Below are positions 1 to 64,000 of a stretch of 64,000 nucleotides of DNA, in pieces (position 1 is the first letter of the stretch; each line of letters starts with the position of its first letter). The translations under genes and the position numbers were made by a program. The DNA comes from Oscillospiraceae bacterium (GTDB taxonomy: Bacteria; Bacteroidota; Bacteroidia; Bacteroidales; WCHB1-69): positions 149 through 64,148 of the forward strand of contig CAVEXN010000011.1 in NCBI GenBank assembly GCA_963620035.1, given 5' to 3'. Under the pieces are notes generated by a model that saw only the letters and a program-made list of their open reading frames with translations, was not told the DNA's origin and did no database searches.

Positions 1-304
1 TACTCCAATCTATTGTAGCGAATGTGCCGCTCAAGACGGAGCCCTCGCCTATGACGAGCGTCATAAGGCCATTGACATTGGTAGTGGTCCGGTGCAGTTC
101 CTGATAGACCACGTTGCCGTCAGGGTTGCCTTCTTCCATACTTTGAAGAATGCTCACCCTGACCCCTATTTGGGCATTCGGCAGCAATTGGTTTACACTG
201 TTGCGCACGACCGCCTGATAACTGATTTTCTGAGGCGGTGCATTTTGGGCGGAAAGTCCGGCCAGCGCAAAAATTAACATCAAAAAAAATAGTAGTTTCT
301 TCAT
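1..304 (-). CDS. secreted protein, N-terminal fragment (gene runs off the window start)
   Basis: ATG at 304 on the minus strand. Hand translation MKKLLFFLMLIFALAGLSA|QNAPPQKISYQAVVRNSVNQLLPNAQIGVRVSILQ... stays open to position 1. Sec-type signal peptide followed by Gln. Absent from the ORF track because no stop lies inside the window. Confidence 0.6.
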   Translation of the reverse strand, partial: MKKLLFFLMLIFALAGLSAQNAPPQKISYQAVVRNSVNQLLPNAQIGVRVSILQSMEEGNPDGNVVYQELHRTTTNVNGLMTLVIGEGSVLSGTFATIDWS

Positions 305-339
305 AATGATATATTATTTGAATTATTGTTTGTCTATGA

Positions 340-828
340 TTACATCAATGTGGTCTTCACGATTTTGAATGTCTTGAGCATCTTCTTCCCGTCATAGACC
401 TTGAGGTAATAGTTGCCCGGAGCATAGGGCGACAGGTCTATCGCCGTAGCGCTTGAATGGACAGCAATTTGTTGCACATGCTGGCCGTACGCATTAAAGA
501 GGAGGGCACGCAGCCCGTCAGGGGGCAGTTGATATTCGCCCACGTCGAGCGTCACGGCGTGTCGAGTAGGATTTGGATAGAGCGTCCACCGCAGCACAAT
601 GTCGGGATGGTCGGGCACGCCGACACCCATGATTTCAAAAGGCTGCTGCACCCCTTCGGCAAAGGAAAGCTGTTCGCCTGCCGTCGTCTGTACGGCTGGC
701 TGCCCTATCGTATAGGTCACTGTGCCGCCGTTTCCGGAAGCCGTGCCGCCCGTGGGCACAAAAGCACTCTGCCCGTATGAAAACGCCGCCGAGAGTGCGA
801 TAACTGTTATGGTTGCTATTCTCTTCAT
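340..828 (-). CDS. small T9SS cargo protein with type A (Por_Secre_tail) C-terminal sorting domain
   Basis: Track ORF 340..894 trimmed to the internal Met (MKRIATITVIALSAAFSYG|QSAF), which gives a signal peptide. The C-terminus LYPNPTRHAVTLDV...GNYYLKVYDGKKMLKTFKIVK is the typical T9SS type A CTD pattern. Mature protein is about 140 aa. Confidence 0.75.
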   Translation of the reverse strand: MKRIATITVIALSAAFSYGQSAFVPTGGTASGNGGTVTYTIGQPAVQTTAGEQLSFAEGVQQPFEIMGVGVPDHPDIVLRWTLYPNPTRHAVTLDVGEYQLPPDGLRALLFNAYGQHVQQIAVHSSATAIDLSPYAPGNYYLKVYDGKKMLKTFKIVKTTLM

Positions 829-953
829 ATCTGTGATTTTTCTGAATTGCCGTTCATTTCGTTTGAATATGCAAAGAAACAGACAATAAAACAATTTGTC
901 AATACGTAAATTTACGCATTTTTAAGCATGAAAACAAAAAAAATGGAAAACCG

Positions 954-979
954 AAAGAGCGGCAGATCAGCCGCTCTTT
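954..979 (-). terminator. rho-independent terminator candidate after the chaperone gene pair
   Basis: Perfect 10-bp stem AAAGAGCGGC / GCCGCTCTTT with 6-nt loop AGATCA. On the minus strand it is followed by a T-rich tract (cggttttccattttttttg). It lies just downstream of the stop at 1023. Confidence 0.6.
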
Positions 980-1022
980 TACAATATTATATATAGTGTC
1001 TTTTCGGGTATCGTATGCTTGG

Positions 1023-1859
1023 CTACCTTATCGCGATGCGGTCCCGTACTGCCTTGCGGTAAAGAGAATCGACATAGTTGTCAATCCTTTCGCGTTTCTT
1101 TTGGGCGGAAATCATCACTCGGGCGGTTTCCTGTTCCTCTTCGGTTTCATTGACAGAGCGTTGTTCTTTGTGGTCGAGCACAACCATCAGGTAATGAAAT
1201 CCATTTTCGTCCTTTTCCACATACTGATGTTGTTTCGCCACATTCTTCTCAACTGCAAACGGCAGTTCTGCCTGAACCTCTTCGAGATAAAGCCAGGTGC
1301 TGTCGTCAATCATATACTCCACCGAATCGCCCAACATTGCCGCAAGTTCTTGTTTCTCGGTTTTGCGTCGGCTCTCGTTGAAAAGGATATCCCTTACCGG
1401 GGCTATCAGTTTTGAATTACGTGAGAGTTTTACATAGTTGATCTTAACAATTTCGCGGTCAACGCGGTATCTGTTGTCAAACATACGGTTGAAAGACCTC
1501 ATCTCTTCGGAGGAGACATCATCTGTCGTCATTTCTTGGGCCAACTTCTGAAAATAGGAATCTATCAAAAGACTTTTTCGGCACGCTTCGAGCTGTCTTC
1601 CGAAATTTTTCTCGCGTAAAGAGAGTTTTTTCTCTGCCTCATGCAGCACCAGTTGTTCCTTGATCCAATTGTCCACGTAAGCATTGAAGAGCGACATGCT
1701 GTCTTCAGGCGACAGGCCTTCCGGTATAATGTCACAAACCTCTGAGAGATAGAGTTTGTGATAATAGACCTGCGCCACGATCCGGTCTTTTTTCTGGCAT
1801 CCGGAAGCGGACAGCAGCAATGCGGCGCAAAGAAAGAAAAAAAACTTCTTCACCTTCAC
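1023..1859 (-). CDS. SurA/PpiD-like periplasmic chaperone lipoprotein (degenerate parvulin-like)
   Basis: Track ORF 1023..1934. The likely start is GTG at 1859, overlapping the upstream TGA (GTGA), giving VKVKKFFFFLCAALLLSASG|CQKK with a lipobox. The C-terminal GFHYLMVVLDHK resembles a degenerate parvulin strand. Sits directly downstream of a PPIase gene. Confidence 0.6.
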   Translation of the reverse strand: MKVKKFFFFLCAALLLSASGCQKKDRIVAQVYYHKLYLSEVCDIIPEGLSPEDSMSLFNAYVDNWIKEQLVLHEAEKKLSLREKNFGRQLEACRKSLLIDSYFQKLAQEMTTDDVSSEEMRSFNRMFDNRYRVDREIVKINYVKLSRNSKLIAPVRDILFNESRRKTEKQELAAMLGDSVEYMIDDSTWLYLEEVQAELPFAVEKNVAKQHQYVEKDENGFHYLMVVLDHKEQRSVNETEEEQETARVMISAQKKRERIDNYVDSLYRKAVRDRIAIR

Positions 1860-3616
1860 TGCTTGTTGAAAATTGAACGGAACACCTTGTCGTCCGTTAC
1901 AACGGGATACTTGGCGCGGAGTTCGTCCAGCCATTTTTTCTCTAAGATTTCCTGATAACGGTTGATGACTACGGCCTTGACATCGTCGAGGGGCTTGTAA
2001 ACCACATTGCCGGTAGAGTCTGTTGTCTTGAACTCTTCTTTCATGTCCCGGTATAATTGTTCAAGTCCTATGCTGTCCTGGATGGCGGCGTTCCACACCT
2101 TCTGGCTGTTGATTTCATAGAGCAGCATACCGTCGTGAAATTCTTTTACAAGGTCGCGATACTCCGGGTATTTGTTTTGCAGTTGGGTTTTTTCGTACCG
2201 TAAGATGCGTTCGTTGGTAAATTTGGTGTAAAGTTGTTCCAAAAATTCGGCCATTGTTCCTTTAAGCGTTATGCCCTGATAGTGTGAGATGAATTTGGCG
2301 AATTCGACGGCAGAGATTGAGACATCGGCAAAGGAACACATCGGCTTCAGTTTCTCGATGCCTTTCAGTTCCGTAAGTTCTATCTTATCCGAGGAGAAGT
2401 AGTTGTCGGGGATGTTCTTGTTGAAGAACTTCATGGCCGCTTTTTTCCCTGATTCGTTGAAACGGTACTCTTTTTTGAGTTTCGCGATCATGGATTCTTG
2501 TCCTTTGCGGGCCCTTTCGTCGCGGGCGAGTCGGGACTTCAGCAGGTATTTCGTCTCGTCGTTCACGGAGACATACTTTATGGAATCGAGACGGAGGAAG
2601 TGCCAGCCGAGCACGGAGGGCACGGGGTCGGACACATCGCCGGGTTGCATGTGGATTGCGGCGGCCGTATAGTTGCCCGGGCGGCGTCCCGGGGCGAACG
2701 GGAGCATCTTTCCGCCCTTGTCTTTGGTGGCCTGGTCTTCAGAGAGTTCAGCGGCAAGGTTCTCGAACGAGTTTTGACCGTTGCGCAGGCGGCGGGCTAT
2801 CTCACGGACCTTGGCGAGGGCTTCGGGCGAACCTTGCGCGAGGGCGAGCGTATCGGCCACGAAAATCTGCGACACGAAGATTTGCGCCATTGCGGGCACC
2901 TTTTCGTCCACCTTGATGATATGATAGCCGAAACGGGTACGTACGGGCATCGAAATCTGGCCGGCGGGCGTGTTGTATGCCACCGTTTCAAATGGGTAAA
3001 TCATTTCAAGCACAGAAAAATAGCCGAGGTCGCCGTGGTTTCCGCGCTGCATACGGCCCGTTTGGGGGTTCACGAAATCGCGGGCGGAGGGGTCTTCCGA
3101 AAACTCGGCCGCGGCCTCGCCGAACTCCATGCCTTTCAGTATGCGGTTGCGGATCTGCAAGATCTTGTTCCAGGCCTCCAGCGTGTCCTTCGGGGAGGCG
3201 GTGGCGCTGCACTGCACGAGGATGTGCGAAGCCCTGACCTGGTACCGGAAACGGTCGTAAGCCTCGTTGAGCAGACGGTCGCTCACCTCGCTGTCCACCA
3301 GGTACTGCTGTGCCGACTGGTTGCGGTAGGAAGCCAGTTCGCGGGAAAAAGCGGCTGACGTGTCCATCTTGAGCGACTGTGCCTCCTGCACCTTCAACCG
3401 GTAGTTGATGAACAGGTCAAGATACTCGCGCAAGTCCTTTTCCGTGGCTTCGCTCAGCAGGTTGTTTTTCTGATAGGCCTTGAGGAACTCGGACTTCGTG
3501 ACAGATTCATCGCCCACCTTTACCAGAACCGGGTCGGATACTTGTGCAGAAGCGCAGAATGTGGCGGGGATAATGAGCATTGCGGCTAAAAGACGTTTCA
3601 TTTCTTGTGCAATCAT
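1856..3616 (-). CDS. peptidylprolyl isomerase, SurA/PpiD-like (parvulin domain)
   Basis: 586-aa ORF. Signal peptide MKRLLAAMLIIPATFCASA|Q (the start may be the Met at 3601). Parvulin motifs RASHILV...FGYHIIKV, plus a second degenerate one (GWHFLRLD). Confidence 0.85.
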   Translation of the reverse strand: MIAQEMKRLLAAMLIIPATFCASAQVSDPVLVKVGDESVTKSEFLKAYQKNNLLSEATEKDLREYLDLFINYRLKVQEAQSLKMDTSAAFSRELASYRNQSAQQYLVDSEVSDRLLNEAYDRFRYQVRASHILVQCSATASPKDTLEAWNKILQIRNRILKGMEFGEAAAEFSEDPSARDFVNPQTGRMQRGNHGDLGYFSVLEMIYPFETVAYNTPAGQISMPVRTRFGYHIIKVDEKVPAMAQIFVSQIFVADTLALAQGSPEALAKVREIARRLRNGQNSFENLAAELSEDQATKDKGGKMLPFAPGRRPGNYTAAAIHMQPGDVSDPVPSVLGWHFLRLDSIKYVSVNDETKYLLKSRLARDERARKGQESMIAKLKKEYRFNESGKKAAMKFFNKNIPDNYFSSDKIELTELKGIEKLKPMCSFADVSISAVEFAKFISHYQGITLKGTMAEFLEQLYTKFTNERILRYEKTQLQNKYPEYRDLVKEFHDGMLLYEINSQKVWNAAIQDSIGLEQLYRDMKEEFKTTDSTGNVVYKPLDDVKAVVINRYQEILEKKWLDELRAKYPVVTDDKVFRSIFNKQ

Positions 3617-3646
3617 AATTGTTATCTGTTCAATTCAAAAAGGTTG

Positions 3647-3654
3647 CAAAAATA
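3647..3654 (-). promoter_or_regulatory. Bacteroidetes-type -7 promoter box TATTTTTG (TAnnTTTG) for the PPIase operon
   Basis: The minus strand reads tgTATTTTTGcaacc about 31 nt upstream of the ATG at 3616, in a divergent intergenic region. Confidence 0.45.
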
Positions 3655-3780
3655 CAAAAACAATCAATGCATGCTGTCATAAAACGGCGAATCGAGCAAA
3701 ACACAGAGATAGGAAAAAGACGAGAGACCGCCTTTTTTTGCGATTGCGCCATTGACAGTCGAAGCAAAAACGTTTTTTTG

Positions 3781-3788
3781 TATCTTTG
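3781..3788 (+). promoter_or_regulatory. Bacteroidetes-type -7 promoter box TATCTTTG for the OPT transporter gene
   Basis: Matches TAnnTTTG, 41 nt upstream of the ATG at 3829. Confidence 0.4.
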
Positions 3789-3828
3789 ACGGCTTTTTTC
3801 AACGATTCTCAACCAATTTATAATCAAC

Positions 3829-5865
3829 ATGAAAGAAACAGAGAAAGAGAACAATGAGGTTGCCGGCGACATCAGGTTGCCCGACAATGCGCACCGTGAA
3901 CTGAAGGCCGGCGAAACTTACCGTCCCATACTGCGGAGCGACAGGAAGTATCCGGAGTTGAATGCCTGGACCATCACATGGGGCATCGTCATGGCCATTC
4001 TGTTCTCGGCCGCCACGGCCTATTCGGGGTTGCGGTTCGGGCAGGTGTTCGAGGCCGCCATTCCCATCGCCATCATCGCCGTAGGCGCATCCACGTTGGC
4101 AAAGCGCAAGAATCCCTTGTCGGAGAACGTGCTCATACAGTCCATCGGCGCCAGTTCCGGCGTCATAGTTGCCGGCGCCATCTTCACGCTGCCCGCCATC
4201 TACATCATCAAAGAGACCAACCCCGCTGTGGGGGCAGAGATACAGGTCAACTTTTTCCAGATATTCCTCTCCTCGCTGTTGGGCGGCTTTTTAGGCATTC
4301 TGTTTTTGATCCCGTTCCGCAAGTATTTCGTCTCCGACATGCACGGAAAGTATCCGTTCCCTGAAGCCACTGCCACCACTGAGATCATCGTGTCGGGGGC
4401 AAAAGGCGGCAATCAGGCGCGGCTGCTTTTAGTAAGCGGGCTCATCGGCGGACTTTACGACTTTCTGATGACCACGTTCCAATTCTGGGCAGACACCATC
4501 TCCACGCGTATGTGCGGCTGGGGCGAACGGCTGGCCATGAACCACAAGTTCGTCTTCAAGATGAGTGCGGAATCCATCCTGCTGGGCACGGGTTACCTCA
4601 TCGGGCTCAAGTATGCGGCGGTCATCTGTGCGGGCTCCGCCCTCTCGTGGTGGGTCATCGTTCCGCTGTTAGGACAATACGGGGCCATGGACGTCAACGG
4701 GACGATCACCTCTTTATCCACCGCCGACCCGGAGTTCCTCTTTGCCAACTATGCGCGATACATCGGTATCGGCGGCATTGCGATGGCCGGACTGCTCGGC
4801 GTGTGCAAGTCGGCCGGCGTCATCAAGAAATCGCTCGGCGTGGCATTCAAGGCCGGAAAGCAGAAGGGCGGCGCCGCTGACACCCTTCGCACCCAGCGCG
4901 ACATATCCATGAAGATCATCCTCTTCGGCTTTCTTGCCGTACTGGTCATGATGTTCCTGTTCTTCATCTTCGGCGGCATGGAAATGAACTTCAAGCAAAT
5001 AATAGTAGGATTGCTCATCGTGTTCCTGTTCGCCTTCCTGTTCACCACGGTTGCGGCCACCGCCATTGCGACGGTAGGCACCAATCCCGTGTCGGGCATG
5101 ACTATGATGACCCTGATACTCTCGTCGATCGTCTTGGCCGCAGTAGGTCTGAAAGGCGGTGCCGGCATCCTTGCGGCGTTGGTCATCGGCGGCATCGTAT
5201 GTTCCGCATTGGCTATGGCCGGCGGCTTCATCACCGACCTGAAAATCGGATACTGGATCGGCACCTCGCCGTACAAGCAAGAGGGTTTCAAATTCGTGGG
5301 GACACTGGTGTCGGCCCTGACCGTCGGCGCCGTCATCATGTTGCTGTCCAAAACCTACGGTTATACGGGCGAAGACGCTTTAGTTGCGCCGCAGGCCAAT
5401 GCCATGGCAGCCATCATCCAGCCGCTTATGTTTGACGGATCCACCCCTTGGGTGCTTTACATCATAGGCGCCGTGCTGGCCATCCTCCTCGATGTCATCG
5501 GTGTACCCGCTCTGGCATTCTCCTTGGGAATGTTCATTCCCTTGCAGCTCAATCTCCCGCTTCTGGTAGGCGGAGTGCTGGCCTGGTTCGTGAAATCAAG
5601 GAGCAAAGACGAAACCGTGAACCGCATGCGCAGCGAAAAAGGCACCCTGCTCGCTTCCGGACTGCTGGCCGGCGGCGCCATCATGGGCGTGCTCAGCGCC
5701 ATCCTCAAATACTGCGGCGTGGAACCCACATTCATGGGCGAATACATCGGCAGTCCTCTGTTCAACATCTTGTCTGTCGTCATGTTTGCCGGACTGTGCG
5801 TCTATCTTGTACTGCATGCGCTCTCGGCCGGAAAAGAGAAAAACAACCAATCTATAACCGCATAA
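3829..5865 (+). CDS. OPT family oligopeptide transporter
   Basis: 678-aa polytopic membrane protein whose length and multi-TM pattern fit bacterial OPT transporters, with many Gly/Ala-rich TM helices. The N-terminus has the family-typical ELKAGETYRPIL...ELNAWTITWGIVMAILFSAATAYSGLRFGQ. Confidence 0.8.
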   Translation: MKETEKENNEVAGDIRLPDNAHRELKAGETYRPILRSDRKYPELNAWTITWGIVMAILFSAATAYSGLRFGQVFEAAIPIAIIAVGASTLAKRKNPLSENVLIQSIGASSGVIVAGAIFTLPAIYIIKETNPAVGAEIQVNFFQIFLSSLLGGFLGILFLIPFRKYFVSDMHGKYPFPEATATTEIIVSGAKGGNQARLLLVSGLIGGLYDFLMTTFQFWADTISTRMCGWGERLAMNHKFVFKMSAESILLGTGYLIGLKYAAVICAGSALSWWVIVPLLGQYGAMDVNGTITSLSTADPEFLFANYARYIGIGGIAMAGLLGVCKSAGVIKKSLGVAFKAGKQKGGAADTLRTQRDISMKIILFGFLAVLVMMFLFFIFGGMEMNFKQIIVGLLIVFLFAFLFTTVAATAIATVGTNPVSGMTMMTLILSSIVLAAVGLKGGAGILAALVIGGIVCSALAMAGGFITDLKIGYWIGTSPYKQEGFKFVGTLVSALTVGAVIMLLSKTYGYTGEDALVAPQANAMAAIIQPLMFDGSTPWVLYIIGAVLAILLDVIGVPALAFSLGMFIPLQLNLPLLVGGVLAWFVKSRSKDETVNRMRSEKGTLLASGLLAGGAIMGVLSAILKYCGVEPTFMGEYIGSPLFNILSVVMFAGLCVYLVLHALSAGKEKNNQSITA

Positions 5866-5878
5866 AAAAACAATCATC

Positions 5879-6496
5879 ATGCATATCGCTGTAGCCGGCA
5901 ATATCGGTTCCGGGAAAACCACACTCACAGGCATGCTTGCCAAACATTACGGATGGGAACCTCTCTACGAAAGCGTGGACAACAACCCCTATCTGGCCAG
6001 TTTCTATCAAGACATGCAGCGCTGGTCGTTCAACATCCAGATTTTCTTCCTCAACAGCCGCTTCCGCCAAATCCTCGACCTCCGGAAACGGAAAAAAGAC
6101 GTCATCCAAGACCGCACCATCTATGAAGACGCTTTCATCTTCGCCCCCAACCTGCACGACATGAACCTGATGGCCACCCGTGACTTCGAGAATTACTCCT
6201 CCCTGTTCGAGCTGATGTCGCAGTTCATGCAAGCACCCGACCTGCTGATTTACCTCAAGGCAGATGTCTCGACGTTAGTGACCCAAATACTCAAGCGAGG
6301 AAGAGCCTACGAAGACTCCATCCGCCCTTCTTATCTCGAGAACCTGAACCACAAATACGACGAGTGGATTTCGAACTACAAGGACGGAAAACTGCTTGTC
6401 GTTGACGTCAACACCCTCAAGTTTGCCGAGAAACCGGAAGACTTCGGGGAAATCATCAACAAGATAGACGCCGAATTGTTCGGCCTTTTCAAATAA
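5879..6496 (+). CDS. deoxynucleoside kinase
   Basis: P-loop IAVAGNIGSGKTTL, then NPYLASFYQDMQRWSFNIQIFFLNSRF and the DRTIYED motif typical of dAK/dGK family kinases. 205 aa. Confidence 0.85.
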   Translation: MHIAVAGNIGSGKTTLTGMLAKHYGWEPLYESVDNNPYLASFYQDMQRWSFNIQIFFLNSRFRQILDLRKRKKDVIQDRTIYEDAFIFAPNLHDMNLMATRDFENYSSLFELMSQFMQAPDLLIYLKADVSTLVTQILKRGRAYEDSIRPSYLENLNHKYDEWISNYKDGKLLVVDVNTLKFAEKPEDFGEIINKIDAELFGLFK

Positions 6497-6502
6497 AGAA
6501 TA

Positions 6503-7228
6503 ATGAAACACATAGGAATAATACCGGCACGCTATGCCTCAACACGCTTTCCGGGCAAGCCTCTGGCCCTCATCGGCGGGAAGCCTATGATACAGGTGGT
6601 TTATGAACATGCACTGGAAGCCGGGCTCGACCTCGTTGCCGTAGCCACCGACGACGAGCGCATCGCCGGGTGCATACGAAAGATCGGGGGAACTGTCGTG
6701 ATGACCCGCCCCGACCACCCCTCCGGCACCGACCGCTGCGGCGAGGCTGCCGACATACTGCAATTGCTTGACGAGGATGTCGTCATCAACATACAGGGCG
6801 ACGAACCTTTCATAAGCCGCAACGAGATCGAACTGCTCGCCCGGATGTTTGAACGGCCGGAAGTTAACATAGCCACCCTTGTGAAACCTCTTGACCGGCA
6901 AGAGGCCCATAACACAAACAAAGTGAAAGTGGTCACCTCATTCCAGCAGAAAGCCCTCTATTTCAGCCGCTACCCCATCCCTTTCGTACGTGACGCACAA
7001 GACCCGTCACCGGCATACCGCCAACATCTCGGCATCTACGCCTACCGCTGCGGCACACTGCGCAAACTGGTGCGGCTGCAACCATCGCCGCTTGAGAAAA
7101 GCGAGAAACTGGAACAATTGCGTTGGATCGAAAACGATTTCGACATATTCACAGCGCTCTGCAACTATCAAGGCACAGGCATCGACACCCCGGAAGACCT
7201 GGAAAGACTGAATATGCCGAAACCTTAA
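6503..7228 (+). CDS. kdsB: 3-deoxy-manno-octulosonate cytidylyltransferase (CMP-KDO synthetase)
   Basis: IIPARYASTRFPGKPLALIGGKPMIQ, VATDDERI and NIQGDEPF motifs. 241 aa. Confidence 0.9.
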   Translation: MKHIGIIPARYASTRFPGKPLALIGGKPMIQVVYEHALEAGLDLVAVATDDERIAGCIRKIGGTVVMTRPDHPSGTDRCGEAADILQLLDEDVVINIQGDEPFISRNEIELLARMFERPEVNIATLVKPLDRQEAHNTNKVKVVTSFQQKALYFSRYPIPFVRDAQDPSPAYRQHLGIYAYRCGTLRKLVRLQPSPLEKSEKLEQLRWIENDFDIFTALCNYQGTGIDTPEDLERLNMPKP

Positions 7229-7246
7229 CCCCCCTCCCTTTACTCT

Positions 7247-8341
7247 ATGATTACCTATATTATAAAAGCCCTGCAAAGTGACGGTTCCGTGTTCATCAAC
7301 GATTTGGGGACCTTCACCACCCATTATGAACCCGCCAAGATAGACGGCGACATGTTGATACCACCTTGCTGCAAAGTAACCTTGACCCTGCAGCAAGACG
7401 AACCCGATGAAACCGGCTTCATCAACTTCCTGAGCGAAGAAAAGCAATGTATGCTCACGCAAGCCGCAAAAGACATTTCTGAATGGGTGGATAATTTGAA
7501 AAACGCACTGCAACACAACAAAAGCATCAGCTTTGACAATTTCGGCACCTTTTCCATCACCGAAAAAGGTACTATAAGATTTGTATGCGACCATATTGCA
7601 GAACTCAACCACGAATTTGAAGGTATGGAAATCGTTTCCCTCACCAAAAAAGACAAACAAGGGAAAGTTGCCGCCAACGTTGCGCCTTACCCTCAACCAG
7701 AGACTCAACCTCAACCGGAACCGGAACCGGAACCGGAACCGGAGCCTCAACCTCAACCAGAACCGGAACCAGAACCGGAACCGGTTTCTATGCAAGAGGA
7801 TGCCATCAAAGAGGAGGGCAAGACCTCTGTGCCGTCCAAGCACCGTTCACTGCATTGGCTCTTCATCCTGACCATCATCATCGCCGTGTCCGTCTTAGGA
7901 TTTCTGTTCCGGCACCAGATAATGGACACTGTTCGACGCATACAGCACAAGACAGCAGTGCCCGCAGAACCCGCCACCAACGAGAACGCAACGGACGAGA
8001 GCGAGGCTGACTATCTTTCCATAGAAGAGGAGATGACCGATGAGACGGCAGCAGTTGCAAGCGATCCGTGGAGTCCCGAAACAGTGAAAAGCACCGCCGA
8101 CGGTAATTATAACTACATCCGTTTCGAGACCGGCCATTTCTACGTCATAGCCGGCAGTCTGACCAACGAGAAAGACGCGGAACTGCACATCCGGCAAAAG
8201 GGACTTGACGCACACTCGCCTTATTTGCTGTTGCAAGACAACGTGAGCAACATCCGGGTGTGCATCGGCATATACGACAACGAGGAAGAGGCGGAAGCCT
8301 TTGCCAAAAGCATCAACCAGCACTATTGGGTACTCAAATGA
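7247..8341 (+). CDS. HU-like N-terminal domain / SPOR C-terminal domain membrane protein with a Pro-Glu/Gln repeat linker
   Basis: Two HU-CCDC81-like segments (DLGTFTTHYEPA..., FDNFGTFSITEKGTIRF), a PEPEPEPQ low-complexity linker and a TM helix (WLFILTIIIAVSVLGFLF). The C-terminal SPOR-like part reads FYVIAGSLTNEKDAELHIRQ...IRVCIGIYDNEEEAEAFA. Confidence 0.7.
   Translation: MITYIIKALQSDGSVFINDLGTFTTHYEPAKIDGDMLIPPCCKVTLTLQQDEPDETGFINFLSEEKQCMLTQAAKDISEWVDNLKNALQHNKSISFDNFGTFSITEKGTIRFVCDHIAELNHEFEGMEIVSLTKKDKQGKVAANVAPYPQPETQPQPEPEPEPEPEPQPQPEPEPEPEPVSMQEDAIKEEGKTSVPSKHRSLHWLFILTIIIAVSVLGFLFRHQIMDTVRRIQHKTAVPAEPATNENATDESEADYLSIEEEMTDETAAVASDPWSPETVKSTADGNYNYIRFETGHFYVIAGSLTNEKDAELHIRQKGLDAHSPYLLLQDNVSNIRVCIGIYDNEEEAEAFAKSINQHYWVLK
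7689..7785 (+). repeat. in-frame hexanucleotide microsatellite (CCGGAA/CCTCAA units) encoding PQPE/PEPE repeats
   Basis: Four perfect CCGGAA copies at 7715-7738 plus flanking imperfect units (ccggag, cctcaa, ccagaa). Translation is PQPETQPQPEPEPEPEPEPQPQPEPEPEPEP. Confidence 0.9.
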
Positions 8342-9078
8342 CAACAATCAAGCATCTATCATTAAAAAAACACATTCCTAACACGCTGACTTGCCTAAAC
8401 TTGGCTTGTGGCTGTCTTTCGGCAATAGCCGCCTTGGACGGGCATTTGGAGACTGCTGCCATCCTGATTATCGTTTCGTCCCTCTTCGATTTCTGCGACG
8501 GTCTTTCAGCGCGTATGCTGCATGTCACCTCGCCGATCGGCAAAGAGCTCGACTCGCTGGCCGATGTCGTCTCGTTTGGCATGGCCCCCGCCATGATATC
8601 CTACACGTGGCTGAACCGCTGTCTTTATGAAATGTCGCCGCTACTCAATTCCCCGCTGATGCAGTTGCTTCCGTTAATCGTGCTCCTGGTGCCGGCACTT
8701 TCAGCGGTGCGACTGGCCCGCTTCAACATCGACGAGAACCAGAAAGAGTCGTTCCTCGGTCTTCCCACGCCTGCAAACGCCCTCTTTCTGGGATTTCTGC
8801 CCTTGACGGCCGAGCACATTTCCTTTCTCAACAATTTCTGGGCCGTTTGGGGGTTCTGCATCGTCTTCTCTTTGCTGCTGGTGTCACGCATCTGGATGTT
8901 GTCACTCAAGTTCAAAGACTTCAAATGGCAGGGGTTGAACATTGCCCGGTACATCCTCCTCCTCATCAGCATCGTGCTCATCGTAATCTTCCATTGGGGC
9001 GCTTTTCCGCTCATCATCATGGTATATATCCTCATCTCGTTTTTCTATCACGCATTGGTAAAACTACAGATAATATGA
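8338..9078 (+). CDS. pssA: CDP-diacylglycerol--serine O-phosphatidyltransferase
   Basis: Track ORF trimmed to the ATG at 8338 (ATGA overlap with the upstream stop). CDP-alcohol phosphatidyltransferase motif DFCDGLSARMLHVTSPIGKELDSLADVVSFG. Multi-TM. Confidence 0.85.
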   Translation: MTTIKHLSLKKHIPNTLTCLNLACGCLSAIAALDGHLETAAILIIVSSLFDFCDGLSARMLHVTSPIGKELDSLADVVSFGMAPAMISYTWLNRCLYEMSPLLNSPLMQLLPLIVLLVPALSAVRLARFNIDENQKESFLGLPTPANALFLGFLPLTAEHISFLNNFWAVWGFCIVFSLLLVSRIWMLSLKFKDFKWQGLNIARYILLLISIVLIVIFHWGAFPLIIMVYILISFFYHALVKLQII

Positions 9079-9662
9079 AATACGACTCAATTGCCCTTTT
9101 CTGCGGTTCATCCTTGGGCGAAAACCCGCTTTATGCAGAGCAGGCCGCCCTTTTCGGCGCTATGGTCGCCCAACAAAAGCTGACCCTCTACTACGGAGGC
9201 GGCAGCATCGGGCTGATGGGCAGCGCCGCCGATGCTGCCATGGCTCATGGCGGCACCGTCATCGGCATCGCCCCCGATTTTTTCTCCAAGGGCAACGTGC
9301 TGTCCGACAGGATTTCGGAACTTATCATCGTGAGGACGATGAGCGAACGCAAGCAGATGATGGAAGAGAAGGCCGATGCCTTTGTCATCTTCCCGGGCGG
9401 CTACGGCACGATGGATGAACTCTTCGAGGTGTTGACTGACGCGCAGCTCGGTCTCCATGACAAGCCCGTACTGGTCTATAATTTCAACCATTTCTTTGAC
9501 CCCTTGCTGGCGCAGCTGGAGCATTTCTGCAAAGAAGGCTTCCTTCGTCCTTTCCACAAAGGGCTGCTGCTTTCCGCCTCCACCGTTGAGGGCATCTTTG
9601 ACGCGCTCGACGGCTACGAAAACACCAACGACCGCAATTGGTTGAGCAAAATCAAGCAATAA
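9075..9662 (+). CDS. LOG family protein (TIGR00730-type nucleotide 5'-monophosphate nucleosidase)
   Basis: Trimmed to MKYDSIALFCGSS (ATGA overlap with the pssA stop). LOG signature PGGYGTMDELFE. 195 aa. Confidence 0.85.
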   Translation: MKYDSIALFCGSSLGENPLYAEQAALFGAMVAQQKLTLYYGGGSIGLMGSAADAAMAHGGTVIGIAPDFFSKGNVLSDRISELIIVRTMSERKQMMEEKADAFVIFPGGYGTMDELFEVLTDAQLGLHDKPVLVYNFNHFFDPLLAQLEHFCKEGFLRPFHKGLLLSASTVEGIFDALDGYENTNDRNWLSKIKQ

Positions 9663-9679
9663 CCCTATACCCTATAAAA

Positions 9680-10834
9680 ATGCAATTCAAAGATGTTCTT
9701 GTCGCCCCGACCTTGAAGACGCAGCTGCTGACGCAGGTGCATGAACGCCATGTGGGCCATGCCCAACTTTTTCTGGCGCAGCCCGGCAGCCATGCTTTTG
9801 CCCTGGCCGTCGCACTGTCACAATACCTTTGCTGCGAGCATCCTTCCGAAACCGATTCGTGCGGGGTCTGTCCGTCGTGCATCCAGTTCTCCAAGCTTTC
9901 GCACCCTGACTTGCACCTCTATTTCCCGAACTGCACCACTAAAGAGGTGAAAAAAGACCCCGACTCCCAATTATTGGCGCAGGCTTTCAAGAACTTCGTA
10001 TTCACGCACAACTACCACATCGAGTTGCAAGACTGGCTTGCGGAGCTGGACGGGGAAAACAAACAAGCCTCTATCAACATCCGCGACTGTTCGCACATCA
10101 TCGCACAAAACAGCACCCGCTCATTCATGGGCGGCTACAAAATATACATACTATGGAACGCCGACCGGCTTCACCATACAGCCGCCCCAAAACTTCTTAA
10201 AACGCTTGAAGAGCCTGAAAGCAGTTCCTTGTTCATCCTCATCACAGAGAAGCCGGAACAGATCCTCAGCACCATCCTTTCCAGGACGCAGTTGGTGAAA
10301 ATCCCAAGACTCACCGACGATGAACTATCCGGTGCACTCCGGCGCAACATCGAAGGGATAAACGAAGAGACAGCAAGAAACATCGCCCTCATCGCCGAAG
10401 GCAATTACAACAAAGCCTTGCAGATTTTTGAGAACAGCAGTGAAAGTCTTGAAATGTTGAACGCTTTCAAAACTCTGATGCAAAGCGTGATGGCATTTTC
10501 GCAGCAACGCCCGCCCAGCGAAATCGGCTATGCTGACGTCCAGAAGCGCTTTGCGGAAATCGTGGCACAAGGACGTGAAAAGCAGAAAGAGTTCCTGACC
10601 CTCACCCTCCGGATGTTGCGGAATCTGCTGATGCAGAACACGGGTAATGCGGCACTCGCCAAACTCACCGTCCAGGAGCGTGAAGCGCTCGCCCAACTCG
10701 CCGTACTGAACCTCAAACACATCACCAAGATGACCGATGAGTGCAACAAAGCACTCTACCACATCGGACGCAACGGTAACACCGCCTTGATCTTCACGGA
10801 TTTATATTTCAAACTGGCGGAAAGTATGAAATGA
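9680..10834 (+). CDS. holB: DNA polymerase III subunit delta'
   Basis: Trimmed to MQFKDV. Cys module CGVCPSCIQFSKLSHPDLHLYFP. AAA+ sensor region KIYILWNADRLHHTAAPKLLKTLEEP and SRTQLVKIP. Confidence 0.85.
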   Translation: MQFKDVLVAPTLKTQLLTQVHERHVGHAQLFLAQPGSHAFALAVALSQYLCCEHPSETDSCGVCPSCIQFSKLSHPDLHLYFPNCTTKEVKKDPDSQLLAQAFKNFVFTHNYHIELQDWLAELDGENKQASINIRDCSHIIAQNSTRSFMGGYKIYILWNADRLHHTAAPKLLKTLEEPESSSLFILITEKPEQILSTILSRTQLVKIPRLTDDELSGALRRNIEGINEETARNIALIAEGNYNKALQIFENSSESLEMLNAFKTLMQSVMAFSQQRPPSEIGYADVQKRFAEIVAQGREKQKEFLTLTLRMLRNLLMQNTGNAALAKLTVQEREALAQLAVLNLKHITKMTDECNKALYHIGRNGNTALIFTDLYFKLAESMK

Positions 10835-10955
10835 CCCTGCCGTCTGAACCACGTAATATAAGGCACCGACAACTCTAAATATATATATAGTTGAAAGAGA
10901 AGCCTTTCCATTTTTTTCAGCGACAGTCCAAAGAGAAACCCCAAAAAACCGAACA

Positions 10956-12248
10956 ATGAGATACAAACCGCTACCATCATCATTCTATATCCGTAACCGC
11001 AAAAATGTAGTCGGGGAAATGGAGAAGAACTCGCTTGCCGTTCTCGTCTCGCACGACGAATACCCGCGCAGCGGCGACACCACGCACCCGTTCCGGCAAA
11101 ATGCAGCGATCCTCTACCTTTGCGGCATCGACCAGGAAGAGACATTCCTCACCCTTGCCCCGTGGCATCCGAACCCTGCCTACCGGGAAATTCTTTTCAT
11201 CAAGAATCCGTCGCCCGAAAAAATCATCTGGTTCGGACACCGACTCAGCAAAGAACAGGCATCCGAACTTTCCGGTGTCAAAACCGTCATGTTTTCCGAA
11301 TCGTTTCCGGATGTGCTCAACGACCTGATGGTTCATGCCTCCTCCGTTTACCTTCACTTGCCGGAGAATGCGCGGATGAGACCAGGATTCCCCACCCACG
11401 AGATCCGATTCTCCAAGCAGTTGCAGACAGACTATCCACTGCACCGCTACCGCCGGCTTGCGCCCATCATGAATGCGCTGCGCTGCGTGAAGTCGCAAGA
11501 GGAACTGTCCGCTATGAAATACGCCTGCTCCATCACAAGCAAAATGTTCGAAAGCGCCCTCGCCGTCATCGGTCCCGGAAAATACGAATATGAAGTTGAA
11601 GCCGCCATGACATGCGAACTGCTCCGCAACGGGGGCACCACCCATTCATTCGCACCCATCGTGGCAGCCGGTGCCGACACCTGCATCCTGCACTACATCA
11701 AGAACGACAAAATCATGAAAAACGGCGACCTGCTGCTGATGGATTTCGGGGCAGAGTATGCCAACTATGCCGGAGACTGCTCCAGAACCGTTCCCGTGAA
11801 CGGCAAATTCACGCCAAGACAAAGGGAAGTGTATGAGGCCGTGCTCTCCATCTACAAGGCGACCATCCCTAAATTCAAGCCGGGCATGACCATCAACAAA
11901 ATCAACGATTTCGTATTCAAAAAAATGGACGAGGCACTCATCGGACTCGGGCTATATACTTGGGACGATGTCAAGAACCAAAGCCCCGACGCTCCCTGTT
12001 TCAAGAAATACTACATGCACAACACCAGCCACTTCATCGGCATTGATGTCCATGACGTAGGAGAGCGCGACTGGGTATTCCAGCCGGGCAACGTGTTGAG
12101 TTGCGAGCCGGGCATCTACATTGCCGAAGAGGGCATCGGCGTTCGCATTGAAACCGACGTGGTTGTCGGAGAAACACCTGTTGACCTCTTTGCCGGCACC
12201 CCCATAGAAGCCGATGAGATAGAAAAAATCATGTCTGAACGCATCTGA
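10956..12248 (+). CDS. pepP: Xaa-Pro aminopeptidase (M24B family)
   Basis: N-terminal AMP_N-like region and a C-terminal pita-bread fold. Motifs LLLMDFGAEYANYAGDCSRT, HNTSHFIGIDVHD, EPGIYI and IRIETDV. Confidence 0.85.
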   Translation: MRYKPLPSSFYIRNRKNVVGEMEKNSLAVLVSHDEYPRSGDTTHPFRQNAAILYLCGIDQEETFLTLAPWHPNPAYREILFIKNPSPEKIIWFGHRLSKEQASELSGVKTVMFSESFPDVLNDLMVHASSVYLHLPENARMRPGFPTHEIRFSKQLQTDYPLHRYRRLAPIMNALRCVKSQEELSAMKYACSITSKMFESALAVIGPGKYEYEVEAAMTCELLRNGGTTHSFAPIVAAGADTCILHYIKNDKIMKNGDLLLMDFGAEYANYAGDCSRTVPVNGKFTPRQREVYEAVLSIYKATIPKFKPGMTINKINDFVFKKMDEALIGLGLYTWDDVKNQSPDAPCFKKYYMHNTSHFIGIDVHDVGERDWVFQPGNVLSCEPGIYIAEEGIGVRIETDVVVGETPVDLFAGTPIEADEIEKIMSERI

Positions 12249-12262
12249 CCCACCGGCAAGCA

Positions 12263-13276
12263 ATGTCACTGATAGACAAAATCCTGCGATACCGAAGCCT
12301 CTCCATCGTGGGTATGGCCAAGAACACCGGCAAGACGGTATGCTTGAACTATATCTTAGAGCACCTTCAAGGTACAGGCAAAAGCGTTGCCGTAACCTCT
12401 ATCGGGTTGGATGGGGAAAAGACCGACCAGGTGACACAGACGGAAAAGCCGGAAGTCAACTTGCATGCCGGAACATTCTTCGTGACGTCCGAATACCACT
12501 ACCGGCAGCGCGAACTGCTTTCAGAAATCTACAACGTGTCGGGCGAGACCACCTCGTTGGGGCGACTGGTCACAGCCAAGGCCATTCAAGACGGCAAAGT
12601 CATCATTTCAGGACCCTCCTATTCGGAACAGATCCGCAGGACAATCAAACAATTGCAAAGCCTCGGCATAGACCTGACCATTGTGGACGGTGCGCTCTCG
12701 CGCAAAAGTTCCGCATCCCCTACCATAACAGAAAGCTTGATACTGACCACCGGCGCCGCCGTTGCCCCCGACTTGAACACTATCGTCAACAAGACCCGTT
12801 TCATATTCAGTCTCACACAGTTGCCGAAATATGAGACTGTCCTGCAAGAGCAGTTGTCAGAAGCCGATACGGGCATCTACGCACTCGAGGATGGCAAAGC
12901 CGTCCGGCTGCCCATCGCCTCGCCACTGCTGTTTTCCAAAAGCAAAGACATCCTCTTCAGCCACGGCAACACCCTGTTTATAGGCGGCATCATCGTTGAC
13001 AACATGGTCGAGTATCTGCGGATGCAACCGCAAATAAAAGAAATCCATCTTGTAGCAAAGGATTTCACCAAAATTTTCGTTTCCCCTTATATACTGCAGG
13101 GCTTCATTCAGAAAGGCGGGAAGCTTTCCGTCCTGAGAAGTCCGAACCTGATTGCCGTATGTGCAAATCCCACCTCGCCAACGGGATTCAAAATTGATTC
13201 CGAATTGCTTTGCCGCTCTTTGCAGGAGGTTATCGATGTGCCCGTCTATGACATCAAAAAAGGCGGAGACGACTGA
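12263..13276 (+). CDS. P-loop (GMAKNTGKT) protein of unknown function
   Basis: 337-aa ORF with the Walker-A-like IVGMAKNTGKTVCLNYIL near the N-terminus and a later hydrophobic-strand-plus-Asp (LTIVDGALSRK) that could be Walker B. I do not recognise the family. Confidence 0.5.
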   Translation: MSLIDKILRYRSLSIVGMAKNTGKTVCLNYILEHLQGTGKSVAVTSIGLDGEKTDQVTQTEKPEVNLHAGTFFVTSEYHYRQRELLSEIYNVSGETTSLGRLVTAKAIQDGKVIISGPSYSEQIRRTIKQLQSLGIDLTIVDGALSRKSSASPTITESLILTTGAAVAPDLNTIVNKTRFIFSLTQLPKYETVLQEQLSEADTGIYALEDGKAVRLPIASPLLFSKSKDILFSHGNTLFIGGIIVDNMVEYLRMQPQIKEIHLVAKDFTKIFVSPYILQGFIQKGGKLSVLRSPNLIAVCANPTSPTGFKIDSELLCRSLQEVIDVPVYDIKKGGDD

Positions 13277-13354
13277 CAACCGGGCATTTCAAGAATACTT
13301 TTATGTATAAAAATCTTAAATAAAGTCACTTTCAACCCCCATTAACGCAAGACA

Positions 13355-14077
13355 ATGAACAACGACACCGCAGATGAACGATATTTGCAATCAACCCCGA
13401 TGCTTGACTTCGGGCACAATTCTATCCAAAAGTTAGTGCAAGGGCGGGATTGGAAATCGCTGGACCGAACCCGGTGTGCGCAAGCCATCTACCTGTTCGT
13501 GCGCGATGAAATCCTGTTCGGGTACAACACAGACGACAACATTGCAGCCTCGCGCGTGCTTGCAGACGGGTACGGACAGTGCAACACCAAGGGCACGCTG
13601 CTGATGGCGCTGCTGCGGGCATGCCGCATCCCATGCCGTGTGCATGGATTCACCATCGACAAGCGGCTGCAACAAGGTGCAATGAGCGGCATGGTTTATC
13701 GGAGCGCACCCCGCAACGTGTTCCACAGCTGGGTAGAAATAGAACTCGACGGGCAATGGTTTGATCTGGAGGGATTTATCCTTGACACCGCCTATCTGAA
13801 AGCCTTGCAGTGCAAATTCCGCCCCGCCCCAGACGGCTCGTTCATAGGCTATGGCGTGGCCACCCGAAACTTCATGGACCCGCCCGTGGACTTCAACGGC
13901 TGCAGCACCTACATCCAGAAAGAGGGCATCAATCAGGATTTCGGAGTCTATGACAACCCTGATGCCCTGCTGAAAGAGCACCACCAGGAGATGAGCGGTC
14001 TGAAACGGCTTGCATACCGGCTGATCGGTCGCCGACTGATGAACCGCAATGTAAACCGCATAAGGCGCGGACGTTAG
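13355..14077 (+). CDS. transglutaminase-like cysteine protease superfamily protein
   Basis: Cys-His-Asp core pattern: GYGQCNTKGTLLMALLRACRIPCR (Cys), FHSWVEIELDGQWFDLEG (His and Asp). Confidence 0.75.
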   Translation: MNNDTADERYLQSTPMLDFGHNSIQKLVQGRDWKSLDRTRCAQAIYLFVRDEILFGYNTDDNIAASRVLADGYGQCNTKGTLLMALLRACRIPCRVHGFTIDKRLQQGAMSGMVYRSAPRNVFHSWVEIELDGQWFDLEGFILDTAYLKALQCKFRPAPDGSFIGYGVATRNFMDPPVDFNGCSTYIQKEGINQDFGVYDNPDALLKEHHQEMSGLKRLAYRLIGRRLMNRNVNRIRRGR

Positions 14078-14123
14078 CCTCAAAACCTTTCCCAAAATCC
14101 TTATAACCTGCAAAACAACATAT

Positions 14124-15254
14124 ATGGAAACAGCACTCTCCCTGACCATCGGCATCAGCATCGGACTCTCCATAGGATTTCTCATCGGAAAACTATTGTC
14201 CATCAAGGCGAACGGCACCGTCAAAACCTTGACAGAGCGGATAGAGCAGACCATACAGCGCCACAAGTCAGAAATGTCAGTGCTGCAAGAGAGTCATGAA
14301 AAAGAGAGGGATTTGCTGAAAGAGCAATTGGAAAGCGAGCAGCGGCATGCCGAACAGTTGCGTAAAGAAAGCGACAAACAATGGAACGAGCGTTTAGATG
14401 CCATGAGGCAGGAGGTGCAGAGAGTCATTGCAGAGCAACAACACACCGTCGCCGCACTGCGCGAAGAGACCGCAAAGATAGGCACGGATGCCGCAAACCT
14501 GACAAAAGCTCTGAAAGGCGACACCAAACTGCAAGGCTGCTGGGGAGAGATGGTGCTGGAAGGGTTGCTGGAGCGCAGCGGCCTTCGCAAAGGGGAAGAG
14601 TTTCTTGTACAGAGCAACATTAAAGGCGAAACGGGCAACCTACTGCGTCCGGATGTCATCGTCAGACTGCCCGGCAATCGCAACATCATTGTGGACTCCA
14701 AGGTTTCGCTAACCGCATATTCCGCTGCCGTGTCTGCCGAAAAGGAAGAAGACAGGAATCGGCATCTCAAGGAACACGTGCAGAGTCTGAAAAAGCATGT
14801 GGACGAACTGGCCGGAAAAAACTACGACAAAGCCGTGGACGGAGCCATCGGATATGTGCTGATGTTTGTACCCATCGAATCATGCCTCATCGCCGCCATA
14901 GAAAATGACCCGGAGCTATACAACTACGCATACGACAAGAAAATCATCATCGTCTCGCCGACCAGTCTGCTTATGACGCTGCAGATTGCCTACAACCTCT
15001 GGCAAAGCGACCGGCAGAGCAAGAACGTAGAAAACGTCATGAACGCAGCCGCAGACCTCTACGACAAGACGGCAGTCTTTCAGAAAACCTTCATGGAAAT
15101 CGGCGACAAAATCAAAACCCTGTCCAAAGTGTATGAAACGGCACAGGTGCAGTTCTGCCAAGGGAACGGCAACATCATAAGACGGGTGGAGAATCTCAAA
15201 TCGTTAGGGGTAACCCCTCACAAACAACTCAGAACTTCTGACGGGAGCGAATAG
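14124..15254 (+). CDS. rmuC: DNA recombination protein RmuC
   Basis: N-terminal TM, long coiled coil, then the RmuC core WGEMVLEGLLERSGL...RPDVIVRLPGNRNIIVDSKVSL...YVLMFVP. Confidence 0.85.
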   Translation: METALSLTIGISIGLSIGFLIGKLLSIKANGTVKTLTERIEQTIQRHKSEMSVLQESHEKERDLLKEQLESEQRHAEQLRKESDKQWNERLDAMRQEVQRVIAEQQHTVAALREETAKIGTDAANLTKALKGDTKLQGCWGEMVLEGLLERSGLRKGEEFLVQSNIKGETGNLLRPDVIVRLPGNRNIIVDSKVSLTAYSAAVSAEKEEDRNRHLKEHVQSLKKHVDELAGKNYDKAVDGAIGYVLMFVPIESCLIAAIENDPELYNYAYDKKIIIVSPTSLLMTLQIAYNLWQSDRQSKNVENVMNAAADLYDKTAVFQKTFMEIGDKIKTLSKVYETAQVQFCQGNGNIIRRVENLKSLGVTPHKQLRTSDGSE

Positions 15255-15425
15255 AGCGACGGCCGTGCCGGTTTCGTGCAGAACCATTGATTCAAGTTGC
15301 ATAGTCATAAAAGATACGTACTGGGGTATCGAATCCGTCAAGGTGAAGATGACATCCTTTATAAGTTCAACTACCATTATAAAGAACCCCGACTCAAAAC
15401 CTTGGTTACAGTTATTTTCCGGCAT

Positions 15426-16010
15426 CTATCTCCATTCACGCAGCACAAAGCGGTACGGCAGCAGAGCGTCAGTACCTGCGTAGGCTATGCCGATGCGGGG
15501 GGTGGCTGCAATGTGATCGGAGGGCACCTCAAGCCTCCGGTCCTCGAGCCAGATGACATCGCCGTTGAGGGGGATACCGTTGTCCTCCAAAGTTAACCCA
15601 AGTGCGCGAGTTACCCTGCCGGGGCCGGTGGCCATACCCGGGGAAGCCTGCCGCTTGCCGCTGCGCAACAACATAAGTTCCTCGCCGTGGGTCGGAATAA
15701 CGCCCCTTACCAATATGGCATCGGGTTCTTCCGCCTCGTTGGTTACAAGGTTGAGCATATTGTGTATGCCGTAGCAGCGGTACATATAAATCACGCCGCC
15801 CTCATGGTACATCATCTCGTTGCGGCGGGTGCGCCGCCCCCCGTAGGCGTGCGAAGCCCGGTCGGCGGTGCCTTTGTAGGCTTCCACTTCCGAGATGATG
15901 CCACCCGCAATCTGCCCCTCTTTCATTGTGAAGAGATATTTGCCCAGCAGACTGCGGGCAATTTCCAAAACGTCGTGTCCTAAAAAAAACGATTTTTGCA
16001 GTCGCTTCAT
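15426..16010 (-). CDS. mpg: DNA-3-methyladenine glycosylase (Mpg/AAG family)
   Basis: Trimmed to MKRLQKSFF. Motifs GIISEVEAYKGTADRASHAYGGRRTRRNEMMY, GVIYMYRCYGIHNMLN and GPGRVTRALG. Confidence 0.85.
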   Translation of the reverse strand: MKRLQKSFFLGHDVLEIARSLLGKYLFTMKEGQIAGGIISEVEAYKGTADRASHAYGGRRTRRNEMMYHEGGVIYMYRCYGIHNMLNLVTNEAEEPDAILVRGVIPTHGEELMLLRSGKRQASPGMATGPGRVTRALGLTLEDNGIPLNGDVIWLEDRRLEVPSDHIAATPRIGIAYAGTDALLPYRFVLREWR

Positions 16011-16104
16011 TTCAAATGAAAAACAAGGTTGCAAAACAACAAAAAAAACGGAGAACTGCAACGCAAAGCTTCACTATTCGTCAACTGAAAGAACATACCG
16101 CACA

Positions 16105-16662
16105 ATGTCCGAGAAAGAACGACAACTGATAAAAGGGTGTATGGAGGGCGACAAAGCAAGCCAGAAACAACTCTATCTGGAGTACGGTCCCGCCATACGG
16201 GGCATCTGCCTGCGATATGCCGCCTCTACGGAGGAGGCCGAGGACCTCTTCCACGACACGTTCCTGTTCATCTTGGTCAACTTCCGCCGTTTCGAGAACA
16301 TCTCTTCTCTGCAAGCCTGGCTTCGCCGCATTGCGGTAAACAAAGCCATCGACCACTACCGCAAATGCCGGCGCACCAGGCAGATGCCACTCGAAGACCT
16401 GACCTGCGAACCCGCCGCTATGGACAGCAAAACCGGCGAAGAAACCCTCTCCATGGACAAACTCGTTTCGTTCATAAACGAACTGCCCGACAAGTACCGT
16501 ATAGCCTTCAACCTGTATGTCATTGACGGCATGGACTATGACGACATTGTGGCAAAGATGGGAGAAACCCCCACAAACGCGCGGACACTGGTGTTCAGAG
16601 CCCGCAACATCCTACAACAGAAAATAAGACGCTATTTGAATCACGAAGAATACGATATATGA
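16105..16662 (+). CDS. ECF-type RNA polymerase sigma-70 family factor
   Basis: Trimmed to MSEKERQLIKGC. Region 2 reads EDLFHDTFLFILVNFRRFENISSLQAWLRRIAVNKAIDHYR. Region 4 reads LPDKYRIAFNLYVIDGMDYDDIVAKMGETPTNARTLVFRAR. Confidence 0.9.
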   Translation: MSEKERQLIKGCMEGDKASQKQLYLEYGPAIRGICLRYAASTEEAEDLFHDTFLFILVNFRRFENISSLQAWLRRIAVNKAIDHYRKCRRTRQMPLEDLTCEPAAMDSKTGEETLSMDKLVSFINELPDKYRIAFNLYVIDGMDYDDIVAKMGETPTNARTLVFRARNILQQKIRRYLNHEEYDI

Positions 16663-17564
16663 ACAAGAAAACATTGAAAGAACAGTTTGATGCATACCGC
16701 CCGCCAGTAGATGAGGCCGGTTGGGCACGCCTTGACTTAGACCACTCCCTGAGGCGCAACCGACGCATGCGCAAGCTGCTCAAGTTCCTGCCCCTCGGCG
16801 CAGTCTGCGCCACCATAGCCGCCGTTGCTGTAGCCTTGTGCATTGCACTGCTACGCCCCGAACTTGACGCAACAGCCGTTGGCCACAGCACTCAACCCTC
16901 GGCACAAGCCACACGCACGACATCCGCAACCAGCGACTACGCAGCAGAGGAAGCGAAAAAAACCGCCCTGCATAACCTTGAAGCAACCGCATCTGCACAC
17001 AAAAACAGTGTTGACACACCGGTTATTACAACTGCAACAACTCCGGCACAATCCGCCGTCGAGAACAGCCGCACCGTCCAAACTGTCACTGCATCAGGCA
17101 ACAGCACAGAACGCATCCCCACCAAGCCGCTGTCGCCTATTGTCGTCAACTACATACCGCCGCTTAGTCCGCTGCCGCCGTTGCGCCTCGCCGAACTGCA
17201 ACCTGATGCGGCCGAAAACGGCATCCAAGAAAACGGAACCGACACGGCTGTGCCGGCACCACAGCCCGCCACCGAACCAAGTCGGCTGTTTCTCGCCCCC
17301 AACGCCTTCACCCCCAACAACGACGGCATAAACGACCTTTTCCTGTTGCAATGCAACGAACACTGCACCTATTTTGAACTCGACATATACACCCGCAACG
17401 GAGAAAACGTTTTCAACGCCAAAAACATCGACCAAGGCTGGAACGGCAAACGCTTCGACAACGGCGAACTTCTGCCGCAAGCCGTGTACGTCTATACGGT
17501 GAAATACCGCACCGCCGAGGGAAAGTCGGGCACCGAACATGGTCAAATACTACTCATCCGATAA
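16659..17564 (+). CDS. anti-sigma-like single-pass membrane protein ending in a T9SS type B sorting domain
   Basis: ATGA overlap with the sigma gene stop. About 41 aa N-terminal segment with a basic stretch (RRNRRMRK) and a TM helix (FLPLGAVCATIAAVAVALCIALL). A Thr/Ala/Pro-rich linker follows, then FLAPNAFTPNNDGINDLFLL...YTRNGENVF...QGWNG...PQAVYVYTVKY...GQILLIR, the gliding-motility-associated / type B CTD pattern. Confidence 0.7.
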   Translation: MNKKTLKEQFDAYRPPVDEAGWARLDLDHSLRRNRRMRKLLKFLPLGAVCATIAAVAVALCIALLRPELDATAVGHSTQPSAQATRTTSATSDYAAEEAKKTALHNLEATASAHKNSVDTPVITTATTPAQSAVENSRTVQTVTASGNSTERIPTKPLSPIVVNYIPPLSPLPPLRLAELQPDAAENGIQENGTDTAVPAPQPATEPSRLFLAPNAFTPNNDGINDLFLLQCNEHCTYFELDIYTRNGENVFNAKNIDQGWNGKRFDNGELLPQAVYVYTVKYRTAEGKSGTEHGQILLIR

Positions 17565-17568
17565 CAGC

Positions 17569-18867
17569 ATGCAAAACTTAGACCGAACCACACCTCCCCC
17601 GCTCCACCCCATCACAGACCTCCGGCTCACCGCCCCGCGGCAACGGACACTGGCGAACGGCATCCCGACATTCCTCTTCGACAACAACCAACTGGAACTC
17701 ATCCACATTATAGTCTCCCTACGCACCGGAATCCTCTATGAACAGACCAAGCACACCGCCCTTTTCGCATTTGCACTCCTGAAAGAGAGTTCACCCGACC
17801 GCACTTCCGAGGAGATGTCTGCGTTCATGGACTTCTACGGGGCCTATCTCACCGTGTCCGAGACCCTCGACAAAACAACGATGCTCCTCACCGTGCCCAA
17901 GCGCAATGTGTCGGCCGTATTGCCGGCGGTGTTCCGTTGCATGACCTCACCACATTACCGGGAGGAGAACCTCGAACGTTACAAATCACTCAAAATCAAA
18001 GACCTCGAATACAACTCACAAAAAAGCGACGTGCGCAACACCCAACTGATGCTCCATTCCATGTTCGGCGGCAGGCATACGGCCGGACAGATCTCTACGC
18101 GCGAGAATATTCAAGCCGTCACGTTACGAGACATTGAAGCGTTTCACCGCAACACTTTTTGCGCCGAGAACCTGAGCCTCCTCGTCACCGGGAATTTAGA
18201 CGGCACCGAAGCGTGCATCTGCGACCTGTTTGCCCAAGTTTGTCATGGGCAAGCGGCATCGCCGTTGACATACATCCCGATGCCCGCCGACCGCACACCT
18301 GTCATTGCCGAAGAGATGCCGGGATGCGTACAGTCGTCCATCACGCTCTGTATGCCGTGCTTTGGCTATACGCACCCCGACCGGCAGGGGTTCTCTATCC
18401 TCTCCACCGTGTTGGGCGGCTATTTCGGCTCACGGCTGATGCAGAACCTCAGAGAACGTAACGGCTACACCTACGGTGTGTCGGCCGGTTCCGTTTATTT
18501 CGGCAGCCAGTCGCTGTTCATCATCAACAGCGATGTCAATGCGGAGCACACCCGAGATGCCCTCGATGCTTGTCTCGAAGAGACAGAACGTCTGCGGCAG
18601 TTGCCTATAGGCGGCGAAGAACTGGAAGCTGCCCGCAACTATCTTTTGGGCGAGATGCTCCGTAGTGTTGACAATTCCGTTTCCTACTCCAAAAAATACA
18701 CATTCTGGCATCATCATGGCACCGACGAGCGCGAGTTTACCGAAACCATCCGCCTGATTCGGAGCATCACGCCAGAACAGTTGCAGACTTTAGCACAAAA
18801 GTATTTCGGATGCAATAAATTCACGAGGATCGTCGTTGGAAGAACCGACAACCTGCAATCGCTATGA
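17569..18867 (+). CDS. M16 (pitrilysin/insulinase) family protein lacking the HxxEH zinc motif (probable pseudopeptidase)
   Basis: Trimmed to MQNLDR. M16 two-domain length (432 aa) with LPNG-like LANGIPTF and a C-terminal R/Y region (LRERNGYTYGVSA). No HxxEH anywhere in the translation: the homologous position reads KHTALFAFALLKE. Confidence 0.7.
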   Translation: MQNLDRTTPPPLHPITDLRLTAPRQRTLANGIPTFLFDNNQLELIHIIVSLRTGILYEQTKHTALFAFALLKESSPDRTSEEMSAFMDFYGAYLTVSETLDKTTMLLTVPKRNVSAVLPAVFRCMTSPHYREENLERYKSLKIKDLEYNSQKSDVRNTQLMLHSMFGGRHTAGQISTRENIQAVTLRDIEAFHRNTFCAENLSLLVTGNLDGTEACICDLFAQVCHGQAASPLTYIPMPADRTPVIAEEMPGCVQSSITLCMPCFGYTHPDRQGFSILSTVLGGYFGSRLMQNLRERNGYTYGVSAGSVYFGSQSLFIINSDVNAEHTRDALDACLEETERLRQLPIGGEELEAARNYLLGEMLRSVDNSVSYSKKYTFWHHHGTDEREFTETIRLIRSITPEQLQTLAQKYFGCNKFTRIVVGRTDNLQSL

Positions 18868-20951
18868 AGAGAACACTCGCCATTATAGGACTTCTGCTTT
18901 CCATGACGGGGGTTTTTGCCGTAGAACCGCCCATTCTTCAGTGCATAAAGCCCGTGACAAACAACACGCAACTTGAAATCTCGTGGACCTGGGACAATCC
19001 GGGAAACATCGGTTCCGACATCTACGACATCTACATCAACGGCACAAAAGCCGCCACGCTCAACCAGTCGGCAGCCGTGATTGTCGGCAACACGCGGATC
19101 GCGCTCACCTCCACGGCAGAGACATACTCGTGTCACATCATCGCCAAAAACAGCAGCGGCACCGACAGCGTAATGTCGAACACGCTGACCACATTGAGTC
19201 TCACCGTCACCCCGCGCACCATTGACGGCCGCGACAGCAGCGGCGCACTCCTTATCTGGCCCGCCCTCACCGACGGCACTATGAGCGCATCGTGGGACTC
19301 TTGCTACTGCGTATATAAGAAGAGAGAATTTGAAGAGGACTTCGACTACCGGTCGCCCGTGGCCTCCATCCCATTCTCCAACACCGCCCCCTCGTATCTT
19401 GACACTTCAGACGTGTGCAACCGCAATATCTCCTACCAGATTGGCATCACCAACCATATCAGCACGTCAGGCAGCAATGCCTGCTACTTCACATCGAAAA
19501 TCAAAAACATCAAACTCTACGACAACATAAAGCCTTATGTGCCGACACTCGACAGTGTTTCGGTTACAGAAGAGAACACGGTATTGTTAGGGTTCCACAC
19601 TGCCGAACCTTATATGTGGGCGTATATCGTCTATCAGGACGACGGCATCGGCGGCGGCGAATGTCTGGACACGGTCTTCAACGCCACGCAATGGATTGAC
19701 CACGGGATCAACCCCTCCGCAGAACAGCGCGGATACAAGATCGCCGTCCTCGACTCCTGCAACAACTGCTCCAATATGACCGAAGAACCGCAGTCGAACA
19801 TGGTGCTGGCCTCGCCTGCCACGGATGCCTGCCGCAAGAGTGCACAGCTGCATTGGGGACGATATGCCAACCTGACGGGCGGTCTTCTGGAGTACCGTAT
19901 TTTCCTCAGCACGGACGGCGGTGCCACATACCGTCACGCCGGCAACGCTGCAACGCCGGATTTCACACTCGAAAACCTTGAAACCGGCATCGAATACCGT
20001 GCTTTCGTTCGCGCCGTAAACCAAGACAGCAGCATCACTGCAAGCAGCAACCGCGTAAACTTCCGCATCGAAAATGAAGACACCCCCGACGAGACCTACA
20101 TACGCTCCGTATCCGTCACCGACAATGCCTACATCACCGTCAAGGTGCATACTTCAGGTGATGAATATCCGTTCGAGAAACTGGTGCTGCAACGAAGCGT
20201 TGACGGCATCAACTTCACGTCCCACGCCGAACTGCCCTACAATAATGGGACCGAATATGAGTTCAAGGACACCACTGCCGACTTCGCCTCGAAAATCTAC
20301 TACTACCGCACTTGTATCATCAGCGGCGACTGCGGCATAGAATCCGGCATCTCCAACATCTCGCACAACATCCTGCTTTCAGGCACAACAGACGCCGCAC
20401 ACCAATGCAACCTCGAATGGCAAGGCTATGAGGGATGGGACGGTGAAGTAAGCCATTACGAAGTGCTGCTGAGAACCGAATACGAGGACAGTTTCCTGCA
20501 ACTGACGGGAGACCTTCCTCCACTGCCCCACAACGCATACACCGACGACGTGTCCGAGATGTCAGAAACCGGATCCAAGTTCACCTACTGCATCGTTGCA
20601 AGAGAAACCCCCGACAACTTCGGTTTTGAAGAGAGCAGTGTTTCCAACCATGTCACCTTACAGCAAGCATCCACCATCATCATGGCCAACGCCTTCACTC
20701 CCAACTATGACGGCCTTAATGAAGTTTTCAGGCCCATGAACGCCTTCGTATCCAGCGAACACTATGTTTTCACCATCCTTTCGAGGTTCGGTAAGACGGT
20801 ATTCCGTACGAATGACCCCACAGCAGGCTGGGACGGAAACAATATGGACGGCTCCCATGCTCCGGCAGGGGTATATGTTTACATCATCGACTATATGGAT
20901 GCGCAAGGTGGCATAAAGCAACTCAGAGGCAGCGTCACCCTGCTGCGATAG
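18864..20951 (+). CDS. large secreted FN3/Ig-like repeat protein with T9SS type B sorting domain
   Basis: ATGA overlap with the upstream stop. Signal peptide MKRTLAIIGLLLSMTGVFA. Several FN3-like segments (for example LHWGRYANLTGGLLEYRIFLSTDGGATYRHAG...GIEYRAFVRAVN). C-terminus MANAFTPNYDGLNEVFRP...AGWDGN...PAGVYVYIIDY...GSVTLLR. Confidence 0.75.
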   Translation: MKRTLAIIGLLLSMTGVFAVEPPILQCIKPVTNNTQLEISWTWDNPGNIGSDIYDIYINGTKAATLNQSAAVIVGNTRIALTSTAETYSCHIIAKNSSGTDSVMSNTLTTLSLTVTPRTIDGRDSSGALLIWPALTDGTMSASWDSCYCVYKKREFEEDFDYRSPVASIPFSNTAPSYLDTSDVCNRNISYQIGITNHISTSGSNACYFTSKIKNIKLYDNIKPYVPTLDSVSVTEENTVLLGFHTAEPYMWAYIVYQDDGIGGGECLDTVFNATQWIDHGINPSAEQRGYKIAVLDSCNNCSNMTEEPQSNMVLASPATDACRKSAQLHWGRYANLTGGLLEYRIFLSTDGGATYRHAGNAATPDFTLENLETGIEYRAFVRAVNQDSSITASSNRVNFRIENEDTPDETYIRSVSVTDNAYITVKVHTSGDEYPFEKLVLQRSVDGINFTSHAELPYNNGTEYEFKDTTADFASKIYYYRTCIISGDCGIESGISNISHNILLSGTTDAAHQCNLEWQGYEGWDGEVSHYEVLLRTEYEDSFLQLTGDLPPLPHNAYTDDVSEMSETGSKFTYCIVARETPDNFGFEESSVSNHVTLQQASTIIMANAFTPNYDGLNEVFRPMNAFVSSEHYVFTILSRFGKTVFRTNDPTAGWDGNNMDGSHAPAGVYVYIIDYMDAQGGIKQLRGSVTLLR

Positions 20952-20957
20952 GCTCCC

Positions 20958-22031
20958 CTATCTCACCTTTATTTTCTGCCCGACAGAGAGGATGCTCGTC
21001 TCCTTTATTCTGTTAAGTTTGCACAACTCTGACACCGTGGTGTGATAACGGCGTGCAATAGCCGACAACGTGTCACCTTGCTTCACCTTGTGGTACTGCG
21101 GTGCAGGGGAAAGTCCCGTGCCGTCACTTTGCGATGCGACGGTTTTGCCTGTTTTGGCAGAATCAAGTGTATCAGGACTGCTCTTGTCGGAAGAATCGGT
21201 GACAATGAGTTTATTGGGTTCCATGACAATAATGGTATTGGCCTTACGGTCTATATTCTGATACGCCGTATTCAGCGTGGCTACCGATATGGGAATGTCT
21301 TTGTTGACAATCCGCGGCATATCGGCCTTAGAGTGGCTGAAGAGCCATTCGTATGTCTGCGGCAGATAGAACATCTTGGCCAATTGGCCGTGGTTGACGC
21401 CTTTCAACTTGTCGAAGCGGAGCAAGTCGGTATCCCCGCAGTTTTTCATGTCATTCACGATGCGCTGTGAGCAGGACACGGACACGGCGCGGTCGGCGGT
21501 TCCGTGTATGATCCAAAGCGGCACGCGGTTGAGACCGCAATGGCTTTTTAGGTTGCTGCCGCCGCACAGCGCCATAGCCGCCGCACAGCGCTCGGGATAG
21601 GTTGCCACATACTCGAACGTGCCATAGCCGCCGAGACTCATGCCGATCACATAGATGCGGTTGGTGTCCATATCATAATGGGCCTGAACCCAATCGAGCA
21701 CATTGTTGATCTTGAGCGGTTTCCAGGGGCCGCCGGGGTTCTGAGGAGCCACAATCAGCGCATTGATGGTTCTTCCCATCGACAATGCGTCCAGACAACC
21801 GTATTTGCGAACCCTGTTCAGGTCGTTGCCGCACAGACTATTGCCGTGCAGGAAAAGCACTACCGGGGTCTTCTCTTTTGTCTCCTCATATGTGTCCGGC
21901 ACTGAAAGCCAGAAATTGTAGCCGTTCTCGACAACTCTTCGATGTGCTATCAGTTCGTACTCCTTTTGGGAGAATGTCATCAAACTCGGCAGTAGCAGTA
22001 TGAACAACAGCAGTATCTTGTTTCTTTTCAT
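20958..22031 (-). CDS. secreted alpha/beta-hydrolase (esterase/peptidase S9-like) fused to a C-terminal LysM domain
   Basis: Signal peptide ...PSLMTFS|Q. Nucleophile elbow GMSLGG, Asp (HGTADRAV) and His (GVNHGQL). C-terminal LysM YHKVKQGDTLSAIARRYHTTVSELCKLNRIKETSILSVGQKIKV. Confidence 0.75.
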   Translation of the reverse strand: MKRNKILLLFILLLPSLMTFSQKEYELIAHRRVVENGYNFWLSVPDTYEETKEKTPVVLFLHGNSLCGNDLNRVRKYGCLDALSMGRTINALIVAPQNPGGPWKPLKINNVLDWVQAHYDMDTNRIYVIGMSLGGYGTFEYVATYPERCAAAMALCGGSNLKSHCGLNRVPLWIIHGTADRAVSVSCSQRIVNDMKNCGDTDLLRFDKLKGVNHGQLAKMFYLPQTYEWLFSHSKADMPRIVNKDIPISVATLNTAYQNIDRKANTIIVMEPNKLIVTDSSDKSSPDTLDSAKTGKTVASQSDGTGLSPAPQYHKVKQGDTLSAIARRYHTTVSELCKLNRIKETSILSVGQKIKVR

Positions 22032-22042
22032 TCTTTTCTATT

Positions 22043-22609
22043 TCAAGTTCTTAGGTTCACGGCTTCGCAAAGCTGCCGGTACCACTCCTTGCCGAATCTT
22101 TGCTCGAGCGGGGCCTTGAGAAAACGGTAAATGGGCAGCGACAGTTCTTTTCCTTTTCGGCAGGCGGAGGCGCAGATATTCCAATGGTGGTAGTTCAGCG
22201 CAATGTATTTGCCTACTTTGCTCTCCCTTGCAGGATAAAGAAAGCACGAAACCGGTTTCCGGAACGGGATTTCGCCTTTCAGGAAAGCCGTTTCTATGGC
22301 GCATTTGCAGATGCCGTCTTCAAAGAACGAAAACGCACAGGCTGCGTCGTGCGGCATCAGCGGGGTTGCAAATTCCCCTTTGTCAAAAACGAAAGTGTCG
22401 CCGTTCTGCTCTATCACGGCAACACCTTCGCGGGTCATGTATTTTCTGAATATCGGGTAGTTCTCGTCCAGGTCTGCGGGTTCTTCCGGGGTCAGCGGTG
22501 CGCCGGCGTCGCCCTCCACACAGCACGTTCCCAGGCACTCCGACAAGTCACAGCAGAAGCACTTGTCAACAATTTCGTCCGATACGAGAACATTCCCTAC
22601 AATGAGCAT
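22043..22609 (-). CDS. DUF3109 family Cys-rich protein
   Basis: The N-terminus SDEIVDKCFCCDLSECLGTCCVEGDAGAPL is the hallmark of this family. 188 aa. Confidence 0.7.
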   Translation of the reverse strand: MLIVGNVLVSDEIVDKCFCCDLSECLGTCCVEGDAGAPLTPEEPADLDENYPIFRKYMTREGVAVIEQNGDTFVFDKGEFATPLMPHDAACAFSFFEDGICKCAIETAFLKGEIPFRKPVSCFLYPARESKVGKYIALNYHHWNICASACRKGKELSLPIYRFLKAPLEQRFGKEWYRQLCEAVNLRT

Positions 22610-22614
22610 TCTTC

Positions 22615-23991
22615 TTATTTAAGGCGTTTGAACTGACAGGTGAAATGGCGCATCAGTTCTGCTTCCCAAGTGATTTCGAGACCACGCTTGATGCTTTCGC
22701 GGCGGTCGTACACGTTCTTGAGAGATGCGGCGATCACATCCATGTGGTTGTTCGTGTAAACGCGTCTCGGAATGCAAAGACGTACGAAGTCAAGTCCACC
22801 GAAACGGTTCTCGCGCGTCACGGGGTCTCTGTCTGCCAACACATAGCCGATTTCGCATGCGCGGATACCCGACTCGAGGTAAAGTTCGCAGGTAAGTGTC
22901 TGTGCGGGGAACTCCTCTTTTGGCACGTGGGTCAAGACCTTGTCAGCATCCACAAAGATGGCATGTCCGCCGGCAGGGCGTTGGTAAGGGATGCCGTACT
23001 CGTCAAGTTTGCCGGCAAGGTACGCCACTTGCTTTATGCGGGTCTCCACCATCGTGAACTCCAGGTTCTCGCGCAAGCCCACGGCCAGAGCATCCATATC
23101 GCGTCCGTTCATACCGCCATAGGTCAGAAAGCCCTCGAACGGTATGCAGAACATCTTGGCACCCTCGTACCATTCTTTCTTTCTTGTTGCGATGAAACCG
23201 CCCATATTCACCAAACCGTCTTTCTTGGCTGACATCGTCATGCCGTCGGCATAACTGAACATCTCCTTGGCGATCTCGGCCAGCGTCTTGTTCTCGTATC
23301 CTTTTTCGCGAGTCTTGATGAAATAGGAGTTCTCAATAAAGCGGGCAGAGTCGATATTGACGGGCACACCGTATTTGTGGCAGAGTTCGCATGTCTCGCG
23401 GATGTTCTCCATACTGACCGGCTGGCCGCCTACAGTGTTGTTCGTGACCGTCAGAACCATAAACGGCACATTGCCCTTGTTCTCTTTCAACACCTTCTCG
23501 AGTTTCTCAAGGCTTACATTTCCCTTGAACGGCATTTCAAGCTGAGTGTCGTGTGCTTCATCGCAGGTGACATCAATGGCGAAGGCCTTGCGGCTTTCGA
23601 TGTGACCCTTCGTGGTGTCAAAATGGGCGTTGCCCGGCACAATGTTGCCCGGCTTCACCAGATAAGAGAACAGCACATTCTCGGCGGCACGACCTTGATG
23701 TGTCGGTATCACATAATCGAATCCTGTGATGTCGGTTATCGTGTCTTTCATATGGGTAAAACTGCGTGCCCCGGCATAACTCTCGTCGCCCATCATCATG
23801 GCAGCCCATTGACGGTCGCTCATGGCGCCGGTTCCGGAATCTGTACATAGGTCGATATAGACTTGGTCTGACTTCAGCATAAAAATGTTGTTGTAGGCTT
23901 CAGCAAGCCACTTCTCACGCTCTTCTCTTGTGGACTTCTTGATGGGTTCTACCATCTTGATTTTCCAAGCTTCTGCAAAAGGTATTTCCAT
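22615..23991 (-). CDS. tnaA: tryptophanase (beta-eliminating lyase family; tyrosine phenol-lyase not excluded)
   Basis: Trimmed to MEIPFAEAWKIKMVEPIKKSTREERE (459 aa). Motifs DLCTDSGTGAMSDRQWAAMMMGDESYAGARSF and the PLP-lysine region MSAKKDGLVNMGGF. Confidence 0.8.
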   Translation of the reverse strand: MEIPFAEAWKIKMVEPIKKSTREEREKWLAEAYNNIFMLKSDQVYIDLCTDSGTGAMSDRQWAAMMMGDESYAGARSFTHMKDTITDITGFDYVIPTHQGRAAENVLFSYLVKPGNIVPGNAHFDTTKGHIESRKAFAIDVTCDEAHDTQLEMPFKGNVSLEKLEKVLKENKGNVPFMVLTVTNNTVGGQPVSMENIRETCELCHKYGVPVNIDSARFIENSYFIKTREKGYENKTLAEIAKEMFSYADGMTMSAKKDGLVNMGGFIATRKKEWYEGAKMFCIPFEGFLTYGGMNGRDMDALAVGLRENLEFTMVETRIKQVAYLAGKLDEYGIPYQRPAGGHAIFVDADKVLTHVPKEEFPAQTLTCELYLESGIRACEIGYVLADRDPVTRENRFGGLDFVRLCIPRRVYTNNHMDVIAASLKNVYDRRESIKRGLEITWEAELMRHFTCQFKRLK

Positions 23992-24025
23992 ATTTTTTGA
24001 TTTTATTTTGATTGTTTTTTGTGGA

Positions 24026-24613
24026 TTATTTCTGGTCGAAATTCTCAGTGCGCACCAACTTTTCTTTCTCATCATAAAACTTCCATACGCCGATGCGCCT
24101 GCCCTCCTTGTACTGGCCGGTGTAATAGACGTTGCCGTTCTCGTAATACACGGCATAAAGACCGTCGGGAAGTCCGTTCCGGTAGTGGGCCATCGTCTGT
24201 ACTTTGCCGTTCTTATGGTATGCATACCAAAGCCCGTCGCGTTCGTTGTTCTTTATGTTGCCGTCGATATAGACTTTCTCTTCAGGATAATAATGTGTCT
24301 CGTGTACCTTCACGTTCGTAGGCTGTCCAAGGCTGTCCTTTTCGTAATAGAACACATCGCGAGGCTGTTCGTTCTCATAGGTTACGATGTCTTTCTTGTA
24401 ATACAGCGAGTCGGCAAACTCTACGGGTGGGAAGACATGCAAAGCGGCCAATTCCCCGGAATAATTCTCCTCGGATGTCTTGTTCTCGGCAGCATTTCGC
24501 GACACAAGTGCGACAATCAGCCATATCAGAAGCGCAAGTGCCACGACTGCCGCAACGACAATCGCGGTGACTGACCGTTTTCTCTTTTTCGGACCTGTCT
24601 GTTCTGTTGTCAT
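24026..24613 (-). CDS. membrane-anchored MORN-repeat (YwqK-like) protein
   Basis: N-terminal TM (AIVVAAVVALALLIWLIVALV), then repeats of the GxWxxYYxNG type (DGLWYAYHKNGKV, DGLYAVYYENGNV, IGVWKFYDEKEKL). Confidence 0.7.
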   Translation of the reverse strand: MTTEQTGPKKRKRSVTAIVVAAVVALALLIWLIVALVSRNAAENKTSEENYSGELAALHVFPPVEFADSLYYKKDIVTYENEQPRDVFYYEKDSLGQPTNVKVHETHYYPEEKVYIDGNIKNNERDGLWYAYHKNGKVQTMAHYRNGLPDGLYAVYYENGNVYYTGQYKEGRRIGVWKFYDEKEKLVRTENFDQK

Positions 24614-25293
24614 TTCTTCTTTTTCTTAAAAGGCTTGTTCAGTTCGTCGAGCACCTCGGCGGTAATGTCCTTTGTGGGGTCGGCGCAAATCATCTGTCCG
24701 CCGTTGCCGTATGAGAACACAAACGAGGCGTTGTATTTTGCGTTCACACGAAGTGCGGCCGCCTTGAGCGAATCGGCGATCTGGCTCATGGCTGCGGCAT
24801 AGCGGGCCTCGATCGACTCCACGGCCTGAGCATAATCGCTCTGCAAGGACTGACTCTCCTGCTGAAGGGAAGCCTCTGCATACTGTGCCTGCTGAGCCGT
24901 AAGCTGTCCGGTCTGCACATTTCGCTGGTAGTTGGCAAATTTCGTCTCCAACGTTTTCTGGCGGTTCTGGAAAAGAACAGACTGTTTCTGTTTTTCCGCC
25001 TCTATGCTGTCCGTCAGCAACGAAACCATCTCATATCCCGTATTGATGGAGTCGATGTTCACGTAAACGATGTCTCCATTTCCGGGCGTGACATTCACGG
25101 CAACAGCATTGTTCGACTTCTTGCCTCCGGTGAAATGCAATATGAACAGCACGACCACAGCAGCAAGCGTGATCACATGGCAAATGATACCGACCTTGCA
25201 ACCGCACTTGCACCTTTCCGTACGGCACGTTTTCTCTTCTGTCTCCATAACAGGATCCTTCTCCTGTGCTTGATTCTCTTGATAATTGTCCAT
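24610..25293 (-). CDS. OmpH/Skp-like protein with a Cys-rich N-terminal segment and TM anchor
   Basis: Gln-rich coiled coil (QKQSVLFQNRQKTLETKFANYQRNVQTGQLTAQQAQYAEASLQQESQSLQ) typical of OmpH/Skp. The N-terminus CRTERCKCGCKVGIICHVITLAAVVVLFILHF replaces a cleavable signal peptide. Confidence 0.6.
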   Translation of the reverse strand: MDNYQENQAQEKDPVMETEEKTCRTERCKCGCKVGIICHVITLAAVVVLFILHFTGGKKSNNAVAVNVTPGNGDIVYVNIDSINTGYEMVSLLTDSIEAEKQKQSVLFQNRQKTLETKFANYQRNVQTGQLTAQQAQYAEASLQQESQSLQSDYAQAVESIEARYAAAMSQIADSLKAAALRVNAKYNASFVFSYGNGGQMICADPTKDITAEVLDELNKPFKKKKK

Positions 25294-25315
25294 ATAATTC
25301 GTTATTGTAAATAAA

Positions 25316-27520
25316 TCAATTTCCTACATCTGACAGATACTTGATACGCATGATACGTACCTCCTCCATCGTATATTCGTCTTCGCCCAGTTCGCGCAAA
25401 GCCAGATCCACTGAATCAGATTCCGCATTGGCAAAATAATCCAGTATCTCTTCCTGATGATACGGCTCTATCTCTTCGTCAATATAGTAGCCGATGTCTA
25501 TTTTCGTCCCGGATGATACAATCATCTCTATTTCTGTCAGCAGTTCGTTCATGTCGAGCCCTTTGGCGATGGCGATATCCTCGAAACTCAACTTGCGGTC
25601 AATGCTCTGGATAATGAAAACCTTGATGGCCGACTTCTTGACCACGGAACGGACGACAAAGTCCTGGGGACGCTCTATCTCGTTGTCTTCTACATATTTC
25701 TTGATAAGTTCAATGAAACGCTTGCCATACTTCTGCGCCTTGCCCATGCCGACTCCGGAAATGTGGGTCATCTCTTCCATAGTGGTGGGGTACTGGATGC
25801 ACATATCCTCAAGCGATGGATCCTGGAATATCACGAACGGCGGTATATTCTCGGAACGTGATATGTCTTTGCGCAGGTCTTTGAGAAGGCTGAACAAAGT
25901 CTTGTCGAAAGCATCTTCAACTCCGCCCACTACAGGGTTGTCCAAATCTTTGTCCTCGTTTTCATCCCCTTCGTTCACAGGCTTGATGGTCTGGATGGAA
26001 TAAGGGTTGACCATATACCTCTCGCCTTTCGGGGTGATTTTGAGCAGTCCATAATTTTCAACATCCTTGACTATAAGGTCGTCGAAGATGGCGAGACGAA
26101 TTATGTTGGACCAGAATTTGGCATCATACTCTTGCCCTTCACCGAACTGCTTGAGTTTGTTGTGCTTGAACTTCACGATGGAAGTGGTCTTGTTGCCCGT
26201 GATGATATCCACGATCTGCTCCTCCTTGAACTGCTGCTTCACCGTCTGGATCACGTCCAACGCCAACAGAATCTGTTCAGATGCATTCATCTTGGCCTTA
26301 GGGTGATTGCAGTTGTCGCAGTTGTGGCAGTTCTCCTCGTTATAGCTTTCGCCGAAATAGTGAAGCAAATGCTTGCGGCGGCAGCTGGTGGTTTCAGCGT
26401 ATGCGGCAGTTTCTGCAAGCAGTTCTTTCACGACTTCCTGTTCGGCCACCGCTTTCTTGTTGGAGAATTTCTCGAGTTTGTGCAAATCCTTGTAGTCATA
26501 GAAAGCGATACATAGCCCCTCGCCGTCATCGCGTCCGGCACGGCCGGTCTCTTGATAGTAGCCCTCGAGACTCTTGGGCATATCATAATGTATCACATAG
26601 CGCACATCTGGTTTGTCGATACCCATGCCGAAAGCAATGGTGGCGACAATGATGTCCACTTTCTCCATCAGGAAATCGTCCTGGTTCTGCACGCGTGTCT
26701 TGGAATCAAGTCCGGCATGATAGGGCAATGCCCTGATTTGGTTGGCTTGCAGGAATGTGGCAAGCTCCTCGACTTTTTTCCTGCTCAGGCAGTATATGAT
26801 GCCAGACTTTCCGGGGTGGCTGTTGATGAACTTAACCACATCCTTGTCAACATCTTTCGTCTTCTCGCGAATTTCATAGTAGAGGTTCGGACGGTTAAAT
26901 GAGGAGATGAACACCTCGGCCTTGAGCATGCCTAAATTCTTCTGTATATCGTTCTGGACTTTCGGTGTGGCTGTGGCCGTAAGTGCAATCACCGGCACTT
27001 TCTGTCCTATTTTGTCGATAATGGCCCTGATGCGGCGGTATTCGGGACGGAAATCGTGCCCCCATTCCGAAATGCAGTGCGCCTCGTCAATGGCATAGAA
27101 GGATATGTCTATATCTTGGAAGAACTGGACGTTCTCTTCCTTGGTCAAAGATTCAGGGGCCACGTAAAGCAGTTTCGTTTTGCCGGCAAGCAGGTCCTGC
27201 CGCACCTCGTTGATTTCCTGTTTTGTAAGCGATGAGTTAAGAAAATGGGCGATGCCGTTCTCGGCGCCGAAGCCGCGGATGGCGTCCACCTGGTTCTTCA
27301 TCAGGGCGATGAGCGGTGATATGATGATAGCCGTACCTTCCTTCATCATGGCCGGGAGCTGGTAGCACATGGACTTTCCTCCGCCTGTAGGCATAATGAC
27401 AAAACAGTCTTTCCCCTTCAGCAAAGCCTTGATGACTTTCAACTGTTCTCCCTTGAATTTATCAAAACCGAAGACTGTTTTCAAGGTCTGGTGAATCTCC
27501 TTATCAGTAAAGTTTTTCAT
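25316..27520 (-). CDS. recQ: ATP-dependent DNA helicase RecQ
   Basis: Helicase motifs MPTGGGKSMCYQLPA, DEAHCISEWGHDFRPEY, TATAT and FGMGIDKPDVRYVIHYDMP. Zn-binding CRRKHLLHYFGE...CHNCDNC. C-terminal HRDC-like region. 734 aa. Confidence 0.95.
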   Translation of the reverse strand: MKNFTDKEIHQTLKTVFGFDKFKGEQLKVIKALLKGKDCFVIMPTGGGKSMCYQLPAMMKEGTAIIISPLIALMKNQVDAIRGFGAENGIAHFLNSSLTKQEINEVRQDLLAGKTKLLYVAPESLTKEENVQFFQDIDISFYAIDEAHCISEWGHDFRPEYRRIRAIIDKIGQKVPVIALTATATPKVQNDIQKNLGMLKAEVFISSFNRPNLYYEIREKTKDVDKDVVKFINSHPGKSGIIYCLSRKKVEELATFLQANQIRALPYHAGLDSKTRVQNQDDFLMEKVDIIVATIAFGMGIDKPDVRYVIHYDMPKSLEGYYQETGRAGRDDGEGLCIAFYDYKDLHKLEKFSNKKAVAEQEVVKELLAETAAYAETTSCRRKHLLHYFGESYNEENCHNCDNCNHPKAKMNASEQILLALDVIQTVKQQFKEEQIVDIITGNKTTSIVKFKHNKLKQFGEGQEYDAKFWSNIIRLAIFDDLIVKDVENYGLLKITPKGERYMVNPYSIQTIKPVNEGDENEDKDLDNPVVGGVEDAFDKTLFSLLKDLRKDISRSENIPPFVIFQDPSLEDMCIQYPTTMEEMTHISGVGMGKAQKYGKRFIELIKKYVEDNEIERPQDFVVRSVVKKSAIKVFIIQSIDRKLSFEDIAIAKGLDMNELLTEIEMIVSSGTKIDIGYYIDEEIEPYHQEEILDYFANAESDSVDLALRELGEDEYTMEEVRIMRIKYLSDVGN

Positions 27521-27595
27521 TCGTCAATTAAAGATTTTTGGTTCTCAATTTCTAAGCGTTTGTTGAGTGATTTCCCTGATTTTGGAAAACGGAAA

Positions 27596-27603
27596 CAAAA
27601 ATA
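27596..27603 (-). promoter_or_regulatory. -7 promoter box TATTTTTG upstream of recQ
   Basis: The minus strand reads ttTATTTTTGtttcc, 76 nt upstream of the recQ ATG (27520) and immediately after the hldD terminator candidate. Confidence 0.4.
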
Positions 27604-27633
27604 AAAAAAAAACGTGCAAGTATATACTTATGC
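27603..27633 (-). terminator. weak rho-independent terminator candidate after hldD
   Basis: Minus strand GCAtaAGTATATACTTGC (12-bp AT-rich palindrome AAGTATATACTT plus a GC clamp with a 2-nt bulge), followed by acg and T10. Confidence 0.35.
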
Positions 27634-27662
27634 CCCAAAATAATGAAATTAAAAAAAGGCTT

Positions 27663-28628
27663 TCAATAAACTGCGTTTTTTGTCAGATATTTGGTCACAT
27701 ACGACTTCACGCCTTGCTCCAAGGGAGTAAAAGGCCGCCGGTATCCGTTACTCCGCATTTTAGTCATATCTGCCTCGGTAAAATATTGGTATTTGTCGCG
27801 GATGTCAGCAGGAATGTCTATAAATTTAATCCGCTGTTCGGCGTGCAAGGCGCGGAAAACCGCTGTGGCGAGCGCCCAAAACGAGCGTGCGCTCCCCGTG
27901 CCGAGGTTATAGATACCGCATGACGGATGGTGCTGTAAAAACCAATAAAGCACCCGCACTACATCCTTGACGTAAATGAAATCGCGGCACTGCTTGCCGT
28001 CATCATATTCCGGATTATGGGAGCGGAAAAGTCGAACTTCACCGGTCTCTTTTATCTGGTTGAACGAGTGGAAAATCACCGAAGCCATACGGCCTTTGTG
28101 GTACTCATTGGGACCATAGACGTTGAAAAATTTGAAACCGTACCAATACGGTGGCATAATGGTCTGTTTCAGTATCCACTTGTCGATCTCGTTCTTTGAA
28201 CGTCCGTAAGCATTGAGCGGCTGAAGTTTTGGGGACAATCTTTCGTCATCGCTATAACCCAATTCCCCGGCCCCGTATGTGGCGGCTGACGAGGCATACA
28301 ACAAAGGAACGCTAATACGGGATGCAAGATGCCAGATTCTCCGGGTAAATTCAACATTCAATTCTTCTAAAACTGCGTAATCCGTTTCGGTGGTATCGGT
28401 ACGTGCTCCGAGATGGATGATGTAGTCAATATGGCCGGCGTTTTTTTCGGCCCAGTCAAAGAAATCGTTGCGTTGGATCTTGTCGACATACTGTTTGTAT
28501 TCCCAGTTCCGGCGTTTTTCCTCTTTAGTGAAGTCGTCGACAAGGATGAGGTCGGAATGCCCCATCTCATTAAGTTTCGCACACATACAACTGCCGATAA
28601 AACCGGCTGCTCCTGTAACTATAATCAT
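27663..28628 (-). CDS. hldD: ADP-glyceromanno-heptose 6-epimerase
   Basis: MIIVTGAAGFIGSCMCAKLNEMGHSDLILVDDF, LYASSAATYG, NVYGPNEYHKGRMASVIFH and RDFIYVKDV follow E. coli HldD/RfaD closely along the full length (321 aa). Confidence 0.85.
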   Translation of the reverse strand: MIIVTGAAGFIGSCMCAKLNEMGHSDLILVDDFTKEEKRRNWEYKQYVDKIQRNDFFDWAEKNAGHIDYIIHLGARTDTTETDYAVLEELNVEFTRRIWHLASRISVPLLYASSAATYGAGELGYSDDERLSPKLQPLNAYGRSKNEIDKWILKQTIMPPYWYGFKFFNVYGPNEYHKGRMASVIFHSFNQIKETGEVRLFRSHNPEYDDGKQCRDFIYVKDVVRVLYWFLQHHPSCGIYNLGTGSARSFWALATAVFRALHAEQRIKFIDIPADIRDKYQYFTEADMTKMRSNGYRRPFTPLEQGVKSYVTKYLTKNAVY

Positions 28629-28644
28629 CTGCAGAAATTTGCTG

Positions 28645-28652
28645 CAAAATTA
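28645..28652 (-). promoter_or_regulatory. -7 promoter box TAATTTTG upstream of hldD
   Basis: Matches TAnnTTTG on the minus strand, 17 nt upstream of the ATG at 28628. Confidence 0.4.
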
Positions 28653-28656
28653 AAAA

Positions 28657-28684
28657 AAAAGGGATGCCCAGCGACACCCCTTTT
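28657..28684 (-). terminator. terminator candidate after porN
   Basis: Stem AAAAGGG / CCCTTTT with a 14-nt loop, flanked by an A-run and a T-run (bidirectional appearance). On the minus strand it is followed by T9. Lies 29 nt after the porN stop. Confidence 0.4.
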
Positions 28685-28712
28685 TGCAATTATCATGAAA
28701 AAGTTCAGTATC

Positions 28713-29651
28713 CTAAAATTCCCAAAGGTCACTCTCGAACGTACGGAGTTTGTCCGTAATCCTTTCCGATTCGAGGCGCTGATCCCTTGAGTTTGCTATA
28801 TAGTCGGCGATGTCACGGTCATAGACATTGGCCTCCTTGTAAATGAAACTGGTGAAATCGCGTTTCCAGGTAAGCAAGTCGTCGAATGAAATGCGTTGCG
28901 CATTATTCTTGACATTATAGACTTCCTGTTTGGCGAGGAAAGGGCGAAGTTCGTTGTAATAGATGTACCCTACCCTTTTCTTCATCATGACCCCTCTGAC
29001 ATCCTCGTCGCCGCTGCCCTCATCGTCATAAGAAGAGGCGCTCTGGCGTTCATGTTCAATGATGGGCTCGATTTCAAGAATCTGGACGAAGAAACGGGAA
29101 GCCTGTTTGTCGAAATACCATATCTCTTTCACATTGTATGAAATGACCTGTTTCGGTTCGTATTCGACAATCATCTCTTTCATGCCGATTTCCTCACCAG
29201 TTTCGAGGTCGATTTCAGGGATTTGGGACACTTCGGAGAGGTTTCCCCTCAATTCATCCCTTGAAAATGGGAGTGTACACATCTCATCGGAATAAATCGG
29301 AAGAACGCCTTCTGTCTTTTCAGGGTTCTGGACATCCATGGCGTCAAAAATCACCTGCGAAAGACTTCTCCATGTTCCTTTGGTTTCGGTGGGGAAATAG
29401 AGCGGGTGGTTGATTTTCTCACGCAAGTCGATGGTTCTCCAAACGGTATAGTAATACATAACGTCGGCCTGACGGACAGATGGATATGCCACAGGGTCTG
29501 AAAACTCGCCCACGTCAACCTGTTCCCAGGAGAACTCGACAGGCTTGCGCACCGGCTGGTTCATGGTGCTGCCTGTAGTCTCTTCTTCTTCCTGTGCGAA
29601 GATCGAAAATGAAGCCGCAAGGGCTAAAAACAACAAACTGAACTTTTTCAT
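28713..29651 (-). CDS. porN: T9SS ring protein PorN/GldN
   Basis: Signal peptide ...SFSIFA|QEEEE. GldN signature VRQADVMYYYTVWRTIDLREKINHPLYFP. Last gene of the porPKLMN order. Confidence 0.9.
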   Translation of the reverse strand: MKKFSLLFLALAASFSIFAQEEEETTGSTMNQPVRKPVEFSWEQVDVGEFSDPVAYPSVRQADVMYYYTVWRTIDLREKINHPLYFPTETKGTWRSLSQVIFDAMDVQNPEKTEGVLPIYSDEMCTLPFSRDELRGNLSEVSQIPEIDLETGEEIGMKEMIVEYEPKQVISYNVKEIWYFDKQASRFFVQILEIEPIIEHERQSASSYDDEGSGDEDVRGVMMKKRVGYIYYNELRPFLAKQEVYNVKNNAQRISFDDLLTWKRDFTSFIYKEANVYDRDIADYIANSRDQRLESERITDKLRTFESDLWEF

Positions 29652-29673
29652 AATAAAGGGTAGTTTTAAAAAA

Positions 29674-31308
29674 TTATCTGATACGTACAGAGAACTCGTC
29701 GAGTGTACGAGTACCTGCTTCTGAAGAAACCTTGATGTCTGTGAAATAGATCACGGTATTGGCCGAGGCCTTCTTGATTTTGTTTTGGACAGTTTCGGAA
29801 AGTGCGCCGCCTTGACAAGCGATTGCAGGGTCTTCCATGCCTTTGCTGACAAAAATAACTCTGAAAGAGTTGACTTTCCATTTCAGGTCATAGGCGAAAT
29901 CCTCACCCATTGTTGCGCGGATAACCGGATTGGCCGTAAGTTCAGCCTTGGCGCGTTTGCCTCCACGAATACCGGCACCGAGCACGGCACGGGGATCCGG
30001 GACTCTCTTGACACGGAATGTCGTAGCACCAAGGTTCTTGCTTGCAGCATCACCTAATTTGGCTGAAACAGTAGCATTTACCGTCTTGCCGATCATGTTG
30101 GCCGGTACAGACACGTTGAACTTGCCGCCGCCGGCATTGGTGACATTACAGCCCGGGAAAGAGACGCTCAACTTGCCGGGATCGACAGGGGCTGAAACAG
30201 AAACAGGGTTTGCGATGCCTGCATAAAGCACATTCATCTTCTCCGCAGCAATGGTTGCCGAAGGTTTCAGGACTGAATATTTGTCCTTGAAGCCATAATA
30301 TTTAGGCTGGCCGTTCGGGTCCATGATTTTGATGAGGCCTGCATATTTCTGGTCTCCCGGATTGCCCGCCGAAATCTTCAGTTTCACGATGCCATTCTCG
30401 CCTTCCAACTTGGTAGCGGAGGAGATACCGTCTTCCGTCAGCGTGTCGACTCCCATCTTGTAGTAAACCTCAGGGGTCTGCTTGGTATCGTAAGCGGCCA
30501 CGATGATGTCTGCCTCATAACTGTCGCCGGAGAACACCATTCGGGAATTAGGGATGGCACGACCTGACACCTTGTCGAACTTGAAGTCATCGGCACTGAT
30601 GGAAGACTTGAGGTAAGCAAGCATGACGGACTCGGCGTTGCGTATTTCGCCGATTTCCTTGTTCAAGAGTGTAACAGCGGCCGCTGCGATGATATGGTCG
30701 AAGTTATGCTCTTCCCAGCTCTGTTCAAACCCGTCTTTTTTGTATTTCGTGTCGACATCCAGCCCGACCAATGCGCTGATTCTTTCCTGGTCTGCGGGTC
30801 TTACCATCTTCAAGATATTGGATTTGTATTCTTTGATCTTTTTTTTCATAGCAACGGCGTTGCCTTTGTTGATCATGAAATCCGTAGGTTTGTCGAAGTT
30901 CTCCTTGGATTCCATCGTGGCGATGGTCTTTGCCTGTTTCACTTTCTTGCCGTCATCTGTTTTCACTTCAGCAAGAGTGTCACCATCAACATAGAGGATA
31001 AGGTCACTTCTCAACTTCTCAATATAATTGACGATGTCAGTGGTCTCTTTCCTGAGGGTTTTGGCTTTGACGTATGCGTCATGGATTTTGGCTTCGCCCA
31101 AAATCAGTTTCTGTTGTTCAAACCAGTTGTAGTCGTTGCCGTTTTGTATAGTAGTGTTTCGCATACTTGTCTGCAGCGTGTCGTCCACCACGATGAAAGC
31201 ATTGAGGATATCTGCGGATACGTTCAAAGCCAACATTGCGGTATAGACCAGATACATCATCTGGATCATTTTCTGTCTCGGGGTCTCCGGACAATTTGTT
31301 GCTCCCAT
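29674..31308 (-). CDS. porM: T9SS motor/shaft protein PorM/GldM
   Basis: The N-terminus ETPRQKMIQMMYLVYTAMLALNVS matches the conserved GldM TM region. 544 aa. Confidence 0.9.
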   Translation of the reverse strand: MGATNCPETPRQKMIQMMYLVYTAMLALNVSADILNAFIVVDDTLQTSMRNTTIQNGNDYNWFEQQKLILGEAKIHDAYVKAKTLRKETTDIVNYIEKLRSDLILYVDGDTLAEVKTDDGKKVKQAKTIATMESKENFDKPTDFMINKGNAVAMKKKIKEYKSNILKMVRPADQERISALVGLDVDTKYKKDGFEQSWEEHNFDHIIAAAAVTLLNKEIGEIRNAESVMLAYLKSSISADDFKFDKVSGRAIPNSRMVFSGDSYEADIIVAAYDTKQTPEVYYKMGVDTLTEDGISSATKLEGENGIVKLKISAGNPGDQKYAGLIKIMDPNGQPKYYGFKDKYSVLKPSATIAAEKMNVLYAGIANPVSVSAPVDPGKLSVSFPGCNVTNAGGGKFNVSVPANMIGKTVNATVSAKLGDAASKNLGATTFRVKRVPDPRAVLGAGIRGGKRAKAELTANPVIRATMGEDFAYDLKWKVNSFRVIFVSKGMEDPAIACQGGALSETVQNKIKKASANTVIYFTDIKVSSEAGTRTLDEFSVRIR

Positions 31309-31370
31309 TTTCTATATTATTAATGTAAGGTTAGGATTAAATTGAGAAAAATGATTAAGATGATTCAAAA

Positions 31371-32093
31371 CTATTTGCCGGGGTGAACGCCCATGGCAGC
31401 CAGCATATTTCCGTAAATGGTGCTGAGAGAAGAGATGTTCTTGGTCAGTTTGTCCATTTCGGCCTTGTAGTTGGTGGTCTGCTCGTATGCGGCCGTCAAC
31501 TGGTTCACGGCATTGGTGGCTTTCTTGAGGCTTTCGAGGTAAGCAGACGAAGCGTTGCTGTCGGTTTCGAGAGAAGCGGCTACTTTGTCGTATTTGAGAG
31601 TGAGGTTGCGTACAGACTCGGCTGCCTTGGTCATGTTGCCCACGAAGTTGTCCGTCGCAACTGCGGCATCAGAAACGCCAGCAAGTTTCTTGGCATTGTC
31701 GCTGAGGTTTCTCATACCGGTGGCAAGACTTTCAATCAGTTCGGGCCCGATTTTGGCTTCTTCGAGCATCTTGTCGAGTTGTTGGGTGGCGCTTGCACCT
31801 TGCATCTGTTTTTTCTTCTCTCTCTTCGTAGGTTCTGCCTGTGTCTCTTCGCCGGTGGCAAGTTCAGGATATACCAAAGACCAGTTGAACTCAACGTGAG
31901 GCGGTTCAAATGCGGACAGGAAGAAAATCACACTCTCCGTGAACATACCGACCATAAGCATGGCATTTGCGCCAGGCCAGTGAAGAATTTTGAACAATGC
32001 ACCTACAATAACCACTGCGGCACCCCAACCATACAGTTTCGCCATAAAGTTCTTGTACCCGTTAGTTCTAACTAATCTGTTAATTGCGTTCAT
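31371..32093 (-). CDS. porL: T9SS motor protein PorL/GldL
   Basis: YGWGAAVVIVGALFKILHWPGANAMLMVGMFTESVIFFLSAFEPP is near-identical in pattern to the GldL TM hairpin. 240 aa. Confidence 0.9.
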   Translation of the reverse strand: MNAINRLVRTNGYKNFMAKLYGWGAAVVIVGALFKILHWPGANAMLMVGMFTESVIFFLSAFEPPHVEFNWSLVYPELATGEETQAEPTKREKKKQMQGASATQQLDKMLEEAKIGPELIESLATGMRNLSDNAKKLAGVSDAAVATDNFVGNMTKAAESVRNLTLKYDKVAASLETDSNASSAYLESLKKATNAVNQLTAAYEQTTNYKAEMDKLTKNISSLSTIYGNMLAAMGVHPGK

Positions 32094-32142
32094 TTTTTAA
32101 ATTAATTTAGATTGATGATTAATAATAGTGATTTTTATTTTC

Positions 32143-33582
32143 CTAATAAACATGCGAAGCGCTCTGTGAAGAGTTGTCACCTCTCTGACGCCCCATGAAA
32201 GCCTGAACGTTGCGGAACCCGACGTATGATTTACAGGTGTCCTGATATTCGTATGACCTGGCATAAACAGTCGTGTAGTAGCTGACATCCTTCCATGAAC
32301 CGCCGCGAATGACCTTTCTCTTCTTGGCCGGGGAGTCGTCCTTGCGGGCGTAATAAGTGTATTGCGGGTTCATGTCATGCGTGAAGTTTGTTGCAGACTT
32401 GTCATAGGCATCTTCGCACCATTCAGCCACGTTGCCGCTCATGTCAAACAGTCCCCAGTCGTTCGGGTAATAGTGGGCCACAATTCCCGGATAGAGGTTG
32501 TCGTCGGCGATGTAGTTGCCGCGCTGGGGCTTGAAGTTGCTCAGGAAGCATCCGTTGCTGTTTGTGGTGTATGGACCGCCCCAAGGATAAGAGGCGAGGG
32601 AGTTTCCGCCACGGGCTCCCCATTCCCATTCGGCCTCTGATGGCAGTCTGAACTCATGCTCGTTGGCATATTCTTTCGTGGAAAGCCATGACATGCGGAG
32701 TTGTGTCCTCCAATAAGAGAAAGCCTTTGCCTGCTTCCAGCTGACACCGACAACGGGATAGTTGTCGTACTGCGGGTTCGAGAAATAGTTCAGAACCATA
32801 GGCTCGTTGTACGAATAGACAAAATCATGGGCCCAGCAGAGCGTGTCAGGATAGATGTTGACCACTTCGTGCTTTATGAAGCGCTGGTAACCCGTCCCAG
32901 CGCTGCTCGGACGGTTGCAGTAAAGACCGCCGTAGTCGGATGCCTCTTTGTCAAACTCCTTGGCAGATGCTCCGAACTCTTCCGGGTTCTTGGGGTCGCG
33001 GTAATTACGGAAGTCGTACCACCAATACTCGAAATTATACATAGACACGTTAGTCGTATTCGGGCGGTAATGGTAAAACCGTGTGTTCACCTTATTGAAA
33101 AGCGGGCTTAGTGCGGCCTGGACCTCCTCATTGTCGGAATCCCACGGAATCTCTTCTTTCCAGTTGATTATCTTAGGTTCTATCACCTCGCCCTCATTCT
33201 CGCCCTTCTCATATTTCTTGTAGTGCCCGTATTTCTCGGCATCCTCGATTTCGGCATCTCCCAGCAGGACATGTGCAATCGAGTCGCGTACCCAATGGAC
33301 AAACTGGCGGTACTCGTTGTTCGTGATTTCAGTTTCGTCCATCCAGAACGCACCGACCGTGACGTTCTTGGACTGCTGTGTCAATGCGAACGGGACATCC
33401 TGGTCGCCGCCACCCATAACGTAATGGCCAGTCGGTACATACACCATTCCGTACGGTTCGAGGTCAACGAAGTCAGGACGATCCTTGACTCCGACCAGCT
33501 GGCCGTCTCCGCCGCTGTTGCAAGACGACAGCACGACCATCGCCACTGCGAGCATAATAATTAACCTTTTCATCTTTATCAA
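32143..33582 (-). CDS. porK: T9SS lipoprotein PorK/GldK (FGE-sulfatase/SUMF1 fold)
   Basis: Lipobox VVLSS|CNSGG. GQLVGVKDRP...PYGMVYVPTGHYVMGGGDQD. C-terminal RGGSWKDVSYY. 479 aa. Confidence 0.9.
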   Translation of the reverse strand: MIKMKRLIIMLAVAMVVLSSCNSGGDGQLVGVKDRPDFVDLEPYGMVYVPTGHYVMGGGDQDVPFALTQQSKNVTVGAFWMDETEITNNEYRQFVHWVRDSIAHVLLGDAEIEDAEKYGHYKKYEKGENEGEVIEPKIINWKEEIPWDSDNEEVQAALSPLFNKVNTRFYHYRPNTTNVSMYNFEYWWYDFRNYRDPKNPEEFGASAKEFDKEASDYGGLYCNRPSSAGTGYQRFIKHEVVNIYPDTLCWAHDFVYSYNEPMVLNYFSNPQYDNYPVVGVSWKQAKAFSYWRTQLRMSWLSTKEYANEHEFRLPSEAEWEWGARGGNSLASYPWGGPYTTNSNGCFLSNFKPQRGNYIADDNLYPGIVAHYYPNDWGLFDMSGNVAEWCEDAYDKSATNFTHDMNPQYTYYARKDDSPAKKRKVIRGGSWKDVSYYTTVYARSYEYQDTCKSYVGFRNVQAFMGRQRGDNSSQSASHVY

Positions 33583-33622
33583 ATTTATGTTTTTTCTAAC
33601 GTTGAATATGCCGGTTTATTTT

Positions 33623-34675
33623 TCAATACTGATTTTTATAGATGTAACGCGTTGACCCATAGCCCGAGAATATTTCCGGCTTGTATATGTCGAAGCAATA
33701 GCGAACCATGACTTCAATGTCGCCGAAACTGCGGTTTGGCCTGTAACCCAATTTGTTGGCCGTAATGCCGTAACTGAATGCAGCCTCCAAACCCTTGAGA
33801 TAGACGTTGGAAGAATTGTAGAACGGGCGTGCGCCGAAAATAAGGTTGATGTTGTCGTTGATGCGGTAGCCTGCGCCGCCCCAAAATACTCCGTTGTACC
33901 TTACCAGTCCCATAATGTCTATCTGGTAAGTCTTGAAATCCGTCTTCACCATCGCATAGGGCATCACTTCCCAACTCGGGTTTGCCGGCACTATCCACGT
34001 ATAGCCGCCATGCACATACATTTGCGGAGTGCGGTTCACGGAGTTCTTCTCGCCCGAGACTCTCAATGCATGGTTCTTGTCGAAAGCGCTGGCAATCTGC
34101 GTGAAACTGAGGCCGGCATGCCATTGGTCGCATTTGTACTGGACCCCGAAACTGAAGTCAAGGTCCATCGTCGATTCGCCGAGGTTGTCTATCACCGGGT
34201 CGCCGGTCTGGATGGGACGGAAACCGTCCTTTGAAATCGTCTGGTTGTAGAGCGAGGCCTGCAGACCGATGCCCAAATGTCCGCCCGCAATCCTCAACTT
34301 GTACGAATAACCGAGTTTGACACCTATGTTGTTGTAGTATCCTATCACGTCGTTGACCAGCGAAAAACCGATAGAACCTTTCAGTTTCTTCAAATATGAC
34401 TCTATGTTTATGAGGATATCGTGCGGCGCAGTCTTGTCTTTCTTCAACGAATCCCCGTTCGTGTAAACATCACTCCATCCCATGTATTTATTATTGTAAA
34501 GAGCGGTAAAGCATAGCGTATTGCTCTGTTCGCCAATGGCTCCGGCATTGTAATAAGAAGAAGCCCACGGGAAAAGCGTAAATTGCGCATCGTCCTGCGC
34601 ATAGCAGGCTTTCTCGGCTGAAAGGACAAACACAAGCAGAATTGTACATCGGATTATACGAGACTTTATAAACAT
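33623..34675 (-). CDS. porP: PorP/SprF family T9SS outer-membrane protein
   Basis: Signal peptide ...KACYA|QDDAQFTLFPWASSYYNAGAIG (the PorP/SprF N-terminal signature QxDxQFS/T...yNPA). Beta-barrel-like alternating pattern ending ...YIYKNQY. First gene of the porPKLMN order. Confidence 0.85.
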   Translation of the reverse strand: MFIKSRIIRCTILLVFVLSAEKACYAQDDAQFTLFPWASSYYNAGAIGEQSNTLCFTALYNNKYMGWSDVYTNGDSLKKDKTAPHDILINIESYLKKLKGSIGFSLVNDVIGYYNNIGVKLGYSYKLRIAGGHLGIGLQASLYNQTISKDGFRPIQTGDPVIDNLGESTMDLDFSFGVQYKCDQWHAGLSFTQIASAFDKNHALRVSGEKNSVNRTPQMYVHGGYTWIVPANPSWEVMPYAMVKTDFKTYQIDIMGLVRYNGVFWGGAGYRINDNINLIFGARPFYNSSNVYLKGLEAAFSYGITANKLGYRPNRSFGDIEVMVRYCFDIYKPEIFSGYGSTRYIYKNQY

Positions 34676-34820
34676 AGTTCTGTTTTAATTACCTTAAACA
34701 TTTGTCGTACAACATGTTATTCTTCATTCTCCCGATTTTATGACTTTAACTCAATACATCTTTTACCATACTACAACAATTAAGTTACATGCTGTAATTA
34801 CATTTCCTTTTTTAAAGCGC

Positions 34821-34828
34821 CAAAAATA
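34821..34828 (-). promoter_or_regulatory. -7 promoter box TATTTTTG, candidate promoter of the porPKLMN operon
   Basis: The minus strand reads cgTATTTTTGgcgc, 146 nt upstream of the porP ATG, inside a stretch of about 30 % GC (hand count of 34681-34790). Confidence 0.4.
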
Positions 34829-35069
34829 CGATTATTTTTTATTTGCAATACCGCTTGTGTTTTTTTATTTTCCATTGGCGACTGGCCACCGCTTGCTCAA
34901 ATCCTCCGCTTTCTCCACTTCGGTACAATCCGTTGTGTTTTCCCCACACACTCGTTTAATCAAAAAAAACTTCATTTTGTGATTTTTCGACTGAATCATA
35001 TACTAATTTTTATAAAAAGGCGTTTTAACCTTGACAAGACATTTTATTCATTTTAAACAATCAACAAAT

Positions 35070-35798
35070 ATGGAATGGAGACAATTAAATCCCCAGCATG
35101 AGGTTAACCCGATGGATCATGTGGGAGAACTGCACAACACCCTGTTGGAACATTTCATCAAAAACATCGACAATGTTTCAAAAAAGCCTTGCAGCCAATG
35201 TACTATTGTCAGCGACGTCATCGGTCTGATTCTGCCTGACGCCATATCTTTGCTGCAACTGACATCAGACCGTCTGGACTACTACAAAGCCTACGCTGCG
35301 TGTACCGCTGCTGTTGTAAACAATCATGATACACATAAAGATTTCTTGCAGGTCGCTGCATACAGCAGCAGTTTTCATATTCTTCTGAGTAAAATCTTAT
35401 ACAGAATTGAACAATTATCGATAGACAATGTAGATGCAACTTTGCTATCACTACAAATAATTGACATTGACATTCTCGCCAATTATTTGTCTTCATTCGA
35501 AAAAGATACCCTTTGGATGCTAAATTCAATAGCACGGCACAGTGCAGCTTATTGGGTAACAGCCAAAACCGATTCGAACTCGCCCTGGATCAAAGCTCTG
35601 TCTGACAGAGATTGTGGTTTTCTCAAGAAAGATCCGCCAGAATGGGTATATACCGGCACTAAGGCGGCATTCATAGGAGCATGGTTTGCAGGGAACCCAT
35701 TGGCAGCATTAGGAGCAGCGGCGGTAAGTTCTGCCGTAGATGCCATTTTAGAGTGTACGGATGACGATGAAAAAGATGAGAAAAAGTGTGTTTTCTGA
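35070..35798 (+). CDS. orphan protein with C-terminal glycine-zipper-like hydrophobic segment (unknown function)
   Basis: Track ORF 35031..35798 starts at TTG, so I prefer the ATG at 35070 (MEWRQLNPQHEVNPMDHVGELHNTLLEHF). No signal peptide. The C-terminus reads GTKAAFIGAWFAGNPLAALGAAAVSSAVDAIL followed by the acidic tail ECTDDDEKDEKKCVF. The gene is visibly AT-rich (about 30-47 % GC in hand-counted 60-nt samples, against about 58 % in flanking genes). Confidence 0.5.
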   Translation: MEWRQLNPQHEVNPMDHVGELHNTLLEHFIKNIDNVSKKPCSQCTIVSDVIGLILPDAISLLQLTSDRLDYYKAYAACTAAVVNNHDTHKDFLQVAAYSSSFHILLSKILYRIEQLSIDNVDATLLSLQIIDIDILANYLSSFEKDTLWMLNSIARHSAAYWVTAKTDSNSPWIKALSDRDCGFLKKDPPEWVYTGTKAAFIGAWFAGNPLAALGAAAVSSAVDAILECTDDDEKDEKKCVF

Positions 35799-36096
35799 GA
35801 TTTCAGTTGAACAAAACATTTATTTTCTTTGAAAAAAAACACCTTTAGAACTTATTCATTGCCATAGTCTGCACCGGATTGACCAACATCCTGTCACGTG
35901 CTATCATTGTGAACCTCCTTTGACGGCGTTTTTGAAGTCATTTCATCAAAAGCCATTGTAATTGCCTGTGTGTTCCCGTTTATTGTTGTTTACTTTGAAA
36001 AGGAGAAATTGGCAGTTGTCTGAATCGTTTACAATGTCTTCTTCTCATTTTTGAGCCATTGGCTATAGTTCAAAACAGGTCTTCAAGGTTTTTCTT

Positions 36097-39000
36097 TCAG
36101 AACATGGCCTTGACCGTCATTGCACCCGTATGCACAGTTTTGTTGCCCTGCGTCTTGCGGCCTTCATATTGGAGTGACAGCTGCATATACTCGGTGACGG
36201 AAATGCGGAAGTCGCACTTCCACAAGACATTCTGCCCCAGCGCAAGGCCGTTCATCATCAAATAAGAAGCGGTGTTGCTCTCCGGGATGCAGCCGCCGGC
36301 ATATACATACTGCAATGAGGAAGTCACCATGCCCCGTCCGGCGAATCGTCCAATTGCCTCCAGCGACGCACTGTGCGACCAAAGCCGCTCAAGACCCAAG
36401 AGGTTGCATTTGCTGTCGTAACTGTACTCCACTGAAAACGTTACAATATTGCGGAACTGGTACCGCACCTCTTCGCCTACCATGTGCCGCACTATCGTAT
36501 AACACCGCATGGACATCTGTTCCGACCGGTTGCCCGTCTCTTGATGCTCGTAGGTGGTCTGGAAAGTGAGATTTTTCCCGGCTCGCCCTTTCAGCACAAC
36601 CTGCTGCATGGACACGCTGTTTCGCTCAAAGCCATAATAAAGAAGGTTCTTGTTCTGATTCTCCTGAACCGTCAAGTCAAACGCGAACTTCGAGGCGCTG
36701 CTGTTGAACGAGAATGTGTTGCTGAACGAAAAACTGCGGCTGACAAGCCCCGTGTCCGACAAGTCTGCATAGAAAGGATTGACGTTAGGGACGGTCCGTT
36801 TCACGCCGGTGCGCAAGGTGGCGGCATCCGAAAAGCGGGAGATGAACTTTTTCAACCCTTCAGCATTCCGCCAGACGACCGCGGGAGACAAACGGACACT
36901 TTGCGTAAACTTGCTGTTATAGGTGTTAATGTAGTCTGTGCCCGAAAGCCACACTTTGACATACTCTGCGGCATCCCGGAAAGCCGAAATCTCGAATTCT
37001 TCAAGTTCCTCCACCCCATTGCCGTTGTAGTCGTTCCAGACATGAGTACCCTGGCCTTTCGCCACCTTGATGAAAGTGTAGCTGCGGCGCAGTTCCATTC
37101 CGCTTCCTAGTTCATAATAGGTGTTCAACGATAGGAAATTGTGCCAAAACCGCCCCGAATACTCGAGGTTCCCTACATAATAATGTTCAGGACGGATGTT
37201 CGCCCCGGCATTGTCGCGCTGGTTGCGGTAGGTGGCCTTTACGCCCAAATGCTGATTCCTGACCCGGTCCATAGACCCGGCAACGGAAAGTTCGTCCAGA
37301 ACGGTGTGCCGCGACAGAGTGTCGGCCGAGGGCTGAAATTCAATACGGTTCTTGTAATAGATGGCATACTTCCCGAGCCGGGCACTGTCGCCGCTCTTGA
37401 CATAGAGCACGGCTTCATTGAAGGCATAACTGTCGGCGCACAAGGTGTCCAGAAGACAGTCCCGGTACATATTGTGCTCCAGCAAGTCCCGGACACCGAC
37501 AATGACCTTCCCGATGCTCATCGAGAGGTTGTTGTCTGAAGCGACGAATGAACTTTTGCGGAGAGTGTCTCTCTGCAGGAGCCAGGATGTAGCAGTCGTG
37601 AACTGAGTGTTTTTCAGTCTGTTGCCGGAGACAATCTCCTGCCGCAGTGCCGACAGACTTCCGGGACGGGAATACCAGTTAAGCGTATATTTCGACGAAC
37701 CGTATTGTGGATTGGCAATGCCCGCCGAAGCCTGCAGCATCTGTTCTGCGGAGCGTACACTGTCGTTACCGGAGAGGTTGTATTTGCGGGCAAACTCAAC
37801 CTCGCGGCTGGGCTCCACCTCACAGAAATCCTTGTGGCGATATTGCCACAGCAGTTCAGTTGACAGGTGCCATCCGGCTGTATCGACATCCTTTTTTTCA
37901 AGACCCTGTTCGTGTTTCAACGCTATGTTACCGGCAAAACCGGCGTTGCCGTTCTTTTTCAGGAACGTGTTGCTGTTATAGTTCGACAATGCAAGTTCGC
38001 CGCGCAACATCGACTTCGGGGCGAAGCGGCAGGTCGCCCCGATCGTAGCCATCTGTTGCAGTTTCGGGGCGGTCAGCAACATCATGGGTTCGTATTCGCC
38101 TTGCGGGATGCCCTCTTCGGGGGCGGTCCAGCCAAACACACGTCCGTTAGCGGTGCTGCTCAACAATACATAGTTGCCCTTGTTCTTGCCCACGTAGGAG
38201 AAACTCAAACTGTACAATTGTTCTGTCTTGTCCACAGAATAGCAATACACCTCATAGTTCTTCCCTGCCGCCACAGTGTCGCGCCTGGCATAGAGCACTC
38301 GGTCAGAGGTGAACGCCATCGAGTCAGCCCGACTGTAATATGCTGTCTCCTCGCCCGGGGCGAGCCGGGAGAGAAAAAGTTTTTGGCTGTCATCGAGTTC
38401 GGGCTGGACCGACCGGTTCCTAAGATCCTGTTCCTGATAATAGTTAACGGTCAATGTCAGCGGACTTTTCTTGCCGAAAGTCATCTCATTATACGAAAAC
38501 AGACTGTACCTCACATAATTACGGTCTGTACATTCAAACCACACCACAATTCTTTTCTCTTCCGTCACCAGCATAGACGGGGTAAAGGTAAGCTCGGCGG
38601 TATTGTAGTCCATCACATAGTCGCGATCTTGGCCTCTGGTTTTGAGTTCTCCGTCAACATAGACGCGTTCGGAGCCTGCCACCACCGCTATGCTCGTCTC
38701 GTTGTTAGGGCCGTAAAGTCTATAAGGACCTTGCACGCCGTTTTGGGGTTCGATGTTCTGTTGGACGAATTTGCCTTTTGAGACACCGCCGCCTGCACTG
38801 TTTTCAAATTTTGCCGACGTGCTGCCTTTCAGGCAGTTGACAGCGGCTTTCATTCCGAGCAGACTGCGGTTCACTTTCAAGAAATCGTCATTCGGTGAAG
38901 ACAGTGAGATATCGCCGGCATCAATCCTTACAATATTTTTATGGCGTAGGGTAATGAACACGCTACTCAAGTCGGTGATGTACTCCGTGTTGCCTTCCGG

Positions 39001-39564
39001 TTGCAGCGGCATGTTCTGGTCTGAAAGGGAAGCGATGATTTCAAGGTCTTCGGAGAGTTTTCCTGACAATTGGAGATTGAGGGCCGAATTGAGCACTATG
39101 TCTTGCCTGTTTCCCACAGAGATGCCGCGCGACACAGAGCCGGCGGTATTGAGCAGATTGTCTTGCACGGCATCGGACACAGGCAGAATGTCGCTCTCCA
39201 CGGCTCTGAGGTCAGGGAGAGGGGGTTCAATGAGGGAGAGGGGGCGGTGGCGGCGCGGGGCAGAGAAGTCGGAACTATAAACCAGATACCGGAAGCAGAG
39301 CGGTTTTCCCAGCAAGGCGGAATCTTTCAGATAAAGCGTTGCGGCGATGAAATCTATGTCTAGGGCGGCAGCGGACGTGCCCTCCAACTGGAACGACTGC
39401 GGCACCACGGAGAGCGTATCGAAGCGCATGCGCATCGAATCGGGAGTCACGCAACCGAAACGGCAAGGAGACTGTGCATGCAGACAGCAGAGTTGCAGAC
39501 AGCAGACAACAATAAAAATACCGATGTGCCTAAAGTCCATCAGAAAAGAAAATCTATTACCCAA
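36097..39564 (-). CDS. 1155-aa putative outer-membrane protein of unknown family
   Basis: Signal peptide ...CCLQLCCLHA|QSP (the start may be the Met at 39540). Long beta-rich sequence ending ...TGAMTVKAMF (C-terminal aromatic residue typical of OM barrels). Contains a segment GISVGNRQDIVLNSALNLQLSGKLSEDLEIIASLSDQNMPLQPEGNTEYI that I cannot place in a named family. Confidence 0.55.
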   Translation of the reverse strand: MGNRFSFLMDFRHIGIFIVVCCLQLCCLHAQSPCRFGCVTPDSMRMRFDTLSVVPQSFQLEGTSAAALDIDFIAATLYLKDSALLGKPLCFRYLVYSSDFSAPRRHRPLSLIEPPLPDLRAVESDILPVSDAVQDNLLNTAGSVSRGISVGNRQDIVLNSALNLQLSGKLSEDLEIIASLSDQNMPLQPEGNTEYITDLSSVFITLRHKNIVRIDAGDISLSSPNDDFLKVNRSLLGMKAAVNCLKGSTSAKFENSAGGGVSKGKFVQQNIEPQNGVQGPYRLYGPNNETSIAVVAGSERVYVDGELKTRGQDRDYVMDYNTAELTFTPSMLVTEEKRIVVWFECTDRNYVRYSLFSYNEMTFGKKSPLTLTVNYYQEQDLRNRSVQPELDDSQKLFLSRLAPGEETAYYSRADSMAFTSDRVLYARRDTVAAGKNYEVYCYSVDKTEQLYSLSFSYVGKNKGNYVLLSSTANGRVFGWTAPEEGIPQGEYEPMMLLTAPKLQQMATIGATCRFAPKSMLRGELALSNYNSNTFLKKNGNAGFAGNIALKHEQGLEKKDVDTAGWHLSTELLWQYRHKDFCEVEPSREVEFARKYNLSGNDSVRSAEQMLQASAGIANPQYGSSKYTLNWYSRPGSLSALRQEIVSGNRLKNTQFTTATSWLLQRDTLRKSSFVASDNNLSMSIGKVIVGVRDLLEHNMYRDCLLDTLCADSYAFNEAVLYVKSGDSARLGKYAIYYKNRIEFQPSADTLSRHTVLDELSVAGSMDRVRNQHLGVKATYRNQRDNAGANIRPEHYYVGNLEYSGRFWHNFLSLNTYYELGSGMELRRSYTFIKVAKGQGTHVWNDYNGNGVEELEEFEISAFRDAAEYVKVWLSGTDYINTYNSKFTQSVRLSPAVVWRNAEGLKKFISRFSDAATLRTGVKRTVPNVNPFYADLSDTGLVSRSFSFSNTFSFNSSASKFAFDLTVQENQNKNLLYYGFERNSVSMQQVVLKGRAGKNLTFQTTYEHQETGNRSEQMSMRCYTIVRHMVGEEVRYQFRNIVTFSVEYSYDSKCNLLGLERLWSHSASLEAIGRFAGRGMVTSSLQYVYAGGCIPESNTASYLMMNGLALGQNVLWKCDFRISVTEYMQLSLQYEGRKTQGNKTVHTGAMTVKAMF

Positions 39565-39587
39565 TAACTCACAATTATCAATTTTCG

Positions 39588-39595
39588 TATTTTTG
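39588..39595 (+). promoter_or_regulatory. -7 promoter box TATTTTTG upstream of the transketolase C-terminal subunit gene
   Basis: cgTATTTTTGcgcc, 20 nt upstream of the ATG at 39615. Confidence 0.45.
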
Positions 39596-39614
39596 CGCCC
39601 AAAATTTTCAAGGT

Positions 39615-40568
39615 ATGGAAAAGATCACAAGCAATGGTATGAAAGACACGCGTTCCGGCTTCGGGGCCGGCTTATTGGAGGCCGGAAAGGCCAATCCTAA
39701 TGTCTTCGCCTTGACCGCAGATGTCACAGGCAGTGTAAAGATGGGGGACTTCAAGGCGGCTTTCCCGGACCGTTTCATTCAGGTCGGCATTGCCGAAGCG
39801 AATATGATCGGTATTTCGGCAGGTCTTGCCCTAAGCGGCAAGGTTCCGTTCGCCGCCGCGTTTGCCGGTTTTGTCAGCGGGCGCGTTTACGACCAGATCC
39901 GCATGACGGCAGCCTATTCCAACCTGAACGTTAAGATTTGCGCCTCCCATGCCGGCCTTACCGTCGGCGAAGACGGGGCAACCCATCAGATGATTGAAGA
40001 TCTGGGACTTATGAAGATGCTTCCCAACATGGTTGTGCTCAATCCGTGCGACTACACACAGACGAAGATGGCCACCATAGCCGCTGCCGAGTACGACGGT
40101 CCGGTTTATCTGCGCTTCGGGCGTCCGGCCGTGCCTGATTTTACGGCAGAGGCATCTTTTGTCATCGGCAAGGCCATCACGATGAACGAGGGCGCAGATG
40201 TGACTGTTTTTGCCACGGGGCATCTGGTTTATCCCGCACTTCAGGCCGCATACGCGCTGAACGAACAGGGCATCTCGGCAGAGGTCATTGACATCACGAC
40301 CATCAAGCCGCTTGACGAGGAGGCCGTGCTCGCCAGCCTTGCCAAGACCGGATGTGCCGTCACAGCAGAAGAACACCTTATGAACGGCGGCATGGGCGAC
40401 GCCATCTGCCAACTGTCGTGCCGCAGACTTCCCGTTCCCGTTGAGATGGTGGCCATGAACGATGTCTTCGGAGAAAGCGGAACATCTGACGAACTGATGA
40501 AACTCTACGGACTTGACACCGAACACATCGCTGAAGCCTGCAAAAAGGTAATCGCCCGCAAGAAATAA
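39615..40568 (+). CDS. transketolase, C-terminal (pyrimidine-binding plus C-terminal domain) subunit
   Basis: GFGAGLLEAGKANPNVFALTADVTGSVKM, FIQVGIAEANMIGISAGLAL, HAGLTVGEDGATHQMIEDLGLMKMLPNM and VYLRFGR. 317 aa is the size of the split-transketolase B subunit. Confidence 0.85.
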   Translation: MEKITSNGMKDTRSGFGAGLLEAGKANPNVFALTADVTGSVKMGDFKAAFPDRFIQVGIAEANMIGISAGLALSGKVPFAAAFAGFVSGRVYDQIRMTAAYSNLNVKICASHAGLTVGEDGATHQMIEDLGLMKMLPNMVVLNPCDYTQTKMATIAAAEYDGPVYLRFGRPAVPDFTAEASFVIGKAITMNEGADVTVFATGHLVYPALQAAYALNEQGISAEVIDITTIKPLDEEAVLASLAKTGCAVTAEEHLMNGGMGDAICQLSCRRLPVPVEMVAMNDVFGESGTSDELMKLYGLDTEHIAEACKKVIARKK

Positions 40569-40574
40569 CCCCTT

Positions 40575-41132
40575 ATGCCAGAAGCGTCTGACGATTTCAT
40601 CCTTGCCCTTTTCGAAAACAGCAAGACCAAAGAACAGGCTTTTGAACTGCTGGTGAAAAAATACCAGAAAGTCATCTATTTCAACACACGGCGTATCGTC
40701 TCCCTCCACGAAGACGCAAACGATGTCACCCAAAACGTCTTCATCAAAATCTGGCAGAACCTGCAGAATTTCCGTAAAGAATCAAGCCTCAAGACTTGGA
40801 TAACGAAGATTTCCGTAAACGAAGCGTTGACTTTCATAGAGAAAAAGAAAAAGACCTTGAACCTCGCCGACGACAGTTACGCAGACTTTCTTGTCGTGAG
40901 CCAGCCTGAAACGAATTTCATCTCACCTGACGAAATACAGCAAATGCTTCAGGAAGAAATACTCAGGCTTCCACCCAAACAACGCGCCGTATTCACCATG
41001 CGCTACTACGACGAGACTCCTTACGCAGAAATGTCCAAGATTTTCGACACATCCGAAAGCGCACTGAAAGCCTCCTACCACTTCGCCGCAGAAAAAATCA
41101 AGAAAAAATTATCCGAACGTTTAACTTTTTAA
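40575..41132 (+). CDS. ECF-type RNA polymerase sigma-70 family factor
   Basis: Region 2 DANDVTQNVFIKIWQNLQNFRKESSLKTWITKISVNEALTFI. Region 4 LPPKQRAVFTMRYYDETPYAEMSKIFDTSESALKASYHFA. Confidence 0.9.
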   Translation: MPEASDDFILALFENSKTKEQAFELLVKKYQKVIYFNTRRIVSLHEDANDVTQNVFIKIWQNLQNFRKESSLKTWITKISVNEALTFIEKKKKTLNLADDSYADFLVVSQPETNFISPDEIQQMLQEEILRLPPKQRAVFTMRYYDETPYAEMSKIFDTSESALKASYHFAAEKIKKKLSERLTF

Positions 41133-41176
41133 ACCATCCATAGTCAAACGTCAAGTTTGCATAATTTATAGATATT

Positions 41177-41512
41177 ATGGATATAGACTTAAAAAACCTG
41201 CCCAAAGAGGAAAACTACCAGATTCCTGAAGATTATTTCAACAATCTGCCCGGCCAGGTGATGAACAGAATCAGGAAAGAAAAGAAAAAAAGGCGGATCT
41301 TCCTGCTCTCCGGCGTTGCCGCTGCTCTTGCCATTGTCATCTGCGGCACTTTCGTGTTCAGATCTGTCTCCTCCGGCGTTGAACAGCAGCCCATCGTAAA
41401 CGAAAAGCAGACTGAAGTGAAACAATCTGAAGAAACAACGACTCCGCTGGAGCAGCAGATGGTTGACTATTACAGCAGCGACTTTGCACGTATGGAATAT
41501 TACAATTTCTAA
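41177..41512 (+). CDS. small single-pass membrane protein, probable cognate anti-sigma factor
   Basis: Follows the sigma gene. A short N-terminal segment, basic stretch RKEKKKRR and TM helix IFLLSGVAAALAIVICGTFVF. 111 aa. Assigned by position and architecture only. Confidence 0.5.
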   Translation: MDIDLKNLPKEENYQIPEDYFNNLPGQVMNRIRKEKKKRRIFLLSGVAAALAIVICGTFVFRSVSSGVEQQPIVNEKQTEVKQSEETTTPLEQQMVDYYSSDFARMEYYNF

Positions 41513-41535
41513 TCTAACTATACGTAAACAAAACA

Positions 41536-42048
41536 ATGAAACGAATCATAACCTTAATCTGCCTTTTAACAGCATTTGTGGCCTCAGTTCAGGCCCAAGA
41601 GAAACCCGACACCGAAAAGATGTTGAAAGAGCGCATGGACAACATGCACCAGAACCTCTCCCTTTCGTCTTCCGAAAGCAAAAGCTTCTACACCGCCTAC
41701 GAACAGTTCCTGCGAAGCGAAATCAAATACCACGAGACTTTCAGGACAAACATGGAGAAAAACGGCATCAAGCAGTGCGTCTGCCTGAACAAGGAGTCAT
41801 ACGCCAACATGACCGACAAGCAGATGACCTATATGCAAGACCAAAAATTCGAGCTCCGCAAGAACATGCTGAACCTTGAGTCTTCCTTTTACAAAAAACT
41901 GAAAACCATTCTTTCTCCAAGACACATTCAGGATTTCTACAGGATTGACGAACAATACAGACGTGATCTTGTGAACAAGGTGAAATGCCAGAAAAACAGC
42001 CAGACAGAAAAAGAAACCTTTATTAATTCAGGAAAGAAGAAACGTTAA
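41536..42048 (+). CDS. secreted helical protein (possibly Spy/CpxP-like periplasmic chaperone)
   Basis: Signal peptide ...AFVASVQA|QEKP. Charged helical sequence with an LxLSxxxS segment. The family assignment is tentative. Confidence 0.4.
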   Translation: MKRIITLICLLTAFVASVQAQEKPDTEKMLKERMDNMHQNLSLSSSESKSFYTAYEQFLRSEIKYHETFRTNMEKNGIKQCVCLNKESYANMTDKQMTYMQDQKFELRKNMLNLESSFYKKLKTILSPRHIQDFYRIDEQYRRDLVNKVKCQKNSQTEKETFINSGKKKR

Positions 42049-42083
42049 ACCGGGATTCGTCCGCCCCTTGATTCCTCTCGTGA

Positions 42084-43454
42084 ATGCTGTCTCGCAACGC
42101 TATAGCCTATACGCTTCAACACCTGACGCAAATATCCTTTCCTGACATTGGACCGCAAGAGGTTGCATTCACAGTCAACGGAGAGTCACTCCAAATAGCC
42201 ATTTCAGAACAATGGCATATCGCACTGAAACTGCTGTCAGACTCTGACATACAAGAACTTTGCAAGGGAGCACTTGCTCCCTTGCAATCTTTGTCTGCAG
42301 ACGGGAAAGTTTATGTTCCGTTGTTCCAGCCATCAAGGGCTGCCGGCGAGAACATCCGGCACGACCTGGAGCGGAACGAGCTGCACATCCCTTTCGACAT
42401 TGTCACCGTCTCCTTTCTGCTGCTTTCAAAGAGAGACGAAATGGCTGATGCCAAAAGAGACCGGCACGACAGATTCCCGTTCCTGCACAGTCTGCCAGAC
42501 ATGTACAGCTTCATCCACCTCCCCCTTGCGGACGAATATGCCATGTTGCTTCGGAAATGGGTTTTGGAAGCCTTTCATCCGTCTATAAAACTGACCCATA
42601 GGAAGCACCGTTTCATTCCCACACACGATATCGACCTGCTATACCGGTTCCGCAATCCGTTGCAGGCGGCAAAGTCGATACTTGGCCGAGACCTGCTGCT
42701 TGGCCGCAGCCTCTCTTGTACGTCAGCCTCCTGGAAAGAGTACCGTAATTGGCGCACCGACAGAAAACTCGACCCATACATCGCCGCCCTAATAGAGTTC
42801 ACACGCCTGTCGAAAGCACATGGGCTGCACGACGTTTTCTTTTTCAGGAGCAACTCTCTTGCCGACCCCGGCGCCGCCTATGATGTCCGAGACCCGATGG
42901 TGCGTCACTGCATCGATGCCATAAGGGAGGCAGGCATGGACATAGGGCTGCACGGCAGTTACGACAGTTATACGCAACCCGACCTTTTATGCCTCGAAAA
43001 AGAGAAGCTTGAAAAAGTCGCCGGGCAACAGATCACGAAAGTGCGACAGCATTATCTCCGATTCAGACTAAACGCAAAGGGAGGGGATGCCAGCACAATA
43101 GATGCATGGCGGGCGGCAAGGCTGACGGACGACTATACGCTCGGCTATGCGGAGCAGCCCGGATTCCGTTGCGGCACCTGCCACCCCTACCGGCTGTATG
43201 ACTGCAAAGCGGACTGTCCCACGGGAATAACAGAGCACCCGCTCATTGTCATGGACGGCAGCCTCGTGGACTACCTGCATCTGGATCCCGCCGAAGGCAA
43301 CGGGCTTACCACGCTCCTCCGGCAACGGTGCGAAGCCGTAGAGGGAGACTTCATCATATTGTGGCACAATCATTTCTGTAGCCGCCAATATCACACATAC
43401 TACCGTCAAATCTATCTTGAACAGATCAACGGCGGCAATGGCACCCTAAATTGA
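42084..43454 (+). CDS. polysaccharide-deacetylase-like (NodB-type fold) protein with extra N-terminal domain
   Basis: FIPTHDIDLLYRF, DIGLHGSYDSY and VRQHYLRF resemble the Asp/His motif series of the carbohydrate esterase 4-like family. The roughly 170-aa N-terminal domain is unassigned. Confidence 0.5.
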   Translation: MLSRNAIAYTLQHLTQISFPDIGPQEVAFTVNGESLQIAISEQWHIALKLLSDSDIQELCKGALAPLQSLSADGKVYVPLFQPSRAAGENIRHDLERNELHIPFDIVTVSFLLLSKRDEMADAKRDRHDRFPFLHSLPDMYSFIHLPLADEYAMLLRKWVLEAFHPSIKLTHRKHRFIPTHDIDLLYRFRNPLQAAKSILGRDLLLGRSLSCTSASWKEYRNWRTDRKLDPYIAALIEFTRLSKAHGLHDVFFFRSNSLADPGAAYDVRDPMVRHCIDAIREAGMDIGLHGSYDSYTQPDLLCLEKEKLEKVAGQQITKVRQHYLRFRLNAKGGDASTIDAWRAARLTDDYTLGYAEQPGFRCGTCHPYRLYDCKADCPTGITEHPLIVMDGSLVDYLHLDPAEGNGLTTLLRQRCEAVEGDFIILWHNHFCSRQYHTYYRQIYLEQINGGNGTLN

Positions 43455-43475
43455 AAACTTGAAGCGACTGACGAT

Positions 43476-44204
43476 ATGAGCGAACATTGGCTATCGAGAA
43501 CAGTGCTGCTGACAGGAGAGCAGCGGCTTGAAAAACTATCAAAAGCACATGTGCTGCAGGTCGGTTTGGGCGGCGTAGGAGCCTACTCGGCGGAGATGCT
43601 GTGCCGTGCCGGTGTCGGCGAGCTCACCCTTGTAGATGCTGACAAGGTGTCGCTCACAAACCTCAACCGGCAGTTGCCAGCCTTGCACTCCACCTTAGGG
43701 CAAAGCAAGGTGAAGGTCATGGAACAGCGACTGCTCGACATAAACCCGAGCCTTAAAGTGCATTGCGTAGAAGCGTTCATCCGTGACGAACGCACTGAAC
43801 AACTGCTGACGGCAGCCCCTTACGACTACGTGGTTGATGCTATCGACACCCTCTCTCCGAAAGTCTTCCTCATCTATCAGGCGTTGCAGAAAGGATTGAA
43901 AATAGTATCCGTAATGGGGGCAGGTGGCAAGACGGACCCTGCACAAGTCAGGATTGACGACATATCCCGGTCATCTTACTGCCGGTTAGCCAAGACCGTA
44001 CGCAAAAGGCTATACCGGCTTGGTGTCCGCAAAGGTGTGCAAGTCGTCTATTCGCCTGAAAAGGTGCCTGATGAGGCGGTTGTCATCGACAAAGACGAAG
44101 AGATCAACAAACTGTCAACCGTAGGTACAATATCCTATATGCCGGCTGTTTTCGGATGTTTCGCCGCCTCGGCCGTGATACGTGCTTTGATTGAGGAAAA
44201 ATAG
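43476..44204 (+). CDS. tcdA: tRNA threonylcarbamoyladenosine dehydratase (ThiF/E1-like)
   Basis: LEKLSKAHVLQVGLGGVGAYSAEMLCRAGVGELTLVDADKVSLTNLNRQ and DYVVDAIDT. 242 aa. Confidence 0.85.
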   Translation: MSEHWLSRTVLLTGEQRLEKLSKAHVLQVGLGGVGAYSAEMLCRAGVGELTLVDADKVSLTNLNRQLPALHSTLGQSKVKVMEQRLLDINPSLKVHCVEAFIRDERTEQLLTAAPYDYVVDAIDTLSPKVFLIYQALQKGLKIVSVMGAGGKTDPAQVRIDDISRSSYCRLAKTVRKRLYRLGVRKGVQVVYSPEKVPDEAVVIDKDEEINKLSTVGTISYMPAVFGCFAASAVIRALIEEK

Positions 44205-44263
44205 CCAAGCGACATGGCTGTGTTGAGGGCAAAGCGCAGCATTCGGAATAATAGCAATTTTTG

Positions 44264-44271
44264 TATTTTTG
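44264..44271 (+). promoter_or_regulatory. -7 promoter box TATTTTTG upstream of the TonB-dependent-receptor-like gene
   Basis: ttgTATTTTTGcgcac, 37 nt upstream of the ATG at 44308. Confidence 0.45.
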
Positions 44272-44307
44272 CGCACTTTTTTCAGATTACAAAATCGTAA
44301 GGCTTTG

Positions 44308-46890
44308 ATGAAAAATCTACATTTCATTCTGATATTCATGACGATTATGCTGGCCGGAAGCATCGCATTCGCCCAGAAGCCAGCAAAGAAAGACCGGCGG
44401 GTTGCCAAGACGCAAATGCCGGCAGACAGCGCAGCCGCAGCCAAAGGCGCCACATTTGTCATCGACAACGACGAACTTGAGGATGTGATCGGTTTTTCGG
44501 AAATCAATGATATGCAAGAGGACGAGAGCGGGTATTCGTCGAGTCCTATGCCCGGGTTGCTGCATTCATCGCAGGATGTATTCACGAGAAACACTTCCTA
44601 CACTTTCAGCATTGCGTATTTTCGCGCGCGCGGCTATGACGGGAAGTATTCCGACGTGTTCATGAACGGGTTTTCCATGAACAGCAGTGTCACCGGGCGG
44701 GCCACCTACTCGCAATGGGGCGGTCTGAACCAGATATTCCGTTATCCCGAATACATCACCAATATGGATGCGGCAGGGTTCGCTTTCGGGAACATCGGCG
44801 GTGCCGGCAACTACAATCTCTGCGCCAGCAACTTCCGCCGTCAGGTCAGGGCCTCTTATTCTCTCACCAACCGCACGTACAACAACCGCATCATGCTCAC
44901 CGGCGCCACCGGCGTGATGAAAAACGGATGGTCGGTGGCAGGGTCTCTGTCTGCCCGCTTCGGCGACGGCATCTCCTATGTGGAGGGGACCTCATACAAC
45001 AGTTTTGCCGGCTTCATTGCCGTTGAGAAAATCTTCAATTCAGAACACCGTCTCAACCTTTCGGCTTTCGCCAGCTACACCTCGCGGGGCATGCAGTCGA
45101 GTTCGGTGCAAGAGGCCTACGACCTGCTGAACGACAACTACTACAACGCCAACTGGGGCTGGTATCAAGGCAAACAGCGCAATGCGCGCGTACGCACCGT
45201 ATGCGAGCCCGTCATCCTGCTCACCCACAGCTATACGCCAAAAGACAACCGGCTGAGAATCACAGGCACGCTTGCGGCCACATTTGGACGGAACAGCACT
45301 ACCTCGCTCAATTGGTACGACGCTCCCGACCCACGTCCCGACTACTACCGTTACCTGCCCTCATACCAGATCAGCGACGGCGACACCGCCGAATACTACA
45401 GCGATATCCGTCGCCTCTGGAGCGAGAATGACCAATCCTATACCCAAATCAACTGGGACCGCCTTTATGAAGTAAACCAATTGGCAGCCGCACAGGGCAA
45501 ACGGGCTCAATACATGATCGAGAACCGCGTGCGTGACCACATCTTGTTAGGCGGAGCCTCTCACCTCTCCTATTCATTCACTAAACACGCCAGACTCTAC
45601 GCCGGACTTGACGTGCGCGGCATGAAACAGAAAAACTACAAAACCATCAACGACCTGCTGGGCGGCTCCTACTGGCTTGATGTGGACAAGTTCTCCGAAG
45701 GAGATTTTCCCGAAGACCAACAGGTGCAGTACAACGACATTCTGCACAAGGACGACACCCTGCACGAAGGTGACATCTTCGGATACAACTACGACTATCA
45801 CATTTACACCCAGCGCCTTTGGGCGACCGCCATGTTCTCTTTCCCCCATATCGACTTTCATATTGGCGGACAAATCGGCGGGACAGAATTCTGGCGCACC
45901 GGAAAAATGCAGAACGGACGTTTCCAGAACAACTCTCTCGGCAATTCAGAAAAGAAAGCATTCCTTGAGGGTGCAGCCAAGGCTGGTTTGACCTACAAAA
46001 TCACTGGCCGCAACTACCTTGTGTTGAACGGCCAGTTCGCTTCGTCTGCCCCATCCGTCATGAACGCATTCGTGTCGCCGCACATTCAGAACGGTTACGT
46101 GGAGAATCTTTCCAATGAGAAAATCTACTCTGCTGACCTCTCCTACGTGCTCAACCATCCCGTCATCAAACTCAGAGTCTCGGCATTCTTTACGCAAATG
46201 CAGGACATCAACAAATTGATAAGCTTTTACCATGACGACTTTTCCAGCATGGTAAACTATTCCGTTTCCGGCATTGACCAACGGCATTACGGCATCGAAC
46301 TGGGCAGCGAAATAAAACTTGGCAGCATGTTCTCGCTCATACTTGCCGGCACGTACGGTGACTATCGCTACTCTGACAAAGCCTCCGTGGTCATGATTGC
46401 CGAAAACGGCACCGACTTCGAAGATGATATCCTGCGGACCGTTTACTGGAAGAACTTCCATGTGGCCGGCACGCCGCAAGCCGCTTCCACCATAGGGCTC
46501 AAGTTCAACCATGACTACTGGTGGGTTACCGTAAATGCCAACTACTTCGACAAGATATATTGCGACTTGAACCCGGAACGGAGGACATCTGCCGCACGCG
46601 GTTCTCTTGATTCCAACTCTGAACTCTACCATCAGATTGCAGACCAGACCCGAATGAAAGGGCAATTCACCCTTGACCTCTCCGTCAGCAAGTCTTGGAA
46701 AATCAGGCGTTACCTTGTCGGCATCAATGCCAGCGTCACCAACCTGCTGAACAACAAGAACCTCATCACCACCGCATACGAGCAATACCGTTTCGACTAC
46801 TACAGTTACAACCCCAACAAATACGCCAACAAATACTATTATGCCTTTGGCACGACATTCTACATCGGCCTGAATTTCACTTTCAACTAA
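44308..46890 (+). CDS. TonB-dependent-receptor-like outer-membrane barrel
   Basis: Trimmed to MKNLHFILIFMTIMLAGSIAFA|QKP. Plug-like segment LLHSSQDVFTRNTSYTFSIAYFRARGYDGKYSDVFMNGFSMN. Long beta-rich body ending YYAFGTTFYIGLNFTFN (C-terminal aromatic). Confidence 0.7.
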   Translation: MKNLHFILIFMTIMLAGSIAFAQKPAKKDRRVAKTQMPADSAAAAKGATFVIDNDELEDVIGFSEINDMQEDESGYSSSPMPGLLHSSQDVFTRNTSYTFSIAYFRARGYDGKYSDVFMNGFSMNSSVTGRATYSQWGGLNQIFRYPEYITNMDAAGFAFGNIGGAGNYNLCASNFRRQVRASYSLTNRTYNNRIMLTGATGVMKNGWSVAGSLSARFGDGISYVEGTSYNSFAGFIAVEKIFNSEHRLNLSAFASYTSRGMQSSSVQEAYDLLNDNYYNANWGWYQGKQRNARVRTVCEPVILLTHSYTPKDNRLRITGTLAATFGRNSTTSLNWYDAPDPRPDYYRYLPSYQISDGDTAEYYSDIRRLWSENDQSYTQINWDRLYEVNQLAAAQGKRAQYMIENRVRDHILLGGASHLSYSFTKHARLYAGLDVRGMKQKNYKTINDLLGGSYWLDVDKFSEGDFPEDQQVQYNDILHKDDTLHEGDIFGYNYDYHIYTQRLWATAMFSFPHIDFHIGGQIGGTEFWRTGKMQNGRFQNNSLGNSEKKAFLEGAAKAGLTYKITGRNYLVLNGQFASSAPSVMNAFVSPHIQNGYVENLSNEKIYSADLSYVLNHPVIKLRVSAFFTQMQDINKLISFYHDDFSSMVNYSVSGIDQRHYGIELGSEIKLGSMFSLILAGTYGDYRYSDKASVVMIAENGTDFEDDILRTVYWKNFHVAGTPQAASTIGLKFNHDYWWVTVNANYFDKIYCDLNPERRTSAARGSLDSNSELYHQIADQTRMKGQFTLDLSVSKSWKIRRYLVGINASVTNLLNNKNLITTAYEQYRFDYYSYNPNKYANKYYYAFGTTFYIGLNFTFN

Positions 46891-46905
46891 CCGCAATCCG
46901 ACTTA

Positions 46906-48171
46906 ATGAAACGTTCACATTCATCCATTGTCTGTCTGCTGGCAATCCTCGTGGCCGGATGTTTCGCCGGCTGCAACACAGAGCCTGACATTGCGCCCAT
47001 ACCCTCATATTCGGGAGAAGCCAACACCACCATTGCAGAGCTGCTCGACCTCCACCAAATCGGTTCGTCCGACTCCTACGACCACATCTCGGAAGACTCG
47101 GCCGACATCGTCATCTGCGGCATTGTGACCTCTTCGGACGAGCACGGCAACTGCTACAAATATCTCAACATCGAAGACGGCACCGGCGGCATCCAGATCC
47201 GCATCAACAACAGTTATCTCTACAAAAAATACCGTGTCGGGCAGCGCATCTTTGTCAAGTGCAACGGTCTTGACCTGGGCGACTACCGAAAACTGCCCTG
47301 TCTCGGCATTTGGGCAAACGGCTCCATACAGCAGATCCCCTCCAACAAAGTGTCACGCTATGTGTTTTTGGATGGGGCACCGGAACCGTTCACACCCGCC
47401 ATCAGGCTCGCCACCATACCGGGTGCCGCTGACATGCCAGACACCTACTACAACCGTCTCGCCGTGTTAGAGAACGCCTCGTTCATTGAGGGCGGAACCG
47501 CCAACTTCTCGGAGGACAACTCCGCCACCAGCCGCGACATCGTCATGGCAGACGGCACCACCATCACGATGCGCACCAGCAACTATGCCGATTTCCGGCA
47601 AGAGACGCTTCCCACCGGAACAGGCACCGTGACGGGCATCCTCACACGCTACAATAATACTATACAGATCGTAATCCGCGACTTGGACGACCTGCAAGGC
47701 TTCGGAAATGCCCCGCACACGGCAGACATCTTCACCGTAAACTACGGAAACGCATTTGAGGACGGCTGGCTCCGCATCTCGTCCGGCAGCGAATGGACCG
47801 TGCTCTCCAACTCCTCCTTCACGGGATTCCTGATACAGCCGCAGTCGGAGACCGACAGTTGGCTCATCTCGCCCGCCATCAATCTGTCCGGCACCGTAGA
47901 GCCATTGCTGACCTACAGCCACCGCATCTCCGGCAACAGCGAAAACGCTGCAATGAAATGCTTCTATACCCTCAATTATACCGGCGATGTAAACACGACA
48001 GAGTGGACCGAAATTCCCGTTGACGGGTACAGCAGCACTTTCCGGGACGAGCGTTTCAAAATGCCGGCATCCGCCTGCACGTCAAGTTTCAGGTTCGCTT
48101 TCAGATACTCCGGCAACGGCACAATATGGGCAATCCGAAACATTAACATCTCGGCAACCGTAAACCAATAA
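46906..48171 (+). CDS. surface lipoprotein with OB-fold-like N-terminal domain and choice-of-anchor-J-like C-terminal domain (DUF5689-like), paralog 1
   Basis: Lipobox LVAGCFAG|CNTEP. GNCYKYLNIEDGTGGIQIRI...GQRIFVKCNGLDLGDY. C-terminal DSWLISPAINL. Family name is from memory of similar Bacteroidetes loci. Confidence 0.6.
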   Translation: MKRSHSSIVCLLAILVAGCFAGCNTEPDIAPIPSYSGEANTTIAELLDLHQIGSSDSYDHISEDSADIVICGIVTSSDEHGNCYKYLNIEDGTGGIQIRINNSYLYKKYRVGQRIFVKCNGLDLGDYRKLPCLGIWANGSIQQIPSNKVSRYVFLDGAPEPFTPAIRLATIPGAADMPDTYYNRLAVLENASFIEGGTANFSEDNSATSRDIVMADGTTITMRTSNYADFRQETLPTGTGTVTGILTRYNNTIQIVIRDLDDLQGFGNAPHTADIFTVNYGNAFEDGWLRISSGSEWTVLSNSSFTGFLIQPQSETDSWLISPAINLSGTVEPLLTYSHRISGNSENAAMKCFYTLNYTGDVNTTEWTEIPVDGYSSTFRDERFKMPASACTSSFRFAFRYSGNGTIWAIRNINISATVNQ

Positions 48172-48185
48172 AACTACAGACCACA

Positions 48186-49481
48186 ATGAAAAGAAACGTT
48201 TTGATCCTCTGGCTACTTGCGGCTTCCACTCTCTTGCTATCCTCCTGCAACAAATGGGAAGAGCCTGTATTTCAGGTGCCGACATACGACGGTCCTCAAG
48301 CCAACCGCACCATCGCCGACATCAAAGCCATGCACACCTTAAGTTCCGGGAACCTTGACTCCATCTGCTCCTCCGACGAGACCTTCATCGTCAAAGCCGT
48401 TGTAGTCAGTTCCGACCAAGGCGGCAACTGCTACAAATACCTGACCCTTCAGGACGAAACCGGCGGCATTGAAATCGCCATTGACCGAAGCGGGCTCTAC
48501 AACGAATATCCGGTGGGGCAGACCGTCTATCTCGACTGCCGCGGGCTCATTGTGGGCGATTATTACAAAAAATATCAAATAGGATGGAAATACAACGGGG
48601 CTGTAGGGCGAATCCATACCGAAGCCCTCAAGAACTACCTGCACAAAGACGGTCTTCCTGACCCCAATCACCCATATCTTTCCAAACCGGTAGAAATCAC
48701 CGGAGCCTCCCAACTCTCGCTTGAAAACGTCAACCGGTTCGTCAAAATCAACGGTGTCCGCTTTGCCGAAGACTGTGACGGGATGCCTTTTGCCAGCAAC
48801 GACTTCACCACCGACCGCGATGCCACCGTCAACGGGCAGAGTTTCATTGTCCGCACCTCCAATTATGCCAATTTCAGGTCTGACCTCATCGATGCCGATG
48901 CTGAATACTGTCTGTACGGTATCCTTTCCGTTTACAATTCCGAGTACCAACTGACCCTCCGCACAAGAGACGACATACAGTTCGCCCGGCACGAAGAAGA
49001 TGTGATACTCAAGACTTTCACTTTCAACGACCAGTCGCTGACCACAGGCGGATGGTTTTCGTGGCCTGAAGGGGAATGGCGTTACCAGTCATTCCAAGGG
49101 AACCAATTCATGGTGCATCTGGAGACGGACGAAGTCTGTGACGATTGGCTCGTCTCTCCCGAAATCGACATCGAGGATCTGTCGGATGCCGTTTTAGTCA
49201 TCAACCATGCCAACAATGTGGCGGGCAGTCCGGCCACTTACTATCAGGCCTACTACTCCACCACTTACAGCGGCGGTGCCGTCAACGAGATTGACTGGCA
49301 TGCCTTCAGTCCTAACATCAACTCTTTCCCGTCCACATTCGGCAACAGCAACGAACTCAGCCTTTCGTCTGTCGGGAGCAGCAGTTTCAGGGTCGCGCTC
49401 CGTTACCGCAAGAGCGGCAAGGCTGACGGCACGCGATGGAGTGTCCGAAGCATGGTCATCTACAAGAAATCACAGAAATAG
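48186..49481 (+). CDS. surface lipoprotein, DUF5689-like, paralog 2
   Basis: Lipobox TLLLSS|CNKWE. GNCYKYLTLQDETGGIEIAI...GQTVYLDCRGLIVGDY. C-terminal DDWLVSPEIDI. Collinear with the upstream paralog. Confidence 0.6.
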   Translation: MKRNVLILWLLAASTLLLSSCNKWEEPVFQVPTYDGPQANRTIADIKAMHTLSSGNLDSICSSDETFIVKAVVVSSDQGGNCYKYLTLQDETGGIEIAIDRSGLYNEYPVGQTVYLDCRGLIVGDYYKKYQIGWKYNGAVGRIHTEALKNYLHKDGLPDPNHPYLSKPVEITGASQLSLENVNRFVKINGVRFAEDCDGMPFASNDFTTDRDATVNGQSFIVRTSNYANFRSDLIDADAEYCLYGILSVYNSEYQLTLRTRDDIQFARHEEDVILKTFTFNDQSLTTGGWFSWPEGEWRYQSFQGNQFMVHLETDEVCDDWLVSPEIDIEDLSDAVLVINHANNVAGSPATYYQAYYSTTYSGGAVNEIDWHAFSPNINSFPSTFGNSNELSLSSVGSSSFRVALRYRKSGKADGTRWSVRSMVIYKKSQK

Positions 49482-49508
49482 ACAAAACAAACAAAACATT
49501 CCCATACA

Positions 49509-50717
49509 ATGTATCAGCTCAATTCCATTGAAGAAGCTTTAGAAGATTTCAAAGCCGGCAAATTTATCATAATGGTTGATGACGAAGACCGCGAGAACGA
49601 AGGGGACTTCATCATTGCCGCCGAGAAGATAACCCCAGAAAAAGTCAATTTCATGCTCCAATACGGGCGAGGAGTCCTGTGTGCGCCGCTCACCAGGGAA
49701 CGTTGCCAGCAATTAGACCTCGACATGCAGGTCAACAGCAACACCTCGCTGCACGGAACGCCGTTCACCATCACCGTTGACTTGTTGGAACACGGATGCA
49801 CCACCGGAGTCTCGATGCATGACCGTGCCGCCACCATCAAGGCGCTTGCCGACCCGAGCATGAAGCCGGACAATTTCGGACGGCCCGGTCACATCAACCC
49901 GCTGATGGCCCGCGACGGCGGCGTGCTGGTCCGCGCCGGACATACCGAAGCCACCGTTGACATGGCACGCCTGGCGGGACTCACCCCTGTAGGTTCACTC
50001 ATAGAAATCATCAACCCTGACGGCACCATGGCCCGTCTGCCGCAACTCATCGAAGTCGCCAAGAAACACGACCTCAAGATCACCAGCGTCGAAAAACTCA
50101 TCGCCTACCGGCTGGAGCGCGAGAAACTCATACGCAAAGAGCAGGAAGTCACACTCCCCACCCGCTGGGGCACATTCCAGCTCATCGCCTACACCCAGCT
50201 CAACAACGGGGCAACCCACCTGGCACTCAAAAAGGGCGACTGGAAGGAGGGCGAACCCATCCTTACCCGCGTGCATTCCTCTTGTGCCACGGGCGACATT
50301 TTCGGTTCCGAGAAATGCGACTGCGGCGAGCAGCTGCACCGCTCCATGCAGATGATTGAAGATGCCGGCAAAGGGCTGGTCCTCTATATGAGCCAAGAGG
50401 GACGAGGCATAGGACTGGTGAACAAACTACGCGCCTACCACCTTCAGGAACTGGGCCGCGACACCGTCGAGGCCAACCTCGAACTCGGATTCAAGGCTGA
50501 CGAACGCGACTACGGCATCGGTGCACAAATCCTGCGCGACCTGAACGCCACCAACATACGCCTCATCACCAACAACCCTGCAAAAAGAGTAGGACTTTCA
50601 GCACACGGCATCCAAATTGAAGAAACCGTCCCCATCATCGTGCAGCCTAACGCCATCAACAAGCGTTATCTCAAAACCAAACAGGAAAAGATGGGACATA
50701 ACCTTCATCTCGACTAA
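49509..50717 (+). CDS. ribBA: bifunctional 3,4-dihydroxy-2-butanone-4-phosphate synthase / GTP cyclohydrolase II
   Basis: RibB part [16 protein letters not shown]...[14 protein letters not shown]. RibA part [22 protein letters not shown]...[11 protein letters not shown]. 402 aa. Confidence 0.95.
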
Positions 50718-50747
50718 AACACATTCCAGTACCAAACACCAAAGAAT

Positions 50748-51869
50748 GTGAAAGCGACCAGACTATCCCTTTGCCTCGCTGTTTTTTGCTTGCTCTCTTT
50801 CAGGACTGAGGCGCAGACGGACTCCGTTCCGCTGTTCAACACCTTGCGGCTCGAGATGCGGGCAGACGCCGATTTTGCGCATGATATACTTGTCAACAAC
50901 GGCACCGTCATCTCCGAAAGGAACACTTACGGCTTCACGGGACGTTACTTCAACCTCCATTTGGGCGGAAACCTCAACCGGCAGATTTCTTACTACTTCC
51001 GGCAGCGCATCATCGCAAACGAGGGCAGCAGCAAATTCTTTGACAACACCGACTTCCTATACCTCAACTACCGGTTTCACCGCAACTGGAGCGTGCGTGC
51101 CGGGAAAGACGCCTTGGCAGTCGGCGGGTTCGAGTACGACGCACCGCCCATCGATGTTTTCCTCAACGCCTATTACTGGGACTATTTTTACTGCTTCCAG
51201 TTGGCGGCTTCGGTTTCCTACCACACCAGTGACGGGAGAAACACGATTATGGCACAAGTCGGCAACTCCCCGTATGTACATTACGGTTCAACATTCCAGA
51301 ACTCCCTGTTAAGCTACAACCTCTTCTGGTCAGGGAGATTCGACCATTTCCAGACGCTATACTCCATCAACATGTTCCAGCGCGACCGTGAGGGGCACTT
51401 CATGAACTGCATTGCCCTCGGCAACAAAGTGACCTATCCGCGGTGGAGTCTTTATGTTGACTTGATACACCGTGCCAACAGCATGCAGCAGTTGCTGAAA
51501 AACTTCGGGGTGATTGCCCGGGCAGACGTGATGCTCGGCAAGGGTGTCAGCTTGTTTGTCAAGGGCGGCTACGAACAGAACAAAGACCTTGATGAATACG
51601 CCTCCTATCTGGAGACGAAGACCATGTGGGACTGTCTTTCCGTGCCGGGGCAGACCTACAGTTTCTGTGGTATCGGTTGCGAATACCGCCCGGAATCCTG
51701 CCCCGACCTGCGTCTGCACGCATACGTGGCTGACTTCTGCACCCGAAACGTGTTCGACGTAAGCATCCAAGACTTGGCGCCGGGAGACTGGCACTACAGG
51801 ATAGCCGCCAGCCTCGGCATTTCTTGCAATTTCGATTTCCTCAAATACATAAACAAAAAGGTAAAATGA
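50748..51869 (+). CDS. putative porin-like outer-membrane beta-barrel protein
   Basis: GTG start in the track. Signal peptide ...CLLSFRTEA|QTDS. Alternating aromatic-rich beta pattern. 373 aa. The family is not certain. Confidence 0.5.
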   Translation: MKATRLSLCLAVFCLLSFRTEAQTDSVPLFNTLRLEMRADADFAHDILVNNGTVISERNTYGFTGRYFNLHLGGNLNRQISYYFRQRIIANEGSSKFFDNTDFLYLNYRFHRNWSVRAGKDALAVGGFEYDAPPIDVFLNAYYWDYFYCFQLAASVSYHTSDGRNTIMAQVGNSPYVHYGSTFQNSLLSYNLFWSGRFDHFQTLYSINMFQRDREGHFMNCIALGNKVTYPRWSLYVDLIHRANSMQQLLKNFGVIARADVMLGKGVSLFVKGGYEQNKDLDEYASYLETKTMWDCLSVPGQTYSFCGIGCEYRPESCPDLRLHAYVADFCTRNVFDVSIQDLAPGDWHYRIAASLGISCNFDFLKYINKKVK

Positions 51870-53128
51870 AAACAGACCGGCAAAAGACATTTTCCTACCA
51901 CAAAACAGTAGAGAAACTATTCTTGAGAATAGAGAAGACAATAAAACGGCCTATCAAGTTCACCGGGAAGCGGACCATAGAAGCCCTCATATTCCTCATC
52001 CTCTTCATTGCCTTCTTCGCCGCCATTGCCCATGTGATGACACTGCCGAAGATGTTGAGCACCCTGATGCAGACGGCATATTCGCTGCTGATAGAGACCG
52101 TGTTCTACATCATGGCCATCTGTGTGCTCACCGGCGCCATCGGTAAGCTGCTGACGGAGTTCGGCGTAGTGCGCCTGATGGAAAACATCCTGCGTCCGTT
52201 GATGAAGCCGCTCTACAACCTTCCGGGCGTGTCGGCATTAGGGGCGGTCTTGACATTCCTGAGCGACAACCCGGCCATCATCACCCTGTCGAAAGACAAG
52301 AACTTCAGCCGTTACTTCAAGAAATACCAATTAGTGTCGCTCACCAACTTCGGCACCGCTTTCGGCATGGGGCTTATGGTGTTGGCATTCATGACCGGCA
52401 TCGGGTACGGCAAAAGTGCGGTTCTCGGAATCGTGGGGGCGGTCATCGGCAGCATTGTCTCCACCCGTCTTATGCAGCGCTTGACGCTGAAAGCCTTTCC
52501 CGAACTGGACACACCCATAATAGACGAATCGGAAGACACCGCGGAGGCCTCCCGGAAACTGGAAGGCGACGAGCAGCAGATTACTTACAAGAGTGAGGGT
52601 TCTCCGTTCATGCGTTTCCTCAACGGCATCCTCGACGGCGGCAAAGAGGGCGTGAGCATCGGTCTGGCCATCATACCGGGCGTGCTGGTCATCTCCACAC
52701 TCGTGATGATGATGACCTTCGGTCCCTCCGGCGAAAACGGCACATATTTAGGCGTAGCCTACGAAGGCGTCCCCATCATCACCAAACTTGCCGACAAGAT
52801 CAACATTGTATTCTACTGGCTCTTCGGTTTCCAGTTCCCGCAACTCATATCATTTCCGATCACGGCTTTAGGGGCGGTGGGCGCCGCATTGGGACTGGTC
52901 CCGAAGTTCATCGCACAAGGCATCATCGACAGCAATGCCATTGCCGTATTCACCGCTATGGGCATGTGCTGGAGCGGATACCTCAGCACCCACACGGCCA
53001 TGCTTGACTCGCTGGGTTACCGTAAACTCATCGGCAAAGCCATCGCCGCACACACCATCGGCGGACTTGTTGCCGGCATCGCCGCACACTGGATGCATGT
53101 ACCGCTCGCACTGCTGGGCATCATGTAG
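51866..53128 (+). CDS. inner-membrane protein with nucleoside-recognition (Gate)-like domains (YjiH/SpmA-like transporter)
   Basis: Trimmed to MKTDRQ (ATGA overlap with the upstream stop). About 10 TM helices. Segments such as LMKPLYNLPGVSALGAVLTFLSDNPA resemble Gate-domain proteins. Confidence 0.5.
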   Translation: MKTDRQKTFSYHKTVEKLFLRIEKTIKRPIKFTGKRTIEALIFLILFIAFFAAIAHVMTLPKMLSTLMQTAYSLLIETVFYIMAICVLTGAIGKLLTEFGVVRLMENILRPLMKPLYNLPGVSALGAVLTFLSDNPAIITLSKDKNFSRYFKKYQLVSLTNFGTAFGMGLMVLAFMTGIGYGKSAVLGIVGAVIGSIVSTRLMQRLTLKAFPELDTPIIDESEDTAEASRKLEGDEQQITYKSEGSPFMRFLNGILDGGKEGVSIGLAIIPGVLVISTLVMMMTFGPSGENGTYLGVAYEGVPIITKLADKINIVFYWLFGFQFPQLISFPITALGAVGAALGLVPKFIAQGIIDSNAIAVFTAMGMCWSGYLSTHTAMLDSLGYRKLIGKAIAAHTIGGLVAGIAAHWMHVPLALLGIM

Positions 53129-53201
53129 CGCCTGAAGTTCTGACATGGTCTGACCAATGGCGTGCCGTCCCTCACAACAACCAACAGAGACTGACAACAA
53201 T

Positions 53202-53750
53202 ATGAATAGATTTCTTCTTTCCCTTTTGCTCATCTGCGCCGGGCTTGCCGGCACAGCACAGACGCAGCCCATGAAATTTATGGGGGTGAACCTCAACTGC
53301 ACTATGACCACATTCATATCGAAGATGAAAGGGAAAGGCTTCACGCAAGACCCCAACAGCCATGACAACATCATCTACATGAAAGGCATGTTCGCCGGGG
53401 AACGGGTTCGCCTTGAGGTGCGCAATGCCCCAAAAACCAAACTCATCGCCAGCGTGTCGGTGCGCTTCAACCACAGTACGAGTTACTCGTACGACATCCT
53501 GCGGAAGAAACTGCAAGTCAAATACGGCAGCGACTTCACGGAGGTGAAAAACCTGAAAGAAGAGGAGATATTCGTAAACTACACGACCGACTATACCGTA
53601 TGGAACGTCAACAAAGACACCCTCACCGGCAACTGTAACCAGATCGTGCTCTCCAAATGCAGTTACCGGTCCACCTCCCCGTTAGTCATCTCCTACATTG
53701 ACTACCGGAACTCCAGGCAGGACAGAGAGGAGATAGACTCTGACTTCTGA
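53202..53750 (+). CDS. small secreted protein of unknown function
   Basis: Trimmed to MNRFLLSLLLICAGLAGTA|QTQP. 182 aa. No recognisable motif. Confidence 0.45.
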   Translation: MNRFLLSLLLICAGLAGTAQTQPMKFMGVNLNCTMTTFISKMKGKGFTQDPNSHDNIIYMKGMFAGERVRLEVRNAPKTKLIASVSVRFNHSTSYSYDILRKKLQVKYGSDFTEVKNLKEEEIFVNYTTDYTVWNVNKDTLTGNCNQIVLSKCSYRSTSPLVISYIDYRNSRQDREEIDSDF

Positions 53751-53780
53751 TCCGAAAGCACCGCATTCAAAGTTTTATGT

Positions 53781-53788
53781 TATTTTTG
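53781..53788 (+). promoter_or_regulatory. -7 promoter box TATTTTTG immediately upstream of lepA
   Basis: gtTATTTTTGcacac ends 8 nt before the ATG at 53796, which implies a very short or absent leader. Confidence 0.45.
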
Positions 53789-53795
53789 CACACTT

Positions 53796-55583
53796 ATGAA
53801 AAACATCCGAAATTTCTGCATCATTGCCCATATAGACCATGGCAAAAGCACCTTGGCCGACCGTCTGCTGCAATACACCAAAACCGTCAACGAGCGTGAG
53901 TTCCAGAACCAGGTACTTGACGACATGGACCTCGAGCGCGAGCGCGGCATCACCATCAAGAGCCATGCCATTCAAATGGAATACCAATACAAAGGGCAGT
54001 CTTACATCCTCAACCTCATAGACACGCCGGGACATGTGGATTTCTCGTACGAGGTGTCGCGGTCCATTGCGGCTTGCGAGGGTGCGCTGCTGCTGGTGGA
54101 TGCCACGCAAGGCGTTCAGGCACAGACCATCTCGAACCTCTATCAGGCCATCGACAGCAACTTGGAAATCATACCCGTGCTGAACAAGATGGACATGCCC
54201 GCTGCCATGCCCGCAGAGGTCAAGGACCAGATTGTTGACCTTCTCGGCTGCGACGAGTCCGACATCATCGAAGCCTCAGGCAAAACGGGGCAAGGCGTGG
54301 AGCAGATCCTAGAGGCCATCATCGAACGCATCCCCGCCCCTGAGGGTGACCCTGACGCTCCGCTGCAGGCACTCATCTTCGACTCCATTTTCAACTCCTT
54401 CAGAGGCATCATCGCCTATTTCCGCATCTTCAACGGAACCGTCAGGACGCACGACCTCGTGAAGTTCATATCCACAAAAAAAGAATACGACGCGGACGAA
54501 ATCGGCATCCTGAAGATGGACCGCGTGCCCAAAGACACCTTGTCGGCGGGCGATGTCGGCTACCTTATCACGGGCATCAAAACCTCCACGGAGGTGAAAG
54601 TCGGCGATACCATCACCCATGTGGCGCGGCCTTGCTCCGAAGCCATCGAGGGATTCCAGGAGGTGAAGCCTATGCTGTTTGCCGGCATCTACCCTACCGA
54701 GGCCGACCAGTACGAAGAGTTGCGTTCCTCGCTTGAAAAGCTGCGCCTGAACGATGCTTCGCTCACCTTCGAGCCCGAATCGTCCGCCGCCCTCGGGTTC
54801 GGTTTCCGCTGCGGCTTTCTCGGACTTCTGCACATGGAAATCATTGAAGAGCGGCTCGACCGCGAGTTCGACCAGGACGTCATCGCCACCGTGCCCAACG
54901 TCTCGTACCGCGTGATGACCACAAAGAAACAGTGGCTGGAGGTATATAACCCCTCCGGAATGCCCGCCCCGACCGAAATCGACCATGTGGAAGAACCGTT
55001 CATCCGCGCCCAGATCATCACCAAGGACGACTATATCGGCCCCATCATGAAACTCTGCATCGACAAGCGCGGCTCGCTGGTCAACCAGATGTATGTGGCC
55101 GCCAACCGAATCGAACTGACCTTTGACATGCCGCTGGGCGAGATCGTCTTCGACTTCTATGACAAACTGAAAAGCATCTCCAAAGGATACGCCTCGTTCG
55201 ACTACCACATCACCGACTTCAAGCCCGCCAATCTGGTAAAACTGGACATCTTGCTGAACGGCGACTCCGTGGACGCCCTCTCGGCGCTCATTCATGCCGA
55301 CAACGCCTATGCGTTCGGCCGGCGCATCTGCGAAAAACTCAAAGAACTGATTCCGCGACAGCAGTTCGACATAGCCATACAGGCGGCCATCGGATCCAAA
55401 ATCATCGCACGTGAGACCGTCAAGGCCGTGCGCAAAGACGTAACCGCAAAGTGCTATGGCGGCGACATCACCCGGAAACGAAAACTACTTGAAAAACAGA
55501 AGAAAGGCAAAAAAAGAATGCGCCAGATCGGAAACGTAGAAGTGCCGCAGTCTGCTTTCCTTGCCGTACTCAAACTTGATTGA
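53796..55583 (+). CDS. lepA: translation elongation factor 4
   Basis: [38 protein letters not shown] and the C-terminal LepA-specific region ...[24 protein letters not shown]. 595 aa. Confidence 0.95.
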
Positions 55584-55608
55584 CATCCAAGATTACAACA
55601 ACATAACC

Positions 55609-58476
55609 ATGACGACTACATTCTTGGCAGAACTGTCTGCCGCCATCAAAAAATCCGGCATCGCACTGGAAGAAACGTTCATCATATTGCCCAACAAGCG
55701 TGCGGGCAGAATCTTGTTTCAGCACCTGGCGTGCAGCGACAAGCCTGTTTTCGCGCCTGAGATCCTCACCATTGACGAGTTCATCAGCCACCTTTCGCCG
55801 CTCAAAGACATGGAGCAGACCGAGACGCTGGCACTCCTGTTTGAAGCCCAACAAACACTTTCGCCCGCCATTGCAGACGACTTCAACGAAATGCTTTCCT
55901 GGGCTCCGGCGTTTCTGTCTGACATCGAGGAAATAGACATGCAGCTACAGGACGGCGAATATGTGTTCCGGACGCTGGCCTTTGACAAAGAATTCTCCCT
56001 TGCCATGTCCGGACATTCAAAAGACAGCAAAGCCATGCAGGGAAAAATGGAACGTTATTCCCTTTTCGGCACGCTCTACACCACCTTCCACAATAAGATG
56101 CGAGAGGCGGGGAAATCATACCCCGGCTTCCGTTACCGCGACTGCGCCGAGAACATCGAAGCATACGCCAGTCATCCTGAATGGTCATCCAAGCATTTCA
56201 TCTTTGCCGGATTTCATGTATTCTCACCCGCCGAGATTGCCGTGGTCAAACACATAAAGGACCATTACGACACCGTATTCTACTTTGACATCGACCCGTT
56301 TTACTGCGACTTCAGTCAGGACGACCGGTTCACCACCGCATTCTTTCTCCGCAAAATCTGTCGGGAACTGGAACTTGCACCCGAGCGTCTTCAATTCTGC
56401 GAACGACACTTCGAATCGACAGACAAGCACATACAAGTTGTAGGCACTTCACAGAACGTCAACCAGATATACTTCGCCATAGAAAAAATAGAAGAGATTC
56501 GGAAGCGGCAGGGCAACTTGGACAGCACGGCGGTGGTGTTGGCTGACGAATCGTTGCTGGTGCCGTTCCTGTCAGCTTACGCCCATGAAGATGCGAATGT
56601 CACCATGGGCTATCCCTTTTCGTCCACCCCTGCCTACACGATGCTCAACACCCTGTTGGAACTTTACGGCGCCGCCACTGCCCTCCGCCTCCACAGCAGC
56701 GAAAAACTCCGCTACCATCGGCGCGACCTTTCCACTTTGTTGCACAACCCATTGGTGAAACGATATGCCTTTAACGACCTTAATACAGTCAGGAACACCG
56801 TCAACGACATTGCCCGGGGGTTCAAAGTGCTCTATACCCAAAGCGAACTGCCGGAAGGAACCTTACCTGCATTCACCACCGCCCCAAGCCATTGCCTCCC
56901 GGCACTCGTCAACTATACGGAACACCTTCTGCAACAAGCCGTTGAAAGGGAATCTCAACGAAATGCCGCCATGCTTTCCCTTTTGGCTGACGCACTGAGG
57001 AAAACGCAAGACACCCTACAGCAACTGAACGTACAGGACATCGATTTCGCATCGCTGAAATACCTCATCGGACTTCAGGCTGGCAGCATCTCCTTGCCCG
57101 TTACCGGCGGTTCACTGCAAGGATTGCAGATTATGGGACTGCTGGAAACGAGAACGCTCGACTTCGATAACGTCATCCTGCTGTCTGTCAACGAGGGAAT
57201 ACTGCCCAAAGGCATCAGCCAGAACACACTGCTGCCGTTCGAGTTAAAATACGATGCCCAATCGCTCCCCGGCTATCTGTACAAAGACCAGGTATATGCC
57301 TACCATTTCTTTCGGTTGCTGCAGCGTGCCAAAGACATCACGCTGCTCTACAACAGCAGTGTCAGCGACGGAACCTTGAACGAGAAAAGCCGCCTTATCG
57401 CCCAATTGGAGTTTATGGTTACAGAAAAAAGACTTGAGAACATCGAAATAAAGTATGTGGATACCGGACTTCCTTACCAGCCGGAAAAGCGGCACGCAAT
57501 AACCGTCGAAAAAAACGACGAAATCATAGGACAGATCCGCAATTTCAAATTCTCGCCCACCTCATTCAACAAATACCTCAATTGTCCCTTGCAGTTTTAT
57601 TTCAGCTGCATCAGAAAAATTAACGCCCCTGACACATTCTGCGACATCACAGACAGCAACATCATCGGGGATGCCGTACACAACTGCTACTGCGACGTTT
57701 TCAACAAAATAAAGCAATCACCGGCAGATTATGCCAACATCATTGACGACTTTATCCGGGAGGACAACCTTTACGGAAACATCCGTAAAAAATTGTTGGA
57801 TAACAAAAACCTGAAACTCAACGAAAGCGATCTTGCGTCCGGGAGACCCTATTTGGCCATACGCATCATCTCCAACGACGTACGCTCCTACCTTACCGCA
57901 GCAAAAAAAGAACTGGAGGCCGGCGGCATTACCATACTCGGCAATGAGCAAGCGTTGGGAACAAGTAGGAAGATTGATGGTTTTGACATCCGGCTGGAAG
58001 GGGAAATAGACCGGATACAAGACGAAAACGGCATCCTGACCGTACTCGACTACAAGACAGGAAGCGTCCAAGCCAAATTAAAAGCCTATCTGAACGAGCC
58101 GGAATCGGTTTTCGACGGCAAAGACCACGACCAATTCGTGCAACTCTTATTCTATATGATTCTGTGCCGTCATTCCGACAATGAAATCTTCAAAGACATC
58201 GACCGACAGAACTGCCGGTACAAGAGCGGCATCATCAGCATCAAAGAAGCGAACAAACAGAACAGTGAATACCTGCACTATGCCGTCATTTCTTCAAGAA
58301 AGAGAGAGAAGAAAGACATACACCAGACTTTCGACAACAAAACCTTGGATGTTTTTGAAAATGAGATGGACAACATTCTGAAAAAATTATTGGACAAGGA
58401 GAATCCTTTTTTCCAGACCACAGAGGAAAAACATTGCAAATACTGCGACTTCAAAGTCATCTGCAACCGGCAGTGA
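55609..58476 (+). CDS. AddB-like PD-(D/E)XK nuclease family protein with Fe-S 'iron staple' cysteines
   Basis: Trimmed to MTTTFLAEL. Nuclease core IDRIQDENGILTVLDYKTG. One upstream Cys (YLNCPLQFYF) plus the C-terminal CKYCDFKVIC (CxxCxxxxC). 955 aa. No intact Walker A seen. Confidence 0.65.
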   Translation: MTTTFLAELSAAIKKSGIALEETFIILPNKRAGRILFQHLACSDKPVFAPEILTIDEFISHLSPLKDMEQTETLALLFEAQQTLSPAIADDFNEMLSWAPAFLSDIEEIDMQLQDGEYVFRTLAFDKEFSLAMSGHSKDSKAMQGKMERYSLFGTLYTTFHNKMREAGKSYPGFRYRDCAENIEAYASHPEWSSKHFIFAGFHVFSPAEIAVVKHIKDHYDTVFYFDIDPFYCDFSQDDRFTTAFFLRKICRELELAPERLQFCERHFESTDKHIQVVGTSQNVNQIYFAIEKIEEIRKRQGNLDSTAVVLADESLLVPFLSAYAHEDANVTMGYPFSSTPAYTMLNTLLELYGAATALRLHSSEKLRYHRRDLSTLLHNPLVKRYAFNDLNTVRNTVNDIARGFKVLYTQSELPEGTLPAFTTAPSHCLPALVNYTEHLLQQAVERESQRNAAMLSLLADALRKTQDTLQQLNVQDIDFASLKYLIGLQAGSISLPVTGGSLQGLQIMGLLETRTLDFDNVILLSVNEGILPKGISQNTLLPFELKYDAQSLPGYLYKDQVYAYHFFRLLQRAKDITLLYNSSVSDGTLNEKSRLIAQLEFMVTEKRLENIEIKYVDTGLPYQPEKRHAITVEKNDEIIGQIRNFKFSPTSFNKYLNCPLQFYFSCIRKINAPDTFCDITDSNIIGDAVHNCYCDVFNKIKQSPADYANIIDDFIREDNLYGNIRKKLLDNKNLKLNESDLASGRPYLAIRIISNDVRSYLTAAKKELEAGGITILGNEQALGTSRKIDGFDIRLEGEIDRIQDENGILTVLDYKTGSVQAKLKAYLNEPESVFDGKDHDQFVQLLFYMILCRHSDNEIFKDIDRQNCRYKSGIISIKEANKQNSEYLHYAVISSRKREKKDIHQTFDNKTLDVFENEMDNILKKLLDKENPFFQTTEEKHCKYCDFKVICNRQ

Positions 58477-58643
58477 TGCAATCATCGACATAAAAAACAA
58501 TCGCCCGTGCAAACCTTTCATAATAGCGAGAGCATTCTTCACAGGCCCTTGTATCCATCAACAAAATACAATTCAGGCTGCAACAATAAATACTAAAGGG
58601 GCGGGGTTGTCGTTATGTGAAACGTATTATTGGTATTTGGAAG

Positions 58644-59630
58644 ATGAAACACTACTACTTGCTTGCGCTGATTTCAATATGCCTGCTCACTGCAGGATGC
58701 AACAGCCGTACAAAAGACAACCGTACCGAACCCGAGAAACCCGCCGTTGCAATACCGGCCTTTGACTGCGATTCCGCATACAGTTTCGTAGCGGCGCAAA
58801 CCGCGTTCGGCCCGCGCGTTCCCGGCAGCGACGGCCACGCCCAATGCGCCCTTTTTCTGCTGCATAAACTCTCGCAGTATTGCGACACGGCACATATCCA
58901 GACTTTTCCGGCCGTCACATACGACGGCAAACATCATACCGGAAAGAACATCATAGGCTCGTTCTCGCCCGAAAAGAGCGAGCGCGTAGTGCTCGCCTCA
59001 CATTGGGACTCCCGCCCCTTTGCCGACCATGATGCCTCTCCGTCCAACCTCAACAAGCCTATAGACGGCGCCAACGACGGCGCCTCCGGCGTAGGAGTTC
59101 TGCTCGAAGCGGCGCGCCAACTCCAGATGCAACGCCCCAAAATAGGCATCGACATCGTATTCTTCGACTTAGAAGACTACGGGCCCAAAGAAGGCGAGAC
59201 AGCCCCGGACGGCGACTGGTGGGGTTTAGGTTCTCAATATTGGGCACAGCATCTGCACCGCCCCGGCTATATGGCACGGTACGGCATACTCCTGGACATG
59301 GTAGGAGCAGCCGGCGCACGCTTCTATCAGGAGAGTTTCTCCGTTCGCGATGCCCAGCCCGTCGTGGCCAAGGTATGGTCTGCCGCCTACGAACTCGGAC
59401 ACGGCGAATATTTCATCAACCAGCCCGGCGGCATCATCACCGACGACCATTACTATGTCAACAAATACGCACCGTTCAAAATGATAGACATCATCCATTA
59501 TGACCGTCATTCAGGAACGGGATTCCCCTCAACATGGCATACCCTCAACGACAACGTCCAAAACATTGACAAGACGACATTGGGCGTAGTGGGGACCACG
59601 GTGCTTCACGTCATCAGAAACGAAAAATGA
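58644..59630 (+). CDS. M28-fold glutaminyl-peptide cyclotransferase (animal-type QC) lipoprotein
   Basis: Trimmed to MKHYYLLALISICLLTAG|CNS. SHWDSRPFADHD, DGANDGASGVGVLLEAAR, IVFFDLEDYG and DDH fit the pattern of the Porphyromonas-type glutaminyl cyclase / M28 family. Confidence 0.7.
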   Translation: MKHYYLLALISICLLTAGCNSRTKDNRTEPEKPAVAIPAFDCDSAYSFVAAQTAFGPRVPGSDGHAQCALFLLHKLSQYCDTAHIQTFPAVTYDGKHHTGKNIIGSFSPEKSERVVLASHWDSRPFADHDASPSNLNKPIDGANDGASGVGVLLEAARQLQMQRPKIGIDIVFFDLEDYGPKEGETAPDGDWWGLGSQYWAQHLHRPGYMARYGILLDMVGAAGARFYQESFSVRDAQPVVAKVWSAAYELGHGEYFINQPGGIITDDHYYVNKYAPFKMIDIIHYDRHSGTGFPSTWHTLNDNVQNIDKTTLGVVGTTVLHVIRNEK

Positions 59631-60916
59631 AACAATACAAAGTCTTCAAGTTCGGTGGAGCTTCGGTGAGAGACGCTGCCGCCATCGAAAATCTCCGGAA
59701 CATCCTTCAACGATATCCCGAGGATCCTCTTGCCGTCGTCATATCGGCCATCGGCAAGACCACAAACTTTCTTGAAAAGACCTTAGACGCATATTACCAT
59801 CGTCCTCAAGAGGCACTCCGGATGGCAGACGAACTGCAACAGCACCATGAACGGATCGCCCAAGGACTGCTTGCTGAACCGGAGGCGCTGAACGCGACCA
59901 TACGCCCTCTGTTCGACAAACTTCGCACACGGCTCAAGACCCAACACTCCAACAACTACGACTTCGACTACGACCAGATTGTCAGTTACGGGGAACTTCT
60001 TTCCACCACACTCATATCGGAATACCTCAACCAATCGGGAGTCTCCAACACCTGGCTGGACGCACGCCGCCTGATGCGCACCGACAGCACCTACCGCGAA
60101 GGGCATATCCTATGGGATGCGACTACAGCACAAATAAGGGATGCCGTGTCAGGACAAGAAAACAGGATTGTCATCACACAAGGCTTCATCGGCGGAACGG
60201 CAGAATGTCTGACGACCACATTAGGCCGGGAAGGGTCAGACTTCTCGGCCGCCGTTATGGCTTACGCCCTTGATGCCGAAAGCTTAACAATATGGAAAGA
60301 CGTGCCCGGCTTACTCAATGCCGACCCGAAACGTTTCCCCGATGCCGTAAGGCTGCCCCGTATCCCCTACGAAGAGGCCGTCGAACTCTCATTCTACGGG
60401 GCCTCCGTCATACACCCCAAGACCTTAAAGCCGCTACAAAACAAGGGCATTCCGCTGTATGTCAAGTCCTTTTTCCGTCCAGACGATGAAGGGAGCGTCA
60501 TCACGGCATGCACCGTTTTTTCAGAAACGCCCTCATTCATCGTCAAAGACCGGCAGACCCTGATCACCATCTCGCCACGCGACTTCTCCTTTATGGATGT
60601 CGACAACCTGTCAGAAATCTTCTCACAATTCTCGACATTCAGAATCCGCATCAATATGATGCAGAACTCGGCACTCAGCCTCTCCGTCTGCACCGAATCC
60701 GACAAAAACCGTGTCCGCCGGTGTATGGATGCCTTGAAAGAACGCTATAAAGTCAAATACAACGAAGACGTTGACCTGGTCACCATACGGCACTACAACC
60801 AAGAGGCCATAGACCGGGTGTTGGCAGGGCGAGAGGTGCTGTTGGAGCAGACCAGCCGCAGCACCACGCAGTTCGTGACGAAAGGTTTTTCCGCCGGAGC
60901 AGACATCAACAGTTAA
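59627..60916 (+). CDS. lysC: aspartate kinase
   Basis: VFKFGGASVRDAAAIENL, VVISAIGKTTN, TTLGREGSDFSAAVMA, IWKDVPGLLNADPK and C-terminal ACT-like repeats. ATGA overlap with the upstream stop. Confidence 0.9.
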   Translation: MKQYKVFKFGGASVRDAAAIENLRNILQRYPEDPLAVVISAIGKTTNFLEKTLDAYYHRPQEALRMADELQQHHERIAQGLLAEPEALNATIRPLFDKLRTRLKTQHSNNYDFDYDQIVSYGELLSTTLISEYLNQSGVSNTWLDARRLMRTDSTYREGHILWDATTAQIRDAVSGQENRIVITQGFIGGTAECLTTTLGREGSDFSAAVMAYALDAESLTIWKDVPGLLNADPKRFPDAVRLPRIPYEEAVELSFYGASVIHPKTLKPLQNKGIPLYVKSFFRPDDEGSVITACTVFSETPSFIVKDRQTLITISPRDFSFMDVDNLSEIFSQFSTFRIRINMMQNSALSLSVCTESDKNRVRRCMDALKERYKVKYNEDVDLVTIRHYNQEAIDRVLAGREVLLEQTSRSTTQFVTKGFSAGADINS

Positions 60917-60956
60917 CAACCACAAAAGAACCAATACATATTTCACACGTAACAAT

Positions 60957-62060
60957 ATGAAAAACAGATTCCTTATCAGCGGCGGCGGCACAGGAGGACA
61001 CATCTTCCCGGCACTGGCTATCGCCAACAAAATAAAGAAAGAGAATCCGGAAGCTCAAATCCTGTTTATCGGGGCACGTGACAAGATGGAAATGAAGCGT
61101 ATGCCCGAAGCGGGATATCCCATTGAGGGCCTCGAGATTTACGGCATCAGCCGGGACTTTTCCTTGAAAGGGCTCGGCAAAAACATCAAACTGCCGTTTG
61201 TTCTTATGTCTGCTATGAGGAAAGCACGGATGATAATCAAAGAGTTCAAACCCGACGTTGCCATAGGTGTAGGCGGATTCGCATCAGGGCCGGCACTGAA
61301 AGCAGCCGACCAAATGGGCATTCCCACCCTGTTGCAAGAGCAGAACTCCTACCCCGGCATCACCAACAAAATGCTGGCGGCAAAAGCAAAGCGGATCTGT
61401 GTGGCATACGACGGTCTGGAAAAGTATTTCCCGGCAGAGAAAATCATACGTACCGGCAACCCCGTAAGGGCTGAAATCCTCAATCTGAAACGCAAAGACC
61501 CCAATGCCTACAAAATCTTTGATTTCTCGCCCGAAAAGAAAACGGTGCTTGTCGTTGGCGGCAGTCTTGGCGCACGCACCCTCAACGAGACGATGGCTGC
61601 GCACCTTGACGATTTCCGGGAAGCCGACCTCCAACTGTTATGGCAGACCGGCGAGCAATTCTACCTCAACATGGACTCCTCGCTGCTGGCTCAACAAGAC
61701 GACCATGTACGCATCCTCCCGTTCATCCGCAACATGAACGACGCATACAGTATGGCCGACATCATCATCTCCCGCGCCGGAGCCCTGGCCATCTCTGAAC
61801 TCGCCATCGTCGGCGTGCCCTCCATTTTAGTGCCGTTCCCGTTTGCGGCCGAAGACCATCAGACCTACAACGCAAAAGCGCTCTCGTCGCAAGATGCCGC
61901 CGTATTAGTGCCCGACTCGCAAGCCCGGGCGGAATTGATCCCTACCCTTATGGAATTGGCAAACAATCCTCAACGATGCGAAAAGATGGGACACAACCTG
62001 CGCAAGTTCGCCCAACCGGATGCCATAAACCTGATTTACAAGGAAATAGAAAAACTGTAA
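60957..62060 (+). CDS. murG: UDP-N-acetylglucosamine--N-acetylmuramyl-(pentapeptide) pyrophosphoryl-undecaprenol N-acetylglucosamine transferase
   Basis: ISGGGTGGHIFPALAIA, GVGGFASGPALKAA, LVVGGSLGAR, ISRAGALAISEL and DHQTYNAKAL. 367 aa. Confidence 0.9.
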   Translation: MKNRFLISGGGTGGHIFPALAIANKIKKENPEAQILFIGARDKMEMKRMPEAGYPIEGLEIYGISRDFSLKGLGKNIKLPFVLMSAMRKARMIIKEFKPDVAIGVGGFASGPALKAADQMGIPTLLQEQNSYPGITNKMLAAKAKRICVAYDGLEKYFPAEKIIRTGNPVRAEILNLKRKDPNAYKIFDFSPEKKTVLVVGGSLGARTLNETMAAHLDDFREADLQLLWQTGEQFYLNMDSSLLAQQDDHVRILPFIRNMNDAYSMADIIISRAGALAISELAIVGVPSILVPFPFAAEDHQTYNAKALSSQDAAVLVPDSQARAELIPTLMELANNPQRCEKMGHNLRKFAQPDAINLIYKEIEKL

Positions 62061-62080
62061 CCAACGCTCAAGTCTCAATT

Positions 62081-62662
62081 ATGCCGTACGACATTGACTT
62101 GCTGAAATTTAAACAGACAGAATTTGAGCCTACCGCCGGCAGGATACTGATTTCTGTCCCATACAGCAACGATGCTTTCTTCAACCGCACAGTGGTACTC
62201 CTGACAGATTATGGTCCGGAAGTCACCGCCGGACTTATTCTCAACCGTAAATTGCGCTGCCGCGTCAACCAACTGGCGGACGGAATCAGGTCTGACGCTC
62301 CGTTGTACGTCGGCGGTCCCGTCAGGCCGCAGCATCTCTTTCTGCTGCACAACTTTGAAAGTTGCAGTTCAGCTTTTAAAGTCGCGCCCGGTCTTTTCGT
62401 CGGTTACGACAACACCATGCTGGCTCTTATCGAACACAACGCCATTCCCACTATGCAATACCGTTTCCTGTTAGGATATGCCGGATGGAGTCCGGGGCAG
62501 TTGGAGGAAGAACTGTGCGACAACCGCTGGGTTGTCGGGAATCCTACACCGGAACTTGTTTTCAAGACCGAACCCGAAAAAATCTGGTCAAAAGCCGTGA
62601 CCATATTGGGAGATGACTATTGGCATTGGCTTAAAATTCCTAAAGATATCCACGCTAATTGA
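62081..62662 (+). CDS. YqgE/AlgH family protein
   Basis: Trimmed to MPYDIDLLKF. GRILISVPYSNDAFFNRTVVLLTDYGPEVTAGLILNR, VGGPV and GYAGWSPGQLEEEL. Confidence 0.85.
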   Translation: MPYDIDLLKFKQTEFEPTAGRILISVPYSNDAFFNRTVVLLTDYGPEVTAGLILNRKLRCRVNQLADGIRSDAPLYVGGPVRPQHLFLLHNFESCSSAFKVAPGLFVGYDNTMLALIEHNAIPTMQYRFLLGYAGWSPGQLEEELCDNRWVVGNPTPELVFKTEPEKIWSKAVTILGDDYWHWLKIPKDIHAN

Positions 62663-62670
62663 GGAAAGGC

Positions 62671-63318
62671 ATGAAAAACACCCTCGCAATCATTTTCCTG
62701 CTCTCTGTGACCGCTTCGCTTTACGGGCAGCGTTCCACCACCTCCAGCAACTTCCGGGGCGGAGTTCGTGCAGGTATGACCGCCACACAGATCTCAGGCG
62801 ACGACCTTATGGGATTTCATCAGGTCGGTGCCACAGCAGGAGTCTTTGCCGCATATCCCCTCACCGACCGCGACAACCTGAAACTGCAGGCGGAGATTGA
62901 CTTCACTATGAAAGGCAGCCGCAACTACACACCGCCCAGACAAGCGGCAGACCCCGGCGCAAAATATGTACTCACGCTCGGATACCTTGAACTGCCCATA
63001 CTGCTGAAATGGAAATTCGCCCGGATTACCATTATGGGGAACAGTGACTTCGAATTTGAAGCAGGTCCCTTGTTCGGCATCAACATCTTCAAGAAAGAGC
63101 GTGACGTTTACGGCATCATCAACGGCAGGCCCGACTTCCGCACCTTTGAGTTTTCCGCCGTGGCCGGGCTGTCTTGGATGTTCAACGAACATCATGGGCT
63201 GAGTTTCCGCTATGCCAACTCCATCATCCCGGTCAGGATTCCTAACTGGGTCATCAACAGGAGAATAAAGAAACAATACAATTCCGTATTACTGTTCAGT
63301 TATTTCTACCAGTTCTGA
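62671..63318 (+). CDS. small outer-membrane beta-barrel protein (porin-family / PorT-like)
   Basis: The track start at 62659 is TTG, so I prefer the ATG at 62671. Signal peptide ...VTASLYG|QRS. GGVRAGMTATQISGD...LGYLELPILLKW...FSYFYQF (C-terminal Phe). Confidence 0.6.
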   Translation: MKNTLAIIFLLSVTASLYGQRSTTSSNFRGGVRAGMTATQISGDDLMGFHQVGATAGVFAAYPLTDRDNLKLQAEIDFTMKGSRNYTPPRQAADPGAKYVLTLGYLELPILLKWKFARITIMGNSDFEFEAGPLFGINIFKKERDVYGIINGRPDFRTFEFSAVAGLSWMFNEHHGLSFRYANSIIPVRIPNWVINRRIKKQYNSVLLFSYFYQF

Positions 63319-63495
63319 CCATGACCGCACGCAAACCTTTTGACATCCGGCAAAGCCATCCCTCACCAAGGAGCGGACCGGCTTACGTACTGCCGGCAGA
63401 AGCATGTTTGCGCAATCATTTCCAAAACCATTTTGCGGAAAAGAAAAAAAACGACCAGCAACCCAAGGTTCTTTCCTTGAAATCCGTTTATAAAG

Positions 63496-64000
63496 ATGAG
63501 AACGTTTGAAAATGCGGAAATTCTCCGTTGGATTGAAGGATGCCGTGAGGGCAACCGGTGGGCGCAATATCAGTTGTTCATGCATTTTTACAGTAAAATG
63601 TTTGGCATCTGCATGCGGTATGCCGGCAGCAGGGAGGAAGCGGAGGACATGCTGAACGAAGGTTTCATGAAAGTGTTCTCCAACCTCGGAAAATACGAGA
63701 ACACCGGCTCTTTCGAATCGTGGATGGCACGGGTCATGGTGAATGCTGCACTCGACTACCGCAGGAAGTACATTCCCAAAGTCACGATGTCCGAATTGAC
63801 GGAAATCGAAGAGAGTTCAGAAATCGGAGCAGATGTCAACGCGGCAATCGACCGGCTGTCAGCCGAAGCGGTGACCATGCTGATACAGCAGCTGCCGCCC
63901 GCCACGAGGACAGTCTTCAACCTCTTTGCGTTTGAAGGCTATTCGCATGCCGAAATCGCGGCACGGCTGGGAATGAGCGAGGGGACCTCCGCATGGCACG
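63496..64000 (+). CDS. ECF-type sigma-70 family factor, N-terminal part (continues past the window end)
   Basis: Hand translation from the ATG at 63496: MRTFENAEILRWIEGCREGNRWAQYQLFMHFYSKMFGICMRYAGSREEAEDMLNEGFMKVFSNLGKYENTGSFESWMARVMVNAALDYRRK...LPPATRTVFNLFAFEGYSHAEIAARLGMSEGTS. The frame is open to the window end and is not in the ORF track. Confidence 0.8.
   Translation, partial: MRTFENAEILRWIEGCREGNRWAQYQLFMHFYSKMFGICMRYAGSREEAEDMLNEGFMKVFSNLGKYENTGSFESWMARVMVNAALDYRRKYIPKVTMSELTEIEESSEIGADVNAAIDRLSAEAVTMLIQQLPPATRTVFNLFAFEGYSHAEIAARLGMSEGTSAWH

Follow-up and report, generated by a model that had tools for sequence, protein, structure and literature searches.

A conserved four-gene module of Bacteroidales with an ECF sigma factor and a candidate anti-sigma protein carrying a type B T9SS sorting domain

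Gene content, promoter and conservation of the module

Four genes are found on the + strand at 16105–20951 of the window, the 64,000-nt stretch of DNA analysed here. They encode a sigma factor, a protein in the anti-sigma position (P2), an M16-like protein and an FN3-rich protein (P4). The features of the locus are as follows.

16057..16082, + strand: ECF-type promoter (conserved motif upstream of the sigma ATG)
16105..16662, + strand: ECF (group 4) sigma-70 factor, 185 aa (Sigma70_r2, Sigma70_r4_2, TIGR02937)
16659..16784, + strand: P2 residues 1–42, predicted cytoplasmic N-terminal segment (conservation)
16785..16853, + strand: P2 residues 43–65, single transmembrane helix, predicted N-in signal anchor (hydrophobicity, AF2)
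16854..17285, + strand: P2 residues 66–209, disordered Pro/Thr/Ala/Ser-rich tether (AF2, length conservation)
17286..17564, + strand: P2 residues 210–301, type B T9SS C-terminal domain (CTD), and stop codon (CHU_C, TIGR04131, AF2, Foldseek)
17569..18867, + strand: M16B-type protein, 432 aa, no zinc site, no signal peptide (Peptidase_M16_C)
18864..20951, + strand: P4, 695 aa, with signal peptide, about six FN3-like domains and type B CTD (fn3, CHU_C, TIGR04131)
28713..34675, − strand: T9SS core operon porP/sprF-porK-porL-porM-porN, as context (profile matches)

The four ORFs and their junctions were checked on the sequence and agree with the initial annotation. The sigma (16105–16662) and P2 (16659–17564) genes overlap at an ATGA, as do the M16-like (17569–18867) and P4 (18864–20951) genes. 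The P2 stop codon TAA (17562–17564) is followed by CAGC (4 nt, 17565–17568) and the ATG of the M16-like gene at 17569; orthologues of the latter begin at the equivalent of this codon and not at the alternative in-frame start at 17539. With the genes so closely packed, the four are probably carried on one transcript.

The sigma factor consists of regions sigma-2 and sigma-4 only, within the size range of ECF group 4 (~170–200 aa). Against curated profiles it scores 57.8 bits for Sigma70_r2 (residues 23–90), 44.1 bits for Sigma70_r4_2 (residues 119–168) and 80 bits for TIGR02937 (cutoff 42.9). No specific named ECF subfamily among these profiles fits it; the score against NF058625 (PG0214/GFO_1088 type) is 74.7 bits, under the curated cutoff of 130. 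The motif TGCAAC-N15/16-TCGTC/T, with diverged spacers, is present 36 to 50 nt before the sigma ATG in all 20 distinct upstream sequences. In the window, the −35 element TGCAAC (16057–16062) is separated by 15 nt from the −10 element TCGTC (16078–16082), and the sigma ATG lies 23 nt further. This is the top PWM match in the 64-kb window (22.1 bits vs 18.9 for the runner-up) and the sole exact match to GCAAC-N15-17-TCGTY, and it fits the ECF autoregulatory pattern with AAC at −35 and CGT at −10. The presence of a conserved ECF-type promoter before the sigma factor's own gene points to autoregulation, and the operon is probably self-activated by its sigma factor. No further target of the motif was found within the window, so the CTDs are the module's only link to the T9SS.

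The order sigma-P2-M16-P4 is kept in 21/21 other distinct related loci examined, which shows that the adjacency is not due to chance. These are 14 of the 15 non-duplicate genome-contig loci plus L007, L009, L011, L028, L029, L030 and L033, all from uncultured Bacteroidales (gut, rumen) or metagenomes; P4 is cut by the contig end in three loci, and no P4 at all is seen in L027. Every related locus has a sigma orthologue. The lowest identity to the window is ~32% for the sigma factor and P4, 26 to 29% for P2, and 40% for the M16-like protein (27% in L033). One coupled unit had been proposed for the four genes, and the conserved order, tight junctions and single conserved ECF-type promoter support their being co-regulated and presumably co-transcribed.

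Domain organization of P2

P2 (301 aa) begins with 42 conserved residues; a membrane helix of 23 aa, a disordered tether of ~140 aa and a type B T9SS CTD follow. The N-terminal segment carries the motif LKEQFxxYxxPVxExxWxxI followed by a basic cluster. In the alignment of orthologues E19 and W22 are invariant and P16 and V17 nearly so. Three short helices are predicted in residues 1–42 with low confidence (pLDDT ~60). Among 18 orthologues the N-region is 39 to 51 aa long and the 15 residues ahead of the membrane helix have a net charge of +3 to +7. The hydrophobic stretch (23 aa in the window, 19 to 24 aa in the 18 orthologues) exceeds the core of a typical signal peptide and is modeled by AF2 as a helix at 44–64. 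All described type B cargo has a cleavable Sec signal peptide; P2 has none, and its N-region and helix indicate a signal anchor.

The tether has pLDDT below 50 over residues 65–198 in the AF2 model. Its sequence cannot be aligned across lineages, yet its length is steady at 133 to 162 aa (17 loci). The CTD (residues 213–300 of 301) scores 68.8 bits for CHU_C (PF13585; cutoff 27) and 50.2 bits for TIGR04131 (cutoff 35), with model positions 3–84 of 85 covered. It is modeled as a beta-sandwich (pLDDT ~90), and its Foldseek matches are Ig/FN3-like domains that include the T9SS substrate CTDs 8glk_D and 8gl6_D. The block PNAFTPNxDGxND is retained with minor substitutions in 18/18 orthologues, which also share the whole layout of N-region, basic cluster, helix, tether and CTD. 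When a profile of the P2 N-terminus was searched against 1.84 billion representative proteins, 45 were found, nearly all of ~283 to 322 aa or fragments, and all nine plausible full-length members tested end in CHU_C.

Profile searches with full-length P2 detected no known anti-sigma domain (zf-HC2/ZAS, RskA, FecR, RsgI_N or similar), and for 11 family members the first 49 residues gave no Pfam match even at E values up to 10. The segment of ~42 residues is shorter than classical anti-sigma domains. The P2 gene lies directly 3' of the sigma gene in all related loci, frequently with an overlap. A second ECF sigma gene in the window is likewise followed by a gene for a small protein with a short N-region, a basic cluster and a membrane helix. 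P2 occupies the anti-sigma position and is predicted to have a single-pass N-in topology, as the initial annotation had it, and the charge and helix pattern of the 18 orthologues agrees with this. We infer that P2 is the cognate anti-sigma factor that binds the sigma factor of the module.

The M16-like protein, P4 and the two CTDs

The M16-like protein scores 98 bits for Peptidase_M16_C against curated profiles, and a profile search gave no match to the catalytic-domain family PF00675. In PDB sequence searches it matched 3gwb (E 6e-19), 3amj_B (E 6e-15) and 3hdi (over query residues 26–376); its best solved relatives, 3gwb and 3amj_B, are inactive subunits. The HxxEH zinc motif is missing from all 18 module copies (the region in the window reads ...TALFAFALLKESS...), in line with the zinc-less M16 of the initial annotation, and this absence marks the protein as probably non-catalytic, of the inactive-subunit type. 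Active/inactive M16B heterodimers are known, such as the Sphingomonas sp. A1 pair (PDB 3amj), and the module protein is closest to their inactive subunits. It also scores 61 bits on the NCBIfam YfmF-like family of the B. subtilis YfmF/YfmH-type pairs, under the family cutoff. Unlike those heterodimers, the zinc-less subunit occurs alone in the module, in the window (where no active M16 partner is encoded) and in every related locus except L033. This distant locus keeps the P2 design and has an extra, YfmH-like M16 subunit nearby (M16a) with an intact HLFEH motif. Given this zinc-motif partner, the module protein probably contributes the non-catalytic subunit to an M16B heterodimer.

P4 starts with a signal peptide (residues 1–19, MKRTLAIIGLLLSMTGVFA/VEPP, that is ...VFA/VEPP, assigned by inspection) whose cleavage region is conserved in four aligned orthologues. 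It has one Pfam fn3 match (36.6 bits). The AF2 model (mean pLDDT 85.8, all-beta) shows about six FN3-like beta-sandwich domains at ~24–600, and the Foldseek matches are almost only tandem FN3/Ig-like arrays with E values down to 2e-18. The FN3-rich character noted earlier is borne out by this rod of domains; the label "adhesin" is unsupported, with no recognisable binding or catalytic domain in P4. P4 homologues are well conserved and 659 to 713 aa long. The CTD (~604–695; profile matches at residues 606–695 of 695) scores 54.2 bits for CHU_C (cutoff 27) and 42.2 bits for TIGR04131 (cutoff 35), so that the type B CTDs predicted for both P2 and P4 pass the two cutoffs. The CTDs of P2 and P4 form two separately conserved lineages, with 51% identity within each and 35% between them. 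The GDG part of the canonical motif is retained in P2 and is gone from the P4 CTD in about half of the lineages. P2–P4 CTD identity is 35.2% within the same genome and 35.1% otherwise; this lack of a same-genome excess gives no sign of co-evolution.

Possible link between the T9SS and the sigma factor

A porPKLMN operon is located 7.8 kb downstream of the module in the same window. Its matches are PorP_SprF (116 bits), FGE-sulfatase (145 bits), GldL_N, GldM domains 1–4 and GldN (186 bits); the porP gene scores 126.5 bits for TIGR03519 (cutoff 90.55) and is the only PorP/SprF family member seen in the window. Many type B cargo genes of F. johnsoniae adjoin a PorP/SprF gene (PMC12618676). No PorP/SprF gene adjoins the module in any locus examined; type B cargo can be orphan (PMC12618676, PMC9143113), and in P. 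gingivalis PorP itself holds the single type B cargo (PG1035-PorP; PMC9143113, PMC12618676). P2 and P4 resemble the cargo of such shuttles (PG1035-PorP, SprB-SprF; PMC9143113, PMC12618676) in passing the TIGR04131 and PF13585 cutoffs, with a PorP-family gene available in the porPKLMN operon. P2 differs in having no cleavable signal peptide and a predicted inner-membrane anchor, besides the missing PorP/SprF neighbor.

The reading we favor, at about even odds, is that the module is an autoregulated ECF sigma/anti-sigma operon whose anti-sigma factor extends a cargo-like CTD in the direction of the T9SS. The 42-residue N-terminus of P2 would be cytoplasmic and keep the sigma factor bound, the single helix would span the inner membrane, and the disordered tether of constant length (~140 residues) would take the type B CTD across the periplasm. 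There the CTD may sense the T9SS, if the outer-membrane machinery (a PorP/SprF-type shuttle or the translocon) recognises it as a cargo signal. Since P2 stays anchored in the inner membrane, engagement of its CTD would alter the state of the anti-sigma factor by capture, by pulling, or by cleavage and intramembrane proteolysis, and the altered state would free the sigma factor. P4 would be exported by the same T9SS route, and its expression would be tied to a working, available T9SS. The module suggests that surface-protein expression is coupled to the secretion machine.

A more specific version is put forward tentatively, as a minority prospect: P2 may be a pseudo-cargo anti-sigma factor that the motor-driven T9SS tries to export and in doing so pulls or exposes to proteolysis, freeing the sigma factor. 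The tether would be just long enough to span the periplasm, and an M16B pair in the cytoplasm, in which the zinc-less subunit of the module joins an active one, would clear the remaining stub of ~65 residues. In other pathways ClpXP deals with the cytoplasmic anti-sigma fragment. That the cytoplasmic M16-like protein handles a small anti-sigma fragment is speculation; to our knowledge, M16B proteins have not been linked to sigma/anti-sigma pairs before. If P2 does act as pseudo-cargo, transcription would directly report secretion activity or free capacity, and ECF sigma factors would have a new activation route, with a secretion signal put to a new regulatory use.

The external module of RsgI resembles modules of the regulated proteins (carbohydrate-binding modules), and in P2 the CTDs would be the counterpart. 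SigI, the sigma factor of that pair, is not a group 4 ECF sigma factor. RsgI anti-sigma factors join a short N-domain through a membrane helix and a disordered linker to an external sensor module (PMC10328401, PMC9732909). P2 resembles the RsgI of the SigI/RsgI systems of Clostridium thermocellum and Bacillus subtilis (PMC10328401, PMC9732909, PMC12203970) in its short N-terminal segment, one membrane helix, long disordered linker and C-terminal module outside the membrane. The released N-terminal RsgI fragment needs a final cytoplasmic proteolytic step, as in the route proposed for P2. The two have no sequence similarity, however, and RsgI_N is undetected in P2; RsgI works in Gram-positive envelopes with an autoproteolytic SEAL domain, which P2 does not have. 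In FecI/FecR/FecA the inner-membrane anti-sigma factor touches a machine of the outer membrane with its periplasmic C-terminus and passes the state of that machine on to the ECF sigma factor. The role proposed for P2 is the same relay, but P2 lacks a FecR domain (PMC7826278 lists FecR-clade ECF groups), the module includes no TonB-dependent receptor, and in place of a TonB-dependent transducer P2 would have the T9SS as its partner.

It had also been stated that no described ECF signalling mechanism was known to use a T9SS sorting domain as its sensor. This has to be corrected. The P. gingivalis cargo PorA activates PorXY-SigP through its CTD, which binds the periplasmic side of the pathway at the sensor kinase PorY, and tethering to the inner membrane does not abolish the effect (PMC12152298, PMC7712824). 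There a T9SS CTD serves as secretion signal and signalling element, with an autoregulated ECF sigma factor as output, and the P2 CTD would do likewise. PorA has a type A CTD and a cleaved signal peptide and is a free cargo, whereas P2 has a type B CTD fused to a protein in the anti-sigma position. The PorA signal passes through the histidine kinase/response regulator PorY/PorX and not through an anti-sigma factor, and the PorXY-SigP regulon is T9SS genes, while the only target seen in the window for the module is its own operon. We found no published description of a CTD fused to an anti-sigma factor. The fusion appears to be new; a CTD acting as a signal is already known.

The PorA precedent (PMC12152298) also fits an unlikely alternative, in which P2 is an anti-sigma factor whose CTD does not dock on the T9SS and serves as a periplasmic receptor or ligand domain. 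Its ligand might be CTD cargo that has failed to leave, P4 for example, so that P2 would sense a cargo jam; or the CTD might bind some other periplasmic partner, as the CTD of PorA does PorY. The distinct P2 and P4 CTD lineages would be expected with different partners, and the uneven retention of GDG agrees with this; against it, a length-conserved tether of ~140 residues is needless for meeting a soluble periplasmic ligand, and the P2 and P4 CTDs are no more similar within a genome than between genomes.

We consider it rather improbable that P2 is no anti-sigma factor and is instead ordinary type B cargo or a membrane-anchored stalk co-expressed with P4, with its N-region and helix as an unusually long export signal and the sigma factor controlled otherwise. 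Surface proteins often have disordered Pro/Thr-rich regions, and no homology to anti-sigma domains was detected for the P2 N-terminus. All type B CTD proteins characterised in PMC9143113 and PMC12618676 are secreted or surface proteins. A normal Sec signal peptide, however, does not have an N-region of such length with an invariant E and W ahead of so long a helix, and this reading is further opposed by the invariable place of the P2 gene straight after the sigma gene and by the P2-like layout of the protein that follows the second sigma factor.

Flanking genes vary between the locus groups, with at least three contexts. The loci nearest to the window share its flanks, with Pur_DNA_glyco upstream and an esterase-LysM gene downstream, and to that extent the conservation is no more than synteny. 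That the four genes are neighbors by chance or inherited synteny alone, with no functional link, is highly improbable, as the module has tight or overlapping junctions and one conserved promoter, is retained down to ~30% identity and is intact amid differing flanks: RNase HII lies upstream in L011, L028 and L029, and the flanks are different again in L030 and L033.

Organization and distribution of the four-gene module

The four genes of the module were found on the + strand exactly where the initial annotation had placed them. They are listed below with the T9SS core operon of the window.

Genes of the module and the T9SS core operon (window coordinates, strand, description)
16105-16662, + strand, ECF sigma factor, 185 aa
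16659-17564, + strand, P2, membrane protein in the anti-sigma position with a type B T9SS C-terminal domain (CTD), 301 aa
17569-18867, + strand, M16-like protein, 432 aa
18864-20951, + strand, P4, FN3-rich protein that ends in a type B CTD, 695 aa
28713-34675, minus strand, porP/sprF-porK-porL-porM-porN, complete T9SS core operon 7.8 kb downstream of the module (porP at 33623-34675)

The tight junctions in that annotation were read directly in the sequence: ATGA at 16659-16662 (sigma/P2), TAA at 17562-17564 followed by a 4-nt gap (CAGC) and ATG at 17569 (P2/M16), and ATGA at 18864-18867 (M16/P4). On public contigs, automatic calls place the M16 start codon at 17539; the starts of its orthologs correspond to 17569. 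A convergent gene downstream (20958-22031, minus strand) and a divergent Pur_DNA_glyco gene upstream bound the four genes as a unit. Counts of sigma-70-type promoters and terminators within the operon were not above those in shuffled sequence. The product of the convergent neighbor is esterase-like and secreted, with a LysM domain at its C-terminus; synteny of this gene with the module holds in the window's lineage group, not in others.

The window is nearly the entire 64-kb MAG contig. When one genome per species was scanned, the same gene order was found in 15 MAGs of uncultured Bacteroidales/Bacteroidetes (rumen, deer, sheep, buffalo and human gut). P2 homologs form a tight family of about 285 to 308 aa, and sigma-P2-M16-P4 is found on all their contigs (P4 lies off the contig end in three related loci and is not seen in one, L027). 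M16 orthologs outnumber those of P2, with more than 120 clusters (90% identity clustering) at identities of at least 44%; three chosen at 45-49% identity were again located within the same module. The window's group has Pur_DNA_glyco upstream of the module and the esterase-LysM gene downstream of it; in L011, L028 and L029 the upstream gene is RNase HII, and L030 and L033 (a distant variant locus on a JGI metagenome contig) have different flanking genes again. Since the flanks vary between groups, inherited synteny alone is insufficient to explain the conservation of the module. The suggested check of gene order across Bacteroidales thus came out in favor of a real unit, with the order the same and the flanks differing between groups. 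All of the organisms concerned are uncultured. It was concluded that the module is widespread among Bacteroidales of the rumen and gut (45 clusters at 50% identity for P2) and that its observation is confirmed and strengthened.

P2 and the two type B C-terminal domains

P2 has a layout common to 18 orthologs, consisting of an N-region, a basic cluster, a helix, a tether and the CTD. The N-region (39-51 residues) carries the conserved motif LKEQFxxYxxPVxExxWxxI, in which E19 and W22 are invariant in these orthologs. The basic cluster has a net charge of +3 to +7, and the hydrophobic helix after it spans 19-24 residues. Both the distribution of charge and the length of the helix favor an N-in signal anchor over a signal peptide that is cleaved. 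The tether is rich in Pro/Thr/Ala/Ser and unalignable between lineages, yet its length is kept at 133-162 residues (193 in the P2-like protein of L033, owing to an extra Ig-like domain). The AlphaFold2 model shows three short helices (pLDDT around 60), the membrane helix, disorder at residues 65-198 and a confident β-sandwich (pLDDT around 90) for the CTD of about 92 residues. The sandwich resembles Ig/FN3-like domains, including the CTDs of T9SS substrates in translocon complexes (8glk_D, 8gl6_D). Among curated profiles, the sole match of P2 is the type B T9SS domain at its extreme C-terminus (CHU_C, 68.8 bits, cutoff 27; TIGR04131, 50.2 bits, cutoff 35). P2 is therefore predicted to be a bitopic protein with a bona fide type B CTD on a long tether of conserved length. 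P4 ends in the same kind of domain (CHU_C, 54.2 bits; TIGR04131, 42.2 bits), as had been proposed for both proteins.

No known anti-sigma domain was detected in full-length P2 with Pfam and NCBIfam, and 11 N-terminal fragments of the P2 family matched no Pfam family at E up to 10, so that P2 could not be assigned to any of the known anti-sigma families. A search of 1.84 billion representative proteins with a profile of the P2 N-terminus gave 45 proteins, nearly all about 283-322 aa or fragments; CHU_C was present at the C-terminal end of all nine plausible full-length members tested (9/9). These results indicate that N-motif, helix, tether and CTD form one fixed architecture. The N-region was not found joined to other sensor domains, the search giving only this architecture of about 300 aa, and a role as a general anti-sigma module gained no support. 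The window contains a second ECF sigma gene (40575-41132, + strand) followed by a 111-aa ORF (41177-41512, + strand). In the ORF product, a short N-region (...NYQIPEDYFNNLPGQVMNRIRKEKKKRR) is followed by a basic cluster and a single membrane helix, i.e., the N-terminal layout of P2 without the CTD. We count this pair as support for the anti-sigma reading of P2.

Mean CTD identity is 51% among P2 proteins, 51% among P4 proteins and 35% between P2 and P4. There was no sign of P2-P4 CTD co-evolution or gene conversion (35.2% identity within a genome versus 35.1% between genomes). Judged by these identities, the two CTDs are two old lineages, each kept for its own role. The P2 CTD keeps the block PNAF(T/S)PNxDGxND in all lineages with minor substitutions. 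In the P4 CTD (window about 20673-20948), the GDG part of the block (GDGxND) is gone in about half of the lineages, e.g., PNAFRPLGANNPVF, which accounts for weak or absent CHU_C matches on some P4 orthologs. The protein in the anti-sigma position thus bears the more canonical secretion signal. In F. johnsoniae, each conserved type B motif is required for secretion (PMC12618676). In P. gingivalis, the only type B cargo has PorP as its partner (PMC9143113). None of the loci has a PorP/SprF gene beside the module, and both CTDs are therefore "orphans" in the sense of PMC12618676.

The M16-like protein and P4

Among curated profiles, the M16-like protein matches only the "inactive domain" family PF05193 (98 bits), and its nearest solved relatives by sequence are the inactive M16B subunits 3gwb and 3amj_B. 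The zinc-less character noticed initially holds throughout: HxxEH is found in none of 18 aligned module copies (0/18), and the window has ...TALFAFALLKESS... at that site. No signal peptide was found in this protein or any ortholog. By these features it is a cytoplasmic, zinc-less M16B protein. The variant locus L033 (2029-9001) has the order sigA, M16a, sigB, P2-like (355 aa), M16b (zinc-less), P4-like (666 aa). Its M16a has an intact HLFEH and no signal peptide, and L033 is the only locus with a presumed active M16 partner adjacent. This suggests that the module protein forms the non-catalytic half of a cytoplasmic M16B heterodimer, whose active partner would in most lineages have its gene elsewhere; none was found in the 64-kb window.

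P4 has one fn3 match in addition to the type B domain in curated profiles. Its AF2 model (mean pLDDT 85.8) shows a signal peptide, about six β-sandwich domains and the CTD, in keeping with a predicted secreted FN3 rod. Foldseek returned almost exclusively tandem FN3/Ig-like domain arrays, and assigning a function from the fold was abandoned because these matches are generic. Length, cysteines and many motifs are kept across 31 homologs, and neither a catalytic domain nor a known ligand-binding one was detected. The description as an FN3-rich surface adhesin therefore stands for the FN3 rod and the CTD, but not for the adhesin. Rather than a variable adhesin, P4 is a defined structural surface protein.

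Promoter, precedents and a proposed signaling route

The sigma factor contains Sigma70_r2 and Sigma70_r4_2 domains and scores 80 bits with TIGR02937 (curated profiles), which bears out its assignment as ECF. It passes no specific subfamily cutoff (e.g., 74.7 bits with PG0214-type NF058625, cutoff 130). For 20 distinct loci, we aligned the 180 nt that precede the sigma start. TGCAAC, a 15-16 nt spacer and TCGTC or TCGTT were present in 20/20, positioned 36-50 nt before the ATG, with diverged spacers and surroundings. The classical ECF promoter signature is AAC at -35 and CGT at -10. With a weight matrix built from the motif instances, the window copy (16057-16082) ranks first in 64 kb at 22.1 bits; the next matches score 18.9 bits (inside an ORF) and 18.5 bits (start of the divergent Pur_DNA_glyco CDS). 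The simplest reading of this motif is that the whole operon is positively autoregulated by its sigma factor. No convincing second target was found in the window, including upstream of porPKLMN, the next-best matches lying inside ORFs. A minus-strand match at 16016 was rejected as a promoter, being the conserved start of the Pur_DNA_glyco CDS. A weaker match (GCAAT-N16-TCGTT, 18812-18837, + strand) is located within the M16 3' end, 52 nt upstream of the P4 start; it is shared only with the close relative L013 and probably reflects coding-sequence conservation or chance.

More distant P4-like genes exist also without the module. In L031 (6960-7001), GCAAT-N16-TCGTT is located 41 nt upstream of the ATG of a lone P4-like gene (681 aa) with no sigma, P2 or M16 gene nearby; the next gene encodes an ordinary type B cargo with a signal peptide. 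This single case is consistent with control in trans by a sigma factor of this type. In L033 (15605-15652), TGCAAT-N15-ATCGTT is found 45 nt upstream of a gene resembling T9SS PorQ (first 117 residues match NF033711, 106.7 bits). This too is a single case, and the gene may be a regulon member or the motif a chance match.

The four-gene unit, a sigma factor with an ECF-type promoter, and a T9SS in the same genome are all seen in the sequence; the por genes indicate that the organism has the T9SS machine. In the route that we propose, P2 residues 1-42 would bind the sigma factor and the tether would let the P2 CTD reach the outer-membrane T9SS. CTD engagement would alter anti-sigma activity, and the operon, including P4, would be expressed according to T9SS state. 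Control could run as activation on engagement, or as competition with P4 resulting in negative feedback. M16 clamshell peptidases favor short peptides. From this preference and the ClpXP step of two known pathways, we speculate that the M16 protein may handle a small cytoplasmic anti-sigma fragment. The ClpXP step belongs to the RsgI and RseA pathways (PMC12203970). The overall interpretation, P2-sigma binding with CTD sensing of the T9SS, is plausible.

The nearest functional precedent is PorA-PorXY-SigP, in which the type A CTD of PorA (type B in P2) binds PorY in the periplasm and activates PorXY-SigP (PMC12152298; PMC7712824); signaling persists when the PorA CTD is held at the inner membrane by a tether (PMC12152298). 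The nearest architectural analogs of P2 are RsgI anti-sigmas (PMC10328401, PMC9732909) and FecR-type cell-surface signaling. Because of PorA, the statement in the initial annotation that no described ECF signaling uses a T9SS sorting domain as its sensor needs qualifying. Full-text literature searches found no description of an anti-sigma factor with a T9SS CTD, and there is no mention of M16 or of gliding/T9SS CTDs in the main text of the paper that reclassified ECF sigma factors (PMC7826278). Given the known precedents and no such description, we rate the module as ECF sigma/anti-sigma trans-envelope signaling, a known kind, with a new sensor module.

In Bacteroidota, the matching of cargo production to T9SS capacity is largely unexplained beyond the Porphyromonas-specific PorA-PorXY-SigP loop. 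An alternative that is simple and testable is offered by the module, in which a secretion signal is wired straight to a protein in the anti-sigma position. If true, it would provide a new sensor type in ECF signaling, a compact promoter/sigma/anti-sigma reporter of T9SS activity and the first regulatory context for cytoplasmic zinc-less M16B proteins. Should this reading prove wrong, the module is still a well-defined conserved operon for an uncharacterized FN3-rod surface protein.

Two other genes of the window were noted. Between the por operon and the second sigma gene is a 1155-aa ORF (36097-39564, minus strand) with an N-terminal signal-like sequence and no Pfam or NCBIfam match. The window end cuts a third ECF sigma gene (63496-64000, + strand), and the genes after it fall outside the window; its product shows 40% identity to sigB of L033, versus 32% for the module's own sigma factor.
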